Assembly: GCA_024281055.1 (NCBI GenBank) | Contig: JAMXLF010000092.1 | Coordinates: 1-36,805 of the forward strand | Direction of reading: 5' to 3' | From: Geobacteraceae bacterium | Lineage (GTDB): Bacteria > Desulfobacterota > Desulfuromonadia > Geobacterales > Geobacteraceae | DNA length: 36,805 nt | Part shown: positions 1 through 36,805 of the stretch, piece by piece | How the letters are laid out: each line of letters begins with the position of its first letter | Position numbering within the stretch: position 1 is the stretch's first letter | Notes under the pieces: model-generated | Database searches by the model: none | Seen by the model: the letters and a program-made list of their open reading frames with translations, nothing else | Told to the model about the DNA's origin: nothing | Program-made: the position numbers and the translations under genes

Positions 1-1
1 C

Positions 2-427
2 ATCGGCCACTTCCGCGCCGCCGCCGAGATCTGGCGCGGCCAGAAGTTCAACCCGAACGTCCGCACCTGGATCTGCCCGCCGACCCGCATGGATCAGGCC
101 CAGCTCAAGGACGAGGCGCTCTTCTCCGTTTACAGCGCCGTGGGCGCCCGGGTCGAGATCGCCGGCTGCTCGCTCTGCATGGGTAACCAGGCCCGCGTGC
201 CCGACGGGGTGAACATGTTCTCCACCTCCACCCGTAACTTCGACGACCGGATCGGCGACGGCGCCAAGGTCTTCCTCGGTTCCGCCGAGATCGGCGCGGT
301 TATCTCGAACATCGGGAAGATCCCGACGCCGAAGGAGTACCTGGCTATTTACAAGGAGAAGATTGAGCCGAAGAAGGATTCCGTCTATAAATATCTGCAG
401 TTTGATGAGATGGCGGAGTATAAGTAA
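2..427 (+). CDS. acnB: Aconitate hydratase B (AcnB), C-terminal fragment. The 5' end is truncated by the window edge.
   Basis: The in-frame translation from position 2 reads IGHFRAAAEIWRGQKFNPNVRTWICPPTRMDQ...GCSLCMGNQARV...STSTRNF...GKIPTPKEY. This matches the conserved C-terminus of the AcnB family (E. coli AcnB ends ...CMGNQARV...TSTRNFPNRLG...GKLPTPEEY). The ORF is open to position 1 and stops at TAA 425-427. Confidence 0.85.
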   Translation: MGHFRAAAEIWRGQKFNPNVRTWICPPTRMDQAQLKDEALFSVYSAVGARVEIAGCSLCMGNQARVPDGVNMFSTSTRNFDDRIGDGAKVFLGSAEIGAVISNIGKIPTPKEYLAIYKEKIEPKKDSVYKYLQFDEMAEYK

Positions 428-476
428 TCGTGGAATGGCTTGAGGCTGAGAGGCTGAAGGCTTGATGTAAAAAGAA

Positions 477-510
477 CCCCCGCTCTGGGCTTGCCCAGGC
501 GGGGGTTTTG
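477..510 (+). terminator. Rho-independent terminator of acnB
   Basis: Imperfect GC hairpin cccccgctctgggc / gcccaggcggggg followed by TTTT (506-509), about 50 nt downstream of the acnB stop. Confidence 0.6.
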
Positions 511-528
511 TCTATAAATCCTTTATTG

Positions 529-557
529 TTGACACATTAGAATGTAATCGATTAATT
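529..557 (+). promoter_or_regulatory. Putative sigma-70 promoter for the AT-rich foreign gene
   Basis: TTGACA at 529-534, a 17-nt spacer, then TTAATT at 552-557. This is about 40 nt upstream of ATG 597. It lies in an AT-rich leader that also has aggGa SD-like purines before the start. Confidence 0.4.
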
Positions 558-596
558 GATGCCAAGTTAAAGGTCGTGGACGTGAAGGGAGCGGGT

Positions 597-2897
597 ATGA
601 GAGCAGCTGTAACTGAGTATAAAAGAGCATGGGACGCATATTGTGTACGGCCGAATAGGATTGATTTGCTGAAGAAGGTAGAGAAACTACTTGAACTAAG
701 CCTGCAGCAAAATGACCGAGTTTGTGAACTCTTTTTCCAGGCAAAAGTTAATGACATCAGAAAGAATGTTCATACCTGTCTCGAATACTATGAGCGACTA
801 ACTGCAGAATACAATGCCACGAATGAATATGATGAGCTGGTACTTCTTGGCTGGTCACACGTCAATGCTGCATCCTTATATGAGGATGAAGAAGATGCTG
901 AAATGATGATGAATCATGCTGATGCCGCAATTTCCATTGGCAGGAAACAAAACGATCCTTTATTTTGGGAAATAGAAGGCAGTGGTTATGTAAACAAAGG
1001 GAAGGCGTGGTATTATTTAGATGACTTTGATAAAGAAATAGAAGCTTACGATACTGTTATAAAGAAGTTTACCAATAAGGATAATGAAAAGATCAAACAT
1101 CTAGTATGTACTGCGATTTACTACAAAGGCCTTACTTTAAGAGAGCAATCAAAAAACAATCTTGCAATTATCGAATATGATAAAGTTTTAGAAATAGCTG
1201 TAGGCTGCAAGTATACACCAATACATATTACGTCAATTAACTGTTGGAATGAAAAAAGTGACATTTTCTTAAAGCAAGAAAAACCATTAGATGCTGTGCT
1301 TGAACTAAATCAAGTGATAGAAATATATCGTGGAAAGAAAAACGTGCAAATCAGAAAGGCTGTTGCACAAGCTCTACTAAAAAAGAGTGATATTTTAAAA
1401 AAATTAGGTAAGAGTGAAGAAAGTATAGAAATTATTAAGTCCATCAGTGTTTCAGAAAGAGACAACGAAGAGATTCAGCAACGCATTGCCTTTATCAATT
1501 CTGTTTCTGAGAATCCGGAACTAGATGTACCTCAAAGTATTGACGAAATCATTAGGGCGTTTTCACAAAAGGATAAAGACAGCTTTTTCTCAGAAATGAA
1601 GGAACGTGAGAAAAGAACACAAGCATTTTTGGGTAAAGAAAGTAACTTTAACAGAGATGACAAAGCTTGCCTTTTCTTTGACCTTAGGGAATGGAATTCA
1701 TACACACCGGCCGTTCCAGACCAGCATGAAATTGATCGTGGCGGGGGATATTTTATTAGATATAATAATCAAGGGTTGGTAATCGATCCCGGATTTGATT
1801 TTATAAAAAACTTTGGGGCAGTTGATGGAAGATTATGTGATATCGACCACATATTCATAACTCATGCACACAATGACCATACTCAAGATTTTGAATCAAT
1901 ACTTAGTTTGCTATTTCAATACAATAAACGTAACAAGACGAAAAAGGTCAACCTTTATCTAAGTCAAGGCGCAGCAAGAAAATTCTCAGGTTATTTGCCT
2001 CTTCGAGATGCTTCTTACATTGGTAGAGTGGAGGTCTTAAACCAAGGAAACAAGGAGAATCCGCAGGTAATTCATCTGGCCGGGCTTGAAGGCGCTTCTG
2101 TAACGGTTTTAAAAGCTTATCACGATGATTCAATCACTCTCGACTATTCAGTTGGTCTTGGATTTGAGCTTGAATTCCCTGACGGTATGAGACGAGTTGT
2201 TTTTACGGGTGACACTGGACTGTTTCCCTTAAAAATGAATGAGGAGGGTAAAGTCATAAGAAAAGAGAGTGGAGATCCTGCTTTAGATATTGACTCGCAA
2301 GCTACCAGAGCTATATTCAACCAATATCCAATTACTTTTCGTGAGCCTGATTTGCTTATACCTCACATCGGGTCAATCAAAGAAGATGAATTCAAATCCG
2401 ATCATCGGTCAAAACCTGGGGGAGGTACCTTCGAGGAAAGTGTATACTTCTATCCGAATCATCTTGGACTCAGAGGACTTGTTTTGCTTTTAGCTAGGAT
2501 GAAACCAAAAGTGGTTGTAGTTAGTGAATTTGGTGAAGAATTAAAAAATATTAGATTTGATCTTGTAAGGGGTATAGAAAAATTACTTCGTAGTATGACC
2601 ACTCCAATTGAGAATAGTATATGTTTAGTTCCTGGGGATGTAACAGTGGTTTTCGATATCAAAAAAATGGAATTTCTTTGCCACGATAAAAAGACTTTTA
2701 TTGGATATAATGAAATTGGATACTTGGAAGTGCCAGAACCGATAGATAGTAGATTTTACTGCAATGAGGTAAGCCGTACATATATTTTTAGGAAACCCCT
2801 TCCAACAAAGAAACAAGCACTAAATTTTGTAAAGCATTATCATATAGATGTTGAAGATTACGGTTATCCCTACAATGAGAAAGCCCCGACTCAATAA
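597..2897 (+). CDS. Large two-domain protein. It has an N-terminal alpha-helical TPR-like region and a C-terminal metallo-beta-lactamase (MBL) fold hydrolase or nuclease domain. It appears horizontally acquired.
   Basis: A 767-aa ORF from ATG 597 (listed from in-frame GTG 576, but 597 has an agggagcgggt spacer). The C-terminal half carries MBL motifs: VIDPGFD, DHIFITHAHNDH (HxHxDH), VVFTGDTG and LLIPHIGS. The N-terminal half of roughly 370 aa is helical-repeat, TPR-like sequence. The gene is conspicuously AT-rich, as in atgagagcagctgtaactgagtataaaag..., against GC-rich flanks. It lies between the acnB terminator and a REP-like repeat. Confidence 0.8.
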   Translation: MRAAVTEYKRAWDAYCVRPNRIDLLKKVEKLLELSLQQNDRVCELFFQAKVNDIRKNVHTCLEYYERLTAEYNATNEYDELVLLGWSHVNAASLYEDEEDAEMMMNHADAAISIGRKQNDPLFWEIEGSGYVNKGKAWYYLDDFDKEIEAYDTVIKKFTNKDNEKIKHLVCTAIYYKGLTLREQSKNNLAIIEYDKVLEIAVGCKYTPIHITSINCWNEKSDIFLKQEKPLDAVLELNQVIEIYRGKKNVQIRKAVAQALLKKSDILKKLGKSEESIEIIKSISVSERDNEEIQQRIAFINSVSENPELDVPQSIDEIIRAFSQKDKDSFFSEMKEREKRTQAFLGKESNFNRDDKACLFFDLREWNSYTPAVPDQHEIDRGGGYFIRYNNQGLVIDPGFDFIKNFGAVDGRLCDIDHIFITHAHNDHTQDFESILSLLFQYNKRNKTKKVNLYLSQGAARKFSGYLPLRDASYIGRVEVLNQGNKENPQVIHLAGLEGASVTVLKAYHDDSITLDYSVGLGFELEFPDGMRRVVFTGDTGLFPLKMNEEGKVIRKESGDPALDIDSQATRAIFNQYPITFREPDLLIPHIGSIKEDEFKSDHRSKPGGGTFEESVYFYPNHLGLRGLVLLLARMKPKVVVVSEFGEELKNIRFDLVRGIEKLLRSMTTPIENSICLVPGDVTVVFDIKKMEFLCHDKKTFIGYNEIGYLEVPEPIDSRFYCNEVSRTYIFRKPLPTKKQALNFVKHYHIDVEDYGYPYNEKAPTQ

Positions 2898-2980
2898 CAG
2901 TGAGTAGAAAAAAAGGGACTGGCTATTTTATAAATAATCAGCCCGTCCCCTTTGCTTGCCTTCCCCTCTTCTTTACAACC

Positions 2981-3060
2981 TTTCCGGAATTCCGGGGACA
3001 CCATACTTAATTCAAAAGGCGGCCAATCGGCCGCCTTTGACGTCGTCACAACGGAAATAT
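2981..3060. repeat. REP-like hairpin repeat, copy A. Its core is ggacaccatacNtaattcaaaaggcggccaatYggccgcctttg.
   Basis: It contains the perfect hairpin aaaggcggcc-aatc-ggccgccttt. An approximately 80-bp near-identical copy lies at 7780-7860, and a shorter related copy at 23383-23412. Confidence 0.7.
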
Positions 3061-3161
3061 GCCTGCCCCCAGCTTTTTTCTTGACCCTGCTCCAGATCAC
3101 GGTAAAATGAGCGCAGTCCCTTGAAATTGCAAGAGATTATCACTGTTGTAGAGGAGACCCG

Positions 3162-3401
3162 GTGAGTCCCACCGTATTCAGGGCAGACGGCTTCCGGTTC
3201 TATTTCTTTTCCCGCGAAGAACCGCGACTCCATATCCATATCCATGGTGAAAGCGGCGAGGCAAAGTTCTGGATCGAGCCCCGGATCGAGATGGCTCAAA
3301 ACTACGGCTTGTCGGAAAAGGACCTGGGAAGGATCGGGAAACTGATCGAGGAGCATGAGGATGACATTCGCTGTGCGTGGCGCCGACACTTCGGCGGCTG
3401 A
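3162..3401 (+). CDS. DUF4160 family small protein
   Basis: GTG start. The N-terminus MSPTVFRADGFRFYFFSREEPRLHIHIHGE...FWIEP matches the DUF4160 family pattern. It overlaps the next gene, as is typical of DUF4160/DUF2442 pairs. Confidence 0.7.
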   Translation: MSPTVFRADGFRFYFFSREEPRLHIHIHGESGEAKFWIEPRIEMAQNYGLSEKDLGRIGKLIEEHEDDIRCAWRRHFGG

Positions 3402-3891
3402 GGTCACGAACATCTCGCAGCACGGGTTCTGGCTGTTGATCGGCGACCAGGAGGCTTTTCTCCCCTTCGAGAACTTTCCCTGGTTCAGGGAAGCACCGGT
3501 GGGGAGCATCCTTCACGTGGAGCTTCAGTCGCCGGACCATCTCTACTGGCCTGAACTGGATGTGGATCTTGAGACGGAGTGCATCCTTAATCCGGATGCA
3601 TATCCGTTGGTAAGCCAAGTACATGAGAACCAGGAGCGGTATGGGCCACAGGAAAATGAGGAGAGCATAAACCGGGAAAGGATAGACGATTGCGTTCTTG
3701 CACTGCTGCAATTGACGCTGCACCTCGGTTCACGTGCTTGGAAAGGGTTTGACTTCGAAGTCTTGGATCGACTCCATGCAAAAGGCTACCTGCTCGATAC
3801 TCGGAACAAGACCAAGTCTGTTGTGCTTACGGAAGAGGGCCTTGCCCGGTCAAAGGCGCTTTTTCGGGAATTGTTTGCCAAAGTGAAATAA
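3355..3891 (+). CDS. DUF2442 domain protein with a C-terminal helical extension that is DUF6429-like
   Basis: The N-terminal region VTNISQHGFWLLIGDQEAFLPFENFPWFREAPVGSILHVEL...LYWPELDVDLE is the DUF2442 signature. The C-terminal part, IDDCVLALLQLTLHLGSRAWKGFDFEVLDRLHAKGYLLDTRNKTKSVVLTEEGLARS, resembles small DUF6429-type proteins. The exact start is uncertain: ATG 3355, ATG 3361 and GTG 3376 are all in frame. It overlaps the end of the DUF4160 gene. Confidence 0.65.
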   Translation: MRMTFAVRGADTSAAEVTNISQHGFWLLIGDQEAFLPFENFPWFREAPVGSILHVELQSPDHLYWPELDVDLETECILNPDAYPLVSQVHENQERYGPQENEESINRERIDDCVLALLQLTLHLGSRAWKGFDFEVLDRLHAKGYLLDTRNKTKSVVLTEEGLARSKALFRELFAKVK

Positions 3892-3959
3892 GTGCCCTTT
3901 CTGCCAGCTCATCAGTATCATCTCGGTCCGGCGCGCCCGCAAAGAGGAGATAGCACTGT

Positions 3960-4184
3960 ATGAAAGCTAAGGATATTGACAAGACCTTCGACGAGGGTGG
4001 CGACATCTCCGCCTATCTCGATGTGACCAGGGCGAGAAGGCCCGAACAGGAGCAAAAACGGGTCAATGTGGATTTCCCGTTATGGATGATTCAGCAGCTC
4101 GACAAGGAATCACGGCGCCTGGGTGTGCCGCGACAGGCCATCATCAAGGTATGGGTGGCAGAACGTCTGGAGAAAGCTGGGTGA
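3960..4184 (+). CDS. BrnA-like (CopG/RHH-type) antitoxin, an orphan with no adjacent BrnT
   Basis: A 74-aa protein. ...DISAYLD...RVNVDFPLWMIQQLDKESRRLGVPRQAIIKVWVAERLE matches the BrnA antitoxin family pattern. No BrnT (DUF497) ORF is found nearby. Confidence 0.65.
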   Translation: MKAKDIDKTFDEGGDISAYLDVTRARRPEQEQKRVNVDFPLWMIQQLDKESRRLGVPRQAIIKVWVAERLEKAG

Positions 4185-4214
4185 TGATGCCCGAACCGCC
4201 GCTCCTCTCCAACT

Positions 4215-4241
4215 AAAAAGCCCGCTCTCCGCGGGCTTCAT
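4215..4241. terminator. Bidirectional intrinsic terminator between convergent genes
   Basis: The hairpin aaaaagcccgc-tctcc-gcgggcttca sits between the BrnA-like gene (+) and the response regulator (-). It belongs to the Geobacter-type terminator family. Confidence 0.6.
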
Positions 4242-4266
4242 ATGTTACGCTATACTGCAAGAAAGA

Positions 4267-4659
4267 TTACGAATCCAGGTGCGGAGCGGGTAGGTTATCC
4301 CCTGCCAATGCCTTTCCCACAACGCGCAGCAACTCTTTGAGCTTGAAAGGCTTGGTTATATAGCCGCTTTGTTGTAAGCCCTGCATCTTGGCGAAATGGT
4401 CGGGAAAGTCACTGACAAATACGATCGGAATGCTTGCCACTCTCTGGATATCTTCTGCTGCCATGATCCCATTGATCCTCCCGTCGAGAATCACTTCCAT
4501 GAGCACGAGATCGGGGTGTGTTGCCCGGACTACGTCGGCCACTCCCTCGCCCGTTGCGATGGCGCCGCATACGCAGTAGCCATGTGTGGTAAGTACTGTC
4601 TGGAGTAAGGCTGTTATCGAGCTTTCATCCTCGACGATGAGAATTCGCGGTTTTTCCAT
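4267..4659 (-). CDS. Single-domain response regulator (CheY-like receiver)
   Basis: MEKPRILIVEDESSITALLQTVLTTHGYCV...DLVLMEVILDGRINGIMAAEDIQ...ITKPFKLKELL has canonical receiver motifs (DE pair, phospho-Asp context, K). I chose the ATG at 4659 (MEKPRIL) over the listed upstream ATG 4737 because of the domain boundary. Confidence 0.8.
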   Translation of the reverse strand: MEKPRILIVEDESSITALLQTVLTTHGYCVCGAIATGEGVADVVRATHPDLVLMEVILDGRINGIMAAEDIQRVASIPIVFVSDFPDHFAKMQGLQQSGYITKPFKLKELLRVVGKALAGDNLPAPHLDS

Positions 4660-4888
4660 GGTCGGCCCCGGCACGGGTTTTTTCCCACCAGCATACCGCA
4701 AAAATAGGCCAATGAGCATTACTCCGGGATTGCACAACGATTACTATTCTGACATGAAAAGGGAGATGATGGGGTCCCGGTTGCCATCTGCCGGCGAGCG
4801 ATCGATGCTGCGCCACGCATCCGTTGCCATACCGGGCGATCGTAGTAAAATAGGAACAGAGAGATGAGTTACACAAGGAGGTGTCGAC

Positions 4889-5413
4889 ATGGCAACTTCA
4901 CGCGGTATTCAGTTGGCGCAGGGAATTCGCCAGAAAGTAGCTGACCTGAAGCAGGCATGCCGGGACGTGGACGAGAGTCTGGCCGCACGCGCACCCAATG
5001 GCCGGTGGTCCCCCAAGGAGATTCTTTCCCACCTGTGTGGTCCCGAGGGCGTGGGGCACCTGCCGCTCCTCAAGGCCTTTGTTGACCGCGATATCCCGCA
5101 GCTCGCTCTCGATGCCGGGAATCCGTTCTTTACCCCGCAGCGGGCGGCCATGAGCTTCAGCGAGCTGATGGCGGAGTGCGAAGCGAACTACCAGCGGGTG
5201 GCCGGCTTCGCCGAGGAGCTGACCGAGGAGCAACTGGCACGAACAGCGCATGTTCCGGAGTTGAAAGAGTCACCGCTCGGCGAGTACCCCACGCTCGACG
5301 GGATGATCCATGGGCTGGGCGAGTTCCACATCCAGTTTCACATCGACCACATGCGCGAGATCCTGGCAGCGCTTGCGCAGAGCGAGCAGAAGGGCAGGGG
5401 GGGCAGGTCTTGA
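4889..5413 (+). CDS. DinB/YfiT-like (DinB_2, DUF664) four-helix-bundle metalloenzyme-superfamily protein
   Basis: Strong SD aaggagg 7 nt before ATG 4889. ...NGRWSPKEILSHL...GMIHGLGEFHIQFHIDHMREI is typical of the DinB_2 family. Confidence 0.75.
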   Translation: MATSRGIQLAQGIRQKVADLKQACRDVDESLAARAPNGRWSPKEILSHLCGPEGVGHLPLLKAFVDRDIPQLALDAGNPFFTPQRAAMSFSELMAECEANYQRVAGFAEELTEEQLARTAHVPELKESPLGEYPTLDGMIHGLGEFHIQFHIDHMREILAALAQSEQKGRGGRS

Positions 5414-5451
5414 AATATAAGTTTTTGTCCTTTCGCCGCTCTTCACCAACG

Positions 5452-5488
5452 AAAAAAGCCCGCCAAAAGCGGGCTTTCCTGCCTGTCC
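5452..5488 (+). terminator. Intrinsic terminator or REP of the Geobacter-type family
   Basis: aaaaaagcccgccaaaagcgggctttcctgcctgtcc, a hairpin plus a conserved tail, lies downstream of the DinB-like gene. Confidence 0.6.
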
Positions 5489-5531
5489 AAACCAGTTTAA
5501 CGCAGAGAACTTGCTAAATGGTTATGGTAAA

Positions 5532-5873
5532 CTATGCGCAGGTTACCCGCATACGTCCGATCCCACTCTTTTTTCGGTCCTTGATGACGATATCAACATC
5601 ACGGCCGAGAAGGTTAAGGAGGTGGCAGAGCTTTTCAAGCGAGAATCCCCGGAGCTTACCATGCTGAATCATGGAAACCTTCGGCTGCGGGATCCCAAGG
5701 ATCGCCGCAGCCTGTGTCTGCGAGAGATGACGTTTTTCAATTATGTTGTTGATTTTCATTGCCAGATTACTTTTTACCAGTAATTCTTCGGAATCCGGTA
5801 ATCCCAAGTCTTCGAACACATTGCCTGAAGAGGGCGTTACACTAATTTCTTCCTGTAATCCTGTCTTTTTCAT
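5532..5873 (-). CDS. higA: HigA-type HTH (XRE family) antitoxin
   Basis: ...GNVFEDLGLPDSEELLVKSNLAMKINNIIEKRHLSQTQAAAILGIPQPKVSMIQHGKLRGFSLEKLCHLLNLLGRDVDIVI is the classic HigA-like antidote pattern. It lies immediately downstream of the HigB-like toxin on the same strand. Confidence 0.8.
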   Translation of the reverse strand: MKKTGLQEEISVTPSSGNVFEDLGLPDSEELLVKSNLAMKINNIIEKRHLSQTQAAAILGIPQPKVSMIQHGKLRGFSLEKLCHLLNLLGRDVDIVIKDRKKSGIGRMRVTCA

Positions 5874-5925
5874 ATCTAAAATCCTTTTAGATGCCCCACT
5901 TGGGCCAGTAACTTTAATGGACCTT

Positions 5926-6274
5926 CTAGTTGCCTGCCAATTCTTTCGCTTTCTTGAGCCGTGCCTTGAGGACCTCGATCTCGTATTTCGGGGTTTCTAT
6001 TCCCTTCTTCGACTTTTTCTGGAAAGCGTGCAGGACGTAAACTTTATCGCCGATCTTGACGGTATACATAACCCGGTATGTGTTACCGTCGTGGTCATCG
6101 CAAATTTCAATGACCGTAGCCCCGCCGCCGATGCCTTTAAGCGGTTTGGTCTGTTGTGATTTCCCTCCTTCTTGCGCGACCCGGAGAGCATACCCCATGC
6201 TGATCCGCGTCTCTTCCGGTAAGCCTCGCAGGACTTCCAGGGAGTCACCTAAAAAAAACTACATCCTTTGCCAT
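5926..6274 (-). pseudogene. higB: HigB-like (RelE/ParE superfamily, phage-derived COG4679-type) toxin, interrupted by a frameshift in an A8/T8 homopolymer
   Basis: The listed ORF 5926..6198 (MGYALRVAQEGGKSQQTKPLKGIGGGATVIEI...VYVLHAFQKKSKKGIETPK) lacks the family N-terminus. An ATG at 6274 with a strong SD (ggaggtgaa-ATG) encodes MAKDVVFF and then stops. Removing one base from the 8-A run (plus strand 6251-6258) restores a full-length 117-aa toxin: MAKDVVFLGDSLEVLRGLPEETRISMGYALRVAQ.... Confidence 0.7.
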
Positions 6275-6470
6275 TTCACCTCCGGATTCGTCATCTCTCG
6301 CAGGTGTGTTAATCATTATACCAAAAGAGGTATGGGGTCAAGCGTAAAAAAACGTTATTGCTCCGGCAACTAAACAGAGTTGAATTCCAAGGCATGGGGT
6401 CAGGCTTTGCATTTGGTGATATAAATACGGTGTCCCGAAAGCACCCGCGACATACAAGAGGCAACTACCT

Positions 6471-6749
6471 TCAGAAGCCGCTCTTCCGTGCTGCAAACCG
6501 CTCGCGGCGCCAGATGATTTCGCCGTTTCGATAGACCTCGCACACACGGTGCAGAGGGATTGAGAGCGGTTCGCCTGCTGCATCGGTCAGTTGTAAGGAA
6601 TAGTGGTCGTTCGGATCAAAGCGCACCTGGACAAGAGGAACCAGAATAATTCGTCCTTCGACGCGATCGTAGTAGCCGACGGTGAACTCTCCCCGGCCGT
6701 ATTCCGGGTCCCAGCGGATGTGATTGAGCAGTTCGCGGATTGTTATCAT
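6471..6749 (-). CDS. DUF504/MJ1316-like domain protein (UPF0248 type)
   Basis: MITIRELLNHIRWDPEYGRGEFTVGYYDRVEGRIILVPL...LHRVCEVYRNGEIIWRRE matches the conserved pattern of the DUF504 / MJ1316 RNA 2',3'-cyclic-end recognition domain family. Confidence 0.6.
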   Translation of the reverse strand: MITIRELLNHIRWDPEYGRGEFTVGYYDRVEGRIILVPLVQVRFDPNDHYSLQLTDAAGEPLSIPLHRVCEVYRNGEIIWRRERFAARKSGF

Positions 6750-6840
6750 CGGAGTACTAAAGTCCTGTTTCCTTCAATTCGACAATTATTACGTCGGTAT
6801 CCGTATCTCCAATGTTTTCGCCGATGTGTCCGGCACCTTC

Positions 6841-7542
6841 TCAAGAGGCCCCGCCGGACGATACCGCTTTTTCCACTATCTCCTGCTCGGCTGCTACAAA
6901 GCGGACAAGTGTCGGACCTGCAGTGAATGTGTATGTCGCATTCTCTATTTTCAGTCCGAGGCTCTCCAGTCCAAGGTTCAGTTCCGCTACAATCGGTTGC
7001 AGATACTTTTCCATGTCCTTTTCCCCTTGCGGCGGAAACGGCCCTGTCAGCTGGGGAGAGCTCCTGAACAACTGCCTCTTGACTGCCAATGACAGCTTGT
7101 CCTGATAGAAGACGAAATTGTCATATGCCCGCTGCCACGCAGGCAGTTCCATGATGTAACCGAGGTTGAGTGACAGGCGGCAGGAATATAGCCCCCCCTT
7201 ATTGTCCGGGGAAAATATCTCCAGCTTATAGGGCCGATCGAGCAGGCCGAAGTGCGGCAATTCGACAATGGTCTGCCCTCGCGATACAAAATCGAACCGG
7301 TTACGAACGGTCTTCTCGGGGATAAAGAAGACCACTTTGCCATCGCGCACGACAAGCGAATTTGCGGGGATCTTGAGGCGGATCAGTCCCCTGTAGAGGA
7401 TGAGGACGCACAGGATCATGAAAATCAGTGCTGCCGTCCACTGCTCGTGCGAAAGCGTATAGACGATTCCGACCAGAAGGGGCAACAGCAACATATAGAA
7501 TATCATTCGTCCTAAAATCCGGATCATTCTCTGAGCCCACAT
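6841..7542 (-). CDS. Membrane protein with two TM helices followed by a bacterial PH-like (DUF304-type) domain and a C-terminal extension
   Basis: An N-terminal hydrophobic pair (MIFYMLLLPLLVGIVYTL / AALIFMILCVLILY) is followed by ...LVVRDGKVVFF..., typical of the bPH_2/YdbT-like architecture. It is on the same strand as, and upstream of, the DUF504 gene. Confidence 0.55.
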   Translation of the reverse strand: MWAQRMIRILGRMIFYMLLLPLLVGIVYTLSHEQWTAALIFMILCVLILYRGLIRLKIPANSLVVRDGKVVFFIPEKTVRNRFDFVSRGQTIVELPHFGLLDRPYKLEIFSPDNKGGLYSCRLSLNLGYIMELPAWQRAYDNFVFYQDKLSLAVKRQLFRSSPQLTGPFPPQGEKDMEKYLQPIVAELNLGLESLGLKIENATYTFTAGPTLVRFVAAEQEIVEKAVSSGGAS

Positions 7543-7779
7543 CGGTTACACCCCCTATTCAAGAAAACCCAACATAACGGGCAAAGCCTTGGCCAATGAT
7601 GGCATTTATTAAAGTTTACACCAATTCCGGAAAGTGAACATTGCAGCGATTTCGACTCGGTCTATTGCCGCAGCTCAATTTGTTCGACATGGCCTACAAC
7701 CATCTGATCGCCCGTCCTCGCGGTCTGAAGCCACTTGACAGCGCGCCCGCGCCCCGGCTCACTCCCCTGGAGTCACACC

Positions 7780-7860
7780 TGAATTCCCTGATTTCCTGGG
7801 ACACCATACGTAATTCAAAAGGCGGCCAATTGGCCGCCTTTGTCGTTTCCCGTGGAAATC
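7780..7860. repeat. REP-like hairpin repeat, copy B
   Basis: cctgaattccctgatttcctgggacaccatacgtaattcaaaaggcggccaattggccgcctttgtcgtttcccgtggaaat. The core of about 46 bp differs from copy A (2995-3040) at 2 positions. Confidence 0.7.
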
Positions 7861-8196
7861 CTTCGCTTCTGGTCCAGGAGCGGCCGCATCTGTCCCTTAC
7901 GGAGTTGGGAAAGACTCTGAATCGGGATATTTCACCGCTGGGCAGGGCAGGGCGGCGATTGCGGATGGAGTCGGCGCAAGGCGTTCGGCTCAGGAAGGTG
8001 ATCGAAAAGGTCAGGGGGAGAGCTGCAGGAATAGCAGAAAGGTAAGCCTGACCGCAGGCGGCGATGGAGATTGAAGTTTTGGGCCAGCGGACGTACAATG
8101 AAAATATCAGGAGGGAAGCGGGTTGAAGATTCCCCGTTTCCCGGTTGGTCTCAATAAATGAACGAAACGTGGAGCATTCGAGGGGAGGTGTACGTT

Positions 8197-8502
8197 ATGC
8201 GCATGCTCATGAACATCACGTTTCCCCACGGGGAATTCAACGCAGCGGTCAAGAACGGTACCGCCGGCAGGAAGATCAGGATGATTCTGGAAGATGCCAG
8301 GCCGGAAGCTGTTTATTTTACCGAGCAGCACGGCCAGCGCAATGCCGTCGTGATCATCAACGTTGACGACGTGTCGAAAATCCCCGCATTTGCCGAACCG
8401 TGGTTTCTGAATTTCAACGCAAATGTCGAGTTCAGGATCGCAATGACCCCTGCGGATCTGGAAAAAGCGGGGCTGGAGGAACTCGGGAAGAGATGGTCCT
8501 AA
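8197..8502 (+). CDS. DUF3303 family protein
   Basis: An SD (gaggggaggtg) precedes ATG 8197. MRMLMNITFPHGEFNAAVKNG...AEPWFLNFNANVEFRIAMTPADLEKAG follows the DUF3303 pattern: an N-terminal MxxMxxWxxxPE..AA motif and a C-terminal W..L.FE..PV..DEE motif. Confidence 0.6.
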   Translation: MRMLMNITFPHGEFNAAVKNGTAGRKIRMILEDARPEAVYFTEQHGQRNAVVIINVDDVSKIPAFAEPWFLNFNANVEFRIAMTPADLEKAGLEELGKRWS

Positions 8503-8564
8503 CGGCGAGCTGCAGGTGGCCATACAGCGGCCTGCCCAATAATCGCAATGTAATGCAAGGCGAG

Positions 8565-8586
8565 GCCCGCGGAAGCGGGCTTTTTG
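8565..8586 (+). terminator. Intrinsic terminator
   Basis: gcccgc-ggaa-gcgggc followed by TTTTT, downstream of the DUF3303 gene. Confidence 0.65.
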
Positions 8587-8631
8587 CGGTGAGCGGGGGC
8601 AATGGGGTCAGGCTTTACAGAGGGAGAAGTG

Positions 8632-9075
8632 ATGCGTTCTAGCTCCAATCTTACCATCGAGTGGGTCAAACCGGACATTGCTGCCGAGCGGTGGGAGTTT
8701 TTTCATCATCCGGAAAAGCAGGGCTTCTACCGGCGCCACACCATCGGCTGGGAAGAGATCCTGTCGGGGTTCGATGCCGGCCGTCTGGCCCCTTATCCCC
8801 GTTCGGACCGGATCGACGGCATCCCGGTCGCTCTCTCCTACAGCAGCTACGACGACTATGCCCGCTACCTGGCCAAGGCCAAGCGGGGCTACCGCAGAAA
8901 CTATTCCCTGATGGAGGAGACGCTGCAGAGCGAGGGAACACTTACCCTCCCTGCGCCAATCGTCCTGGAGTGCGGCGGCGAAGCGCTCCTCTTCTCCGGC
9001 TACCGCCGCCTCTGCCTCGCCTGGAACTACGGCATGATCCCCTTCGTCTGGCTCCTCCCGGTAGCGCCTGCCTGA
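8632..9075 (+). CDS. Hypothetical protein
   Basis: An SD (gggagaag) lies 2-3 nt before ATG 8632. The 147-aa ORF in GC-rich DNA shows no recognisable motif. Confidence 0.55.
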   Translation: MRSSSNLTIEWVKPDIAAERWEFFHHPEKQGFYRRHTIGWEEILSGFDAGRLAPYPRSDRIDGIPVALSYSSYDDYARYLAKAKRGYRRNYSLMEETLQSEGTLTLPAPIVLECGGEALLFSGYRRLCLAWNYGMIPFVWLLPVAPA

Positions 9076-9092
9076 AAAACGAGGGAGGATAA

Positions 9093-9117
9093 AAAAACCC
9101 GCCAAATGCGGGCTTTC
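9093..9117. terminator. Bidirectional intrinsic terminator
   Basis: aaacccgc-caaat-gcgggcttt sits between convergent genes (8632..9075 + and msrA -). Confidence 0.6.
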
Positions 9118-9139
9118 CCGTCAGTTGTCCGCGACTTCC

Positions 9140-9676
9140 CTAGTCGCGGACCCAGTGGCAGGTGTACCCTCCCGGATTTTTCACCAGGTAGTCCTGGTGG
9201 TACTCTTCGGCCCGCCACCACGGGCCCGCATGGGTGATTTCGGTGACCACGGGTCTCTTCCACTTGCCGCTTGCATCCACCTCGGCCTTGATCTTCTCCG
9301 CGATCCGCTTCTGCTCCTCGTCATGGTAAAAGATGGCGCTCCGGTAGCTGGTGCCCACATCGTTCCCCTGGCGGTTCATGGTGGTCGGATCGTGCATCCT
9401 GAAGAAGAACCGAAGCAGGGCCTCGAAGCTGGTCTTGGTCGGATCGAATTCGATCCGCACCGCCTCGGCATGTCCCTCGTGGTTGTGGTAGGTCGCGTTC
9501 GGCACCATCCCGCCGGTATAGCCAACCTCGGTCGAAATCACTCCCGGCTGCTTGCGCAAAAGATCCTGCATCCCCCAGAAACAGCCTCCGGCAAGGGTTG
9601 CCACCTGGCTCGCCGCAGGGGCCTGCGGCGTCAGTCGTTTCTCAAGCCCTTCTTCCGAATAGGTTTTCCCGGTCAT
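9140..9676 (-). CDS. msrA: Peptide methionine sulfoxide reductase MsrA
   Basis: [11 protein letters not shown]... (the catalytic GCFWG motif), [17 protein letters not shown] and YHQDYL are all MsrA hallmarks. Confidence 0.9.
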
Positions 9677-9779
9677 CTCAGTCTCCTTCCCGGCTGTCTG
9701 GTCCGCGCCATTGGAAACCTTATGGAGTCGCCTTTCTGGTATTTTCGGGGAAGATGCTCCTCTGTGGTGAGTGGCGATC

Positions 9780-10070
9780 CTATTCCTTCACCCGCTTCGA
9801 TGCCGCCCGATTAACGGCAAAATTCTCCCGCTTGCCGACGGCCACCACGATGACAACAATGCGGTTGTCGTCAACCTGGTAGACCAGCCTGTAGCCGGCA
9901 TTCTTCAGCTTGATCTTGTAGCAATCCGCCATGCCCGAGAGCCGGGCAGACTCGACGCGGGGCCGCTCCAGCCGCTCGGCGAGCTTTTTCTTGAACTGTT
10001 CCCGGATTCCTCCGTCCAGCTTGTGCCACTCCTTCAGAGCGGATTCCCTGAATTCGAGGCTATAGCTCAT
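9780..10070 (-). CDS. relE: RelE/StbE-type toxin
   Basis: [19 protein letters not shown]...[23 protein letters not shown] is the RelE/ParE family pattern. It overlaps the upstream antitoxin gene by 11 nt. Confidence 0.85.
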
Positions 10071-10305
10071 CGAGGGAAACCTTGACGGTCGGTTCGCGTT
10101 CCCGTTCTTTGACGATGCGCCCCATCTCGTAATCCTCCAGCTTCTCCATCAGCACCTCGAAAGCCTCGGCAGGGATGATATAGGCACTCGGCTTGTTGTG
10201 GTTGAGGATCGCCACGGGTGCGCCTTCGGACTGGTTGATGATCCGGGAAGGGTTCTTCTTCAGGTCGCTGATGCTGACCGATGCCCGGGCATAAAGACGT
10301 TCCAT
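10060..10305 (-). CDS. relB: RelB/StbD (Phd/YefM-like) antitoxin
   Basis: MERLYARASVSISDLKKNPSRIINQSEGAPVAILNHNKPSAYIIPAEAFEVLMEKLED. An SD ggagg lies 7 nt upstream of ATG 10305. The listed longer start at 10329 lacks an SD. Confidence 0.8.
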   Translation of the reverse strand: MERLYARASVSISDLKKNPSRIINQSEGAPVAILNHNKPSAYIIPAEAFEVLMEKLEDYEMGRIVKEREREPTVKVSLDEL

Positions 10306-10455
10306 ATAATGACCTCCAATTAGATACAATTACAGAGACAAATATAGGTCACAATTTCCGGGATTGCAAGCGTTCTGTTCTACCTGACGGGGGTTTTTGC
10401 TTGTCATGTTAGAGGAATTTCAGTAAGCTGATGCCAGCAAGTCACCGAGAGGGCG

Positions 10456-10506
10456 ATGAGTCCAACCGTATTCAGGGAGAGCGCACGTCTCACCTCTCAC
10501 GTCTAA
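10456..10506 (+). pseudogene. Decayed 5' remnant of a DUF4160 gene
   Basis: atgagtccaaccgtattcaggg encodes MSPTVFR, identical to the first seven residues of the DUF4160 gene at 3162, with 19 of 21 nt identical. The frame stops after 16 codons. The upstream DNA also echoes the 3121-3161 promoter region (attgcaag...tagaggag). Confidence 0.4.
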
Positions 10507-10536
10507 CGTCTGACTTTCTTTATATCAGGAGGCATC

Positions 10537-11556
10537 ATGACCATCTTCGACGGCATCAGGCGGCAGCTGCGGACCGTGATCGAATGGCGGGACCCCTCGC
10601 CGGAGGCGCTTTTCACGCAATGGAGCGATAACGGCGACGAGATCAAGAACGCCTCGAAGCTGATCGTCAACCCGGGCCAGGGGTGTATCTTCGTCTACGA
10701 GGGGCAGATCCGCTCGGTGCTGACCGAGCCCTGCATGGTGGAGCTCACGACAGCCAACATCCCTTTCTGGACGACCATCACGCGGTTCATGCAGTCCTTC
10801 CAGAGCGAGCACAAGGTCGGCCTTTACTTCTTCCGCACCGCGAAGGTGCTCAACCAGAAATGGGGGACCCTTTCCCCGATCAAGTACGAGGACCCGAAAT
10901 ACGGCATTCCGGTGGCGGTGAAGGCCTTCGGCAACTTCAGCTGCCGCATCTCCGAGCCGCGCGATTTCTTCGTGAGCGTCGTGGGGGCGCACACCGACTA
11001 CACCATCGCCGACTTCCGGACCGTCATGGCGGAGCGGCTGATCCAGTCCATCACCGACTACATCGCCGAGTGCCGCCTCGCCTACACCGAGATCGATGCC
11101 CATCGGGAGGAGATCGCCGCCGGTCTGGCTCCGAGGTTGACCGCTGATTTCGGCAAGCTCGGCTTTGTCGTGGACGACTTCCGGATCGAGGGGATCAACT
11201 TCGACGAGGACACCGTCCGGCGCATCGGCCGCATCGCCGACATGACCGCCGAGGCGCAGGCGGCGAAGGCGGTGGGGTTGGACTACGGCTCCGTCCAGAG
11301 ACTGGAGGCGCTGCGGGAAGCCGCCCGGAACGAAGGGGGCGGGGCCGGCATCGGCATGGGGCTCGGGGCCGGTGTGGGCCTCGGGCAGACCATCGCCCAG
11401 GCCATGGGGCAGCCGGCCGCCGGTGCGCCGCAGCCTGCCGGGGCCGGTGGCGATGCCGCGGCACGGCTTGCCCAGCTCAAGCAGATGTTCGACCAGGAGC
11501 TGATCACGGCGGAGGAGTTTGCCGCCAAGAAGAAACAGATACTGGATACGGTTTAG
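10537..11556 (+). CDS. SPFH/band-7 family protein with a C-terminal SHOCT domain (COG4260-like)
   Basis: An SD aggagg precedes ATG 10537. A Gly/Ala-rich linker and a C-terminal AARLAQLKQMFDQELITAEEFAAKKKQIL (SHOCT motif) are present. The N-terminal 230 aa match the SPFH-type protein pattern. Confidence 0.75.
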   Translation: MTIFDGIRRQLRTVIEWRDPSPEALFTQWSDNGDEIKNASKLIVNPGQGCIFVYEGQIRSVLTEPCMVELTTANIPFWTTITRFMQSFQSEHKVGLYFFRTAKVLNQKWGTLSPIKYEDPKYGIPVAVKAFGNFSCRISEPRDFFVSVVGAHTDYTIADFRTVMAERLIQSITDYIAECRLAYTEIDAHREEIAAGLAPRLTADFGKLGFVVDDFRIEGINFDEDTVRRIGRIADMTAEAQAAKAVGLDYGSVQRLEALREAARNEGGGAGIGMGLGAGVGLGQTIAQAMGQPAAGAPQPAGAGGDAAARLAQLKQMFDQELITAEEFAAKKKQILDTV

Positions 11557-11591
11557 ATATTCAGCACGTGTCGGATCATAACTCCCCTCGC

Positions 11592-11647
11592 CCCCTCTTA
11601 GCTTAAGAGGGGGGATAAAAACCTCCTCCCCTTGAGTTAAGGGGAGG
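11592..11647 (+). repeat. Tandem GC-rich hairpins in the SPFH/zinc-ribbon intergenic region
   Basis: Hairpin 1 is cctctta-gc-ttaagagg (about 11592-11613). Hairpin 2 is cctcccctt-gagtt-aaggggagg (11625-11647). Neither is followed by a T-run. Confidence 0.5.
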
Positions 11648-11730
11648 TCGGGAGGGGTTATGCAAGAGCGATAAAGCCTGCAAAGGAATCGTTGCAAACG
11701 ACTCTTAGACCCATTTTCGAGGGCATGATC

Positions 11731-12387
11731 ATGGCCTTATGCAGCAGCTGTTCAGCGCCGCTTCCCGTCAACGACTGCCGGTGCAGCTATTGCGGTACCC
11801 GCAACGACATGGATTTTGCCGCCGTGGATCGCTACACCGTCGCCCGAGAACCGTCCCGGCGCCAGTGCCCGGATTGCGCGATCCCCCTCCAGACGGTCCG
11901 GGTCGATACCGGCGCCGGAGTTTTCGCCATCGAGCGCTGCGAGCACTGTTACGGTCTCTTTTTCGACGTGGGGGAGGTCCAGGCATTCCTCGATGCCTCC
12001 GTTACCCCAGCCTTCGCCGTCAACCTCCGCGAGATAGCCCTCATCAACGAGGAACGGGGCGCCGTCCGTCCGGTTCGCTACATCAAGTGTCCCGAATGCG
12101 GCGTGTTGATGAATCGCATGAATTACGGCGCCAGGAGCGGCGTCGTGGTGGACCAGTGCAAGGATCACGGCATGTGGCTGGACAATGGTGAGCTGGTTCA
12201 CCTGATGGAGTGGAAGAAGGCGGGGGGGCAGCTCCAGGCGCAGAAAGAGCAGGCCGAGGAGCGGGAAAGACGGGAGTATGTCAGGCCCGTCCCCGACTAT
12301 CCGATGTCGGGATGTCTGGAGACGAGCGCTGCGGGGGACCTGCTGGGTGCGGCCTGTACGGTGCTTTTGGAGACTTTGTTTCGCTGA
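11731..12387 (+). CDS. Zinc-ribbon protein (zf-TFIIB-like, two CxxC...CxxC modules), partner of the SPFH protein
   Basis: MALCSSCSAPLPVNDCRCSYCGT... and ...CPDCAIPLQ...CEHCYGLFFDVGEVQ / ...CPECGVLMNRMNY...CKDHGMWLDNGELVHL. An SD-like gaggg lies 7 nt before ATG 11731. The pairing with SPFH is the familiar NfeD-like arrangement. Confidence 0.7.
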   Translation: MALCSSCSAPLPVNDCRCSYCGTRNDMDFAAVDRYTVAREPSRRQCPDCAIPLQTVRVDTGAGVFAIERCEHCYGLFFDVGEVQAFLDASVTPAFAVNLREIALINEERGAVRPVRYIKCPECGVLMNRMNYGARSGVVVDQCKDHGMWLDNGELVHLMEWKKAGGQLQAQKEQAEERERREYVRPVPDYPMSGCLETSAAGDLLGAACTVLLETLFR

Positions 12388-12452
12388 AGAGGGTGACTAC
12401 GTATAAACGTATAGTTCAAGACCCCAAGGCCCAAGGCCGCCGTGTTATTCTC

Positions 12453-12581
12453 TCACCGGCAGAAAAGGAGCGTATCCGTCGCCAGGAAGAAACCGTATGC
12501 CCCGAGCGCGAGGCAAAGAATATCCCTCACCACAACCACAAGCCCCTCCCACAGCATATTCGTCTCACTGTTTCTTTTCAT
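12453..12581 (-). CDS. Candidate 42-aa hydrophobic small protein
   Basis: A perfect SD gaaggagg 5 nt upstream of ATG. Peptide: MKRNSETNMLWEGLVVVVRDILCLALGAYGFFLATDTLLFCR. It was not in the supplied track because it is under 60 aa. Confidence 0.35.
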   Translation of the reverse strand: MKRNSETNMLWEGLVVVVRDILCLALGAYGFFLATDTLLFCR

Positions 12582-12793
12582 GTTAGCCTCCTTCTCCGAC
12601 GGTTATCCAGGGGCTGCTCGCCCCCCCTGTCGACACTATTGCAATGAGTCGGCCAACTCCCCATGTTTCGTTCGCAATGCCGCAAATGCCCGCATCCCGC
12701 ATCATCCCCTCCCACCGCCGTACCCCGTATGTTTGTACCCTAAACACCAGCTGCCTAATTATTAGGCAGGTCCTGGAAAGGCGAGGGGGTCAG

Positions 12794-12816
12794 AAAGCCC
12801 GCCAGAAGCGGGCTTT
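12794..12816 (+). terminator. Geobacter-type terminator/REP hairpin
   Basis: aaagcccgccagaagcgggcttt. A second, decayed copy lies at 12862-12884 with a conserved tail running to about 12912. Confidence 0.5.
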
Positions 12817-12924
12817 CCTGCCTCCAACATGCTATAATGAAAAAGGGAATTCGTGGGAAAAAACCCGCCAAAACGGGCTTTCCTGCCTGTCTCGCAGGGC
12901 TGCCGCGTGACACGCTCTCCTTCC

Positions 12925-12954
12925 TTGACAACCTCCGTGGATTCAGGATATATA
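12925..12954 (+). promoter_or_regulatory. Putative sigma-70 promoter of the first REC-PilZ gene
   Basis: TTGACA at 12925-12930, a 17-18-nt spacer, then ATATAT or TATATA at 12948-12954. The start codon 12962 follows within about 8 nt of the -10 element, with no SD. This suggests a leaderless or short-leader transcript. Confidence 0.4.
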
Positions 12955-12961
12955 GATTTCT

Positions 12962-13636
12962 ATGAAAAAAATTCTTCTTATCAATCCAGGCAGAGACACT
13001 CTTGCTTTCGTAAATTTTTTTGATCGGGACGGCCTTCGAATCTTCACTGCCACCACAGCGGAAGAAGGGCTCAGGATTCACCGTGAGGAAATGGTCAATC
13101 TGATTCTCATCGAACTCGACCTTCCCGACATGGGGGGGGACTCACTCTGCTCCCGTATCCGTCAGGACCAATCACTCAGGAATGTTTCCATCATTGTCGT
13201 GTGCGGAGACACGCCGGAAGAGATCGAGAGAGCAGAAAGCTGCGGTGCCAATGCGCGGTTGCTGAAACCGGTCAAGCCGGAGGAACTCGACGACTGCGTC
13301 GGGAAACTCCTGGCTGTCCCGTCGCGCCGGGATTGTCGGGTCCTCGTCAGGGCACAGCTCTATGACCAACGCGGCGTGACGACTTTGTTCGGTACCTCGC
13401 AAAACATCAGCGTTTCCGGACTTCTGATCGAGTCGGACGATCACCTCGCAGTGGGAGACCGGATTTCTTGCGTGTTCTACCTCCCGGACGTTCGCAAGAT
13501 AACGGCCGTTGGGGAGGTTGTCCGGACCACCCGCCTTTCTCGCATCACGAAACAGTATGGAATCAGGTTCGTTTATCTCTACCCCGATGTAAAGGCGGAA
13601 ATAGAAAATTACGTCGCCCTCAACGCGGCAGCCTGA
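12962..13636 (+). CDS. Receiver (REC) domain plus PilZ domain protein (c-di-GMP-binding response regulator)
   Basis: The REC-like N-terminus has the conserved Asp context (LILIELDLPDMGG) and a K (LLKPV). The PilZ motifs RRDCR (RxxxR) and NISVSG (D/NxSxxG) are intact. The N-terminal acidic pocket is atypical (LLINPGRDT instead of the usual DD). Confidence 0.8.
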   Translation: MKKILLINPGRDTLAFVNFFDRDGLRIFTATTAEEGLRIHREEMVNLILIELDLPDMGGDSLCSRIRQDQSLRNVSIIVVCGDTPEEIERAESCGANARLLKPVKPEELDDCVGKLLAVPSRRDCRVLVRAQLYDQRGVTTLFGTSQNISVSGLLIESDDHLAVGDRISCVFYLPDVRKITAVGEVVRTTRLSRITKQYGIRFVYLYPDVKAEIENYVALNAAA

Positions 13637-13788
13637 ACCCGGCCTCACTCCGCTCTTCTCCAAGGTTTTTCAAGTCCCGTCTCATTCGCCTTCATCATCC
13701 CCCAAATATCTGGTATAGTAAATCCGCCGCCTTTCTCTTTCGAAAGGCACAGCCTGATCATTTTGCAAACACGCTCAAGAAGGTACTT

Positions 13789-15099
13789 ATGAAAAAAATC
13801 GCAGTAGCCCTCGTGGCCGTCGTCGTGCTCGGAACGATTCTGTTCTATTTTCTCGGGTCCCCCGCTCCCAAGGTGTCACTGAGCCCTGACGCAGGCCTGA
13901 TCGGCGCCGGCCGTGAGCTTGCCCTGAAGCTGGACGCACAGGGAGGGGGGCTGAAAAAGCTGTCTGTCAGCGCAGTACAAGGGGAGAAGATGGTCACGAT
14001 CCTGGCGAAGGATTATCCCCCTGGCAGCCGCCAGGCCGCGGAGGCGTTCAATCTGGCCAAAGCCGGCCTGAAGGATGGGACATTCACCCTGCAGGTCGAT
14101 GCGACAGGCTCCGCACCCCGTTTTGGCGCGGCCAGGACCACAACCCAGGCCCATTCCTTCACCCTGGATACCAAGCCGCTGGACGTGGCGGTCGTGAGCA
14201 TCGCCCATAATATCAACCAGGGCGGCGCGGGACTGGTCGTCTACACCGTTTCGAAGGAGGTTGAAAAGACCGGCATCGTAATCGCCGACCAGTTTTATCC
14301 GGGGTACCGGCAGGGGGGGGATTATTACGCCTGTCTCTTCCCCGCGCCCTACGACATGGACCCCGGCAAGTTCGTGCCGAAGGTGCTGGCGGTCGACCGG
14401 GCAGGGAACGAGAGCCTCGTGGGGATCATCTATCACGTGACTCCCAGGTCCTTTTCGACGGACCGGATCGATCTGACGGATGCCTTCCTCGAAAAGATCG
14501 CCGCGGAGTTCAAGGGAAAGTTCCCGCAAGGGGGAACCAACCTGGAGATATTCCTCAAGGCAAACAGGGACCAGCGCCAGCAGGACCGCAAGGCGATCGC
14601 CGACTACGGCCGGAAGACCTCTCCGACGCCGCTCTGGCAGGGACCCTTTCTCCGCATGCCGAACACCGCCCCCCTCGGCGGTTTCGCCCAGGCACGCACC
14701 TATGTATACCAGGGGAAAGAGGTCGACCGGCAGACACATCTCGGCTTCGACCTGGCATCGGTGGCCCACGCCGACGTGCCGGCCGCCAACCGCGGCACGG
14801 TCGTCTTTGCCGGCGACTTCGGCATCTATGGCCAATGCATCATCATCGACCACGGGCTGGGGCTGCAGAGTATCTACGGGCACCTGAGCCGGATCGGCGT
14901 CAAGCAGGGTGACAAGGTGGAAAAAGGACAGATAATCGGCAGTACCGGGGCCACCGGCATGGCCGGCGGGGATCACCTCCATTTTGAAACGGTAATCGCC
15001 GGGCAGTCGGTCAATCCGGTCGAATGGTGGGACCCGCACTGGATGAAAAACAACGTCACGGGCAAACTCGAATTGATCAAGGCGCCCACGACCAAATGA
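13789..15099 (+). CDS. M23 family (LytM-type) peptidoglycan metalloendopeptidase with an N-terminal signal anchor
   Basis: I used ATG 13789 (MKKIAVALVAVVVLGTILF...) rather than the long upstream ORF 13468. The C-terminus ...HLGFDLASVAHADVPAANRGTVVFAG...IIIDHGLGLQSIYGHLS...GDHLHFE carries the M23 HxxxD / HxH signature. Confidence 0.8.
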   Translation: MKKIAVALVAVVVLGTILFYFLGSPAPKVSLSPDAGLIGAGRELALKLDAQGGGLKKLSVSAVQGEKMVTILAKDYPPGSRQAAEAFNLAKAGLKDGTFTLQVDATGSAPRFGAARTTTQAHSFTLDTKPLDVAVVSIAHNINQGGAGLVVYTVSKEVEKTGIVIADQFYPGYRQGGDYYACLFPAPYDMDPGKFVPKVLAVDRAGNESLVGIIYHVTPRSFSTDRIDLTDAFLEKIAAEFKGKFPQGGTNLEIFLKANRDQRQQDRKAIADYGRKTSPTPLWQGPFLRMPNTAPLGGFAQARTYVYQGKEVDRQTHLGFDLASVAHADVPAANRGTVVFAGDFGIYGQCIIIDHGLGLQSIYGHLSRIGVKQGDKVEKGQIIGSTGATGMAGGDHLHFETVIAGQSVNPVEWWDPHWMKNNVTGKLELIKAPTTK

Positions 15100-15111
15100 A
15101 AAAGTAGCAAA

Positions 15112-15134
15112 AAAGCCCGCCAAAAGCGGGCTTT
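15112..15134 (+). terminator. Geobacter-type terminator with an extended REP tail
   Basis: aaaaaagcccgccaaaagcgggcttt is followed by cctgtctttctcgccgggattgcaccacgccgacc (to about 15175). This tail is similar to those at 12885-12912 and 19376-19410. Confidence 0.6.
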
Positions 15135-15211
15135 CCTGTCTTTCTCGCCGGGATTGCACCACGCCGACCTGAGCGTGCCAATCCGACTCGAATCCTCTTC
15201 GGTTCTCAAAC

Positions 15212-15748
15212 CTAGTAGTGATCCTCGACCAGCTCAAAATACGCCCGCGGGTGCTTGCATACGGGGCATGTCTCGGGAGCTTCCGTGCCTTCATGGATAT
15301 GCCCGCAGTTGCGGCACCGCCAGCGCACCTTGTCGTTCTTGGCGAAGAACGTATTTGCCTCGATCTCTTCCAACAGTTTCGCGTAGCGCTCCTGGTGATG
15401 CCGTTCGATCTTGCCGATGGACTCGAACATGAAGGCAATCTCCGGGAAGCCCTCTTCCCGGGCCTCCTTTGCCATGCGCGGGTACATGTCCGTGCATTCG
15501 TCCAGTTCGCCTGCGGCTGCCGCACGCAGGTTGGCGATGGTGGAGCCCAGACCGCCAAGGTATTTGAGATGCAACTTTGCATGCTCCTTCTCGTTGTCGG
15601 CCGTTTCAAGAAAGATTGCAGCCACCTTTTCATATCCTTCTTTCTTCGCTACCGATGCAAAGTACGTGTATTTGTTTCGTGCCTGTGATTCTCCGGCAAA
15701 TGCGCCCATGAGGTTTTGCTCGGTCCTGGTCCCATTGAGTTTAGGCAT
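15212..15748 (-). CDS. rbr: Rubrerythrin
   Basis: An N-terminal ferritin-like di-iron domain (NLMGAFAGESQARNKYTYFA...EKEHAKL) and a C-terminal rubredoxin-like CxxC...CxxC (WRCRNCGHIHEGTEAPETCPVCKHP). Confidence 0.9.
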   Translation of the reverse strand: MPKLNGTRTEQNLMGAFAGESQARNKYTYFASVAKKEGYEKVAAIFLETADNEKEHAKLHLKYLGGLGSTIANLRAAAAGELDECTDMYPRMAKEAREEGFPEIAFMFESIGKIERHHQERYAKLLEEIEANTFFAKNDKVRWRCRNCGHIHEGTEAPETCPVCKHPRAYFELVEDHY

Positions 15749-15988
15749 ACCATACCCCTCCTTCTAGTGATGTCGTACCCGTTACGATTAACCGGATAGT
15801 TCTCCCAGGTTTTGATTAAAAATCATAGCACGGTATCTGCCCACGGCAAGGGTTGCTCCTCTCAAACAAAACAGCCCGTCACGATTCATCCTCCACCCGG
15901 CTGCACATCCTTGCAGATCTTTTCGATGTCGACCGCGATTTTTACGCAGAGTACGCAGAGGATCGCAGAGAAACTCACGTTTCAAATG

Positions 15989-16453
15989 CTATACGGGATT
16001 CCTTCCCCGGAGCATCCGGGTGAGCAACCGGTCCAGCGAGGAAGCGAAGCGCTGCCGGTCGGTGGCGCCGAACTGCGCCGGTCCCCCCTGGACCATTCCC
16101 GCCCCGCGAAGCTCCGTCATCAGGTCGCGCATGGAGAGCCGCTCTCCCACATTCTCTTCGGTGTAGAGCTCCCCCCGAGGGTCGATCCCCACCGCCCCCC
16201 GGGCGACGATCCGAGCGGCGAGCGGAATGTCGGCGGTGATGACGAGGTCACCCGGTGCGGCATGCTCCGCGATGTAGTCGTCGGCGACATCAAATCCGCC
16301 GGCAACCATCACCGACGTGATGAGGCGCGAATGGTGCTTGGCAAGGCTCGAGTTGGCTACCAGGCAGACCGGGACATCCAGGCGCTCCGAGGCGCGAAAG
16401 ACGATCTCCTTGATTACCCGCGGGCAGGCATCGGCATCGATCCAGATCTGCAT
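15989..16453 (-). CDS. yaiI: YaiI/YqgV family protein (UPF0178, DUF188)
   Basis: The N-terminus [25 protein letters not shown] is the invariant UPF0178 signature. Confidence 0.85.
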
Positions 16454-16482
16454 CGTACTCCTTCCTCCGGGTTGACCCGGAT

Positions 16483-17019
16483 TTAACGATGGGGCGGGAC
16501 AATGGCGGTCTCGTAGGTTTCAGCGCCGATCGAGAGGTACATCGTCTCCTCGGTGATAGTGATCGACCAGGTGATGACACGGTCGAGCCGGGAAGCGAGT
16601 GTCATGATGAATCCCGGATCAACCTTCACCACGGTGAGGTTCGCGATCTTTTCCAGCCGGGGGAGGTGCTGCTGCTCCCAGGCTGCCAGCCCCCTGCCGC
16701 AGGCGAGCAGTGCAACCCTTTCCGCATGCCGGGCCGCCTTGATGATCCTGTCCGCCTCCGGCACCCCGACTTCAACCCAGAGCCGGGGTCTCCCGTCGGG
16801 TCCGACGACCCAGAGGTCCGGTTCGTCGGCCGCGCAGAGCCCCTTCGTAAAGGTGAGCTCCGGCTCGAAGAAGATGGCAAGCGCGAGCAGCCGGGCCACC
16901 AGTCGCTCCCCGGTTTCCGAGGGGTGCTGGGCGACGGTCGTCTGGACCGTCTCGTACATGCCCCGGTCAATGTCGGAGAGCTGGAGGTTCAAGCGGAATA
17001 TCGTTGAAGGCAGTGCCAT
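16483..17019 (-). CDS. yaeQ: YaeQ family protein
   Basis: [23 protein letters not shown]...LWVEVG matches the conserved N-terminus of the YaeQ family. Confidence 0.85.
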
Positions 17020-17230
17020 GCCTGTGACGATAGCAGATTTTCCGGCTGTTGAAAAGCGTCGGCAGTGAGTCGGTCGTACGCCGCGCGTGGCCTGGAAACC
17101 ACAGAATGGCGAGCGACTGGCGAGGGAAATTGCCCGGGCCTTGACAAGTGGCGATTATTGGTTACCGTTGACCTGTGACCGTGGCAGTTCAGGAGACTGC
17201 GACAATCCATTTTTCTTACAGGAGGAACGT

Positions 17231-17329
17231 ATGCGCGAAGTCATTTTTGTCATCGGCATGTGGGTGTTTTGCATCATTGCGCTGTACGTGCTTAACCGAG
17301 GGCCGTGCGATGAAAGAGTGAAAAAATAA
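17231..17329 (+). CDS. Candidate 32-aa small membrane protein
   Basis: A perfect SD aggagg 6 nt upstream of ATG 17231. Peptide: MREVIFVIGMWVFCIIALYVLNRGPCDERVKK. It is followed by a strong intrinsic terminator. Confidence 0.45.
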   Translation: MREVIFVIGMWVFCIIALYVLNRGPCDERVKK

Positions 17330-17356
17330 CGGGGCTTCCTTTTCTCGAAACGAAAA

Positions 17357-17386
17357 GGGGACATTTTTCCGATGTCCCTTTTTTTC
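17357..17386. terminator. Intrinsic terminator, probably bidirectional
   Basis: gggacat-ttttccg-atgtccc followed by TTTTTTT. It lies between the small + ORF and the convergent minus-strand gene ending at 17394. Confidence 0.7.
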
Positions 17387-17393
17387 TCCATTG

Positions 17394-18173
17394 TCAATAT
17401 GGACCATTCCCTTCTTTCAGGCACCACTCTTTTTTGATCTTGCAGAGTCTTGCGAGCATCTCTTCATACTCCTTGCTGATGGCTGCCCTCTCCGTCAGAT
17501 CGATGGGCTGGATGATGTATCCATGGGGACCCTCCATGATGACAAAGGGATAGAAGCCCCCGCGCTTCGGGGCGCCACCTATGTCTTTATCGGATACATC
17601 GGGGGCGTAGTACATGACGTGTGGGTAATTCATGGTGACGGCTCTGTCGTTTTCTTCTGGGTTCCAGTAGGTCCTCAGTATCGGAGACAGCATGTACGAG
17701 ATGCCGACTCGTTCCGGCGCTTTGTAGTACCCCTTCTGGAAACGCTCCTTTATGATGTTCTTCAGTTCGCCGGGAGGAGTGCCCTTGGCCTGCATTTCCG
17801 CCGCATCGAAGAAGACCCGCATCTGCTGCTTGGCGCCTGCTGCATCGAAGGAAATCGGGTAGAGAATATCATCTCTGTACCTTGTCAAGGGCCAGGACCC
17901 CCTGAACGTATCATCGCCGGTTCGGGCGACGAAGGTGTGGAATCCATTGGTGCCCTTGCGGGCGACCTCGAAGCCCTTGTCGGGGTTCAGTACATAGACG
18001 GTGGCACCGTCCTTAAGGTGCGGCGGCAGAGCGCTGAGCGCCAGCTGCATTTCCAGATCCCGCGGCAGCGGCTCGATCTTGTTCGTCGCCCGGGAAGCCT
18101 GTTTTTCCTCCGCGCTCGCGGCGAACGAGAACAGCAGGCCTGCAATCACCACGATCGTTTGAACCGTTCTCAT
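17394..18173 (-). CDS. Secreted hypothetical protein (signal peptide)
   Basis: The N-terminus MRTVQTIVVIAGLLFSFAASA is a signal peptide. The ORF is 259 aa with coherent codon usage. I recognise no family. Confidence 0.6.
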   Translation of the reverse strand: MRTVQTIVVIAGLLFSFAASAEEKQASRATNKIEPLPRDLEMQLALSALPPHLKDGATVYVLNPDKGFEVARKGTNGFHTFVARTGDDTFRGSWPLTRYRDDILYPISFDAAGAKQQMRVFFDAAEMQAKGTPPGELKNIIKERFQKGYYKAPERVGISYMLSPILRTYWNPEENDRAVTMNYPHVMYYAPDVSDKDIGGAPKRGGFYPFVIMEGPHGYIIQPIDLTERAAISKEYEEMLARLCKIKKEWCLKEGNGPY

Positions 18174-18248
18174 CGCGACCTCCTTCGAAAATGCCGTCGT
18201 TGCGTGAATAGTGACTCTATTCCTTTACCCGTTTCGACGACCGGCACG

Positions 18249-19247
18249 TTACGGGTTTGCGCTGCGCCTTCCGAAGGAGACGGCATAGGCGGCGTCGCGC
18301 GCGGCGATCAGCGGGTCGTCGGATGGCTCGATGCCGTCGGTCAGGCGGCCGGGCAGGAACAAGAGCTTCTTCTCCGCGGCGGTGCTGTCGGCGACGACCC
18401 TGTCGATCGTCAGGACGCCGAGATCGACGACCGGCCGGTCATCGGGCCAGGCCTGGCTCGGGTCCCTGGTAGAGTCGCCGGGTACCGCCAGCTGCGCCTT
18501 GAGGTGGAAGGTCACCGGCCCCTTGGCAAGGCGCGCGGGGAGATCGTCCATCAGGTAGTCGGTCGATTTCTTTGCGGCTTCCTCTTTGCTCAGGTGCACG
18601 ATTTTTTCCGGCGCGACGATGTAGCGGAAAGCCTGTTTCTTGCCCGCCTTGTTGACGAACACGAACGCGTCGACGCCGAAATATTGCTCTTCGGCGAAAC
18701 TGGCCGGCGTGCCGACCGTTGCCGTGGCTTTTGCCACGCTCGGGTGACTGGCGAGAAACGCCTTCAGCTGGGGAGACGGGGATGCGCCGGGCGGGCTCGA
18801 GGCGGCTGCAAGCTGGAGAGCGAGGAACTCCTCCGCCGTCGCCACGGGGAAGAACTTGAGCGCGTTGACAACGATGTCGCTTTCAGCGCCGCCGGGGAGG
18901 TGGAACTTGATCGCCATGCCGTGCGGGTTTGCCACCGGCGCGGCATCGGGCACGTCGGGCTGTCCGCCGGAATCGGAAAAGCGCACGGTCACCGGGAGCT
19001 TCGCGCCGGCGAACAACGGCGACCTGCTCAGGGCCGCGGCTTGCGGCGACGCCGTGAAACTCCCCTCCGCCACGATCCCCTTGGCGTGATTCGCCCGAAA
19101 GCCGGGATGCACGCCGAACCGCTTGTTAAGCGCATCGACGATCTGCACGGGCACGGGTGCATCGGCGGCGCGGACCCAAGTGGGTACGCCCACCGCGATC
19201 GTTGCGGCCAACGCGGCCGCGAGGGTGTTGCTTGCCAAGGTAGCCAT
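18249..19247 (-). CDS. Catalase-related peroxidase (small catalase-family haem protein, SrpA-like) with a signal peptide
   Basis: FRANHAKGIVAEGSF (the catalase distal-His R..HAKG motif), VRFSDSGG and an overall length of about 330 aa are typical of catalase-related haem proteins. The N-terminal MATLASNTLAAALAATIAVG...A is a signal sequence. Confidence 0.7.
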   Translation of the reverse strand: MATLASNTLAAALAATIAVGVPTWVRAADAPVPVQIVDALNKRFGVHPGFRANHAKGIVAEGSFTASPQAAALSRSPLFAGAKLPVTVRFSDSGGQPDVPDAAPVANPHGMAIKFHLPGGAESDIVVNALKFFPVATAEEFLALQLAAASSPPGASPSPQLKAFLASHPSVAKATATVGTPASFAEEQYFGVDAFVFVNKAGKKQAFRYIVAPEKIVHLSKEEAAKKSTDYLMDDLPARLAKGPVTFHLKAQLAVPGDSTRDPSQAWPDDRPVVDLGVLTIDRVVADSTAAEKKLLFLPGRLTDGIEPSDDPLIAARDAAYAVSFGRRSANP

Positions 19248-19357
19248 GGTTCCTCCTCTGTTAGATGATCCGAGCTTGGATGGGGTCGCACGGTCAGGTA
19301 TACAACATTCTAAGGGGATTTCAAGGAGCTGGAGGCAAGGGGGAAGTTATAAGAAAG

Positions 19358-19410
19358 CCCGCCAATAGCGGGCTTTCCTGCCTGTCTCGCCGGAACTGCA
19401 TCATGCCGAC
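19358..19410 (+). repeat. Geobacter-type terminator hairpin with an extended REP tail
   Basis: aaagcccgccaatagcgggcttt-cctgcctgtctcgccggaactgcatcatgccgacc. Confidence 0.6.
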
Positions 19411-19414
19411 CTTT

Positions 19415-19567
19415 TCACCACATCTGAATCAAAAGATGAACCCCGTACACAAAACCAACCAAAGCGATGAGCGCCAGTACGAACCTGGCGAGCTCCCAGT
19501 CGAAACCGGGGGCTCGTGCTCCCTTATCAACTCCGTGCATCTCTTCCGATATGGATTTCATTGCCAT
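19415..19567 (-). CDS. Candidate 50-aa tail-anchored small membrane protein
   Basis: MAMKSISEEMHGVDKGARAPGFDWELARFVLALIALVGFVYGVHLLIQMW. An SD gaggtg lies 6 nt upstream of ATG 19567. The listed ORF extends to 19609. Confidence 0.35.
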   Translation of the reverse strand: MAMKSISEEMHGVDKGARAPGFDWELARFVLALIALVGFVYGVHLLIQMW

Positions 19568-19906
19568 TGCCATCACCTCGCTTTTCTTGAGATAAATAGC
19601 ACGACCCATCCGGTTGAAATTCTCACGTCGATCGACGATATAATCGCAACGATATTGGCTTGGTTTAATTTAATAATATCGCCAAACCGGCAAAATGCCA
19701 TGAAGTCTTTCAAGTCAGGCAACGGCCGCCTGCTGTTTAACGTCTTGAAATCAAACTGAATGGGAGATCGAACGTTTCATCGCTGCCAACGAACCGGCAG
19801 AGTGGAGGCTTACCATTTTTAATCTATCACGCTATAATATAGGAAGGTAGAGGCGGACTTTCCCTGATGCCGGTGTGACTTCCCACGGATCAGAGGAGGT
19901 GAGCAT

Positions 19907-20158
19907 ATGAAGGCATTGGATATCATCGTCGCGATCCTGATGATCATCGGTACGATCAACCTGGGGCTGGTGGGATTCTTCGACGTCAACGTACTCGCTA
20001 CGCTGTTCGGTGAAGGTACGGCCCTCCTCCGCGTGATTTACGCCCTGATCGGTCTGAGCGGGGTGTATGAGCTCGGTGGGATTACTTTTGGCAAGAAGGA
20101 ACTGCATGGCCGGTGGCATAACAGGTGGTGTAGCACTGAAGCCACCGTCAAACACTGA
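19907..20158 (+). CDS. DUF378 family small membrane protein
   Basis: An SD ggaggtg precedes ATG 19907. MKALDIIVAILMIIGTINLGLVGFFDVNVLATLFGEGTALLRVIYALIGLSGVYEL matches the DUF378 pattern. Confidence 0.8.
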   Translation: MKALDIIVAILMIIGTINLGLVGFFDVNVLATLFGEGTALLRVIYALIGLSGVYELGGITFGKKELHGRWHNRWCSTEATVKH

Positions 20159-20270
20159 CGGATCCCTGAGAATGACGCCGGCACGGGAAATGTCGTCAAA
20201 CATATATGTTGAATCTGCCAGGGAGCGACGGGGCGTGAGACCCGCCGCTTTCACGTTTCATGCTCCATGG

Positions 20271-20310
20271 TAACAAAGGGGCCAGGTCGGAAGGCCTGGC
20301 CCCTTTGTTA
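20271..20310. terminator. Long perfect palindromic hairpin, probably a bidirectional terminator
   Basis: taacaaaggggccagg-tcggaagg-cctggcccctttgtta: 16-bp perfect arms flanked by T- and A-rich runs. It sits between the DUF378 gene (+) and the convergent secreted-protein gene (-). Confidence 0.6.
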
Positions 20311-20327
20311 CAAGTGTGTCTACGGGA

Positions 20328-20819
20328 TTAACGCTCCATCATCCCGCCGTGTCGTCTCCCTTCCCCTCCGCCATGCCGTTCGGGGCGGAAATGACCGTAT
20401 CCCGCGTAATGACCTTCGCCGCGATGTCTGCCCCAATCATCCCTGAAGGAGTGCAACCTGGCAATCGGGTACCTGCGAAGCCGCCACGGAACCGCCCGGT
20501 AGCCGACGCTTACCCAGGGGCCGTTGTAGTAAGGTGCGGCATACCACGCGTCGCCCCGGCACAGATAGTACCGATTTTCCGCATAGAAGATGTCATAGGG
20601 AGTGCCGACCGCGACATAGAAGCCTAATCCGGGCTGCGCCACGAATTCGGGCGGTTCCACGACTTCCACGGGCGGTGCGGCAATGACAGGTGGTGCAGGT
20701 ACTGCAATGACGGGCGCCGGGATGCCGACGTTGACGCCGATGTTGAGTCCCGCATGGGCGAGGGATACCGATGCCGCAACCGTACACAAGCTCACGAGTA
20801 TGACAAGATGTTTTCTCAC
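20328..20819 (-). CDS. Secreted hypothetical protein
   Basis: MRKHLVILVSLCTVAASVSLAHA is a signal peptide. This is followed by a Pro/Val-rich segment, an aromatic-rich YY..G.WY...YYNGPW region, and a basic His/Gly/Arg-rich tail. Confidence 0.6.
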   Translation of the reverse strand: MRKHLVILVSLCTVAASVSLAHAGLNIGVNVGIPAPVIAVPAPPVIAAPPVEVVEPPEFVAQPGLGFYVAVGTPYDIFYAENRYYLCRGDAWYAAPYYNGPWVSVGYRAVPWRLRRYPIARLHSFRDDWGRHRGEGHYAGYGHFRPERHGGGEGRRHGGMMER

Positions 20820-21309
20820 GATAATCTCCTTTTTCTTGTCGGGTGTTTCCGCAACGTGAATCCGGTCGCCGCCATAGCGTTATACCATTGCCGTGGTGAC
20901 GGTTCCCGCTTCCGTACGGAGTATCATATGGAGAGTTTCACAGCCCGTGCCAAATTGCTACCATGTTGCAACTTGTTAAAAGCAAAGATGTTTTTGAGTT
21001 GAGGCTGAAAAGCGCGCCCCTTATGCGGTGCAAATGTTTGCACCTCGGAGGGAAAGGAATTGCACCACCGGAATGGAAGTGGAGCTCTGGTTCCCCGGTG
21101 TCCTTTAGGCCCTGAGGGCCCCTGCGGTGAGAGAGCCCCGGGTTTTTGCTTGTCATATCAGGGGATTTTCAAGTACTCTGGTACGAGTGATTCTCAACTA
21201 CCTCTGGCGGTTCTCTGCGTTCCTCCGCGCCATCTGCGGCTAGATAAAAGTCATGCTCTCTACCCACATTCCCGGCTTCGGCCACCCAGAATCCGCAACG
21301 CTGTCCGTA

Positions 21310-21831
21310 ATGAAGCTCTTCCTCATTCCCGTCGGGGGCGGGATTCCTGCCGGCGTCCTGCTCGCCCAGGCCAAAGGCGTGGCCTGGCCCCTCACCGCAG
21401 CGCTCTACCTGGTTTCGGACATCGTTCTTGCGCTGGTCTTCGAACCGGTCCTGCGGCTTCTCGCCTGGGTTGCCGGGAAAGTCCCCGTTCTCGCCCGCTT
21501 CGGCGCGGCCATGAAGAGCGTGTCCTCCCGAAGCGCCGCCCATTTCAGCGGGACCGGTGCCGGCCCCCTTGCGCTGGTCATGGTCGCCTTTGGTGTAGAT
21601 CCCATGACAGGGCGCGCGGCGGCCCTTGCCGCCGGTCATGGTTTCGTTGCCGGCTGGGCCTTTGCCATCGCCGGCGACATGCTCTATTTTGCCGTCATCG
21701 CGGTGACGACGTTGCGCTTGAACTCGTATTTTCGCGACCCGAACATCACGATGCTGATCGTTCTCGGCGCGATGTTCCTCGTCCCCATACTGGTGCGGCG
21801 CTTTCGAACCGCAAAAACCGTCAGCGATTAA
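21310..21831 (+). CDS. Small multidrug export-like (Sm_multidrug_ex family) membrane protein
   Basis: MKLFLIPVGGGIPAGVLLAQAKGVAWPLTAALYLVSDIVLALVFEPVLRLL resembles the N-terminus of putative small multidrug export proteins. It is a multi-TM hydrophobic protein. Its start is uncertain (ATG 21253 or 21310), and neither candidate has a strong SD. Confidence 0.5.
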   Translation: MKLFLIPVGGGIPAGVLLAQAKGVAWPLTAALYLVSDIVLALVFEPVLRLLAWVAGKVPVLARFGAAMKSVSSRSAAHFSGTGAGPLALVMVAFGVDPMTGRAAALAAGHGFVAGWAFAIAGDMLYFAVIAVTTLRLNSYFRDPNITMLIVLGAMFLVPILVRRFRTAKTVSD

Positions 21832-23294
21832 AAGTCCCGCCCACCCTCCAGGAGCTCGCGGATCGCGGCGAACTTCGGATCGTTGAGGGCGGTGGGCGGG
21901 AAATAGGTGCCGACCAGTTCTCGGTGCCACCAGTCACCGCTCCGTCTCCGTTCTTCCGGGGTGGTAAAGCGGTAGAGGTAGTAAAGTGCGCGCACCTGCC
22001 GCGGTGGCCCGTCGGGAAAGGGGGTGCCCCTCAGGAGGGAGAGGGTTCCCCTGTCCCCTTCCAGAAGCTTCTCCAGAAACCGGATGAACCATGGATCGTA
22101 GTAAGGGGAGGGCATCGCGGCAAACCACATGAGCCAGTCGAGCCGCAGATGGTAGGGCGCCACCTGCGGGGGCAGCCGTGCCGGGTCACCCGGTTTTCCC
22201 TTGAACTCGTAGGGTCGCCAGCGGGTCGCCGGTGTGACGACCGCATCCTCGGTCCCTTCCACCACGATCTCGTAGCGCTCTCGGGTGATGCTCCCGAAGG
22301 CGCCGTAGGTGTTCACCAGTTGCAGGGGGGTGTAAGAGGTGTTCATCGCCTGTTCCCGGGAGAGGAGGTTGCGCACCGGCTGGATACTGAGGAATGCCAC
22401 GAGGAGGGCAAGTCCCCGGGTTGCCCAGAGCAGGAGAGGGGAGGATTCGCCCGGTGCCGGCAGCGAGACGGGAATGACGGCGCCGAGCTGGGAGTCGCTC
22501 AGGGTGCTGAAGGCGATGACGATGGTGATGAAGTTGAGCCAGGAGAAGTTGCCGCTCACGATGAGGGAGCCCTGGAAGAGGATGGTGAGAAGACCGGCCA
22601 CCCCTGCCACGGGCTGGGGCGCGAAGTAGAAGAAGGGGACCGCCACCTCCACGAGGTGGTTGAAGAGGACCCCGGCCCGGTGCACCCAGCCCGGGAGCCA
22701 GTGGAAATACCAGCTCAGGGGGTTCGGCATCGGCTGCGTCTCGAAGTGGTAGTCGAGGCAGGTGAGGTCGCGCCAGCAGGGGTCTCCCCGGAGCTTTATG
22801 AGCCCGGCCCCGATGATGAGGCGAAAGAGGAGCCAGCGGAAGAGAAAGATCATGACCGCATTGGGCGATGAGCCGGCCCCGCCGAGGAAGATGGCGAGGA
22901 AGCCGCTCTCCAGGAGGAGCGATTCCCAGCCGAAGGCGTAAAAGGTCTGGCCGATGTTGACGAAGGAAAGGTAGATCACCCAGAGGAAGGCCCAGACGGT
23001 TGCGGAGAAAAGACTGCCAAAGCGCTCGGAAACGCCTGTCACGGCAAGGACGGCCAGAAAGACGCCGCTCCAGCCGAAGAATGCGTATGCTGCGTCGGTG
23101 GGGCAGAGATAGAAGAGGCTCGGGGCCTGCCGGAACGTGACCTGCCGGATGAAGAGATGGGCGGGGAGAAGTCCCGTCTCCCCCAGCAGCGGGCGAAACT
23201 GGTTCACGGCCACCAGGAAGGCGACCAGGTAGATGAGGCCCAGCCCGCGCTGGAGACAGAGCCGTGTCAGGCAGATGCCGCCGGTCCAGTCCAT
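21828..23294 (-). CDS. Lipase maturation factor (LMF1-like, DUF1222) family polytopic membrane protein
   Basis: A 488-aa protein with multiple TM segments in its N-terminal 300 aa. The C-terminal soluble region contains YHLRLDWLMWFAAM...YYDPWF, typical of bacterial LMF-family proteins. Confidence 0.65.
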   Translation of the reverse strand: MDWTGGICLTRLCLQRGLGLIYLVAFLVAVNQFRPLLGETGLLPAHLFIRQVTFRQAPSLFYLCPTDAAYAFFGWSGVFLAVLAVTGVSERFGSLFSATVWAFLWVIYLSFVNIGQTFYAFGWESLLLESGFLAIFLGGAGSSPNAVMIFLFRWLLFRLIIGAGLIKLRGDPCWRDLTCLDYHFETQPMPNPLSWYFHWLPGWVHRAGVLFNHLVEVAVPFFYFAPQPVAGVAGLLTILFQGSLIVSGNFSWLNFITIVIAFSTLSDSQLGAVIPVSLPAPGESSPLLLWATRGLALLVAFLSIQPVRNLLSREQAMNTSYTPLQLVNTYGAFGSITRERYEIVVEGTEDAVVTPATRWRPYEFKGKPGDPARLPPQVAPYHLRLDWLMWFAAMPSPYYDPWFIRFLEKLLEGDRGTLSLLRGTPFPDGPPRQVRALYYLYRFTTPEERRRSGDWWHRELVGTYFPPTALNDPKFAAIRELLEGGRDF

Positions 23295-23382
23295 CCCCGC
23301 TCCCCCCGTTGGAAATAGAGCGACCGTTACCAGTATACCACGCTCTTTCCGCCCGGCGATTCGGGGACATCATGCCCAATGC

Positions 23383-23412
23383 AAAAGGCGGCCAAAAGGC
23401 CGCCTTTCGTTG
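23383..23412. repeat. REP-like hairpin, third member of the aaaaggcggcc...ggccgccttt family
   Basis: caaaaggcggcc-aaaa-ggccgcctttcg. It shares the stem sequence with copies A and B at 2995-3040 and 7798-7843. Confidence 0.6.
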
Positions 23413-23435
23413 TTCCGCCGCAACTGGCGGAAGCT

Positions 23436-23978
23436 CTAGAAGTACCGCTTCAACAGCCCCGCGAACACCTGTCCGTGACGTGCTTCGTCCTTGCACATCT
23501 CGTGGACGGTATCATGGATGGCGTCGTAGTTGAGCTGCTTCGCCCTGGTAGCCAGTTCCTTCTTGCCCTTGCAGGCCCCGTTTTCCGCTGCGACACGCAT
23601 CTCCAGGTTGGTCCTGGTGTCGGCCCGGACAACCTCGCCCAGCAGTTCGGCAAATTTGGCGGCATGCTCGGCTTCCTCGAATGCGATCCGCTTGTACGCC
23701 TCGGCCACTTCCGGATACCCTTCGCGGTCGGCCTGGCGGCTCATCGCCAGGTACATCCCCACTTCGGTGCATTCCCCGGCAAAGTTTCTCTTGAGTCCTT
23801 CGATGATTTCCGGGTCGACCCCCTGCGCGACGCCGATCTTGTGCTCGTCCGCCCAGGCCAGCTCCTGCTGGACCTGTTCGACGAATTTCTCAGCCGCAGC
23901 CTTGCAGAGAGGGCACTCGGCAGGAGCAGCATCTCCTTCGTGGACATAACCGCAAACCGAACATACGAACTTCTTCAT
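23436..23978 (-). CDS. Reverse rubrerythrin (N-terminal rubredoxin-like domain plus ferritin-like di-iron domain)
   Basis: [27 protein letters not shown] (a rubredoxin-type CxxC..CxxC) is followed by a ferritin-like ExxH region (...[11 protein letters not shown]...EEAEHAAKF...). An SD aaggag lies before ATG 23978. Confidence 0.85.
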
Positions 23979-24307
23979 CGCATCTCCTTTATTACACAGA
24001 TAATTTCCAGCCGACGGACATCGGCAATGGATCATTAATACTTCATGAAAAGGGGGGCGGTCAAGAAAAAAGATAAAAACGGTCTTATTTATTTCCTAGT
24101 ATGAGAATTCTGCATTTTGCTCACCCCTCTTAGCCAATACTAAGCGTTTTGCATACCGCCTCCAGTCGTTCTTAAATCATTTACCTCTTTAAGTACGGCA
24201 AGTTACGATTATGGTATTGCCATTGCTATTGCTGATAGAAGCAGTGGGAAGATTCGTTTTATGGTGATATCGGATACCAGAATTATTATCGAGGGTCAGG
24301 AGGGCGC

Positions 24308-24460
24308 ATGCTGTATATCGTGACTATCATCCTTTTATTTCTGGCAGTGGACGCAATAGAATGCCGAACCCCTGTGTGCAGGTGTCTGATCGCATTCTTT
24401 CTGCTGTTTTTGGCCGTTGTCGCCACGACCCTTTGGAAATTCCGGGGATATCATATTTGA
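24308..24460 (+). CDS. Candidate 50-aa hydrophobic small protein in the AT-rich islet
   Basis: An SD ggaggg lies 4 nt upstream of ATG 24308. Peptide: MLYIVTIILLFLAVDAIECRTPVCRCLIAFFLLFLAVVATTLWKFRGYHI. It was not in the track because it is under 60 aa. Confidence 0.3.
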   Translation: MLYIVTIILLFLAVDAIECRTPVCRCLIAFFLLFLAVVATTLWKFRGYHI

Positions 24461-24462
24461 TC

Positions 24463-24489
24463 CCGGATATCCTGATCTCGGATATCCGG
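24463..24489. promoter_or_regulatory. Perfect 10-bp inverted repeat (candidate operator)
   Basis: ccggatatcc-tgatctc-ggatatccgg lies immediately after the small ORF and next to a minus-strand terminator. Confidence 0.35.
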
Positions 24490-24503
24490 CCGTCGCTTGC
24501 CCG

Positions 24504-24540
24504 ATAAAAATAAAGGGGCAGGCTGGAATGCCTGTCCCCT
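24504..24540 (-). terminator. Intrinsic terminator oriented for the minus strand
   Basis: The hairpin ggggcaggc-tggaat-gcctgtcccc is preceded on the plus strand by ataaaaataaa, which is a T-run after the hairpin on the minus strand. Confidence 0.5.
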
Positions 24541-25043
24541 CCGAACACCTACCGAATAATCTACGCGACCTATGTAAAGTTGCCGATATCGTGGGCACAT
24601 CCCGAGAGCAGAAACGCAGTACAGAGAACTATCCCCAAACCCCGTTTCATGCTCCATCATCTCCTTTCTTCCGCTTCGTCTGTTTCTGTTCCTCCATTCC
24701 TCTGGCAGATATTGTCCGTCAGATCATCGGCATAAGCGGTCGGACGCACGTTAGAAGCCGAAGCGCCGCTGCGTTCTGCCGATTTTCACCCGCATCTGCC
24801 CTCCGATTCGTTCGACTCGGCCTGAAAGCACCAAGGCTGTCCTCAGTCTCCCTCTCAGTTGATGGAAAGAACCCTTTATCAGATTTCTCGTGCTGGCTTT
24901 CATGATCACACCTTCTTTCCCGGCGGAGCCTTATAGCACTCCACATATAGCCATTATACCATATAGAAAATGAATGTTAATATCAATTGTATGGGGAAAA
25001 AGGAAACATGCCCTTTTCGTCGTCCCCTTTCTGGTGGTTTCCG

Positions 25044-25478
25044 TCATTCCTCTAAACCGCATTTGTTGGCTTTCAGCTTGCTCCTGATATGTTCGAGCAA
25101 TTGGTCCATCTTATAGGCGTTGTCGATATCGCTTGTATCAAATACAAATAAGGAATGGCTGTATTTATCATGAGATAAGCCACATACCAGACATGCTATT
25201 TCCCCCGTATTGACAGAGCGATCGCTCTGTATCTTTTTCTGAAGGATTTCACACAAACTCGTATTCAGCAGTGCTTCCTTGAATTTGTAATCGGGATACA
25301 GCTCGTAACTGCTATTCCTCTGTTGATTGACAAAGCATGGTAATGCGGACAATTCCTGCAGATAACGTTGTGCCGTCCTGATGCTTACCTTGAATTCATC
25401 GGCGATCACCCTGGAGGTAATGGTCTTTCGCTCATTGAGCAGCTGAAGAAGTTTTATGGCAATCTCGAGCTTGTTCAT
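25044..25478 (-). CDS. HTH (DeoR/HTH_11-like winged helix) transcriptional regulator, AT-rich islet gene
   Basis: A strong SD aaaggaggtaaaa precedes ATG 25478. The N-terminus KLLQLLNERKTITSRVIADEFKVSIRTAQRYLQEL is a DeoR-type HTH, as in YafY/BrxR/CapW-like N-termini. The C-terminal 80 aa are Cys-containing and of unknown function. The gene is visibly lower in GC than the surrounding genome. Confidence 0.7.
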   Translation of the reverse strand: MNKLEIAIKLLQLLNERKTITSRVIADEFKVSIRTAQRYLQELSALPCFVNQQRNSSYELYPDYKFKEALLNTSLCEILQKKIQSDRSVNTGEIACLVCGLSHDKYSHSLFVFDTSDIDNAYKMDQLLEHIRSKLKANKCGLEE

Positions 25479-25767
25479 TTTTTTACCTCCTTTTATAAGA
25501 TTAGTAAATTATAACAAATAATTGCGGAAAAACGACAAGCAGACATGTCATCGACCAGGGATTATTGCTAGCTGGGGCGATGTGCGGCCACTTGGCGGGG
25601 TTTTAAAGAAATGTAATGAAAACAGAAATTGAGAAGAGTGAAACGACAAATAATGACGCATCCATGTGCTACACAATCACATCCACGAAATAAATGTCAG
25701 TCGGGAATCCGACGGAAGATGAAATGGAGCAAGAAATATCCATGGGTAGGTGCTAAAGGAAAACGAT

Positions 25768-25977
25768 ATGGAATCAGAACGGAAGTTGCCGGACCCTGCA
25801 ATTTGCAAGACTAAACATATTTCCGGGGTCTACTATTACTGTACAGTTGAGGAACGCAAGGGAATAGGATGCGCACACGCCATGTCATTCGGCCACAGTC
25901 ACATTTGCATGCACCCTGACGCGTGCTGGTTTGATAGTGAAGCAATTGAAAAACGGAATAAGGACGGTAGTAAATGA
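25768..25977 (+). CDS. Small Cys/His-rich protein (putative metal-binding)
   Basis: An SD aaagga lies 7 nt before ATG 25768. MESERKLPDPAICKTKHISGVYYYCTVEERKGIGCAHAMSFGHSHICMHPDACWFDSEAIEKRNKDGSK has 6 Cys and 5 His. A plus-strand terminator follows at 26049-26082. Confidence 0.45.
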   Translation: MESERKLPDPAICKTKHISGVYYYCTVEERKGIGCAHAMSFGHSHICMHPDACWFDSEAIEKRNKDGSK

Positions 25978-26048
25978 CGTGCCCGAGACACCGGTTGTAA
26001 GATGGTTGCCGGGGAAGAGGTTTTGACTGTGATGGCAACTTCTCAGTC

Positions 26049-26082
26049 AGGGCTTAACCTATGATGGGTTAAGCCCTTTTTT
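26049..26082 (+). terminator. Rho-independent terminator
   Basis: agggcttaacc-tatgat-gggttaagccct followed by TTTTTT. Confidence 0.7.
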
Positions 26083-26262
26083 GTCCGCCTGCCGTTCAGA
26101 TTGACACTGCTCGCACCGCTCCACATCGACCCGCTTTATCTCGCACCCGCAGACGACGCACGCATTCACCCACTCCGGGTGTCCCGCGGCAACGGCCCGG
26201 TTGTTCGCCTCCAGCCGCTGCACTTCCGCTTCCATCTCGTCGTTGTACTGTACTTCGAACAT
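26059..26262 (-). CDS. Small C4 zinc-ribbon protein (DksA/TraR-like zinc finger)
   Basis: An SD ggaggtg lies 6 nt before ATG 26262. MFEVQYNDEMEAEVQRLEANNRAVAAGHPEWVNACVVCGCEIKRVDVERCEQCQSERQADKK has a coiled N-terminus plus CxxC-x11-CxxC, resembling TraR/DksA-family zinc fingers. It lies divergently upstream of the second REC-PilZ gene. Confidence 0.5.
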   Translation of the reverse strand: MFEVQYNDEMEAEVQRLEANNRAVAAGHPEWVNACVVCGCEIKRVDVERCEQCQSERQADKKGLNPS

Positions 26263-26553
26263 GGGGGCACCTCCTGCAGGATACGATCTTGGATACTATA
26301 GGGCATAATTTCCGGGATTACTAGCCTGTTGGTGGAACTGCGAGGCAAGGAAGTCGGGAGGTCTGGTAAAAGGCTCTTCTCAGCGACAATACACAGGTCG
26401 AAAAGGTACAGAGATAGACCTGATTCCGGCAGGACTATTGTCGATGATATTGAGACATGTCAGGACCAGACTCGATACAATGCCTTGATTCTTGCCAGCA
26501 CTTTCTTTATAGTGGGTGCGCTGCCGGCAATCATATCAGTGAGGGGAGCATTG

Positions 26554-27258
26554 ATGCCTCAGACAAGTTCTTTGCCCTCGGGTAATGGTACTAAAATACT
26601 TATTGTCAGTAACTCGCACGGTTTTTTAGAGAGAAACAAAAGACTGTTGAACGGAGTTGGTGTCCGGATACTGACGGCAACCTCTTCCAGAGAAGCTCTC
26701 GAAGTACATCGAAAGGAGCGGGTCAACCTGATCATTGCCATGCTGGACGTGCCGGAGGCGGGAGGCGAGAAGCTTTGCTCTCTTATCCGGCAAGAAGATG
26801 AACTCAGGAACGTCTCGTTTATCCTCGTCCGCAATCATCATCGGGGCAGGGTCGTGCATACTTCGCAATGCGGTGCAAACGTATCGTTTACGCGGCCGGT
26901 TAACGCTGTGCTTCTGCGCGAATCGGTCAAAAGGCTCCTGTCGATCTCGCCGCGCCGAGACCATCGGGCCATTTTCAAGGCCCATGTCCGTGGCACGAAG
27001 GAAAGCTCCTCTTTCACGGGAATATCCCGTAACATAAGTGCCTCGGGTATCCTGATCGAGTCTGACCGGTTGCTTTGCGAGAACGACCTGATCAAAGGGA
27101 TGTTCGTTGTCTCCGGCTCGCTCCTGATAGTTGCGGAAGGGAAGGTCGTTCGCTCCTTGAGACGGCAGGACGGAACATATCATTACGGGGTCCGGTTCGA
27201 CAACCTGGAACCGGAACACAGAAGAGCGATCGAGAAATACGTTGCAAACGGCACTTAG
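26554..27258 (+). CDS. Receiver (REC) plus PilZ domain protein, paralogue of 12962..13636
   Basis: An SD gagggga precedes ATG 26554. It has the same architecture as 12962..13636 and clear sequence similarity to it. PilZ motifs RRDHR and NISASG are present. The REC Asp context is IAMLDVPEAGG. The acidic pocket is again atypical (LIVSNSHGF). Confidence 0.8.
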   Translation: MPQTSSLPSGNGTKILIVSNSHGFLERNKRLLNGVGVRILTATSSREALEVHRKERVNLIIAMLDVPEAGGEKLCSLIRQEDELRNVSFILVRNHHRGRVVHTSQCGANVSFTRPVNAVLLRESVKRLLSISPRRDHRAIFKAHVRGTKESSSFTGISRNISASGILIESDRLLCENDLIKGMFVVSGSLLIVAEGKVVRSLRRQDGTYHYGVRFDNLEPEHRRAIEKYVANGT

Positions 27259-27261
27259 AGA

Positions 27262-28023
27262 TTGATGGCCGGATGTACTGTCCATTGTGCTATGGGAGAA
27301 AAGACCGAACACAACGGTGATGCAGCCGAGCCGGTTTGGCAGGTATCCATGATCCCTTGGGAACTCATCGACAGGGCACCGGTGCCCGGCAGCGACCGGG
27401 AACTGCGTCTTTACCGGCGCGGCGGCGAGTTTTCGATCCGGGTGGCCGGCTGCGAACTGATGAACAGCCGGATGCACGGTTCGGAGGACGCCCTTGCCGA
27501 GTATGCCTGCGACCGGATCGCAGGTCTTCCTGCGCCGAGGGTCCTGATCGGCGGGCTCGGGATGGGGTACACTCTGGCGGCAGCCCTGCGGCGGCTCGGC
27601 CCCGATGCCCGGGTGGTTGTGGCCGAACTGGTGCCCAGGGTGGTGGCGTGGAACCGTGACCATCTGGGGGCTCTGGCCGGCCATCCCCTGGCGGACCAAC
27701 GGGCCACGGTGCGCGAGGGGGACGTGTCCCGGGTTATCATGGCAGAAAGCCGTGCCTGGGACGCCATCCTGTTGGATGTGGACAACGGTCCCGACGGGCT
27801 GACGAGCAGGGAGAACGACTGGATCTACGGCCCGGCCTGCCTGGCAGCGGCGTTCTCAGCGCTGCGCCCGGCAGGCGTGCTGGCGGTCTGGTCGGCCGCT
27901 GCCGATCCGGCCTTCACCCGGCGCCTTCGCCAGACCGGCTTCGTGGTGGACGAGGTCGGTGTCCGGGCGCGCGGTGCACGAGGCGGGCGCCATGTCATCT
28001 GGCTTGCCCGGCGCGGTCCGTGA
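27262..28023 (+). CDS. Spermidine-synthase-like class I SAM-dependent methyltransferase / aminopropyltransferase fold protein
   Basis: It starts 4 nt after the REC-PilZ stop, so it is probably cotranscribed. VLIGGLGMGYTLAAAL...ARVVVAELVPRVVAW...ILLDVDNGPDGL is typical of short spermine/spermidine-synthase-family proteins. Confidence 0.65.
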   Translation: MMAGCTVHCAMGEKTEHNGDAAEPVWQVSMIPWELIDRAPVPGSDRELRLYRRGGEFSIRVAGCELMNSRMHGSEDALAEYACDRIAGLPAPRVLIGGLGMGYTLAAALRRLGPDARVVVAELVPRVVAWNRDHLGALAGHPLADQRATVREGDVSRVIMAESRAWDAILLDVDNGPDGLTSRENDWIYGPACLAAAFSALRPAGVLAVWSAAADPAFTRRLRQTGFVVDEVGVRARGARGGRHVIWLARRGP

Positions 28024-28124
28024 GCGTTTGCCCCGATCGAGCCGGCTGACACCACTGTTCCCTCCAGAATTGGACCTGAAACATGCCGCCCCATCCGGGC
28101 AATCGCGAAGGAAATGGCGGATTT

Positions 28125-28562
28125 TTACGCGGGTCCTTCAATCGCGTCCAGCCGCAGGGCGAAGGTCAGATCCAGTCCTGCCAGGGGATGGTTGCCGTCG
28201 AGGGTTACCTCGGTCTCGGTAACCTCGTGCACCATCATGACCCGTTCCTTTCCCCCCTCGAATTCGATCCGCAGCTTCTGTCCGAGCTCGATCCGTTTCC
28301 CGACCGGGAAACTTTCCCGATCCAACTTGATAAGGTTCGCCTCCAGTCGGGGGCCAAAGGCATCTGAGGCCGCGATGACAACGTTCTTCGATTCGCCGGC
28401 ACGCATGCCGGTCACCGCATGTTCCATGGCCGGAAAAACCCGGCTTTCGCCGATAGTGAATACCAGGGGATCGTCATCCGTCGTGCTGTCGAATATCCGT
28501 CCGTTGTCCAATGTGCCGATATAGTGAATGGTGACAGTGTCGCCCCGTTCCGCTCGTCTCAT
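28125..28562 (-). CDS. FKBP-type peptidyl-prolyl cis-trans isomerase (SlyD/FkpB-like)
   Basis: MRRAERGDTVTIHYIGTLDNGRIFDST...PLVFTIGESRVFPAMEHAVTGMRAGE is an FKBP_C domain. An insert-in-flap-like segment follows it. Confidence 0.8.
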   Translation of the reverse strand: MRRAERGDTVTIHYIGTLDNGRIFDSTTDDDPLVFTIGESRVFPAMEHAVTGMRAGESKNVVIAASDAFGPRLEANLIKLDRESFPVGKRIELGQKLRIEFEGGKERVMMVHEVTETEVTLDGNHPLAGLDLTFALRLDAIEGPA

Positions 28563-28941
28563 CTCTCCGCTCCCTGTCGTTGTGGGTCTCATGCCGGCTT
28601 CGCTGCCGCCGTTCTGCCCAAAATTGAGGCACCCTCACCATGCCGAGATCGGCATCGGTGCCGTTCGTTCTGGATTCCTGCGTCCGTGACCCATTGCCAC
28701 AGGGCCAACCAAGACAACGTTTGCATGATTCAGGCCACTCGACCATCCTTCGCCGCCGGCTTTTCGGCTCATCCTGTGCTGGAACCGCGCCCGGCTTGAC
28801 AGGATGACAAGGTGTGATACGTTAAATGCGATCGAACGGAATTTCCTGAAACCCGCAAAGCCTCCAAGCCCCTGCAGGCAGGGATCGCACCGAAGGTGCC
28901 CCATGTGATCGTGCAGCGAGGCACGTGGAGGAGGAGATATT

Positions 28942-29931
28942 GTGAATGGAGTGACGAGAGTTTTTGTTCTGTCGGCTCTGTTGGTTCTTCTGGCCCGTCC
29001 GGTTCTCGCCGGGGAACTCAGCGTTCTAGGCGGTTATGGGTGGACGAACAACCCCGTGGAGAAGACCTATGCCTGGCAGGTCCAGTACATGGAGGGGCTT
29101 GGGGAGCATTTCGCCTACAGCCTTTCCTATCTGAATCAGGGGCATTTCACCGGGCACCATCGTGACGCAGATGCCGCCAACCTCTGGGTACGTACCAACC
29201 TGCTCGACAAGCACCTTTCCCTTGGCGTCGGTGCGGGCGGCCTCTTCTATTACGACACCATCCATCCTGCAGGCGGGGCTCCCGCCCAGGACTTTCACGG
29301 CTGGGGAACCATGGTAAGCGCGGCGGCGACCTATTACACCGACAGCCGCGTGTTTTTCCAAGTGCAAGGCTACTGGGTGAGGGGCGGCCAAAGTTTCAAC
29401 ACCCTCTCGGCGCTCGGTGGAATCGGCTACCAGCTCGATGCACCTCCCTCGCCGGGGCCGGACGTGAAGGGAACCCGTCAGGTCGAAAGAACGACCAATA
29501 ACGAACTGACGGTGTTTGGCGGTGAAACGGTCGTGAATATCCCGGGCAACGGTCGTTCACCCGCCGTGGCTCTCGAATACAGGCGCGGCATCTGGCGCTA
29601 CCTGGAATGGACCGCACGGGGGCTCTACGAGGGGAGAAGCGACCTGATTGACCGGTACGGTCTTACCAGTCAGCTCTGGCTGGCAAAGGAGTTCCTTGAT
29701 GACCGAATTTCACTCGGCGCCGGTTTCGGCGGGTATTTCGCGGTCGATCAACGCCGTGGCGGCCATGAGCAGGGGCGAAACACGAACGCCTTTTTCTGCG
29801 AGGTGGCCTCGATGACGGGGAGCCTCAGAGTCAGTGAGAATTGGCTCCTGCGAGCCACCTGGGACCGGATCATCACGAACTACAATCGGGATTCCGATAT
29901 ATTTCTGGGGGGGGTCGGCTACCGGTTTTAG
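28942..29931 (+). CDS. Outer-membrane beta-barrel protein (signal peptide, C-terminal aromatic)
   Basis: GTG 28942 follows an SD ggaggagga. The signal peptide is VTRVFVLSALLVLLARPVLAG. Amphipathic beta-strand character alternates throughout, and the C-terminus ...GGVGYRF ends in Phe. Confidence 0.65.
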   Translation: MNGVTRVFVLSALLVLLARPVLAGELSVLGGYGWTNNPVEKTYAWQVQYMEGLGEHFAYSLSYLNQGHFTGHHRDADAANLWVRTNLLDKHLSLGVGAGGLFYYDTIHPAGGAPAQDFHGWGTMVSAAATYYTDSRVFFQVQGYWVRGGQSFNTLSALGGIGYQLDAPPSPGPDVKGTRQVERTTNNELTVFGGETVVNIPGNGRSPAVALEYRRGIWRYLEWTARGLYEGRSDLIDRYGLTSQLWLAKEFLDDRISLGAGFGGYFAVDQRRGGHEQGRNTNAFFCEVASMTGSLRVSENWLLRATWDRIITNYNRDSDIFLGGVGYRF

Positions 29932-29984
29932 GTCATCCTGATGGGTGAGAAGACCGACGAATGAATCGGATGATCGCGAGAAAG

Positions 29985-30008
29985 CCCGCTCGACGCGGGC
30001 TTTCTCTT
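29985..30008 (+). terminator. Geobacter-type intrinsic terminator
   Basis: aaagcccgc-tcgac-gcgggcttt followed by ctcttt. Confidence 0.6.
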
Positions 30009-30072
30009 TGCCAAACGGCACCTGATGGGTTACGATGCCACGGTACTGCCGCCACAGGAACAGGAGAACGAC

Positions 30073-30876
30073 ATGCCCGAACTTCCCGAGGTGGAAACGA
30101 CCCGCCGGCGCCTGGAGCCGCTCGTTGTTGGAAAGCAATTCGACAAGGTCGTGATCCGGGCGCCCAAGCTCCGGTTGCCGATCCAGCTGCATCTGAAGAC
30201 CATCCTGCCTGGCCGGATCGTGCGGGGGGTGGGCCGGCGGGGAAAATACCTCCTGTTTTTCTGCGACGGAGGCTGCCTCGCCATCCACCTGGGGATGACC
30301 GGCTATCTCCAGTACCTTGCCGTGACCGCTCCGCCGGGAAAGCACGATCACCTCGATCTCATCTTTACGGACGGCCATATCCTCCGTTTCCGGGATCCGC
30401 GCAAATTCGGCACGGTCCTCTGGGTCGAGGGGGATCCGCTCTCCCATCCGCTCCTGGCGGGGATCGGTCCCGAGCCGCTGACGGAGGCATTCAGCGGGGC
30501 ATATCTCTACGATGCCGGCAGGTCCCGCCGGGTGGCGGTGAAGCTGTTCATCATGAACGCCGCCGTCGTCGCCGGGATCGGCAACATCTACGCCAATGAA
30601 GCCCTCTTCCGGGCCGGCATCCGGCCCGACCGGGCCGCCGGGTCCTTGGACCGCCCGGAGTGCGACCGCTTGGCGGAGGCCATCAAAGAGGTGCTGAACG
30701 AATCCATCGAAACGGGGAGCACCTACAGGGTGGCGGAGGAGACGGTGGAGTACCATCCCCTCGAATTCGGCGTGTACGGCCGGGCAGGGGAGGGGTGCCG
30801 GAGATGCGGAGAAGCGCTTGAGGCGATCCGCCTGGGAAACCGGAGCACGGTCTTCTGTCCCCGCTGCCAGAGATGA
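30073..30876 (+). CDS. mutM: Formamidopyrimidine-DNA glycosylase (Fpg/MutM)
   Basis: An SD caggag precedes ATG 30073. The N-terminus MPELPEVETTRRRLEP has the catalytic P2/E3. A C-terminal zinc finger CRRCGEALEAIRLGNRSTVFCPRCQR is present. Confidence 0.9.
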   Translation: MPELPEVETTRRRLEPLVVGKQFDKVVIRAPKLRLPIQLHLKTILPGRIVRGVGRRGKYLLFFCDGGCLAIHLGMTGYLQYLAVTAPPGKHDHLDLIFTDGHILRFRDPRKFGTVLWVEGDPLSHPLLAGIGPEPLTEAFSGAYLYDAGRSRRVAVKLFIMNAAVVAGIGNIYANEALFRAGIRPDRAAGSLDRPECDRLAEAIKEVLNESIETGSTYRVAEETVEYHPLEFGVYGRAGEGCRRCGEALEAIRLGNRSTVFCPRCQR

Positions 30877-31332
30877 TGGGGGGCGACACACAAAAATTGT
30901 CTTTACTCAAATAAGCTAATGTGTTAATGAAAAATGAATTTATAATGAAGTAAAAATTAACAAACCGTCATTGACGGTATCGTTTATCGGATTGACCTTT
31001 ACCCACCCACCGTCCACCCATGACATACGTCCCATTCATGCTGCCGATTCGATAGCGAGGAGTAGGCGGAATCCGGAACTCAGCCGTGGCAAATTGTCGG
31101 ATTATCCAGCACGGTACCCGGACATACACATCCCTTTGCCCCCCACGCACTTCCCGCTGACCTTATAGATTCTCTGCTTCCTGTCGTGCCCAAGGGGTAC
31201 GAGTTCCGGAAAAGACCGATTCTGACCGAACGCCTTCACCCGACGGCTCCTGCTGACTCACCGTCGAGGCAGGTGGAGTGCGGTCGTTTGATGTTGACTT
31301 GAATGAATCTGCTATTTAAAAGGAGGGACGTT

Positions 31333-34300
31333 ATGAGGAACAGTCGTTTTCAATCGTGGATTCTACTTCTTGGCCTCAGCCTTGCCTGCATCTGTGGCGA
31401 TTTTGTCGCCGACGCCCGCGCGGCGTCAGTCCCGGTCCTCATCAAGGACATCAACACCACGATCAAGAACAATTCGAACATCCGTAATCTGGCGGCGGGA
31501 GGCCCCACTGGAATCAAGCTCTATTTCACCGCCTTCGACCTGGCCCACGGCAACGAGCTCTGGAAGAGTGACGGGACCGGAGCCGGGACGGTCATGGTGA
31601 AAGACATCAAGCCCGGAACGGGTAGTTCGTATCACGATCCCGATTACCTTACCTACTGGAACGGCTTCGTCTATTTCGAGGCCTACGACCCCGGCGGCTA
31701 CTGGTCGCTCTGGAAGAGTGACGGCACCGCTGCCGGCACCGTCGAGGTAAGTGCGGATGTCGATCCGGAATACATAGTTGTTTTCAAGGGCGCCCTCTAC
31801 TTCAGCGGCTATGACGACGGTCTCTGGAAGAGCGACGGTACCACTGCCGGAACGGTTCCGGTCAAATCGGGAATCGGCACTCTCGAGGACCTGGTGGTTG
31901 TCGGGGCTAACAGGCTTTTCTTCAGGCAGGGCAGCGATCTCTGGACCAGCGACGGTACTGATGCGGGCACTGTCCTCCTTGCCCCTGGGGTTGAACCGGA
32001 CCAGCTCACGAATGTCAACGGCACCCTCTATTTCTATGGTTGGGACGATGTTGCAAGTGCTTACCGGCTCTGGACCAGTAACGGCACTGCTGGCGGCACG
32101 TTTGCTCTTTCTTATGCCGCTGTGCCGCGGGAGCTCACCGATGTGAATGGCACTCTCTTTTTTCAGGCAAACGACCCCGTTGCAGGCTCGTCCCTTCTCA
32201 AACTCGTCCCCCCTGCGGTGCTGCCGACGGTGGTGAAGAGCGGCATGTCCAACCCGAACAACCTGTACAACTGGAACGGGGTCCTCTATTTCGCCAACGC
32301 CAACGGCCTCTGGAAGAGCGACGGCACGCTTGCCGGCACCGTCGTGGTGAAGAGCAGCGTCTGGCCGACGCTGCTGACGGGTGTTGGCGGTATCTTATAC
32401 TTCAACGGCTGGGATAACACCCACGGCTACGAATTATGGTCCAGTAACGGAACAACCGCCGGCACGGCCATGGTGAAGGATATCTATGCGGGAACAACCG
32501 ACAGCGACCCCGCCCGGTTAACCAACGTGAACGGCACCCTCTTCTTCACGGCTACAGAACCAACGACCGGGACGCAGCTCTGGAAGAGCGACGGCACCGC
32601 CGCCGGCACTGTCCTGGTGCAGAATGTCTCTCCCGGCACCCAGGATGCAGTGCCGAACAGTCTTTTCGATCTGAACGGCACCCTCTACTTTGCTGCCGAC
32701 AACGACACCAACGGCAACAAGCTGTGGCAGACCAACGGCACTGCCGCCGCCACCAGCATGATTCAGGGCTTCACCGGCGTCAATCCCGTCCCGCTCGTCA
32801 ATGCCAACGGCACCCTGTACTTTGCCGCCAATGCCGACGATCTCTGGAAGAGAGAAGGCTCGAACCCCGCAGTCCTGGTAAAGGCAGGCGTCACGACGGA
32901 CGATCCCAGCAAGGTGATTTATATCAACGGCACCCTCTATTTCGAGGGATGGGACAGCGCTCACGGGTACGAGCTCTGGAAGAGCGACGGCACCACGGCC
33001 AACACAGTCATGGTGAAGGACATCAAAGCCGGAACGAACAATTCGAATATCAATGGTCTTGTCAATCGGAACGGAACCCTCTATTTCATCGCCACGAGCG
33101 GGACCGATGCCCAACTCTGGAAGAGTGATGGCACCACGGCCGGGACGGTGCCGGTGAGCACCGGTGTCACAAACGTGACGGATCTCACCCTGGTAAACGG
33201 GAAGCTCTTCTTCTCGGGCAACGATGCCTCCAATAACAACGCCCTTTGGGTAAGCGACGGCACTACCGTCACGCTGCTGGCTAACGCCATCTGGCCGAGC
33301 AATTTCACCGCAGTCGGCAACACACTGTTTTTCAAGGGATGGACGGACCCGACAGGGTATGAACTCTGGAAAAGCGACGGCACCGTAGCCGGTACCGTGC
33401 TCGTGAAGGATATCTATCCCGGCAACGGAGACGGACAACCCGCAAACCTTACCAATGTGAACGGCACGCTGTACTTCTCCGTCTGGAATACCTGGGGAAC
33501 GACCGACCACGATCAGCTCTGGAAGAGTGATGGCACGGCAGCCGGAACGGTGGTGGTCAAGGACCTTCCCGCCGATTATGGTTTTACATCGATAAACTCA
33601 CTCACTTCCGTACACGGCATCCTGGCGTTCACATTCATGGACAAGGGTTATTACCCCACCCATGACGATAGCGCCGAACTCTGGATCAGCGACGGCACTG
33701 ACTGGGGAACCGTCAAGGTGAAGGATATCTATCCGGGAGATTTCGGTTCGGCTCCCGCCAATCTCACCATGGCGAACACGCCACCCAACGGCGTCGACAA
33801 GGAGGCCCTCTTCTTCACCGCCATCGACCCGCTGGCCGGCAAAGAACTCTTCATCCTCGACTTCACTCCTCCCACCAGCGCAATTACCGCGATAAACAGT
33901 GTTAGTCCTCCTCCGTACCTCCGCGGGACGAGCTTCGTCATCTCCGGCACTACGAGCGATTCCATGCCCGGCAGCGGGGTGACCGCGATGCTGGTTTCTA
34001 CTGACAACGGCCTTAACTGGTACAGCGCGACATACACGCCGGGCGCCTCCTCCTGGTCTTACACATGGAACAACCCCGCTGACGGGGTGTACACCATCAA
34101 GAGTCAGGCCGTCGACCTGGCAACCAACGTCCAGAACCCCTTTGCAAGCATCGCCGTCACTGTCGACAACACTCCGCCGGCTGTCGCGTTCACCATGCCG
34201 GCCGTGTACCACAGCATCACGGTACCGATAACGACCTTCACCGCCACCGATACCAATGGGATAAGCCACTACTGCCTGACCTCGACCAATTCCTATGGCG

Positions 34301-34968
34301 GTTGTGTCTGGGATCCCACCAAACCGACCACCGTCACCTTCGCCAGTGAGGGGAGCAACACCGTATATGCCTGGGCCAGGGACCCGGCGGGCAACGTGTC
34401 GGCCGAGCACGGCGTCACCGTTACCGTCACCCTGCCGCATACTCTCAACGTAAACGTGCCGGGCGCCGGCGACGGGAGCGGCAGCGTGCTGTTCGTTCAG
34501 AAAAACCAGGCGTTTTCGACCAACTACACGACCACGGTCTACAGCTTCGACCCGATCAAGCTCCAGGCCACCCCGGCCCAGTACTCGGTGTTCGGGGGGT
34601 GGTCCGGCATCTGCTCGGGCACGGGCGACTGCAACTACACGGTGCCCACGGTCGCGGCTGGTGGCAGCACCCAGACAGCCACCGCCACCTTCGATTTTGA
34701 CAGCGTCCATGAGGTCTATGTCGCTCCTACCTATTATTCAACGATACTTGGCGCCTACAACGCCCCTGCCACGACCAACGGCGCCATCATCAGGATTTGG
34801 GGGGTCGATCTCGACGAAACCCTTACGCTGGGCGGGAACAAACAGGTCACGTTGCTCGGAGGGGACAACCAGTCCCACAACGCCTATACCGGCGTCATGA
34901 CGACGGTGCAAGGGCCGATGACCATCAAGAGCGGATCGGTGACCATAGAGAATATGGTCGTCAAATAG
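31333..34968 (+). CDS. Large secreted ELWxxDGT-repeat protein with C-terminal bacterial Ig-like domains
   Basis: A perfect SD aaaaggaggg precedes ATG 31333. The signal peptide is MRNSRFQSWILLLGLSLACICGDFVADARA. There are more than 20 repeats of about 45-50 aa, each containing ELWKSDGTAAGT or a variant (the TIGR04534-type ELWxxDGT repeat). The C-terminal 350 aa contain Ig-like modules (...TPPTSAITAINSV...VTVDNTPPAVAF...). Confidence 0.85.
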   Translation: MRNSRFQSWILLLGLSLACICGDFVADARAASVPVLIKDINTTIKNNSNIRNLAAGGPTGIKLYFTAFDLAHGNELWKSDGTGAGTVMVKDIKPGTGSSYHDPDYLTYWNGFVYFEAYDPGGYWSLWKSDGTAAGTVEVSADVDPEYIVVFKGALYFSGYDDGLWKSDGTTAGTVPVKSGIGTLEDLVVVGANRLFFRQGSDLWTSDGTDAGTVLLAPGVEPDQLTNVNGTLYFYGWDDVASAYRLWTSNGTAGGTFALSYAAVPRELTDVNGTLFFQANDPVAGSSLLKLVPPAVLPTVVKSGMSNPNNLYNWNGVLYFANANGLWKSDGTLAGTVVVKSSVWPTLLTGVGGILYFNGWDNTHGYELWSSNGTTAGTAMVKDIYAGTTDSDPARLTNVNGTLFFTATEPTTGTQLWKSDGTAAGTVLVQNVSPGTQDAVPNSLFDLNGTLYFAADNDTNGNKLWQTNGTAAATSMIQGFTGVNPVPLVNANGTLYFAANADDLWKREGSNPAVLVKAGVTTDDPSKVIYINGTLYFEGWDSAHGYELWKSDGTTANTVMVKDIKAGTNNSNINGLVNRNGTLYFIATSGTDAQLWKSDGTTAGTVPVSTGVTNVTDLTLVNGKLFFSGNDASNNNALWVSDGTTVTLLANAIWPSNFTAVGNTLFFKGWTDPTGYELWKSDGTVAGTVLVKDIYPGNGDGQPANLTNVNGTLYFSVWNTWGTTDHDQLWKSDGTAAGTVVVKDLPADYGFTSINSLTSVHGILAFTFMDKGYYPTHDDSAELWISDGTDWGTVKVKDIYPGDFGSAPANLTMANTPPNGVDKEALFFTAIDPLAGKELFILDFTPPTSAITAINSVSPPPYLRGTSFVISGTTSDSMPGSGVTAMLVSTDNGLNWYSATYTPGASSWSYTWNNPADGVYTIKSQAVDLATNVQNPFASIAVTVDNTPPAVAFTMPAVYHSITVPITTFTATDTNGISHYCLTSTNSYGGCVWDPTKPTTVTFASEGSNTVYAWARDPAGNVSAEHGVTVTVTLPHTLNVNVPGAGDGSGSVLFVQKNQAFSTNYTTTVYSFDPIKLQATPAQYSVFGGWSGICSGTGDCNYTVPTVAAGGSTQTATATFDFDSVHEVYVAPTYYSTILGAYNAPATTNGAIIRIWGVDLDETLTLGGNKQVTLLGGDNQSHNAYTGVMTTVQGPMTIKSGSVTIENMVVK

Positions 34969-34992
34969 GATTGGTCTTTTATTTGACATCGG

Positions 34993-35025
34993 AACCGGGG
35001 CGAGGCATTATGACTCGCCCCGGTT
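34993..35025 (+). terminator. Hairpin downstream of the repeat-protein gene (weak terminator, no T-run)
   Basis: aaccggggcgag-gcattatgac-tcgccccggtt. Confidence 0.4.
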
Positions 35026-35092
35026 CATGTCGGGGTAATGACCGGCACGAAGAACTGAACTACAACATTCCCGGAGTACGCAGAAGGTTACA

Positions 35093-35362
35093 ATGGCTAT
35101 TGCAGGCAATCCGAAGAAAATGGCGCAGGACATCGCGGATGGCTATCACATGCTGACTCCGCCGATGCTGAAGTCCTATACCCCCGTCGACCTCAAGACC
35201 ATCATCGTCAATATCGGGATCGTTTCCCGCGAACTTCGCCAGGAGTTGATCCCGACCGATGACGTCATGGCCATCAAGGCGCGGAACATGAAGCTTTCCC
35301 GTCTTAACCAGGCGGAGATCGTCATCCAGGCTTACTGTAAAAAGCGAAGGATATCAATCTGA
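35093..35362 (+). CDS. Hypothetical protein
   Basis: An SD gaagg lies 5 nt upstream. The 89-aa ORF MAIAGNPKKMAQDIADGYHMLTPPMLK... belongs to no family I recognise. Confidence 0.4.
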   Translation: MAIAGNPKKMAQDIADGYHMLTPPMLKSYTPVDLKTIIVNIGIVSRELRQELIPTDDVMAIKARNMKLSRLNQAEIVIQAYCKKRRISI

Positions 35363-35470
35363 CACAGTGTTCCGTTTGATGGCAGAACGCTATCCTCAAT
35401 AGGGACCACGAATGCCAGAATACCCTCGACTGGCGAAAGTTTCTGGAAATGAACGGAACGGAGGTTGGCG

Positions 35471-36004
35471 ATGAAACAAACGTGGCGCATGCTATGCGGC
35501 TTGGGCCTGGTGGCGTTGTTGTCGGGATGCGCCGGAGAAATGGCTGCCTACGACTGGAAAATGCCGTTCAAGGAACCGGCGGTGCTGGAAAAATACCAGT
35601 GGGTCCTGGTCAATGTTCAGGTCCGGGAAGGTTTTAGCCTTCCCGAGCCCACACGGGAAAGGCTGGCCTCCCGGATCAACCAATATTTCAGGTCGATGCC
35701 CGGCAGGAAACTCATTCCGGTTTCGTTGGAAGGGACGGGGGAGGGAATCCTGAACGCACAGGTAGTAATCACCAGGTATGATGATGGGGTTCTTTTTGCG
35801 CGGTCGGCTTTCAGAGAACCGGACAGCATGTATATAGTCGGCGAGGTGACCCTGTCTGACGGACAATCAAAGGAAAGACTCGCGGTATTCGATGTGTCCC
35901 AAACCTACGACCGGTCGCGTACATTCGGCGGCCTGACGACAATCGATGAACTCGAACCCCAGTTCGCCCAAGGCGTGGTTGCCGGCATTACTCAGCAACC
36001 TTAA
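35471..36004 (+). CDS. Lipoprotein (LSGC lipobox), hypothetical
   Basis: An SD ggagg lies 6 nt before ATG 35471. MKQTWRMLCGLGLVALLSGCAGE is a signal peptide with a lipobox Cys. Confidence 0.65.
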   Translation: MKQTWRMLCGLGLVALLSGCAGEMAAYDWKMPFKEPAVLEKYQWVLVNVQVREGFSLPEPTRERLASRINQYFRSMPGRKLIPVSLEGTGEGILNAQVVITRYDDGVLFARSAFREPDSMYIVGEVTLSDGQSKERLAVFDVSQTYDRSRTFGGLTTIDELEPQFAQGVVAGITQQP

Positions 36005-36247
36005 TGAGACTGATTCTTCGTCCATTGAACACAGCATTTCACTGGCCTCCATGGCGATGAGCGGGGACCGGCAATTTTTTTGAGGCCGGGAAAAATGCCG
36101 AACAAAAGCGGTTTGTCCCTGCATCATCCGGCGGGCAGCCGGTCCCTTCCCCGTGGCGTTTCATTAGATATTAAAATAAAATAATGTTTGCAATTTTTCT
36201 GTTAATTTTCTCCTCCGTTACCGTTATAGTACCTCGCGGAGGTTGAC

Positions 36248-36685
36248 ATGGACACGTATACCATCGACATCGAACTCGAGCATTATTTTGGCGACCGGCT
36301 TGCCATGGGCAACAGGGATGCCTGCCGCCGCTTCTATTTCCGGGCAGCTGCCCGGTTCCAGGGGGCGGAGCTGGACAACTACCTGAGACGGGTGATGGCC
36401 CATGCGCGGGCGTACGCCTCGATTCACCGGATGTTCCAGTCGCCGTTGCGGCACATGGAAGCGCCTCTCTTTCTGTCCAGCCTCATTCTTTTCGTCGCAG
36501 GCGTCGTCGTCATCCTCTTGGGGAATTTCTCGCTCCTCGTGGCCTGTGGGACCTCCGCCGGGCTGGTCGGGATGGCCAGTTGCGCCCGCCAGTTGGCGGA
36601 CTTATGGCGGCGGCATGGGGTGAAGGAAGCGGTATATTGCGAGTTGGCGGAAAGCCTGCAACAGATGTCCGAGAAAAACGGCTAG
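36248..36685 (+). CDS. Hypothetical membrane protein
   Basis: An SD ggagg precedes ATG 36248, behind an AT-rich upstream leader. A central hydrophobic stretch LFLSSLILFVAGVVVILLGNFSLLVACGTSAGLVGMA is present. Confidence 0.55.
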   Translation: MDTYTIDIELEHYFGDRLAMGNRDACRRFYFRAAARFQGAELDNYLRRVMAHARAYASIHRMFQSPLRHMEAPLFLSSLILFVAGVVVILLGNFSLLVACGTSAGLVGMASCARQLADLWRRHGVKEAVYCELAESLQQMSEKNG

Positions 36686-36740
36686 TGTCTTGTGCGGTTA
36701 GTTATATCTAAATATTATCAAGTGTGCTATTGTACTTTTC

Positions 36741-36805
36741 ATGGCACGCACACCCGAAAACTATGAATTGACAGTGGCCGACCGGCAAGCGCTTGAAGCA
36801 CTGCT
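36741..36805 (+). CDS. Possible 5' end of a gene running off the window (MARTPENYELTVADRQALEAL...)
   Basis: The frame from ATG 36741 stays open to the end of the window. There is no clear SD. Confidence 0.2.
   Translation, partial: MARTPENYELTVADRQALEAL

Follow-up and report, generated by a model that had tools for sequence, protein, structure and literature searches.

An AT-rich gene beside acnB joins a TPR-like solenoid to an ElaC-like metallo-beta-lactamase module

A low-GC gene between acnB and a host repeat

The 36,805-nucleotide stretch of DNA analysed here (the window) carries, between acnB and a run of toxin-antitoxin-type genes, a single gene that joins tetratricopeptide repeats (TPR) to a metallo-beta-lactamase (MBL) fold. 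Where does this gene come from, what kind of hydrolase does it encode, and could it act in conflicts between genomes? In the ORF list its frame is open on the + strand from either a GTG at 576 or an ATG at 597 to 2897. The public gene call (P0001) begins at the ATG, which gives a coding sequence at 597..2897 (+) of 766 amino acids plus stop, identical to a protein in public data, and corrects by one the 767 residues given in a first-pass annotation of this DNA. A Shine-Dalgarno-like AAGGGAG (585..591, +) lies 5 nt upstream of this start. The identical gene is carried only by a Logan contig of run SRR19769809; the species representatives do not include the genome of the window itself.

The composition of the gene is extreme. 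Its GC is 36.9% and its GC3 30.6%, against a GC of 57.4% for the remainder of the window and a GC3 of 53-88% for neighbouring genes, which bears out the first-pass picture of an AT-rich frame in a GC-rich chromosome. That annotation had proposed a sliding-window comparison, and all other 2.3-kb windows have a mean GC of 57.5% (sd 3.6, minimum 46.7%), so that the gene falls about 5.8 sd under their mean and also under their minimum. Homologues in other genomes, by comparison, have a host-like GC that is only 2-5 points under that of their own flanks. Because the composition is extreme here while that of the homologues elsewhere is host-like, horizontal acquisition of the gene, already claimed in the first pass, is well supported. 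The host-like GC of the homologues also suggests long residence in their genomes, not rapid turnover.

The borders of the low-GC segment coincide with hairpins. To the left lies the 3' end of acnB (2..427, +), which encodes the C-terminus of aconitase B (Pfam Aconitase, E=3e-12) and forms a native, GC-rich flank (GC 61%, GC3 88%); MAGs of Geobacteraceae and Desulfuromonadales encode AcnB proteins with 79-89% identity to this C-terminus. A terminator scan places the intrinsic terminator of acnB, a hairpin with a T-run, at ~473..507 (+; dG -30.9 kcal/mol, z -5.0), directly ahead of the frame as had been noted, and this hairpin is the left boundary, where GC drops from 0.56-0.58 to 0.30-0.34 at ~500. 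The right end is a second hairpin just past the stop codon (2900..2959, +; dG -20.6 kcal/mol, z -3.8), a possible terminator with a weak T-run, and from ~2950 GC is back to at least 0.5. It is followed by a REP-like 63-nt double-hairpin element (2981..3043, +; direct-repeat family D8, dG -28, z -4.7), the repeat anticipated in the first pass, which has two further copies in the window, at 7784-7846 (89%) and 23350-23412 (70%), and can be read as a host repeat bordering the insertion. No 8-mer or longer is common to 440-600 and 2880-3110, direct or inverted, in a search for target-site duplications and terminal inverted repeats, and an Rfam scan of 1-9000 matched no RNA family. In 16 Geobacteraceae-like loci from distant relatives (AcnB identity 66-89%), no gene downstream of acnB is common with the window. 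The likely unit is a self-contained, recently acquired single-gene cassette of ~2.45 kb (~505-2950), which would have entered a Geobacteraceae-like chromosome between the acnB terminator and the host REP-like element; with its own hairpin at 2900-2959, it agrees with the earlier view of a single-gene module.

Is the gene expressed in this host? A putative sigma-70-type promoter, TTGACA-17 nt-TTAATT (529..557, +), can be read from the sequence and had been described as consensus-like. That description holds for the perfect -35 (TTGACA, 529-534) and the 17-nt spacer, and fails for the -10 (TTAATT, 552-557), which agrees with TATAAT at only 3/6 positions, the A at position 2 not being among them; a consensus scan did not call a promoter at 529-557. 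The weak -10 and the very foreign codon usage would suit a gene that was transferred recently and is now an inert passenger, unexpressed or non-functional in its new host. We consider this very improbable: the 766-codon frame is intact, every family-invariant residue is kept, a good Shine-Dalgarno sequence precedes the gene, and a hairpin of its own follows it.

The immediate flanks are acnB upstream and a DUF4160 gene downstream. A Pfam scan of the genes that follow confirms the stretch of toxin-antitoxin-type modules noted in the first pass: DUF4160, DUF2442 with DUF6429, a weak CopG-like antitoxin, Gp49 (HigB-like) with HTH_37, and ParE with Phd.

Architecture and fold class of the encoded protein

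A confident AF2 model of the 766-residue protein (pLDDT 89.7, pTM 0.80) has the two parts that had been proposed, a helical N-terminus and an MBL C-terminus. Residues 1-344 (597..1628, +) form a fast-evolving TPR-like alpha-solenoid of 17 helices, built of the 34-residue helix-turn-helix repeats that characterize TPR proteins. Its sequence signal in the window copy is weak (TPR_8 E=4e-5, under the cut-off); for the profile of the whole family, the match to consensus TPR reaches E=1e-87. Residues 345-766 (1629..2894, +) form, by fold and motif comparison, an ElaC/RNase Z-like MBL-fold phosphodiesterase module with extra C-terminal strands and a helix at aa ~676-755. Pfam assigns this part to Lactamase_B_2 (49.3 bits, cut-off 27; E=6e-13) and Lactamase_B (37.3 bits, cut-off 22.7), and it has the superfamily's alpha-beta/beta-alpha sandwich, HxHxDH motif and downstream His/Asp ligands. 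The model passes straight from TPR (aa 344) to MBL, and P-loop, NB-ARC and NACHT profiles find no match in the protein.

The three motifs read in the first pass all fall within the MBL module: HAHNDH at aa 423-428, FTGDTG at 536-541 and PHIGS at 589-593. The first is metal-binding motif II (H423-A-H425-N-D427-H428; 1863..1880, +), which is invariant in alignments of 49 homologues and of 12 sequences and aligns to HLHFDH of 8gyg. Other candidate ligands or catalytic residues invariant in the 49 homologues are H509, D539, H590, H622 and E644. Ahead of the first MBL strand, homologue alignments define a family signature, R364-x-W366-N-S-Y-T370-P371 (1686..1709, +), in which R364, W366, N367, S368, T370 and P371 do not vary among 49 full-length homologues; with the Y included, it is invariant in the 12-sequence alignment of the MBL module. 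The window protein has all the family marks (RxWNSxTP, GGGY, HAHxDH, H509, D539, H590, H622 and the SEFGEE that holds E644), and with every family-invariant metal-ligand residue kept it is putatively competent for catalysis.

What kind of hydrolase is this? The nearest folds are ElaC/RNase Z, PNGM-1, AtsA-type sulfatase, class II PDE, PhnP and Apyc1, and within the MBL fold the module is one of the ElaC/RNase Z/PDE branch. A beta-CASP nuclease (RNase J, CPSF73, Artemis/SNM1), as the first-pass annotation had it, is rejected, as the insertion domain that would lie between MBL motifs 4 and 5, with motifs A-C, is absent and the ElaC group is nearest. The top structural neighbours include enzymes that are not nucleases (sulfatase, cyclic-nucleotide PDE, diphosphatase), and the range of substrates to be considered for the module therefore stays broad.

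The closest kin are the ElaC/RNase Z enzymes (RNase Z/ZipD/RNase BN, ELAC1, B. anthracis BA1088 1zkp, PNGM-1), which raises the option of a housekeeping RNA-processing paralogue, acting in tRNA 3' processing like RNase Z or RNase BN and carrying its TPR domain incidentally. Several differences argue against it. The RNase_Z equivalog TIGR02651 scores 27.6 bits (cut-off 292.95), with the match confined to aa 391-478. The flexible arm of RNase Z, an exosite, sits between motifs III and IV, whereas the spacing from H509 to D539 is 30 residues and the model has no inserted arm. E644 occupies what we take to be the site of the last metal-binding (motif V) His of RNase Z, in a manual motif alignment that presumes the B. 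subtilis sequence. Unlike its kin, the window protein has the invariant RxWNSYTP in place of the GTG-type N-terminal motif, and adds the C-terminal strands and helix as well as the 340-aa N-terminal solenoid. As the gene is also foreign in this genome, and its family is rare (~1,200 clusters in 1.84e9) and has no conserved housekeeping context, a housekeeping role is highly improbable.

The protein also falls outside named systems, as had been suspected: at E<=1 it matches 0 families of PADLOC-DB v2.0.0, which removes the defence systems of that release as candidates, and NCBIfam yields only RNase Z-type matches, all of them sub-threshold.

A rare family and its nested clade

A profile search gathers the family into 1,192 50%-identity clusters at E<=1e-30, with the window protein itself at E=8.7e-156. 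Most members have N-terminal extensions of 150-850 aa, and identity across the family is ~18% in the TPR part and ~42% in the MBL part. In an NJ tree, L006, L095 and L001 fall into one group with the window protein. We found no published work on a TPR and MBL combination, nor any that joins Apyc1 and tetratricopeptide; the RxWNSYTP TPR-MBL family is rare, uncharacterised and without a curated name.

The TPR-fused members keep no fixed company. No conserved neighbour emerged from individual loci or from the clustering of 80+ loci, and the 141 +/-2 neighbours at 58 TPR-fused loci are mostly metabolic or housekeeping genes, with no recurrent partner and no conserved housekeeping context or metabolic pathway. 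A +1 neighbour that recurs in four loci was discarded as a partner, being an archaeal-type 3-dehydroquinate synthase II in the local synteny of close relatives. PADLOC matches only a handful of the 141 neighbours, and several of these matches are of a generic kind, to radical SAM enzymes or helicases: those to PDC-S09 traced so far are small NTP_transf_2 proteins at L006/L094, and those to pVip are, we suspect, unrelated radical SAM enzymes. A phage or plasmid origin was also considered and rejected, since tblastn of 50,697 phage and 72,556 plasmid records found the family absent, IMG/VR has 2 loci in 2.9 million contigs, and BFVD gives single-domain matches only.

One part of the family does have recurrent partners. 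In the NJ tree, MBL-only and C-extended members form a monophyletic clade nested within the family, in which 14 loci have a DndB/DpdB-like gene at -1 and 12 carry a radical SAM gene. Their operons also carry SNF2 (ZorD/DpdE-like) or GHKL ATPase genes, and one locus adjoins a TmtA-like gene. PADLOC has no match for the MBL proteins of this clade, we found no published description of an operon of DndB, radical SAM and metallo-beta-lactamase, and a reappraisal of phosphorothioate modification makes no mention of MBL proteins. These conserved operons, to which the MBL module ties the stand-alone window gene, resemble a defence or DNA-modification system that is as yet undescribed, and as such are a concrete lead to a new one.

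The partners of the nested clade (DndB/DpdB-like, SNF2, radical SAM) bear on what the module acts on, since they point to nucleic-acid chemistry rather than cyclic-nucleotide signalling. They count against a signal-degrading phosphodiesterase, in which the MBL module would hydrolyse cyclic mono- or oligonucleotides like Apyc1, YhfI or class II PDE1 and the TPR would localise or regulate it, making the protein a regulator or anti-signalling factor and not a nuclease effector. The structural similarity to Apyc1 is real, and no better than that to other ElaC-like enzymes; Pfam Apyc1 (PF23023) scores 11.5 bits (cut-off 50). Cyclase, CBASS, Pycsar and type III CRISPR genes are missing from the window neighbourhood and from the 141 family neighbours. 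Apyc1, an anti-Pycsar PDE like YhfI, is ~250 aa long, has no TPR and is phage-encoded, whereas the TPR-MBL family lies in chromosomes and is all but missing from phages. We hold signal degradation to be unlikely.

Less probable still is a hydrolase of small molecules or esters (an AtsA-type aryl/alkyl-sulfatase, lactonase or diphosphatase) whose TPR is a mere scaffold and whose work is unrelated to either nucleic acids or conflict. A sulfatase and a diphosphatase are among the structural neighbours, but identity to 8gyg is ~16-21%, over motifs II-IV that are common to all ElaC-type enzymes; neighbourhoods contain no conserved metabolic pathway, and the nested clade is embedded among DNA-associated proteins.

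A possible role in conflict

The explanation that we prefer as a whole, and to which we give about an even chance, is a foreign cassette encoding a two-domain ElaC-like phosphodiesterase with a role in conflict. Its product would be a cytoplasmic enzyme in which a variable N-terminal TPR solenoid is joined to a conserved phosphodiesterase module with a binuclear metal site. The bond that the module would cut is a phosphodiester, with RNA or DNA as the most likely target and a nucleotide second messenger as a less likely one. The solenoid may bind a protein or peptide ligand and gate or target the MBL activity within one polypeptide, with no NTPase switch; that the TPR domain gates the active site is purely our inference. 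The weakest step is the role in inter-genomic conflict, most likely as a defence or abortive-infection-type effector, which is proposed because the distribution is accessory and patchy and the nested clade sits in a conflict-system context.

A single-gene phage-defence reading of the window gene is plausible, though its support is indirect. The first-pass proposal of a defence or effector module gains from the nested-clade operons and the toxin-antitoxin neighbours, and loses from the lack of a recurrent partner, the few PADLOC matches and the absence from phages and plasmids. Its comparison with the sensor-plus-nuclease layout of defence proteins also stands in part. As in STAND/Avs TPR sensors, a TPR array and a hydrolytic effector domain share one polypeptide, but the NTPase module that serves those sensors as a switch is missing, the order is reversed, with TPR N-terminal and effector C-terminal, and PADLOC gives no Avs match. 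The likeness to RRNPP-type TPR receptors (Rap, PlcR) goes no further than what TPR proteins have in common, the output domain is wholly different, and no cognate small peptide gene of that kind was identified for the window protein.

MBL-fold hydrolases are the latent effectors in antiphage Hachiman/Avs/Lamassu/DRT pairs of MBL nuclease and protease and in canu, some loci of which include TPR domains (PMC12799240). HamM and canu modules have HamM-type, ComEC-like MBL nucleases; the MBL domain of the window protein, in contrast, is not of the ComEC type, and its gene has no adjacent protease, none being found among the window genes scanned with Pfam (3162-7542 and 8107-11697, with the ORFs at 7641-8098 left out).

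A bolder version, which we regard as speculative and probably wrong, makes the whole family an NTPase-free immune sensor-effector in a single polypeptide, in which a hypervariable TPR would sense a phage or foreign protein and thereby free the ElaC-like nuclease; the same RxWNSYTP module would be the effector or processing enzyme of the undescribed DndB/DpdB-like, radical SAM and SNF2/GHKL system. If the protein were a ligand-gated nuclease, it would be a case of a TPR sensor acting directly on its hydrolytic effector, with no STAND NTPase in between as in Avs/NLR-type receptors, and the MBL nucleases of defence systems, where ComEC-type ones have recently come to light, would gain an ElaC-type effector. 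If it were merely an accessory phosphodiesterase, it would be an ordinary case of an orphan gene gained by horizontal transfer, in a variable region rich in toxin-antitoxin genes. The closest homologue, L006, adjoins toxin-antitoxin genes as the window copy does, and one homologue adjoins a tyrosine integrase.

A TPR-fused relative of ElaC

The AT-rich gene beside acnB represents an uncharacterised, TPR-fused branch of the ElaC-type metallo-beta-lactamase (MBL) phosphodiesterases. Its long plus-strand ORF runs from 576 (GTG) or 597 (ATG) to 2897, and is taken as 597-2897 because AAGGGAG (585-591, plus strand) lies 5 nt ahead of the ATG and the identical public protein P0001 starts there, which corrects the size from 767 aa in the first-pass annotation to 766 aa. 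Pfam recognises the MBL domain (Lactamase_B_2, E=6e-13), while its TPR matches are all sub-threshold. An AlphaFold2 model built from 49 homologues is confident (pLDDT 89.7, pTM 0.80) and divides the chain into 17 helices (residues 1-344) and an MBL sandwich (about residue 355 to 766), bearing out the initial description of a TPR-like helical N-terminus joined to an MBL hydrolase. The proposal that this hydrolase is beta-CASP-like did not survive: by structure the MBL part is closest to ElaC-type enzymes, in Foldseek too, and the MBL-module profile matches 8gyg (E=2.7e-12) and phage Bsp38 Apyc1 (E=6e-5), so the fold is ElaC/RNase Z-like.

One rival reading is an RNase Z paralogue. The protein is not a true RNase Z: it reaches 27.6 bits on an equivalog model whose cut-off is 293, and there is no flexible arm between the motif III histidine (H509) and the motif IV aspartate (D539). 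Another rival is a cyclic-nucleotide phosphodiesterase of the Apyc1/YhfI/PDE1 kind; with 11.5 bits where the Pfam Apyc1 model requires 50, the protein is not a member of that Pfam family.

Although rare, the family is real and widely distributed. In a word-indexed search 246 homologues turned up; leaving out the protein itself, the best are 41-46% identical across 80-96% of the length. Those that are annotated bear the name "tetratricopeptide repeat protein" or "MBL fold metallo-hydrolase", and Oceanidesulfovibrio, Humidesulfovibrio, Pelobacteraceae, Pirellulales and a Pacearchaeota archaeon are among the named sources. Exhaustive search of 1.84 billion representatives (50%-identity clusters) with the MBL-module profile returned 2,231 clusters at E<=1e-3, of which 1,192 reach E<=1e-30, most with an N-terminal extension of 150-850 aa.

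Every invariant residue of the family falls within the MBL module: R364, W366, N367, S368, T370 and P371 near its start, the motifs G382-G383-G384-Y385 and D397-P398-G399, the HxHxDH residues H423, H425, D427 and H428, and further E433, K462, H509, D539, H590, H622, E644 and G646. By hand comparison of sequence order with the motifs of B. subtilis RNase Z, "PHIGS" and "NHLG" presumably occupy the HEAT and HST positions, and Glu644, in the strand-end "SEFGEE", presumably that of the motif V histidine, which it would replace. Identity averages about 42% in the MBL part (57-58% with the nearest relatives) and about 18% across the family in the TPR part. That the gene encodes a TPR-fused, ElaC-like MBL phosphodiesterase, catalytically intact and from an uncharacterised family, is well supported. 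In the most likely mechanism, a phosphodiester, probably of nucleic acid, would be cleaved at a binuclear metal centre, and the fast-diverging TPR solenoid would bind a protein or peptide, thereby controlling or targeting the activity; a small-molecule esterase is a rival reading.

Composition and flanks of the cassette

At 36.9% GC (GC3 30.6%) against 57.4% for the window outside it, the gene is as strikingly AT-rich as first noticed, falling below all other 2.3-kb windows (mean 57.5%, sd 3.6, minimum 46.7%); GC3 is 53-88% in neighbouring genes and 88% in acnB. The low-GC block extends from about 505 to about 2950, and its reading as a self-contained, horizontally acquired cassette is well supported. 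Neither a target-site duplication nor a terminal repeat was found at its borders. At four homologue loci the gene lies just 2-5 GC points under its flanks; the window copy is therefore an unusually recent transfer from an unsampled low-GC donor. A second low-GC stretch (24001-26000, 43-50% GC), with small ORFs at 24417-24905 (plus strand) and 25044-25478 (minus strand), may be another acquired islet.

The flanks are as originally described, according to Pfam, terminator and folding scans. Upstream, the C-terminal end of aconitase B (Pfam E=3e-12), which shares 79-89% identity with AcnB from Geobacteraceae and Desulfuromonadales MAGs, is followed by a strong terminator hairpin at about 473-507 (dG -30.9, z -5.0). 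The consensus-like promoter claimed for the gene stands in part: TTGACA, a 17-nt spacer and TTAATT are present, but the -10 is weak (3/6 consensus positions) and the consensus promoter scan made no call there. The gene's own hairpin (2900-2959; dG -20.6, z -3.8) is followed by a 63-nt REP-like element of two hairpins, the second AAAGGCGGCC-AATC-GGCCGCCTTT, at 2981-3043. Further copies lie at 7784-7846 and 23350-23412, those at 2981-3043 and 7784-7846 flanking a toxin-antitoxin-rich stretch (3.1-7.7 kb) on both sides. The 7 kb downstream of the gene hold DUF4160, DUF2442+DUF6429, Gp49 (HigB-like)/HTH_37, ParE/Phd and a weak CopG-like antitoxin, mixed with a response regulator, DinB, MsrA and an MJ1316-domain protein. 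In 16 related Geobacteraceae-like genomes, the 10 kb beyond acnB show no synteny with any part of the 36.8-kb window downstream of acnB, all of which may be variable or rearranged in the lineage.

Several other features of the window deserve mention. The DUF4160 gene overlaps a DUF2442 gene with a C-terminal DUF6429 (3162-3891), a fused variant of the DUF4160/DUF2442 pair. On the minus strand at 6471-7542, a 92-aa protein with the MJ1316 RNA cyclic-end recognition domain adjoins a 233-aa ORF with a hydrophobic N-terminus and no Pfam match. A second intergenic repeat family, the terminator-like hairpin AAAGCCCGCC-NNNN-GCGGGCTTTCC(TG), has six copies at gene ends (5438-5484, 9077-9123, 12777-12823, 12842-12888, 15095-15141 and 19337-19383). 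The 1,221-aa product of ORF 31303-34968 contains 12 or more degenerate copies of a repeat built on "LWKSDGTxxGT", irregularly spaced at 114-396 nt.

Operons around the MBL-only relatives

In an NJ tree, one monophyletic clade branches from within the TPR-fused lineages. Its proteins either consist of the MBL module alone (about 415-425 aa) or add 160-360 aa to it at the C-terminus, and their genes stand in compact operons. Directly upstream of the MBL, 14 loci have a DndB/DpdB-like gene; radical SAM genes occur in 12 loci. One flavour (L090:1129-8668 and L161:566-8050) encodes a PD-Lambda-5_A-like protein, a 135-aa protein, an SNF2 helicase (ZorD/DpdE-like, E=5e-67), a 344-aa protein, a DpdB-like protein (E=1e-36), the MBL and a radical SAM enzyme; another (L147:3293-11044 and L169:1529-9456) runs DndB fusion, B12-binding radical SAM, GHKL ATPase, DndB-like, MBL. 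Locus L153:520-15579 unites the two, followed by a TmtA-like gene (E=8e-74). Across the operon family, a radical SAM enzyme (B12-binding in some cases) accompanies one or two DndB/DpdB-like proteins; added to these is either a GHKL ATPase or an SNF2 helicase together with PD-Lambda-5_A-like and PDC-M38A-like proteins. The operons resemble a DNA-modification or defence system that is still undescribed, and no published account of them was found; they are the most useful by-product of the analysis. The most divergent family member (L089:4390-11384; 660 aa, non-TPR N-terminal extension) sits amid three radical SAM genes, one of them encoding a SPASM domain, so the MBL-radical SAM association may predate the DndB-linked clade.

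Neighbourhoods and a possible role in defence

TPR-fused members have no conserved neighbour, by individual look-ups and neighbour clustering at more than 80 loci, and that they act without a dedicated partner gene is well supported. Among 141 genes at +/-2 positions of 58 TPR-fused loci, the commonest Pfam families are generic radical SAM (5), 3-dehydroquinate synthase II (3, reflecting local synteny of close relatives) and NTP_transf_2 (3); the rest are chiefly PemK, integrases and assorted metabolic enzymes, with few PADLOC matches. The closest homologue (L006/L094, MBL part 57% identical) adjoins a Phd/ParE pair and a small nucleotidyltransferase.

Could the gene be the single-gene defence or effector module first suggested? 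Such a role, in defence or abortive infection, is plausible but only indirectly supported. Three things suggest it: the nested clade lies in conflict-type operons, the family is accessory and patchy in its distribution, and toxin-antitoxin genes crowd both the window copy and its closest homologue. It is weakened by the mostly housekeeping surroundings of the other TPR-fused members, by the lack of PADLOC matches (PADLOC-DB of 2023 gave none for the gene itself), and by absence from mobile-element databases (50,697 phage and 72,556 plasmid records). An inert passenger gene is a rival here, to be weighed against the predicted integrity of the catalytic module. Unlike the defence-associated MBL nucleases HamM, Avs-trypsin-MBL and canu, which are ComEC-like and protease-activated (PMC12799240), the TPR-MBL protein is neither. 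BFVD holds no full-length match to the family and IMG/VR two loci; on one IMG/VR contig (L088:4907-10454) a 1,097-aa TPR-MBL homologue lies beside a tyrosine integrase (DUF6538 + Phage_integrase), a single case in which the family may sit in an integrative element.

Follow-up and report, generated by a model that had tools for sequence, protein, structure and literature searches.

Among the bacterial systems in which short intergenic repeats mark differences in gene content, those of Neisseria, namely the dRS3/NIME and Correia elements and the 'minimal mobile elements', offer one comparison, as strains differ there in the genes that lie between conserved flanks and the exchange is attributed to host homologous recombination. 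The Neisserial repeats are abundant and have terminal inverted repeats. On Acinetobacter plasmids the Xer-dependent pdif modules, small toxin-antitoxin (TA) and stress modules bounded by short conserved sites, occur in varied combinations and orientations and use host recombinases, with the sites themselves alternating in orientation. Integron attC sites, such as the VCRs of Vibrio cholerae, form clustered same-orientation repeats of ~60-120 nt between small genes, in arrays that include TA pairs and differ in content between relatives. The REP/BIME/REPIN sequences of gamma-proteobacteria are extragenic palindromes at gene ends, where they can bring transcripts to an end or stabilise them and act as hot spots of recombination or insertion. 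Finally, bidirectional intrinsic terminators combine a GC-rich 7-10-bp stem, a 4-nt loop and a T-run on both strands, and lie 0-30 nt past the stop codons of genes on either side. The repeat family described below shares these attC and REP features and, apart from its interrupted T-tracts, those of terminators, and we count the hot-spot property of REPs among the likenesses.

The window, a 36,805-nt contig of a Geobacteraceae bacterium analysed over its full length, contains a terminator-like hairpin repeat of ~60 bases in at least four copies. Copies A (2983-3047, plus strand; 84 bits with covariance model R1) and B (7786-7850, plus strand; 85 bits) have in common a 50-nt core that includes a perfect 10-bp GC-rich hairpin. 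The first-pass annotation had described them as near-identical direct repeats of ~80 bp with a 46-nt core differing at two positions and a perfect 10-bp stem. Core and stem are borne out in both copies (blastn-short, 2990-3039 versus 7793-7842, 47 of 50 identical, E 8e-17), and the repeats are real, but their similarity spans ~63-65 nt only (direct-repeat search, 2981-3043 versus 7784-7846, 89% identity over 63 nt, with 23350-23412 at 70%); the supposed conserved downstream flank only faintly repeats the 5' module, in inverted and degenerate form (model match on the minus strand at 7809-7864, 32 bits). In copy A a GGAATTCC-like 8-mer (2986-2993) is followed by the core, starting with GGGGACACC at 2994, and by the hairpin at 3015-3038 (stem AAAGGCGGCC/GGCCGCCTTT, loop AATC; computed RNA fold -26.5 kcal/mol, z -3.6) with its T-rich tail; the copy lies 86 nt past the stop of an MBL gene and 114 nt ahead of the DUF4160 start. 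Copy B (hairpin 7818-7841, loop AATT) occupies a 615-nt divergent gap between a minus-strand gene for a 233-aa membrane protein and a plus-strand gene of 114 aa. A third site, previously listed as a related hairpin, is related over more than the hairpin and constitutes a full-length member, copy C (23352-23416, plus strand; 69 bits; hairpin 23384-23407, loop AAAA), which lies 57 nt ahead of the start of the LMF1 gene (23294) and beyond the stop (23436) of a minus-strand rubrerythrin gene, 19 nt from it at the model edge and 28 nt at the hairpin. The hairpin pattern AAAGGCGGCC-N4-GGCCGCCTTT is perfect in these three copies, giving three window matches against 0.00 expected from shuffles, and the 5' 17-mer of the repeat gives three against 0.10. 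The partial copy D (24433-24489, plus strand; pattern match with 3 mismatches, R1 17 bits, E 0.004) joins the 5' module (24435-24461, GGAAATTCCGGGGATATCATATTTGAT) to another perfect 10-bp hairpin (24463-24489, CCGGATATCC-N7-GGATATCCGG), unrelated to that of the other copies. This fourth copy was missing from the first-pass annotation. A second, different hairpin family is also repeated within the window.

Beyond the window, units of ~52-65 nt belonging to this family were found in 13 genomes and 29 metagenome contigs, all from Geobacteraceae/Desulfuromonadales; phage and viral contigs, plasmids, Rfam and the searched literature gave no match. Alignments of 15-62 copies show sharp edges with unrelated flanks and define a discrete core of ~52 nt, GGGGACACCATACtTAATTC-AAAAGGCGGCC-AATC-GGCCGCCTTTG-yTGTTTc. 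The GGAATTCC-like 8-mer that mostly precedes this core is 50-80% conserved and, in three pairs, was not co-inherited with it. Near-consensus copies are confined to one short stretch per genome in 13 species and on contigs of 0.27-3.7 Mb, including a 3.68-Mb scaffold, a count made by exact-pattern scans whose pattern matches ~40% of the full-length copies in the fetched loci, so that diverged copies elsewhere would be missed. Within their stretch the copies are clustered, with up to six per 8 kb (locus L014, spacing 0.6-2.6 kb) and four each in L041, L028 and L040. Of 32 neighbouring pairs 31 point the same way, and 19 of 20 loci are uniform in this respect, figures whose independence is overstated because many loci are orthologous, and their orientation is unrelated to the direction of the flanking genes. 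Pristine and decayed copies coexist, hairpin loops vary between copies of one array, and units without cargo occur in tandem in L007, L032 and L004, those of L007 being both tandem and nested.

Several features point to a role in transcription termination. The stem is near-invariant in 62 copies from several genera, without compensatory changes (2 of 604 cells), and the fold energies of the hairpins lie between -22.9 and -28.8 kcal/mol, with z of about -3.2 to -3.6. T-runs adjoin the GC-rich hairpin on both strands (UUUG... and UUUUG...); the sequence 3' of the stem is TTTG(c)TGTTT on the plus strand and TTTTGAATT on the minus strand, the T-tracts being interrupted and the minus-strand tract having 5 T in its first 8 nt provided that the A-T pairs are not counted as stem. 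Such an invariant hairpin with T-runs on both strands suggests a bidirectional Rho-independent terminator. Gene ends flanking family copies are found at a median distance of 31 nt (29 of 57 within 31 nt) and gene starts at a median of 142 nt (4 of 51 within 31 nt; Mann-Whitney p 0.0013), while the orientation of neighbouring genes relative to the repeat is random (28:24 and 29:27). On both sides of the element gene ends come within 0-30 nt of it, in keeping with a bidirectional intrinsic terminator. From sequence and position, we infer that the repeat probably terminates whichever gene ends beside it, in either direction. A simple consensus terminator scan of the window did not have copies A and B among its matches. 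Unlike ordinary terminators, whose stem sequence varies from gene to gene, the repeat combines its near-invariant stem with a conserved asymmetric 30-nt 5' module and co-oriented copies; as a plain terminator requires neither of the last two, part of the anatomy is not accounted for by termination. The start and stop codons that a coding 5' module would need are not conserved.

The gene content of the 4.8-kb block between copies A and B, as first annotated, is largely backed by Pfam, which recovers DUF4160, DUF2442+DUF6429, a CopG-type antitoxin, a response regulator, DinB_2, HTH_37 (HigA-like) and Gp49 (HigB-like) for higBA, and MJ1316/DUF504; the 233-aa protein has no Pfam match, and its label 'bPH' is thus unsupported. 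The gene outside copy A, to the left, is AT-rich as noted earlier (GC 0.34-0.40) and encodes an MBL-fold/TPR protein according to Pfam. Four modules of the block each recur alone in other genomes, beside other neighbours. The BrnA-like antitoxin module with the 3'-end remnant of BrnT (3912-4185, plus strand) has a 94% identical counterpart in L019 (1228-1501), which there follows an intact BrnT gene, with a repeat ~100 nt upstream of BrnT and ~250 nt from the shared module; the flanks in window and L019 are unrelated. The DinB_2 gene module (4861-5376, plus strand) matches Geobacter sp. AOG1 (L010 2021-2536) at 81% identity and is bracketed there by repeat copies at 1902-1964 and 3156-3220, with neighbours other than those in the window. 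The module of the 233-aa membrane protein and its upstream region (6832-7632, minus strand) is 88% identical to L037, homology ending at 7632 on the right and at ~6832, the stop codon of the gene, on the left, and the DUF2442/DUF6429 module is 68% identical to L042. Judged from these alignments, the block is a mosaic whose modules were inherited independently of one another; it is best read as several modules in a row rather than one cassette, and A and B, being two of at least four copies at module joints, are very probably not the ends of a single 4.8-kb mobile cassette.

In the relatives compared, the block does not come and go as a unit, the documented presence/absence difference lying to the right of copy B. 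Here the segment 7633-26482 (~18.8 kb), which takes in copies B to D along with about 25 genes, including msrA, ParE/Phd, SPFH, rubrerythrins, a catalase-like gene and YaeQ, is replaced in the metagenome contig L037 by one repeat copy and ~170 nt. Window 6832-7628 aligns with L037 543-1336 at 87.6%, the L037 repeat follows at 1337-1401, and window 26593-27198 aligns with L037 1681-2286 at 74.8%, a weak match being present already from window 26483. A 'repeat - MerR gene - repeat' arrangement in L041 likewise corresponds to a single repeat in L006, a 907-bp difference. Clean cases of 'repeat-module-repeat' versus 'repeat' number two only, and an indel between L026 and L028 that holds a copy has ends not at copies. 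Ancestry switches at the left edge of the core in L006/L041, L025/L038 and L003/L013 and at its right edge in L026/L035; in Fic-adjacent copies it also changes between the 5' module and the hairpin, so that there is no single crossover point. Across loci, Phd/RelE, HicAB, Fic, FMN reductase, SRPBCC, PhnB-like and isochorismatase modules follow one another between copies in varying order, in arrays that have the core genes lysA and dapL on their two sides or are situated near dus. In two arrays HicAB has opposite orientations, the repeat is 80-88% conserved against 72% for the HicAB module that it flanks, and the housekeeping genes rsgA, rluA and msrA are found between copies. The copies are thus few, clustered, co-oriented and placed at joints of small independently inherited modules (TA pairs, stress/detoxification), and their setting is hypervariable chromosomal segments flanked by core genes.

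Of the three options offered in the first-pass annotation, two find support: there is a repeat family with its hairpin at terminator-type positions, and DNA of different ancestry meets at the sites of the copies. We favor, with a probability of roughly 0.55, an explanation in which copies A-D belong to a lineage-specific (Geobacteraceae/Desulfuromonadales) terminator-type intergenic repeat that marks recombination joints between gene modules. The repeat may act as a portable stretch of homology, a fragile hairpin or both, at which DNA would be gained, lost or swapped. Recombination between direct copies would delete a module with one repeat or, in reverse, integrate the same, which would account for arrays in one orientation as well as for 'empty' sites with a single copy. 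As the arrays have no linked recombinase, the recombination functions of the host would be the most economical agent. The cargo-less tandem units do not arise from simple recombination of this kind. The Neisserial repeats are unrelated in sequence to those studied here and, to our knowledge, natural transformation is not established for these Geobacteraceae. In contrast to pdif sites the copies are direct and chromosomal, and a search of window and loci for a dif-like 11-6-11 site (Xer, IMEX, pdif) gave no match with up to 7 mismatches.

It is conceivable, though doubtful, that the ~52-nt core is instead a non-autonomous element that depends on a single-strand transposase acting in trans (of HUH/Y1, IS200/IS605 or RAYT type) and would insert, with one strand orientation, 3' of a GGAATTCC-like target. 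The core is discrete and sharp-edged, and as in IS200/IS605 ends and PATEs there is a subterminal hairpin, which begins ~21 nt in from the left edge, and strong co-orientation whatever the direction of the genes; unlike MITEs, the 33 copies aligned with their flanks have neither terminal inverted repeats nor a target-site duplication in common. The left-edge 8-mer that is conserved without being co-inherited, the tandem and nested units of L007 and the presence of pristine alongside decayed copies also favor this proposal. Against it, one kind of end is seen rather than distinct left and right ends, a filled-versus-empty site pair was looked for and none found, and none of the ~330 proteins predicted for the window and 41 loci is a RAYT/Y1 transposase; very few copies in one stretch per genome would also be unusual for such elements.

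The arrays also raise the possibility, which we likewise hold to be doubtful, that the element is the site of an unrecognised Geobacteraceae gene-cassette exchange system without a linked integrase. If so, the element edge would be the site at which 'core + cargo' circles enter and leave the chromosome via a host or distant recombinase or an HUH enzyme, building same-orientation TA/stress-gene arrays between core genes such as lysA and dapL. A properly integron-like version, with a recombinase encoded elsewhere and the GGAATTCC|GGGG edge as the point of exchange for units of 'core + downstream cargo', is unlikely. It draws on the clustered, co-oriented repeats between small genes, on the n+1 copies around n modules with one copy at the 'empty' site, on the three pairs in which the core but not the conserved upstream 8-mer was inherited with downstream DNA, and on the better conservation of element than cargo. 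However, no integron integrase or other recombinase was detected in the contig or, for complete arrays with lysA and dapL at their ends, within the array or next to it, and the element has neither the R''/R' inverse core sites nor the extrahelical bases of attC: RYYYAAC...GTTRRRY sites are absent, its left and right parts are not complementary, and its stem is perfect. Break-points at the right edge and the 5'-module/hairpin boundary, loops differing within one array, cargo in random orientation (including the inverted HicAB), housekeeping genes between copies and tandem units devoid of cargo are further points against it.

An ordinary genome-wide REP element, with bracketing and clustering coincidental, is quite unlikely. 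The repeat is an extragenic palindrome with conserved flanks, and the second repeated hairpin family in the window would suit such a view, but REPs number hundreds of dispersed, often alternating copies with a GTAG head and a linked RAYT gene, whereas this family is restricted to one stretch per genome in the exact-pattern scans, is co-oriented and has a different head, that of the GTAG type being absent. Hundreds of sites across the genome, the condition under which the first-pass annotation would have given up its reading, are thus the opposite of what the near-consensus scans gave. A small RNA gene or cis-regulatory RNA in several paralogous copies is highly unlikely: a conserved 30-nt segment followed by a terminator hairpin and tandem copies recall some sRNA families, but there is no conserved promoter, and no room for one between abutting tandem units, distance and orientation to genes are not fixed, the stem has no compensatory changes, and Rfam 15 gave 0 window matches at gathering score and chance-level ones only (E up to 10) around copies A and B. 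The remaining option of the first-pass annotation, that A and B are attL/attR scars of a single integrated 4.8-kb cassette or island (2981-7860), is highly improbable, since, although direct repeats bracket a block rich in TA and stress genes and a foreign AT-rich gene abuts copy A, the whole contig lacks integrase, excisionase, transposase and tRNA genes (and a tmRNA), the modules of the mosaic block are found separately elsewhere, two further copies lie outside it, the segment that varies with respect to L037 lies beyond copy B, and copy A is nearer to the copies of other species (96-100% in L005, L003, L012 and L008) than to copy B (89-94%).

Self-comparison of the window recovers the pair of direct repeats reported in the first-pass annotation at either end of a block of small genes. 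A direct-repeat search aligns 2981-3043 with 7784-7846 at 89% identity over 63 nt, and the core at 2990-3039 agrees with that at 7793-7842 in 47 of 50 positions (E 8e-17), with the same perfect hairpin in each. The 80 bp assigned to the repeats there was generous, as the similarity weakens past about 65 nt. The window contains the perfect hairpin AAAGGCGGCC-N4-GGCCGCCTTT at three sites, the third being 23384-23407, with an expectation of 0.00, and a 17-nt motif from the 5' part of the element, TTCCGGGGACACCATAC, has three matches against 0.10 expected, one of them at 24440. A covariance model of 65 positions built from 15 copies (R1) resolves these sites, all on the plus strand, into the full-length copies A (2983-3047, 84 bits), B (7786-7850, 85 bits) and C (23352-23416, 69 bits) and a partial copy D (24433-24479 in R1 extent, 17 bits). 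Copy D consists of the 5' module, an approximately 30-nt segment that precedes the hairpin, and then a different perfect hairpin at 24463-24489. The related third hairpin mentioned previously is hence a genuine full-length copy, and the further site at 24440 had been missed. Between copy A and the metallo-beta-lactamase-fold gene that it follows stands this gene's own terminator; copy B occupies a gap between divergent genes, and copy C lies 19-28 nt past the rubrerythrin gene (19 to the model edge, 28 to the hairpin). The window comprises the whole of an NCBI contig of 36,805 bp. Its positions ~342-14905 are also represented by two identical Logan contigs from run SRR19769809, and a search for other assemblies of this organism gave nothing but these contigs and no alternative arrangement.

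At a threshold of E <= 1e-8, R1 recovered 62 copies across 249 kb of sequence, made up of the window and the element-bearing loci (L-numbers) from other genomes and metagenome contigs. Their consensus is gGGAATTCCgGGGACACCATACtTAATTCAAAAGGCGGCCAATCGGCCGCCTTTGyTGTTTc, with 80-99% conservation in the GGGGACA stretch and in everything from AATTC through the hairpin. In every case compared, about 60 nt are conserved between flanks that are unrelated on both sides. The conservation is at the level of the sequence and the stem is nearly invariant: 96% of the cells in the stem alignment are paired and just 2 of 604 show changes on both sides, so that covariation neither supports nor opposes selection on an RNA or DNA structure. 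In decayed copies base pairs are just lost. The commonest loop is AATC (24 copies), and five copies carry its exact reverse complement GATT, a sign that the palindrome is flipped now and then. Local duplications were observed at the 5' edge in L038 (~225-290, GGAATTCCAGGGACA abutting GGAATTCCAGGGACACC) and in copy B (window 7781-7797, GAATTCCCT abutting GATTTCCT). Tandem units without cargo abut each other in L007 (292-533, the same sequence as L009 7544-7785), L032 (808-1049) and L004 (5808-5941), the first unit of L007 being cut exactly at the boundary between 5' module and hairpin. A symmetric version, ACACCATAGGCGGCC-AATC-GGCCGCCTATGGTGT, in which a portion of the 5' module recurs as a mirror image on the 3' side, is found at L013 1867-1919, and in copies A and B the hairpin is followed by an inverted and degenerate echo of the 5' module (window 3040-3060 and 7843-7864; minus-strand model hit of 32 bits). 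A longer palindrome may have been the ancestral form of the element.

An examination of the genes adjoining 61 full-length copies shows that neighbour direction is even, 28:24 on the 5' side and 29:27 on the 3' side. Of the 57 gene ends that face the element, 29 lie within 31 nt of it and distances of 0-20 nt are frequent, whereas gene starts beside it are typically more than 60 nt away, with a median of 142 nt (p = 0.0013 against gene ends). The hairpin has a stability of -23 to -29 kcal/mol and is accompanied by a T-run on each strand. Together, the nearby gene ends, the stable hairpin and the T-runs on both strands fit a bidirectional intrinsic terminator, and we infer from these sequence features that the element would work like other bidirectional terminators.

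A scan with the exact pattern over one genome per species yielded 13 stretches with one match each, 12 of which are titled Geobacter, Geobacteraceae, Geobacterales, Pelobacteraceae or Desulfuromonadaceae, and one of which is an unclassified Deltaproteobacteria MAG. As these come from Geobacter sp. AOG1, Geobacter sp. OR-1 and 11 MAGs only, near-consensus copies are absent from the other Geobacteraceae species representatives. A slightly looser pattern retrieved 29 metagenome stretches. There were no matches to the element pattern among viral contigs, only generic hairpin matches in plasmid and phage databases, and no matching family in Rfam. We class the element as a new lineage-specific variant of the "terminator-type intergenic repeat"; it was not found described in the literature searched, and neither the Geobacter and Pelobacter genome papers, which list "multicopy nucleotide sequences", nor their supplements contain a match to it. 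Loci fetched through one exact match usually carry further, diverged copies, bringing the number to six within 8 kb in L014, to four in each of L041, L028 and L040, and to three in L035 as well as in L032. Only a single stretch was returned from each of the contigs of 275 kb, 393 kb, 431 kb and 3.68 Mb and, with a scanned pattern that matches about 40% of full-length copies, near-consensus copies thus occur in just one neighbourhood of a genome. By these pattern scans the element is not an ordinary REP scattered over hundreds of genome-wide sites, the case in which, according to the first-pass annotation, the bracketing would be coincidental. Within the arrays, 31 of 32 neighbouring pairs and 19 of 20 loci are co-oriented, these counts being not fully independent because some loci are orthologous. 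The sole locus with opposite copies is L012 (1102-1166 on the minus and 6126-6191 on the plus strand), where they stand on either side of AraC, M20 peptidase and HipA genes.

The same families of small genes are found repeatedly between the copies, including Phd/RelE, HicAB, Fic, FMN reductase, SRPBCC/AHSA1, PhnB-like, isochorismatase and MerR, in varying order and combination, often between lysA and dapL (LL-DAP aminotransferase), which are conserved genes, or near dus. Two cases of clean presence and absence were identified. In L037 a homologue of the 233-aa membrane gene (window 6832-7628, 87.6%) is immediately followed by one repeat copy and then by a homologue of the PilZ response regulator (window 26593-27198); in place of that one copy the window carries ~18.8 kb (7633-26482), in which copies B, C and D are located. 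Likewise, L041 has the arrangement copy, MerR gene, copy against one copy in L006, a difference of 907 bp. In three independent pairs (L006/L041, L025/L038 and L003/L013) shared ancestry starts exactly at (C)(A/G)GGGACACC, and the GGAATTCC-like 8-mer just 5' of this start is not co-inherited. In L026/L035 common ancestry extends from the upstream FMN-reductase gene across the whole element and ends at its 3' end. Copies next to a common downstream Fic gene share the hairpin and tail and have 5' modules of different subtypes. The element is thus a discrete unit, the edges and internal boundary of which coincide with switches in ancestry, and there is no single crossover point. In L034 as in L040, a HicAB module is bounded by two copies and inverted relative to them; at 72% it is less conserved than the repeats (80-88%). 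The neighbourhoods of the element are rich in defence and mobile genes.

The ~4.8-kb block between copies A and B (2981-7860) had been considered a possible mobile cassette bounded by the repeats. Pfam matches bear out the gene content described previously, except for the 233-aa protein, which has no Pfam match. A check for absence or replacement of the block as a unit in relatives found four of its modules separately instead: the BrnA-like module (3912-4185) is 94% identical to L019, where an intact BrnT lies ahead of it; the DinB gene is 81% identical to that of Geobacter sp. AOG1, there flanked by two repeat copies; the 233-aa membrane gene is 88% identical to L037; and the DUF2442/DUF6429 gene is 68% identical to L042. 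Moreover, copy A shows 96-100% identity to copies of other species and only 89-94% to copy B, and the window contig is devoid of integrases, transposases and tRNAs. The block is therefore not one cassette, and what survives of the earlier interpretation is a terminator-type repeat with recombination joints. At 3912-3959 the final ~16 codons of BrnT persist ahead of the BrnA-like antitoxin, the remainder having been replaced by the DUF2442/DUF6429 gene; by comparison with the intact toxin in L019, the window antitoxin is an orphan.

The best supported proposal is that the hairpin ends transcription from both sides, and that the element family provides portable homology and/or a fragile hairpin at which modules would be gained, lost and swapped. 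Recombination of direct copies would delete a module together with one copy or, in reverse, insert them, which would generate same-orientation arrays and leave a single copy at empty sites. Host recombination would be the economical agent, and the element would in this respect work like REP/BIME and the neisserial repeats around "minimal mobile elements", which are recombination-prone intergenic repeats. However, the 30-nt 5' module, the strict co-orientation and the confinement to one stretch could instead point to a dedicated mobilising enzyme. Two more exotic readings are a site-specific cassette system acting in trans and a single-strand (HUH-type) element that is non-autonomous and has a target motif as well as a strand bias. 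Both are kept alive by features that the host-recombination proposal leaves unexplained, namely the conserved 5' module, the GGAATTCC-like motif lying outside the co-inherited core, the cargo-less tandem units (L007/L009, L032, L004) and the single neighbourhood per genome. No orthologous empty site was detected in 250 kb of loci and no candidate enzyme was found: a systematic search near the arrays of the other loci uncovered no consistently present recombinase, the only mobile-type genes being one group II intron reverse transcriptase and one IS66 transposase, in a single locus each. The former, a reverse transcriptase/maturase, is 1.3 kb from a copy (L020 6185-7588), and the latter (L034 2601-4043) gives rise to a 4.4-kb insertion relative to L025. 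If the proposal is right, this short terminator-type repeat marks the limits of variable, horizontally exchanged modules in metal-reducing bacteria of environmental importance, R1 would be a simple sequence marker for such hypervariable segments, and the family would offer a tractable case of whether short hairpin repeats promote modular exchange without a dedicated recombinase.

The element fails the defining tests of REPs (copy number, RAYT), attC sites (core sites, integrase), island att sites, MITEs and dif sites, no dif/Xer site was found, and the resemblance of its arrays to integron cassette arrays is superficial. A tRNA or tmRNA 3' end serving as an att site, with GGGGACACCA resembling an acceptor stem plus CCA, was rejected because the window has no tRNA and, in our own reading, the bases before GGGGACACCA break the T-arm pattern. 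A promoter was likewise rejected, as inspection of both strands by eye against sigma-70, sigma-54 and ECF consensus sequences gave no acceptable -35/-10 or -24/-12 elements, and the distance from the element to gene starts is not fixed. The resemblance to the Tn3-family 38-bp inverted repeat (starting GGGG, with an internal AAAA) is only loose and comes without a partner repeat or a 5-bp duplication. Candidate TSDs or TIRs (ACAAC...ACAAC and TTTCCG/CGGAAA at copy A, GATTTCC/GGAAATC at copy B) are not common to other copies. On the plus strand the 5' module of copies A, B and D reads F-R/L-G-H/Y-H-T/I-stop, and on the minus strand all four window copies have an ATG start, with 37-aa ORFs in A and B; a coding role was discarded as neither the plus-strand stop nor the minus-strand ATG is kept across the family.

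Several other features stand out. The gene to the left of copy A (576-2897), correctly singled out earlier as AT-rich (GC 0.34-0.40), codes for a 773-aa protein combining TPRs with a metallo-beta-lactamase fold, among whose precomputed Pfam hits is Anti-Pycsar Apyc1 (PF23023), an anti-defence family that degrades cyclic nucleotides. The gene carries a promoter-like site and a terminator (2915-2950) of its own and forms an insertion between the acnB terminator and copy A; identity to its closest homologues is no more than 45%. Near copies in L025 (2051-7548) are genes for a type I restriction-modification methylase, a YhcG nuclease and an AbiEii-like ATPase. A 1221-aa protein (31303-34968) with at least 13 degenerate ~40-50-aa repeats (motif ELWKSDGT...G) and a bacterial Ig-like domain (Big_13) dominates the direct-repeat list of the window. 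A second hairpin family, beginning with AAAAAGCCCGCCAAAAGCGGGCTTTCCTGCCTGTCTCGCC, occurs at 5453-5478, 9092-9117, 12792-12817, 12857-12881, 15110-15135 and 19352-19377, with related hairpins at 4217-4238 and 29979-30004. It has a single orientation throughout, lies mostly between convergent genes and has a conserved 3' extension (15102-15170 against 19344-19412, 84% over 69 nt); with no occurrence in the 41 other loci, it is specific to the window genome. One of its hairpins is preceded, at 12845-12860, by a GGGAATTCGTGGGA motif similar to the beginning of the main element. Finally, 10343-10422, 21140-21171 and 26297-26340 contain common short segments (75-88% over 32-44 nt) upstream of unrelated genes, namely SPFH (10537), a 192-aa gene (21253) and a PilZ response regulator (26329), and may represent a common operator or promoter.

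What the first reader, a model, noticed from the sequence alone, without database searches (positions are those of the whole stretch)
3162..4184. DUF4160 / DUF2442-DUF6429 fusion pair followed by an orphan BrnA-like antitoxin: a compact TA-like cluster with an unusual fusion
DUF4160 and DUF2442 genes are a conserved, overlapping pair widely suspected to be a toxin-antitoxin-like module. Here the DUF2442 protein carries an extra C-terminal helical domain resembling free-standing DUF6429 proteins. The next gene is a BrnA-type RHH antitoxin with no BrnT toxin. This raises the possibility of a three-component or shuffled module in which the DUF2442 fusion substitutes for the toxin. A decayed second copy of the DUF4160 5' end plus promoter (10360-10506) shows that the module has duplicated and degenerated within the region.
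Basis: partly seen in the sequence, partly recalled or inferred. Interest (0 to 1): 0.55.

Follow-up and report, generated by a model that had tools for sequence, protein, structure and literature searches.

The report
Two adjacent toxin-antitoxin cassettes, one broken
The three small genes are two unrelated toxin-antitoxin cassettes lying side by side: an intact DUF4160/DUF2442 (DhiTA-type) pair whose antitoxin carries an extra winged-helix domain, and the leftover antitoxin of a BrnT/BrnA pair whose toxin gene has been cut down to its last 19 codons.

Summary
The proposed three-component or shuffled module does not.

1. DUF4160/DUF2442 is the experimentally validated DhiT/DhiA system of Dickeya. 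DUF4160 is the toxin and DUF2442 the antitoxin, so the fusion protein is an antitoxin.
2. The 68-nt "intergenic" gap before brnA still encodes the last 19 codons of BrnT. Homology to intact brnTA loci starts abruptly at 3909, 18 nt after the fusion's stop codon. BrnA is therefore an orphan because brnT was truncated.
3. None of 11 other independent fusion loci with usable downstream sequence, and none of 160 related loci, carries a BrnA-like gene nearby. The genes downstream of the fusion differ from locus to locus.
4. The fusion is a recurrent architecture with 429 database relatives, mostly from Geobacteraceae. It is almost always preceded by DUF4160.
5. The DUF6429 domain models confidently (pLDDT 93) as a winged-helix fold. 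I infer that it is the antitoxin's operator-binding module.
6. The "second copy" at about 10.4 kb is real. It is the remnant of a different DUF4160 cassette, not a local duplicate.

This is ordinary toxin-antitoxin turnover in a TA-rich region, with one modestly new point: a fold assignment for DUF6429.

The parts
3081..3108 (+). Promoter-like site (TTGACC, 16-nt spacer, TAAAAT; 10 of 12 matches) about 54 nt upstream of the DUF4160 start codon. It is the candidate promoter of the cassette.
   Evidence: Consensus scan. DNA homology to the closest relative locus (L171-173, 81%) begins at 3073 and includes both hexamers. Function was not tested.
3162..3401 (+). dhiT-like toxin gene (DUF4160, 79 aa, GTG start).
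   Evidence: Pfam PF13711, 60.8 bits against a cutoff of 23, covering profile positions 1-64 of 65. A DUF4160 gene lies directly upstream of the DUF2442 gene in 76 of 80 related genome loci. DUF4160 is the toxin in Dickeya DhiTA.
3361..3891 (+). dhiA-like antitoxin gene with a C-terminal DUF6429 domain (176 aa from ATG 3361; an alternative ATG lies at 3355). Layout: DUF2442 domain at about 3397-3597, low-confidence linker at about 3610-3670, DUF6429 winged-helix domain at about 3673-3882.
3893..3908 (.). 16-nt junction between the two cassettes, with no homology to either relative set.
   Evidence: dhiTA-type homology to L171-173 ends at 3892. brnTA homology to L175/L176 starts at 3909.
3909..3970 (+). 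3' stub of a truncated brnT toxin gene: the last 19 codons (..ISIISVRRARKEEIALYES*) with no start codon in frame. It still holds the Shine-Dalgarno sequence of brnA (GAGGAG, 3944-3949).
   Evidence: tblastn of intact BrnT proteins gives 84% identity to residues 68-86, E=4e-6, and no other BrnT piece in the window. The window is 94% identical over 287 nt to an intact brnTA locus, L175. The stub itself differs from L175 at 2 of 62 nt.
3960..4184 (+). brnA: intact BrnA-family ribbon-helix-helix antitoxin gene (74 aa), now without a cognate toxin.
   Evidence: NCBIfam NF047399, 118 bits against a cutoff of 60. At least 7999 relatives. Relatives that are 93-95% identical sit behind an 86-aa BrnT with an 11-nt overlap.
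4220..4236 (.). GC-rich hairpin (GCCCGC-TCTCC-GCGGGC). On the minus strand it is followed by TTTTT, so it is the likely terminator of the convergent response-regulator gene (4267-4737, minus strand). It may also end the plus-strand transcript.
   Evidence: Read directly from the sequence. The automatic scan did not call it.
10391..10483 (+). Remnant of a second, different DUF4160 cassette: its leader plus the first 9 codons (MSPTVFRES), after which the similarity is lost.
   Evidence: 80% identity over 90 nt (E=3e-12) to the leader and 5' end of the DUF4160 gene in fusion locus L082. Only 28 nt match the 3162 copy.

Best explanation
Positions 3073-4195 hold two independent type II toxin-antitoxin cassettes joined by a rearrangement.

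Cassette 1 (3073-3892) is an intact DhiTA-type operon. A DUF4160 toxin gene is followed, with a 41-nt overlap, by a DUF2442 antitoxin gene whose product has a flexible linker and a C-terminal DUF6429 domain. I infer the following for cassette 1:
- The DUF2442 domain binds and neutralises the DUF4160 toxin, as DhiA does for DhiT.
- The DUF6429 domain, which models as a winged helix, binds an operator in the 3073-3161 promoter region and autoregulates the operon. This is the usual two-module design of type II antitoxins.

Cassette 2 (3909-4195) is the 3' part of a brnTA operon. Codons 1-67 of brnT and the brnTA promoter have been lost. What remains is a 62-nt untranslatable brnT stub and an intact brnA with its own ribosome-binding site. 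BrnA is a leftover orphan antitoxin. If it is expressed at all, this is by read-through from the cassette-1 promoter.

There is no three-component system.

Shown: domain identities, the brnT stub and both breakpoints, non-conservation of the adjacency, and the winged-helix fold.
Inferred: toxicity and neutralisation, DNA binding by DUF6429, and read-through expression of brnA.
For: - HMM scores for all four domains are well above their cutoffs.
- DUF4160/DUF2442 was validated as the toxin/antitoxin pair DhiT/DhiA, toxin gene first and autoregulated by the complex (PMC8198452; restated in PMC12065111).
- A DUF4160 gene lies directly upstream of the DUF2442 gene in 76 of 80 genome loci and in nearly all fusion loci.
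- brnT stub: BrnT residues 68-86 are encoded at 3911-3967 (E=4e-6) and no other BrnT fragment is in the window.
- Homology to the intact brnTA of L175 (94% over 287 nt) spans 3909-4195.
- Homology to the nearest fusion locus (81%) spans 3073-3892.
- Close BrnA relatives (93-95% identical) all follow an 86-aa BrnT.
- No BrnA-like gene lies within 3 kb in 160 related loci.
- No downstream gene is shared among fusion loci.
- The same junction is present in an independent Logan assembly (L170).
Against: - No experiment shows that this pair is toxic or neutralising.
- The toxin is only a distant relative of Dickeya DhiT (NCBIfam DhiT equivalog, 14 bits against a cutoff of 100).
- No conserved palindromic operator was found upstream of the fusion-type operons.
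- The DUF6429 model has only one helix between strand 1 and the wing, so a canonical helix-turn-helix is not evident. Winged-helix domains can also mediate protein contacts.
- Dickeya DhiA represses its promoter without a DUF6429 domain, so the extra domain is not strictly needed for autoregulation.
- The window is probably a metagenome-derived contig, so a chimeric join at 3893-3908 is not fully excluded.
Confidence: 0.8

Rival explanations
1. Three-component or shuffled module. The DUF4160 protein, the DUF2442-DUF6429 fusion and BrnA work together, with the fusion acting as the toxin that BrnA neutralises.
For: The three genes are co-directional and closely spaced (a 68-nt gap), and no terminator was called between them. 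brnA is intact and keeps its Shine-Dalgarno sequence.
Against: DUF2442 is the antitoxin in the validated system. The gap holds a brnT stub, so the adjacency is a rearrangement scar. None of the 11 other fusion loci with downstream sequence has BrnA or any other conserved third gene. Close BrnA relatives pair with BrnT.
Confidence: 0.04
2. The origin by truncation is the same, but the orphan BrnA is retained for a function. It would be co-transcribed from the cassette-1 promoter and act either as an 'anti-addiction' antitoxin against BrnT toxins encoded elsewhere or arriving on mobile elements, or as a free-standing RHH regulator.
For: The brnA ORF is intact. Against the BrnT-partnered gene in L175 it shows 9 codons with synonymous changes only and 4 with non-synonymous changes. 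Its Shine-Dalgarno sequence is preserved in the stub, and no terminator was called between the cassettes. Orphan antitoxins are widespread and such roles have been proposed for them (PMC12654330).
Against: The stub differs from L175 at only 2 of 62 nt, so the truncation may be too recent for selection to have acted. The substitution pattern cannot separate changes made before and after the truncation. No other brnT is in the window, and the rest of the genome is not available.
Confidence: 0.15
3. The junction at 3893-3908 is a metagenome assembly chimera that joins two genomes, so the adjacency is not biological.
For: TA genes are multi-copy and prone to mis-joins.
Against: The identical junction occurs in a separately assembled Logan contig of 7.9 kb (L170). 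That contig may come from the same reads. There is no repeat at the junction that would cause a mis-join. Another truncated TA remnant at 10391-10483 shows that such scars are normal in this genome.
Confidence: 0.05
4. The DUF6429 domain of the antitoxin is not an operator-binding module. It would instead be a protein-interaction or sensing domain, for example for oligomerisation, protease targeting, or binding a trigger such as a phage protein.
Confidence: 0.3

Closest known systems
DhiT/DhiA type II toxin-antitoxin system of Dickeya dadantii 3937 (DUF4160/DUF2442; PMC8198452)
   Same: The Pfam domain pair is the same. The toxin gene comes first and the antitoxin gene overlaps it. The unit is a small bicistronic operon with a promoter just upstream.
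   Different: The antitoxin here is twice as long because of a linker and a C-terminal DUF6429 winged-helix domain. The toxin scores far below the NCBIfam DhiT equivalog cutoff (14 bits against 100). The overlap is 41 nt instead of 4 nt. No functional data exist for this subfamily.
BrnT/BrnA type II toxin-antitoxin system (BrnT, PF04365, ribonuclease toxin; BrnA, RHH antitoxin; gene order brnT-brnA)
   Same: brnA is a full-length, high-scoring family member. It is 93-95% identical to BrnA proteins that sit behind an intact 86-aa BrnT. The last 19 codons of brnT and the 11-nt brnT/brnA overlap are preserved.
   Different: Codons 1-67 of brnT and the operon's promoter are missing. The locus therefore encodes no toxin and is an orphan-antitoxin remnant.
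Free-standing DUF6429 proteins (PF20008, about 75-77 aa; NCBI name 'DUF6429 family protein')
   Same: The C-terminal domain of the fusion is 55-70% identical to them and shares the conserved motifs VLALL..L.LH, RAWKG.D, RL..KG and K.KSV.LT.EG.
   Different: Here the domain is fused to a DUF2442 antitoxin. The free-standing genes have variable neighbours and often abut IS66-family transposase genes. The fusion makes up essentially one 50%-identity cluster among about 1500 DUF6429 clusters.
Small winged-helix DNA-binding proteins and domains (SSV1 F-93, MarR, PadR, DtxR/MntR N-domain, HrcA N-domain)
   Different: Sequence identity is only 11-22%. The model shows an extended, conserved RAWKG segment where the second HTH helix is expected. 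DNA binding is untested.

Membership tests
DhiT/DhiA (DUF4160/DUF2442) type II TA | The first gene encodes a DUF4160 (PF13711) protein. | tested here: met
   60.8 bits against a cutoff of 23, E=1.5e-16, near full-length profile match.
DhiT/DhiA (DUF4160/DUF2442) type II TA | The second gene encodes a DUF2442 (PF10387) protein. | tested here: met
   48.3 bits against a cutoff of 23.9, residues 15-81.
DhiT/DhiA (DUF4160/DUF2442) type II TA | Toxin-first, same-strand, overlapping bicistronic arrangement that is conserved across genomes. | tested here: met
   The overlap is 41 nt (47 nt from the alternative start). A DUF4160 gene lies directly upstream in 76 of 80 loci and in the fusion loci.
DhiT/DhiA (DUF4160/DUF2442) type II TA | Equivalog-level similarity to the Dickeya DhiT toxin (NCBIfam NF048015). 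| tested here: not met
   14.3 bits against a cutoff of 100. The toxin belongs to the same Pfam family but is not an equivalog.
DhiT/DhiA (DUF4160/DUF2442) type II TA | The toxin arrests growth, the antitoxin neutralises it, and the complex represses the promoter. | not testable with these tools
   This needs expression and reporter assays. It has been shown only for the Dickeya pair.
BrnT/BrnA type II TA | BrnA-family RHH antitoxin. | tested here: met
   NF047399, 118.3 bits against a cutoff of 60. The Pfam CopG_antitoxin hit is below its cutoff (21.5 bits against 28).
BrnT/BrnA type II TA | An intact BrnT (PF04365) toxin gene immediately upstream, overlapping brnA. | tested here: not met
   Only BrnT residues 68-86 remain, at 3911-3967, with no in-frame start codon. 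No other BrnT piece is in the window.
DUF6429 (PF20008) | Match to the family profile above the gathering score. | tested here: met
   100.8 bits against a cutoff of 31.6, profile positions 2-71 of 71.
Winged-helix DNA-binding domains | Winged-helix fold. | tested here: met
Winged-helix DNA-binding domains | Canonical helix-turn-helix pair with a recognition helix, and sequence-specific DNA binding. | tested here: inconclusive
   DSSP of the model shows a single helix (residues 32-40) between strand 1 and the wing. No conserved operator was found. Binding itself cannot be tested here.
Three-component TA systems (e.g. toxin-antitoxin-chaperone or toxin-antitoxin-regulator operons) | A third gene is conserved next to the TA pair across independent genomes. 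| tested here: not met
   None of the 11 other distinct fusion loci with downstream sequence shares a downstream gene or has a BrnA-like gene.

The most novel reading that the evidence does not exclude
DUF6429 is an unrecognised family of small winged-helix nucleic-acid-binding proteins. In Geobacteraceae it was captured once as the operator-binding module of a DhiA-type antitoxin. In its free-standing form (about 1500 clusters at 50% identity), often convergent with IS66-family transposase genes, it would act as a small regulator of mobile-element or TA gene expression. Separately, the orphan BrnA could be kept under the DhiTA promoter as an anti-addiction antitoxin, which would make this a functional composite operon.
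Probability: 0.3. Interest if true: 0.4.

Novelty: new variant of a known kind. Interest (0 to 1): 0.25.

Why it matters
- **Annotation.** A gene triplet that looks like an exotic three-part system is explained by a rearrangement scar. The case shows that short "intergenic" gaps next to orphan antitoxins should be checked for toxin stubs before new architectures are proposed.
- **DUF6429.** This domain of unknown function gets a testable role. It models as a winged helix, and one subfamily of a validated antitoxin family (DhiA/DUF2442) has acquired it, most plausibly for promoter binding.
- **DhiTA systems.** Only one DhiTA system has been characterised, and its toxin's target is unknown. The two-domain antitoxin variant, abundant in Geobacteraceae, offers a second handle on how these systems are regulated.
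- **Overall.** None of this changes how TA systems are understood. It is a routine refinement.

Tried and rejected
- **Solved structures.** A sequence-profile search of the fusion family found no relative; the best hit was E=0.28 and spurious.
- **Operator search.** Aligning the upstream regions of six fusion-type operons and scanning them for inverted repeats gave no shared palindrome. An imperfect palindrome, CTTGAAATTGCAAG at 3121-3134, is visible by eye but is not conserved in relatives.
- **Partner of free-standing DUF6429.** Neighbours proved heterogeneous: IS66 transposase, TfoX_N, HAD hydrolase, a peptidase and unknowns. I drew no TA-like inference for the free-standing form.
- **Other libraries.** PADLOC and PHROGs gave no hits for the three proteins. 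Rfam and the tRNA scan found nothing in the window.
- **Plasmids.** No fusion occurs on PLSDB plasmids, only free-standing DUF6429.
- **A BrnT-like gene at 21004-21144 (minus strand).** The hit has E=0.099 and the ORF does not look like a protein, so I rejected it.

Full report
**Observation**

The region holds three co-directional ORFs: 3162-3401 (79 aa, GTG start), 3355/3361-3891 (178/176 aa) and 3960-4184 (74 aa).

| ORF | Family | Score | Cutoff |
|---|---|---|---|
| 1 | Pfam DUF4160 | 60.8 bits | 23 |
| 2, residues 15-81 | Pfam DUF2442 | 48.3 bits | 23.9 |
| 2, residues 107-176 | Pfam DUF6429 | 100.8 bits | 31.6 |
| 3 | NCBIfam NF047399, BrnA-family antitoxin | 118 bits | 60 |

ORFs 1 and 2 overlap by 41 nt, or 47 nt from the alternative start. 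The homologues' N-termini favour the ATG at 3361.

**What the first pair is**

DUF4160/DUF2442 is more than a suspected TA-like pair. One member, dhiTA of Dickeya dadantii 3937, was validated experimentally (PMC8198452):
- The DUF4160 product (DhiT, first gene) inhibits growth in Dickeya and E. coli.
- Co-expression of the DUF2442 product (DhiA) removes the effect.
- The antitoxin represses the promoter by about 50%. The TA complexes tested repressed their promoters by about 70-99%.

A 2025 comparative study also treats DUF4160 as an effector domain that is typically followed by DUF2442 (PMC12065111). In this framework the fusion protein is an antitoxin, not a toxin candidate.

The pairing is strongly conserved. 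In 80 genome loci that encode close DUF2442 relatives, a DUF4160 gene lies immediately upstream, usually overlapping it, in 76. The toxin here is only a distant relative of Dickeya DhiT: it scores 14 bits against the NCBIfam equivalog cutoff of 100. Membership therefore holds at the Pfam-family level only.

**How unusual the fusion is**

It is not rare. A search of 5.8 billion proteins gave 429 relatives, and 119 of the 120 best carry both DUF2442 and DUF6429. Named sources are Geomobilimonas luticola, Geotalea toluenoxydans, Geobacter sp. SVR and Geobacteraceae MAGs. NCBI already labels these proteins "DUF6429 family protein".

Within DUF6429 as a whole the fusion is a minority form:
- A HMMER scan of 1.84 billion cluster representatives found 1506 DUF6429 clusters, nearly all 75-150 aa. 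The fusion appears essentially as one 177-aa cluster.
- Of 80 metagenome loci recovered with the C-terminal domain, 8 encode the fusion, one of them frameshifted. Nearly all the others encode free-standing proteins of about 75-77 aa.
- Conversely, DUF2442 proteins 55-70% identical to the N-terminal half are mostly stand-alone. Only 2 of 80 genome loci are fused, and none has a separate DUF6429 gene nearby.

The fusion is thus one lineage-specific capture of a free-standing domain. No fused form occurs on PLSDB plasmids.

**What DUF6429 is**

The full-length model was mediocre (pLDDT 67), with a disordered linker at residues 84-101. The C-terminal domain modelled alone, with 39 free-standing homologues, reached pLDDT 93 and pTM 0.83.

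The wing carries a conserved basic motif, R-N/G-K-x-K-S, with an invariant Lys.

My inference is that DUF6429 supplies the DNA-binding, autoregulatory module of a two-module antitoxin, and that DUF2442 neutralises the toxin. Four caveats apply:
- The model shows only one helix between strand 1 and the wing.
- I found no operator conserved among fusion-type promoters.
- Dickeya DhiA represses its promoter without this domain.
- Some winged-helix domains bind proteins, not DNA.

**Why BrnA has no BrnT**

The 74-aa protein belongs to a very large family, with at least 7999 hits and many above 80% identity. Its close relatives (93-95% identical) always sit behind an 86-aa BrnT (PF04365) whose stop overlaps the brnA start by 11 nt.

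Translating the 68-nt "intergenic" gap in the window gives ...ISIISVRRARKEEIALYES*. These are the last 19 residues of BrnT (84% identity to residues 68-86 of an intact BrnT, E=4e-6). No other BrnT fragment is present anywhere in the window.

At the DNA level the boundaries are sharp:

| Segment | Window coordinates | Evidence |
|---|---|---|
| Homology to the nearest fusion locus, L171-173 (81%) | 3073-3892, promoter to stop codon | |
| Junction with no homology to either set | 3893-3908 (16 nt) | |
| Homology to intact brnTA, L175 (94% over 287 nt) | 3909-4195 | |

The stub has no in-frame start codon, but it retains the Shine-Dalgarno sequence of brnA. BrnA is therefore an orphan because brnT lost codons 1-67, and the operon its promoter, in a deletion or rearrangement.

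The stub differs from L175 at only 2 of 62 nt. brnA shows 9 codons with synonymous changes only and 4 with non-synonymous changes. The event is probably recent, and these data cannot tell whether brnA is still under selection.

**Is there a conserved third gene?**

No. Besides the window I collected 13 distinct fusion loci, 11 of them with usable downstream sequence. None has a BrnA-like gene, and their downstream regions share nothing with one another. What follows the fusion differs each time:
- a fatty-acid hydroxylase;
- an SMR transporter;
- a convergent restriction-modification methylase;
- an unknown 95-aa gene followed by a histidine kinase.

Toxin decay is also frequent in these loci:
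- 5'-truncated DUF4160 genes in L083 and L086.
- A shortened, non-overlapping 60-aa DUF4160 in Geotalea (L179).
- GCG in place of the start codon in L171-173.

**The "second copy" near 10.4 kb**

Similarity to the 3162 gene is limited to 28 nt (25/28), covering the start codon and seven codons. The leader does not match. However, 10391-10479 is 80% identical over 90 nt (E=3e-12) to the leader plus first codons of the DUF4160 gene in another fusion locus, L082. This is a genuine remnant of a second, different DhiT-type cassette, cut after about 9 codons. It is not evidence that the 3162 module duplicated locally.

**Context**

The surrounding 10 kb is rich in TA genes:
- a Gp49/HTH_37 (HigBA-like) pair at 5532-6198, minus strand;
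- a Phd/ParE pair at 9780-10329, minus strand.

A promoter-like site (TTGACC, 16-nt spacer, TAAAAT) at 3081-3108 is conserved in the nearest relative. No terminator was called between the fusion gene and brnA, so read-through into brnA is plausible but untested. The same junction is present in an independently assembled Logan contig. This argues against an assembly chimera but does not exclude one.

**Verdict**

The locus is an intact DhiTA-type cassette with a winged-helix-extended antitoxin, abutting the remnant of a brnTA cassette. This is ordinary TA turnover. The one modestly new element is the fold assignment and proposed role for DUF6429. I rate it a new variant of a known kind, with interest about 0.25.

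Noticed in passing
window 576-2897 (+): A 773-aa protein lies directly upstream. It has N-terminal TPR repeats and a C-terminal metallo-beta-lactamase fold. The collection's precomputed Pfam hits include Anti-Pycsar_Apyc1 (PF23023). It gave no PADLOC hit.
   Followed up: partly
window 5532-6198 (-) and 9780-10329 (-): Two further intact TA pairs lie nearby: Gp49 toxin with HTH_37 antitoxin (HigBA-like), and Phd/YefM antitoxin with ParE toxin. The first 10 kb of the window is a TA-rich stretch.
   Followed up: partly
window 5438-5484, 9077-9123, 12777-12823, 12842-12888, 15095-15141, 19337-19383: A family of six intergenic copies of a hairpin element, AAAAAGCCCGCCAAAAGCGGGCTTTCCTGCCT. They look like REP elements or terminators. 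Some copies share up to 69 nt of flank.
   Followed up: no
window 2981-3043, 7784-7846, 23350-23412: A second repeated 63-nt element ends in the hairpin AAAAGGCGGCCAATCGGCCGCCTTT. One copy sits just upstream of the DUF4160 promoter. Several copies also occur in the unrelated fusion locus L082 (positions 286-339, 1181-1208, 1721-1776).
   Followed up: partly
window 10343-10422; 21140-21171; 26297-26340: Pieces of the leader upstream of the DUF4160 remnant recur elsewhere in the window: 32 nt at 88% identity at 21140, and 44 nt at 75% at 26297. The 21140 copy also resembles the L082 leader. They may be a shared promoter or leader motif. No Rfam match.
   Followed up: no
window 31303-34968 (+): A 1221-aa ORF contains 10-12 diverged repeats, spaced about 120-250 nt apart, each encoding a motif of the type ...LWKSDGT.AGT..V... 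It looks like a large repeat or beta-propeller surface protein.
   Followed up: no
L106, L110, L113, L115, L116, L121, L123, L130, L138, L146, L152, L156; plasmid hits H2, H7, H8: Free-standing DUF6429 genes are often convergent with the 3' end of a gene of about 560 aa. In most of these metagenome loci the two overlap by 19 nt. In L113 that gene is an IS66-family transposase. Annotated Rhizobium and Paracoccus plasmids show the same DUF6429/IS66 adjacency. The small winged-helix protein may be linked to IS66 elements.
   Followed up: partly
L083 490-582, L086 2652-2744, L179 1803-1985, L171 155-157: In other fusion loci the DUF4160 toxin gene is often damaged while the fused antitoxin stays intact: it is 5'-truncated to about 22 codons in L083 and L086, shortened to 60 aa in Geotalea (L179), and has GCG in place of the GTG start in L171-173.
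   Followed up: partly
L162 2172-2501, L163, L165: In another lineage, an identical 74-aa BrnA follows a ParE toxin gene after a gap of about 330 nt in which no BrnT is called. This may be a second independent case of an orphan BrnA with a decayed brnT.
   Followed up: no
window 4220-4236: A perfect 6-bp GC hairpin is followed by TTTTT on the minus strand, downstream of the response-regulator gene. It looks like a textbook intrinsic terminator, yet the terminator scan did not report it.
   Followed up: no

What the first reader, a model, noticed from the sequence alone, without database searches (positions are those of the whole stretch)
5926..6274. HigB-like toxin gene is split by a +1 frameshift in an A8 homopolymer; the true start with a strong SD is at 6274
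The annotated 90-aa ORF starts at 6198 but lacks the conserved N-terminal beta-strand region of this phage-derived RelE/ParE family. An ATG at 6274 is preceded by ggaggtgaa, and its frame (MAKDVVFF) terminates right after the run of 8 A (plus strand 6251-6258). Deleting a single A gives a continuous 117-aa protein, MAKDVVFLGDSLEVLRGLPEETRISMGYALRVAQEGG...KPLKGIGGGATVIEI.... Its N-terminus aligns with typical family members (MKPLIFLGSSKKDLREFPEEVRREIGYALYLAQ...). The cognate HigA-like antitoxin is intact. This is either a homopolymer sequencing error, a genuinely inactivated toxin with a retained antitoxin, or a slippage-prone phase-variable tract controlling toxin expression.
Basis: seen in the sequence. 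Interest (0 to 1): 0.6.

Follow-up and report, generated by a model that had tools for sequence, protein, structure and literature searches.

The report
Frameshifted HigB-type toxin gene, intact antitoxin
A toxin gene of a common bacterial toxin-antitoxin pair is broken near its start by one extra base in a run of eight T's (relatives have seven), while its antitoxin partner is intact; this is an ordinary dead-toxin locus or a one-base sequencing error, not a new mechanism.

Summary
On the minus strand a strong ribosome-binding site (ggaggtgaa, 6283-6275) precedes ATG 6274. That frame reads MAKDVVFFR and stops at TGA 6247-6245, just after a T8 run (6258-6251, A8 on the plus strand). Removing one T gives a continuous 115-aa protein (not 117) that matches Pfam Gp49/PF05973 end to end. 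Its N-terminal 25 residues are 20/25 identical to the closest orthologue.

Six orthologous contigs have T7 in frame at exactly this site, four of them with the same ribosome-binding site. Other relatives interrupt the run with synonymous changes. None of the homologues examined naturally starts at the internal Met26.

The 90-aa ORF would lack strand 1, helix 1 and the first part of helix 2 of the RelE/HigB1 fold. The HTH_37 antitoxin, the promoter/operator palindrome and the terminator are intact.

The rest of the toxin frame shows no decay: 44 of 45 conserved positions are kept, and toxin and antitoxin diverge equally from the nearest orthologue. So the event is recent or an artefact. Two other 8-base runs (both G8) lie in Pfam-supported genes that stay in frame.

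Best reading: a slipped-strand T7-to-T8 insertion that silences the toxin. A one-base assembly error is the main rival. I found no support for programmed frameshifting or phase variation. Interest is low.

The parts
6315..6341 (-). Promoter with an overlapping operator-like palindrome. TTGACC lies at 6341-6336. cATACC-N6-GGTATA lies at 6334-6317. TGgTATAAT, an extended -10, lies at 6323-6315.
   Evidence: Read directly. TTGAC(A/C) is present in the five sequences that reach it, and TATACC-N6-GGTATA is conserved in the window and all five orthologous loci, with invariant columns in the alignment. The consensus scan also places a promoter-like site at 6341-6312. Its function as a HigA operator is inferred, not tested.
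6275..6283 (-). Shine-Dalgarno sequence ggaggtgaa of the toxin gene
   Evidence: The identical ggaggtgaaATG is present in orthologues L082, L164, L166, L167 and L163.
6245..6274 (-). Toxin 5' end, now a 9-codon mini-ORF (MAKDVVFFR, stop TGA 6247-6245)
6251..6258 (-). T8 homopolymer (plus-strand A8), the site of the one-base insertion. Six orthologous contigs have T7 here, as GTA/ATA GTT TTT TTA GGT.
5926..6250 (-). Remainder of the toxin coding sequence, in the +1 frame relative to ATG 6274. It includes the called 90-aa ORF at 6198..5926.
   Evidence: Gp49 PF05973. The 90-aa product is recorded as P0031 on a 36805-nt contig.
5532..5873 (-). Intact HigA-type antitoxin, 113 aa, HTH_37
   Evidence: Pfam PF13744 at 90.6 bits over model positions 1-80 of 80. 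It is 82-84% identical to the antitoxins of orthologous loci over its full length.
5452..5477 (-). Intrinsic-terminator-like hairpin (AAAGCCCGC-TTTTG-GCGGGCTTT followed by T's) after the antitoxin gene
   Evidence: Read directly. Only sub-threshold Rfam chance hits lie on this hairpin. The simple scan did not report it.

Best explanation
This is a chromosomal, horizontally acquired type II toxin-antitoxin operon of the Gp49 (HigB1-like, RelE/ParE superfamily) / HTH_37 (HigA-like) kind, with the toxin gene first. A T7 run (codons GTT TTT TTA, Val-Phe-Leu) sits six codons into the toxin gene. It gained one T by slipped-strand mispairing during replication.

Ribosomes that start at the strong ribosome-binding site now make a 9-residue peptide and stop. 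Any product from the internal Met26 would lack strand 1, helix 1 and the start of helix 2 of the fold, and it has only a weak GGA ahead of it. The toxin is therefore effectively off.

The antitoxin/repressor has its own ribosome-binding site and is still made from the intact, presumably self-regulated promoter. It survives as an orphan antitoxin.

Shown here: the insertion, the family membership, the intact antitoxin and promoter, and the absence of further decay. Inferred: that the extra base is in the organism rather than only in the assembly, and that the truncated product is inactive.
For: - **Insertion.** The window has T8. Six orthologous contigs (L082, L164, L165, L166, L167, L172) have T7 in frame, and the first five share the window's leader and ribosome-binding site.
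- **Family.** Gp49 is matched at 77.2 bits over the full model once repaired. An AlphaFold model of orthologue P0001 (pLDDT 86.9) finds M. tuberculosis HigB1 (7awk, 7nbu) as the best solved match, TM 0.66-0.68 over 114-119 columns.
- **What is lost.** The model places strand 4-7, helix 11-16 and helix 20-34, so a start at Met26 removes them. G9, F18 and P19 in the lost part are invariant in 45 homologues.
- **No assembly-wide homopolymer problem.** The G8 runs at 13132-13139 and 14313-14320 lie inside Pfam-supported genes that stay in frame, as do the A7 runs in the 773-aa gene.
- **Two sources.** The same 90-aa product is recorded from both NCBI and Logan. This is weak support that the non-T7 state is reproducible.
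- **Toxin loss recurs in this clade.** L163 has a 1-nt deletion mid-gene, and L001 has a 5'-truncated toxin. Both keep an intact antitoxin.
- **Literature.** 8-base homopolymers are indel hotspots for inactivating a costly gene (PMC11023631). Orphan antitoxins are abundant (PMC7192599).
Against: No reads are available, so a consensus error cannot be excluded.

The toxin frame is otherwise pristine. It keeps 44 of 45 conserved positions, and the toxin is 82.6% and the antitoxin 82.3% identical to L164. That is what an artefact would also look like.

No same-species genome exists in the collections to show the allele independently. The best toxin hit is 83% identical, and the best hit to the neighbouring gene is 90% identical and sits in a different context.
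Confidence: 0.55

Rival explanations
1. This is a sequencing or assembly artefact. The organism has T7 and an intact 115-aa toxin, and the consensus over-called the homopolymer by one base.
For: Apart from the single extra base, the gene is perfect. It keeps 20 of the 21 invariant positions and all 24 nearly invariant ones, and it diverges from L164 as much as its antitoxin does. Homopolymers are the classic site of consensus indels. A related locus from another assembly (L172) is visibly riddled with indels, which shows that such errors or decay occur in this kind of data.
Against: Two of the three other 8-base runs in the window (both G8) and the 7-base runs examined lie in coding regions that keep their frame, and no other split gene was found. 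The 90-aa product is listed from two sources, NCBI and Logan. Real frameshifts in toxin genes are common (PMC7192599).
Confidence: 0.32
2. The run is a functional slippery tract. It could be a reversible phase-variable switch (T7 on, T8 off). Alternatively, RNA polymerase or ribosome slippage on U8 could restore the frame in a small fraction of molecules, so the toxin is made at a low, noisy level under excess antitoxin.
For: A/T runs of 8-9 bases can give productive transcriptional slippage in some bacteria, and an A8 run gives about a tenth full-length product in one cited case (PMC1088944). Losing one U or gaining two would restore the frame. The ribosome-binding site, promoter and operator are intact.
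Against: - The frameshift is not conserved. Relatives that carry the run have T7 in frame, and the run is interrupted by synonymous changes in L163, L171, L170, L162 and L002.
- Of the four short or altered-length products among the listed hits (P0062, P0080, P0099, P0112), P0080 is a start miscall, P0062 is 5'-truncated and P0112 is frameshifted mid-gene, all away from the run; P0099 (76 aa) was not examined.
- A -1 ribosomal slip would run into UAG. A +1 slip would re-pair tRNA-Phe on UUA, which is a poor match.
- There is no RNA structure downstream (z = +0.40) and no Rfam element.
- The SD-like AAGGA upstream of the run is absent from orthologues.
- Eight bases is short for a contingency locus.
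Confidence: 0.1
3. The 90-aa ORF from ATG 6198 is the real, functional toxin, with a naturally short N-terminus.
For: The catalytic-side conserved residues (R67, Y70, H82, K86, K87, K89, R105 in repaired numbering) all lie in the 90-aa part. Met26 is nearly invariant, so an ATG is always there.
Against: None of the aligned homologues starts there. All 161 loci fetched by similarity to the toxin match from query residue 1-7. P0080, the only look-alike, is a miscalled start. The missing segment holds a core strand and helix plus invariant G9, F18 and P19. Only a 3-base GGA precedes ATG 6198.
Confidence: 0.03

Closest known systems
Gp49-family toxins (Pfam PF05973), e.g. Mycobacterium tuberculosis HigB1 / HigB-TAC (Rv1955; PDB 7awk, 7nbu)
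   Same: The profile match is above the Pfam cut-off. The fold is RelE-like, with four strands, helices and the long C-terminal helix typical of Gp49-like toxins (PMC9098466). The toxin gene is first and an HTH antitoxin follows (PMC11980606).
   Different: Only about 19% identical to HigB1. There is no SecB-like chaperone gene. In the window the gene is frameshifted, so no full-length toxin is encoded. Ribosome-dependent mRNA cleavage is assumed from the family, not tested.
Gp49 / HTH_37 toxin-antitoxin pairs described on Tn3-family transposons (PMC7157771)
   Same: The Pfam pair is the same (PF05973 toxin, PF13744 HigA-type antitoxin), and so is the toxin-then-antitoxin order. That paper also notes a transposon (Tn5501.5) with a truncated toxin and an intact antitoxin.
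   Different: No transposase or resolvase lies next to the locus here. The neighbours are a DinB_2 gene and an MJ1316-domain gene. The locus looks like a small low-GC accessory insertion in a Geobacteraceae-like chromosome (48.5% vs 56% GC).
Homopolymer indel inactivation of a costly gene (A8 run in Vibrio cholerae intIA, PMC11023631) and orphan antitoxins (PMC7192599)
   Same: An 8-base A/T run near the 5' end is the site of a frameshifting indel that knocks out a potentially harmful gene. The antitoxin is left without a working toxin.
   Different: There the selection and the mutation frequency were measured experimentally. Here the event is a single observation in one assembly.
Genes rescued or regulated by transcriptional slippage on 9A/9T runs (IS elements, Thermus dnaX, Shigella mxiE; PMC1088944)
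   Same: An out-of-frame junction lies in an A/T homopolymer, and slippage could in principle restore the frame.
   Different: The run has 8 bases, not 9 or more. The out-of-frame arrangement is not conserved in orthologues, which are simply in frame with T7.

Membership tests
Gp49 / HigB1-like toxin (PF05973, RelE/ParE superfamily) | Sequence match to the family profile above the curated cut-off | tested here: met
   The repaired protein scores 77.2 bits and the 90-aa ORF 67.3 bits, against a cut-off of 23.9. PHROG 2523 matches at 73.1 bits.
Gp49 / HigB1-like toxin (PF05973, RelE/ParE superfamily) | Complete coding sequence covering the whole domain | tested here: not met
   The frame is broken at the T8 run. 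Only model positions 14-90 are encoded in one ORF. As it stands the gene is a frameshifted (pseudo)gene member.
Gp49 / HigB1-like toxin (PF05973, RelE/ParE superfamily) | RelE-like fold with a long C-terminal helix | tested here: met
   Tested on orthologue P0001, which is 83% identical and the same length. Model pLDDT is 86.9. The best PDB matches are HigB1 7awk and 7nbu (TM 0.66-0.68), followed by RelE structures.
Gp49 / HigB1-like toxin (PF05973, RelE/ParE superfamily) | Ribosome-dependent mRNA cleavage and toxicity neutralised by the partner | not testable with these tools
   Known for family members (PMC9098466, PMC7192599).
Type II TA operon of the HigBA layout | Toxin gene upstream of an HTH antitoxin gene in one operon, with promoter and operator | tested here: met
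   The toxin (6274..5926) is followed 52 nt later by the HTH_37 gene (5873..5532). A conserved promoter and palindrome lie upstream. Orthologous loci have the same pair.
Phase-variable (contingency) homopolymer locus | Tract length varies between close relatives or within a population, and the tract is preserved against synonymous interruption | tested here: not met
   Six relatives' contigs carry T7 and only the window carries T8. The run is interrupted in L163, L171, L170, L162 and L002. None of the short products examined among the listed close orthologues is out of frame at the run; the 76-aa P0099 was not examined. No same-species genomes or reads were available, so within-population variation is untested.
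Programmed frameshifting or transcriptional slippage | The out-of-frame arrangement is conserved in orthologues, with stimulatory elements | tested here: not met
   Orthologues are in frame. The downstream fold is no better than shuffles (z = +0.40). There is no Rfam match. A -1 shift meets UAG.

The most novel reading that the evidence does not exclude
The T8 allele is real and leaky. RNA polymerase slippage on the U8/A8 hybrid, or reversible T7/T8 switching in the population, yields a small stochastic fraction of full-length HigB1-like toxin against full antitoxin output. The homopolymer would then act as an expression attenuator or bet-hedging switch for a toxin-antitoxin module.
Probability: 0.07. 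Interest if true: 0.5.

Novelty: already known. Interest (0 to 1): 0.12.

Why it matters
The main value is for annotation. The 90-aa 'RelE/ParE family toxin' call should be replaced by a frameshifted 115-aa Gp49/HigB1-type gene starting at 6274, and the HTH_37 gene should be flagged as a probable orphan antitoxin.

It adds one more example of toxin loss with antitoxin retention. Two further independent disruptions in the same orthologue clade (L163 and L001) show that such decay recurs there.

It would matter more only if the run proved to be a working slippage switch for toxin dosage, and nothing here supports that.

Tried and rejected
- **Looking up the window's own contig.** I tried its toxin and antitoxin products, to learn the organism, sample and sequencing platform. 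Neither is on record in the contig index. The cluster look-up gave only 'NCBI, Logan' without accessions.
- **Looking for a same-species relative to compare tract length.** The toxin search tops out at 83% identity. The neighbouring DinB_2 gene tops out at 90%, and that relative (L173) has no TA locus beside it.
- **Genome and metagenome scans.** They returned 160 loci, but only two close ones, L002 and L082. The rest are too distant to inform on the run.
- **Short look-alike proteins as possible repeats of the same frameshift.** P0080 is a start miscall. P0062 is a 5' truncation with unrelated upstream DNA. P0112 has a different, mid-gene deletion. P0099 (76 aa) was not followed up.
- **PDB sequence searches.** A single sequence and a profile both found nothing useful. 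The fold search was needed.
- **Viral-contig pattern scan for the tract.** It gave two chance hits with no toxin homology.
- **NCBIfam and PADLOC.** No hits.
- **A second homopolymer frameshift at G7 12222-12228.** This was a candidate from a crude indel test, but Pfam did not support it.
- **GC3-based gene map to search the whole window for frame switches.** It was too noisy to use.
- **Programmed ribosomal frameshift.** Rejected on codon geometry, the lack of a downstream structure and the lack of conservation.

Full report
**What is in the sequence.** Reading the minus strand, ggaggtgaa (6283-6275) is followed by ATG at 6274-6272. The codons are ATG GCA AAG GAT GTA GTT TTT TTT AGG TGA, which gives MAKDVVFFR and a stop at 6247-6245. 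The eight T's occupy 6258-6251 (plus-strand A8, 6251-6258).

The called 90-aa ORF starts at ATG 6198 and ends at 5926. Its frame is open back to 6258 and is the +1 frame relative to ATG 6274. This is the only A/T run of 8 or more bases in the window.

**Is the split real homology or chance?** The repaired protein matches Pfam Gp49 (PF05973) at 77.2 bits over model positions 2-90 of 90. The 90-aa ORF matches only positions 14-90 at 67.3 bits. PHROG 2523 is matched over positions 3-106 of 108.

A database search found 2074 homologues. The close ones (68-83% identity) are almost all 114-118 aa and begin MSKEVVFLGDS or a variant. In an alignment of 47 sequences none starts at Met26. G9, F18 and P19, which lie in the segment the 90-aa ORF lacks, are invariant in 45 homologues. 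The 25 recovered residues are 20/25 identical to P0001.

The one 89-aa look-alike (P0080, Geomesophilobacter sediminis) is also annotated on the same contig as a 125-aa protein, so it is a start miscall.

**Tract length in relatives.** I fetched DNA for the closest orthologues. L082, L164, L165, L166 and L167 have the same leader (cctgcgagagatgac...ggaggtgaaATG) and GTA GTT TTT TTA GGT GA, which is T7 and in frame. L172, from another subclade, also has T7 as ATA GTT TTT TTA GGT.

The run is interrupted in the others:
- L163: GTG TTT TTA
- L171: GTG TTT TTA
- L170: GTT TTC TTA
- L162: ATT TTC TTG
- L002 (Geomonas oryzae): TTC TTG

. In a MAFFT alignment all five relatives show a single one-base gap in the run relative to the window.

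So the window carries a one-base insertion in a run that is T7 where it exists. The run is a by-product of codon choice and is not conserved. Of the four short or altered-length products among the listed hits, three were examined and none is out of frame at the run; the 76-aa P0099 was not examined.

**What the locus is.** Fifty-two bases after the toxin stop lies a 113-aa HTH_37 (PF13744) protein, matched at 90.6 bits over the full model. It is 82-84% identical to the antitoxins of orthologous loci.

Gp49 toxin followed by an HTH_37/HigA antitoxin is a described type II pair with the toxin gene first (PMC7157771, PMC11980606). According to those reviews the Gp49 family contains HigB1/HigB3/tad-type ribosome-dependent mRNases.

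The AlphaFold model has pLDDT 86.9 and pTM 0.81, with strand 4-7, helices 11-16 and 20-34, four further strands and a long C-terminal helix 96-112. Its best solved matches are M. tuberculosis HigB1 (7awk, 7nbu; TM 0.66-0.68 over 114-119 columns), followed by RelE structures. This agrees with the published description of Gp49-like toxins (PMC9098466).

A product starting at Met26 would lack strand 1, helix 1 and the first third of helix 2. Only a GGA triplet precedes that ATG.

Upstream, a promoter (TTGACC, then TGgTATAAT) overlaps a palindrome (c)ATACC-N6-GGTATA. The palindrome is conserved in all six loci aligned, and TTGAC(A/C) is present in the five that reach it. I infer this is the HigA operator. 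A terminator-like hairpin follows the antitoxin at 5477-5452.

The locus has 48.5% GC against 56% for the window. Its neighbours are a DinB_2 gene and an MJ1316-domain gene. These differ from the neighbours in orthologous loci and in the nearest DinB_2 relative. The locus is therefore an accessory insertion in what looks like a Geobacteraceae chromosome, judging by the taxon names on the hits.

**Real mutation or artefact?** Reads are not available and the contig could not be traced, so this cannot be decided. The evidence points both ways.

For an artefact or a very recent event:
- The toxin frame is otherwise undamaged. It keeps 20 of 21 invariant and all 24 nearly invariant positions. The one exception is F18 to L.
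- The toxin (82.6%) and the antitoxin (82.3%) diverge equally from L164.

For a real allele:
- The G8 runs at 13132-13139 and 14313-14320 lie inside a response-regulator/PilZ gene and an M23 peptidase gene that stay in frame.
- The 7-base runs in the 773-aa gene are also clean, and no other split gene turned up.
- The 90-aa product is listed from two sources, NCBI and Logan.
- Toxin disruption with an intact antitoxin recurs in this clade. L163 has a one-base deletion mid-gene, and L001 has a 5' truncation.
- Eight-base homopolymers are documented indel hotspots for knocking out a costly gene (PMC11023631), and orphan antitoxins are abundant (PMC7192599).

I put a real slipped-strand insertion at about 0.55 and an artefact at about 0.3.

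**Programmed or phase-variable reading.** Restoring the frame needs a +1 or -2 shift, or a transcript with one U fewer or two more. A -1 ribosomal slip meets UAG at once. A +1 slip would re-pair tRNA-Phe on UUA.

The 100 nt downstream of the run fold no better than shuffled sequence (z = +0.40). There is no Rfam element. The AAGGA upstream of the run is absent from orthologues.

Transcriptional slippage is generally evident from about 9 A/T and only sometimes at 8 (PMC1088944). A small leak of full-length toxin is therefore physically possible, but nothing indicates that it is selected. The out-of-frame state is unique to this contig.

**Verdict.** The feature is an ordinary frameshifted member of a well-known toxin family beside an intact antitoxin, or else a one-base consensus error. 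The useful outcome is a corrected annotation. Interest is low.

Noticed in passing
L162:158-223, L170:130-195, L171:513-575 (orthologous loci): A sister subclade of the toxin orthologues carries a conserved 20-21-codon upstream ORF (MxKxxxxxxSSVVMTQRKExA). It starts at the leader, ribosome-binding site and ATG that are homologous to the window's toxin start. In L162 and L170 its stop overlaps the toxin ATG (TAATG); in L171 it ends two bases before the ATG. It looks like a tandem duplication of about 66 nt that created a translationally coupled leader peptide. The window's subclade lacks it.
   Followed up: partly
window 6315-6341 (minus strand) and the aligned orthologue promoters: The promoter-overlapping palindrome TATACC-N6-GGTATA is conserved in all six loci compared and is presumably the HigA operator. 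The window has C instead of T at the outermost position of the left half-site.
   Followed up: partly
L172 (ENA+NCBI contig_27752), toxin 954-1301 and downstream: This related locus keeps T7 in frame. However, its toxin has a local double frameshift (PLERHRRGATV instead of PLKGIGGGATV), and its antitoxin is broken across three reading frames. It is either an indel-rich assembly or a decayed locus.
   Followed up: partly
L163:363-758 and L001:1-399: Two further independent toxin disruptions sit next to intact HTH_37 genes. L163 has a one-base deletion mid-gene (ATGTAC-CCGTC). L001 has a 5'-truncated toxin with unrelated upstream DNA.
   Followed up: yes
window 4889-5413 (+), G7 run at 5397-5403: The DinB_2 gene next to the antitoxin ends 8 residues later (..QSEQKGRGGRS) than its seven closest aligned homologues; listed homologues are mostly 162-168 aa. 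A G7 run lies in that extra tail. This could be natural variation or a terminal frame change.
   Followed up: partly
window 5532-6274: The TA locus has 48.5% GC against 56% for the window. Its flanking genes are not syntenic with those of orthologous TA loci or of the nearest DinB_2 relative (L173). This suggests horizontal acquisition.
   Followed up: partly
window 12962-13636 (+) and 26329-27258 (+): The same 37-kb window holds two separate response-regulator-receiver plus PilZ domain genes.
   Followed up: no
window 17394-18224 (-), 18249-19346 (-) versus 17391-19268 (+): Two adjacent high-GC3 minus-strand ORFs lie opposite a 625-aa plus-strand ORF that has no Pfam hit. Which strand codes, and whether the minus-strand pair is one interrupted gene, was not resolved.
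   Followed up: no
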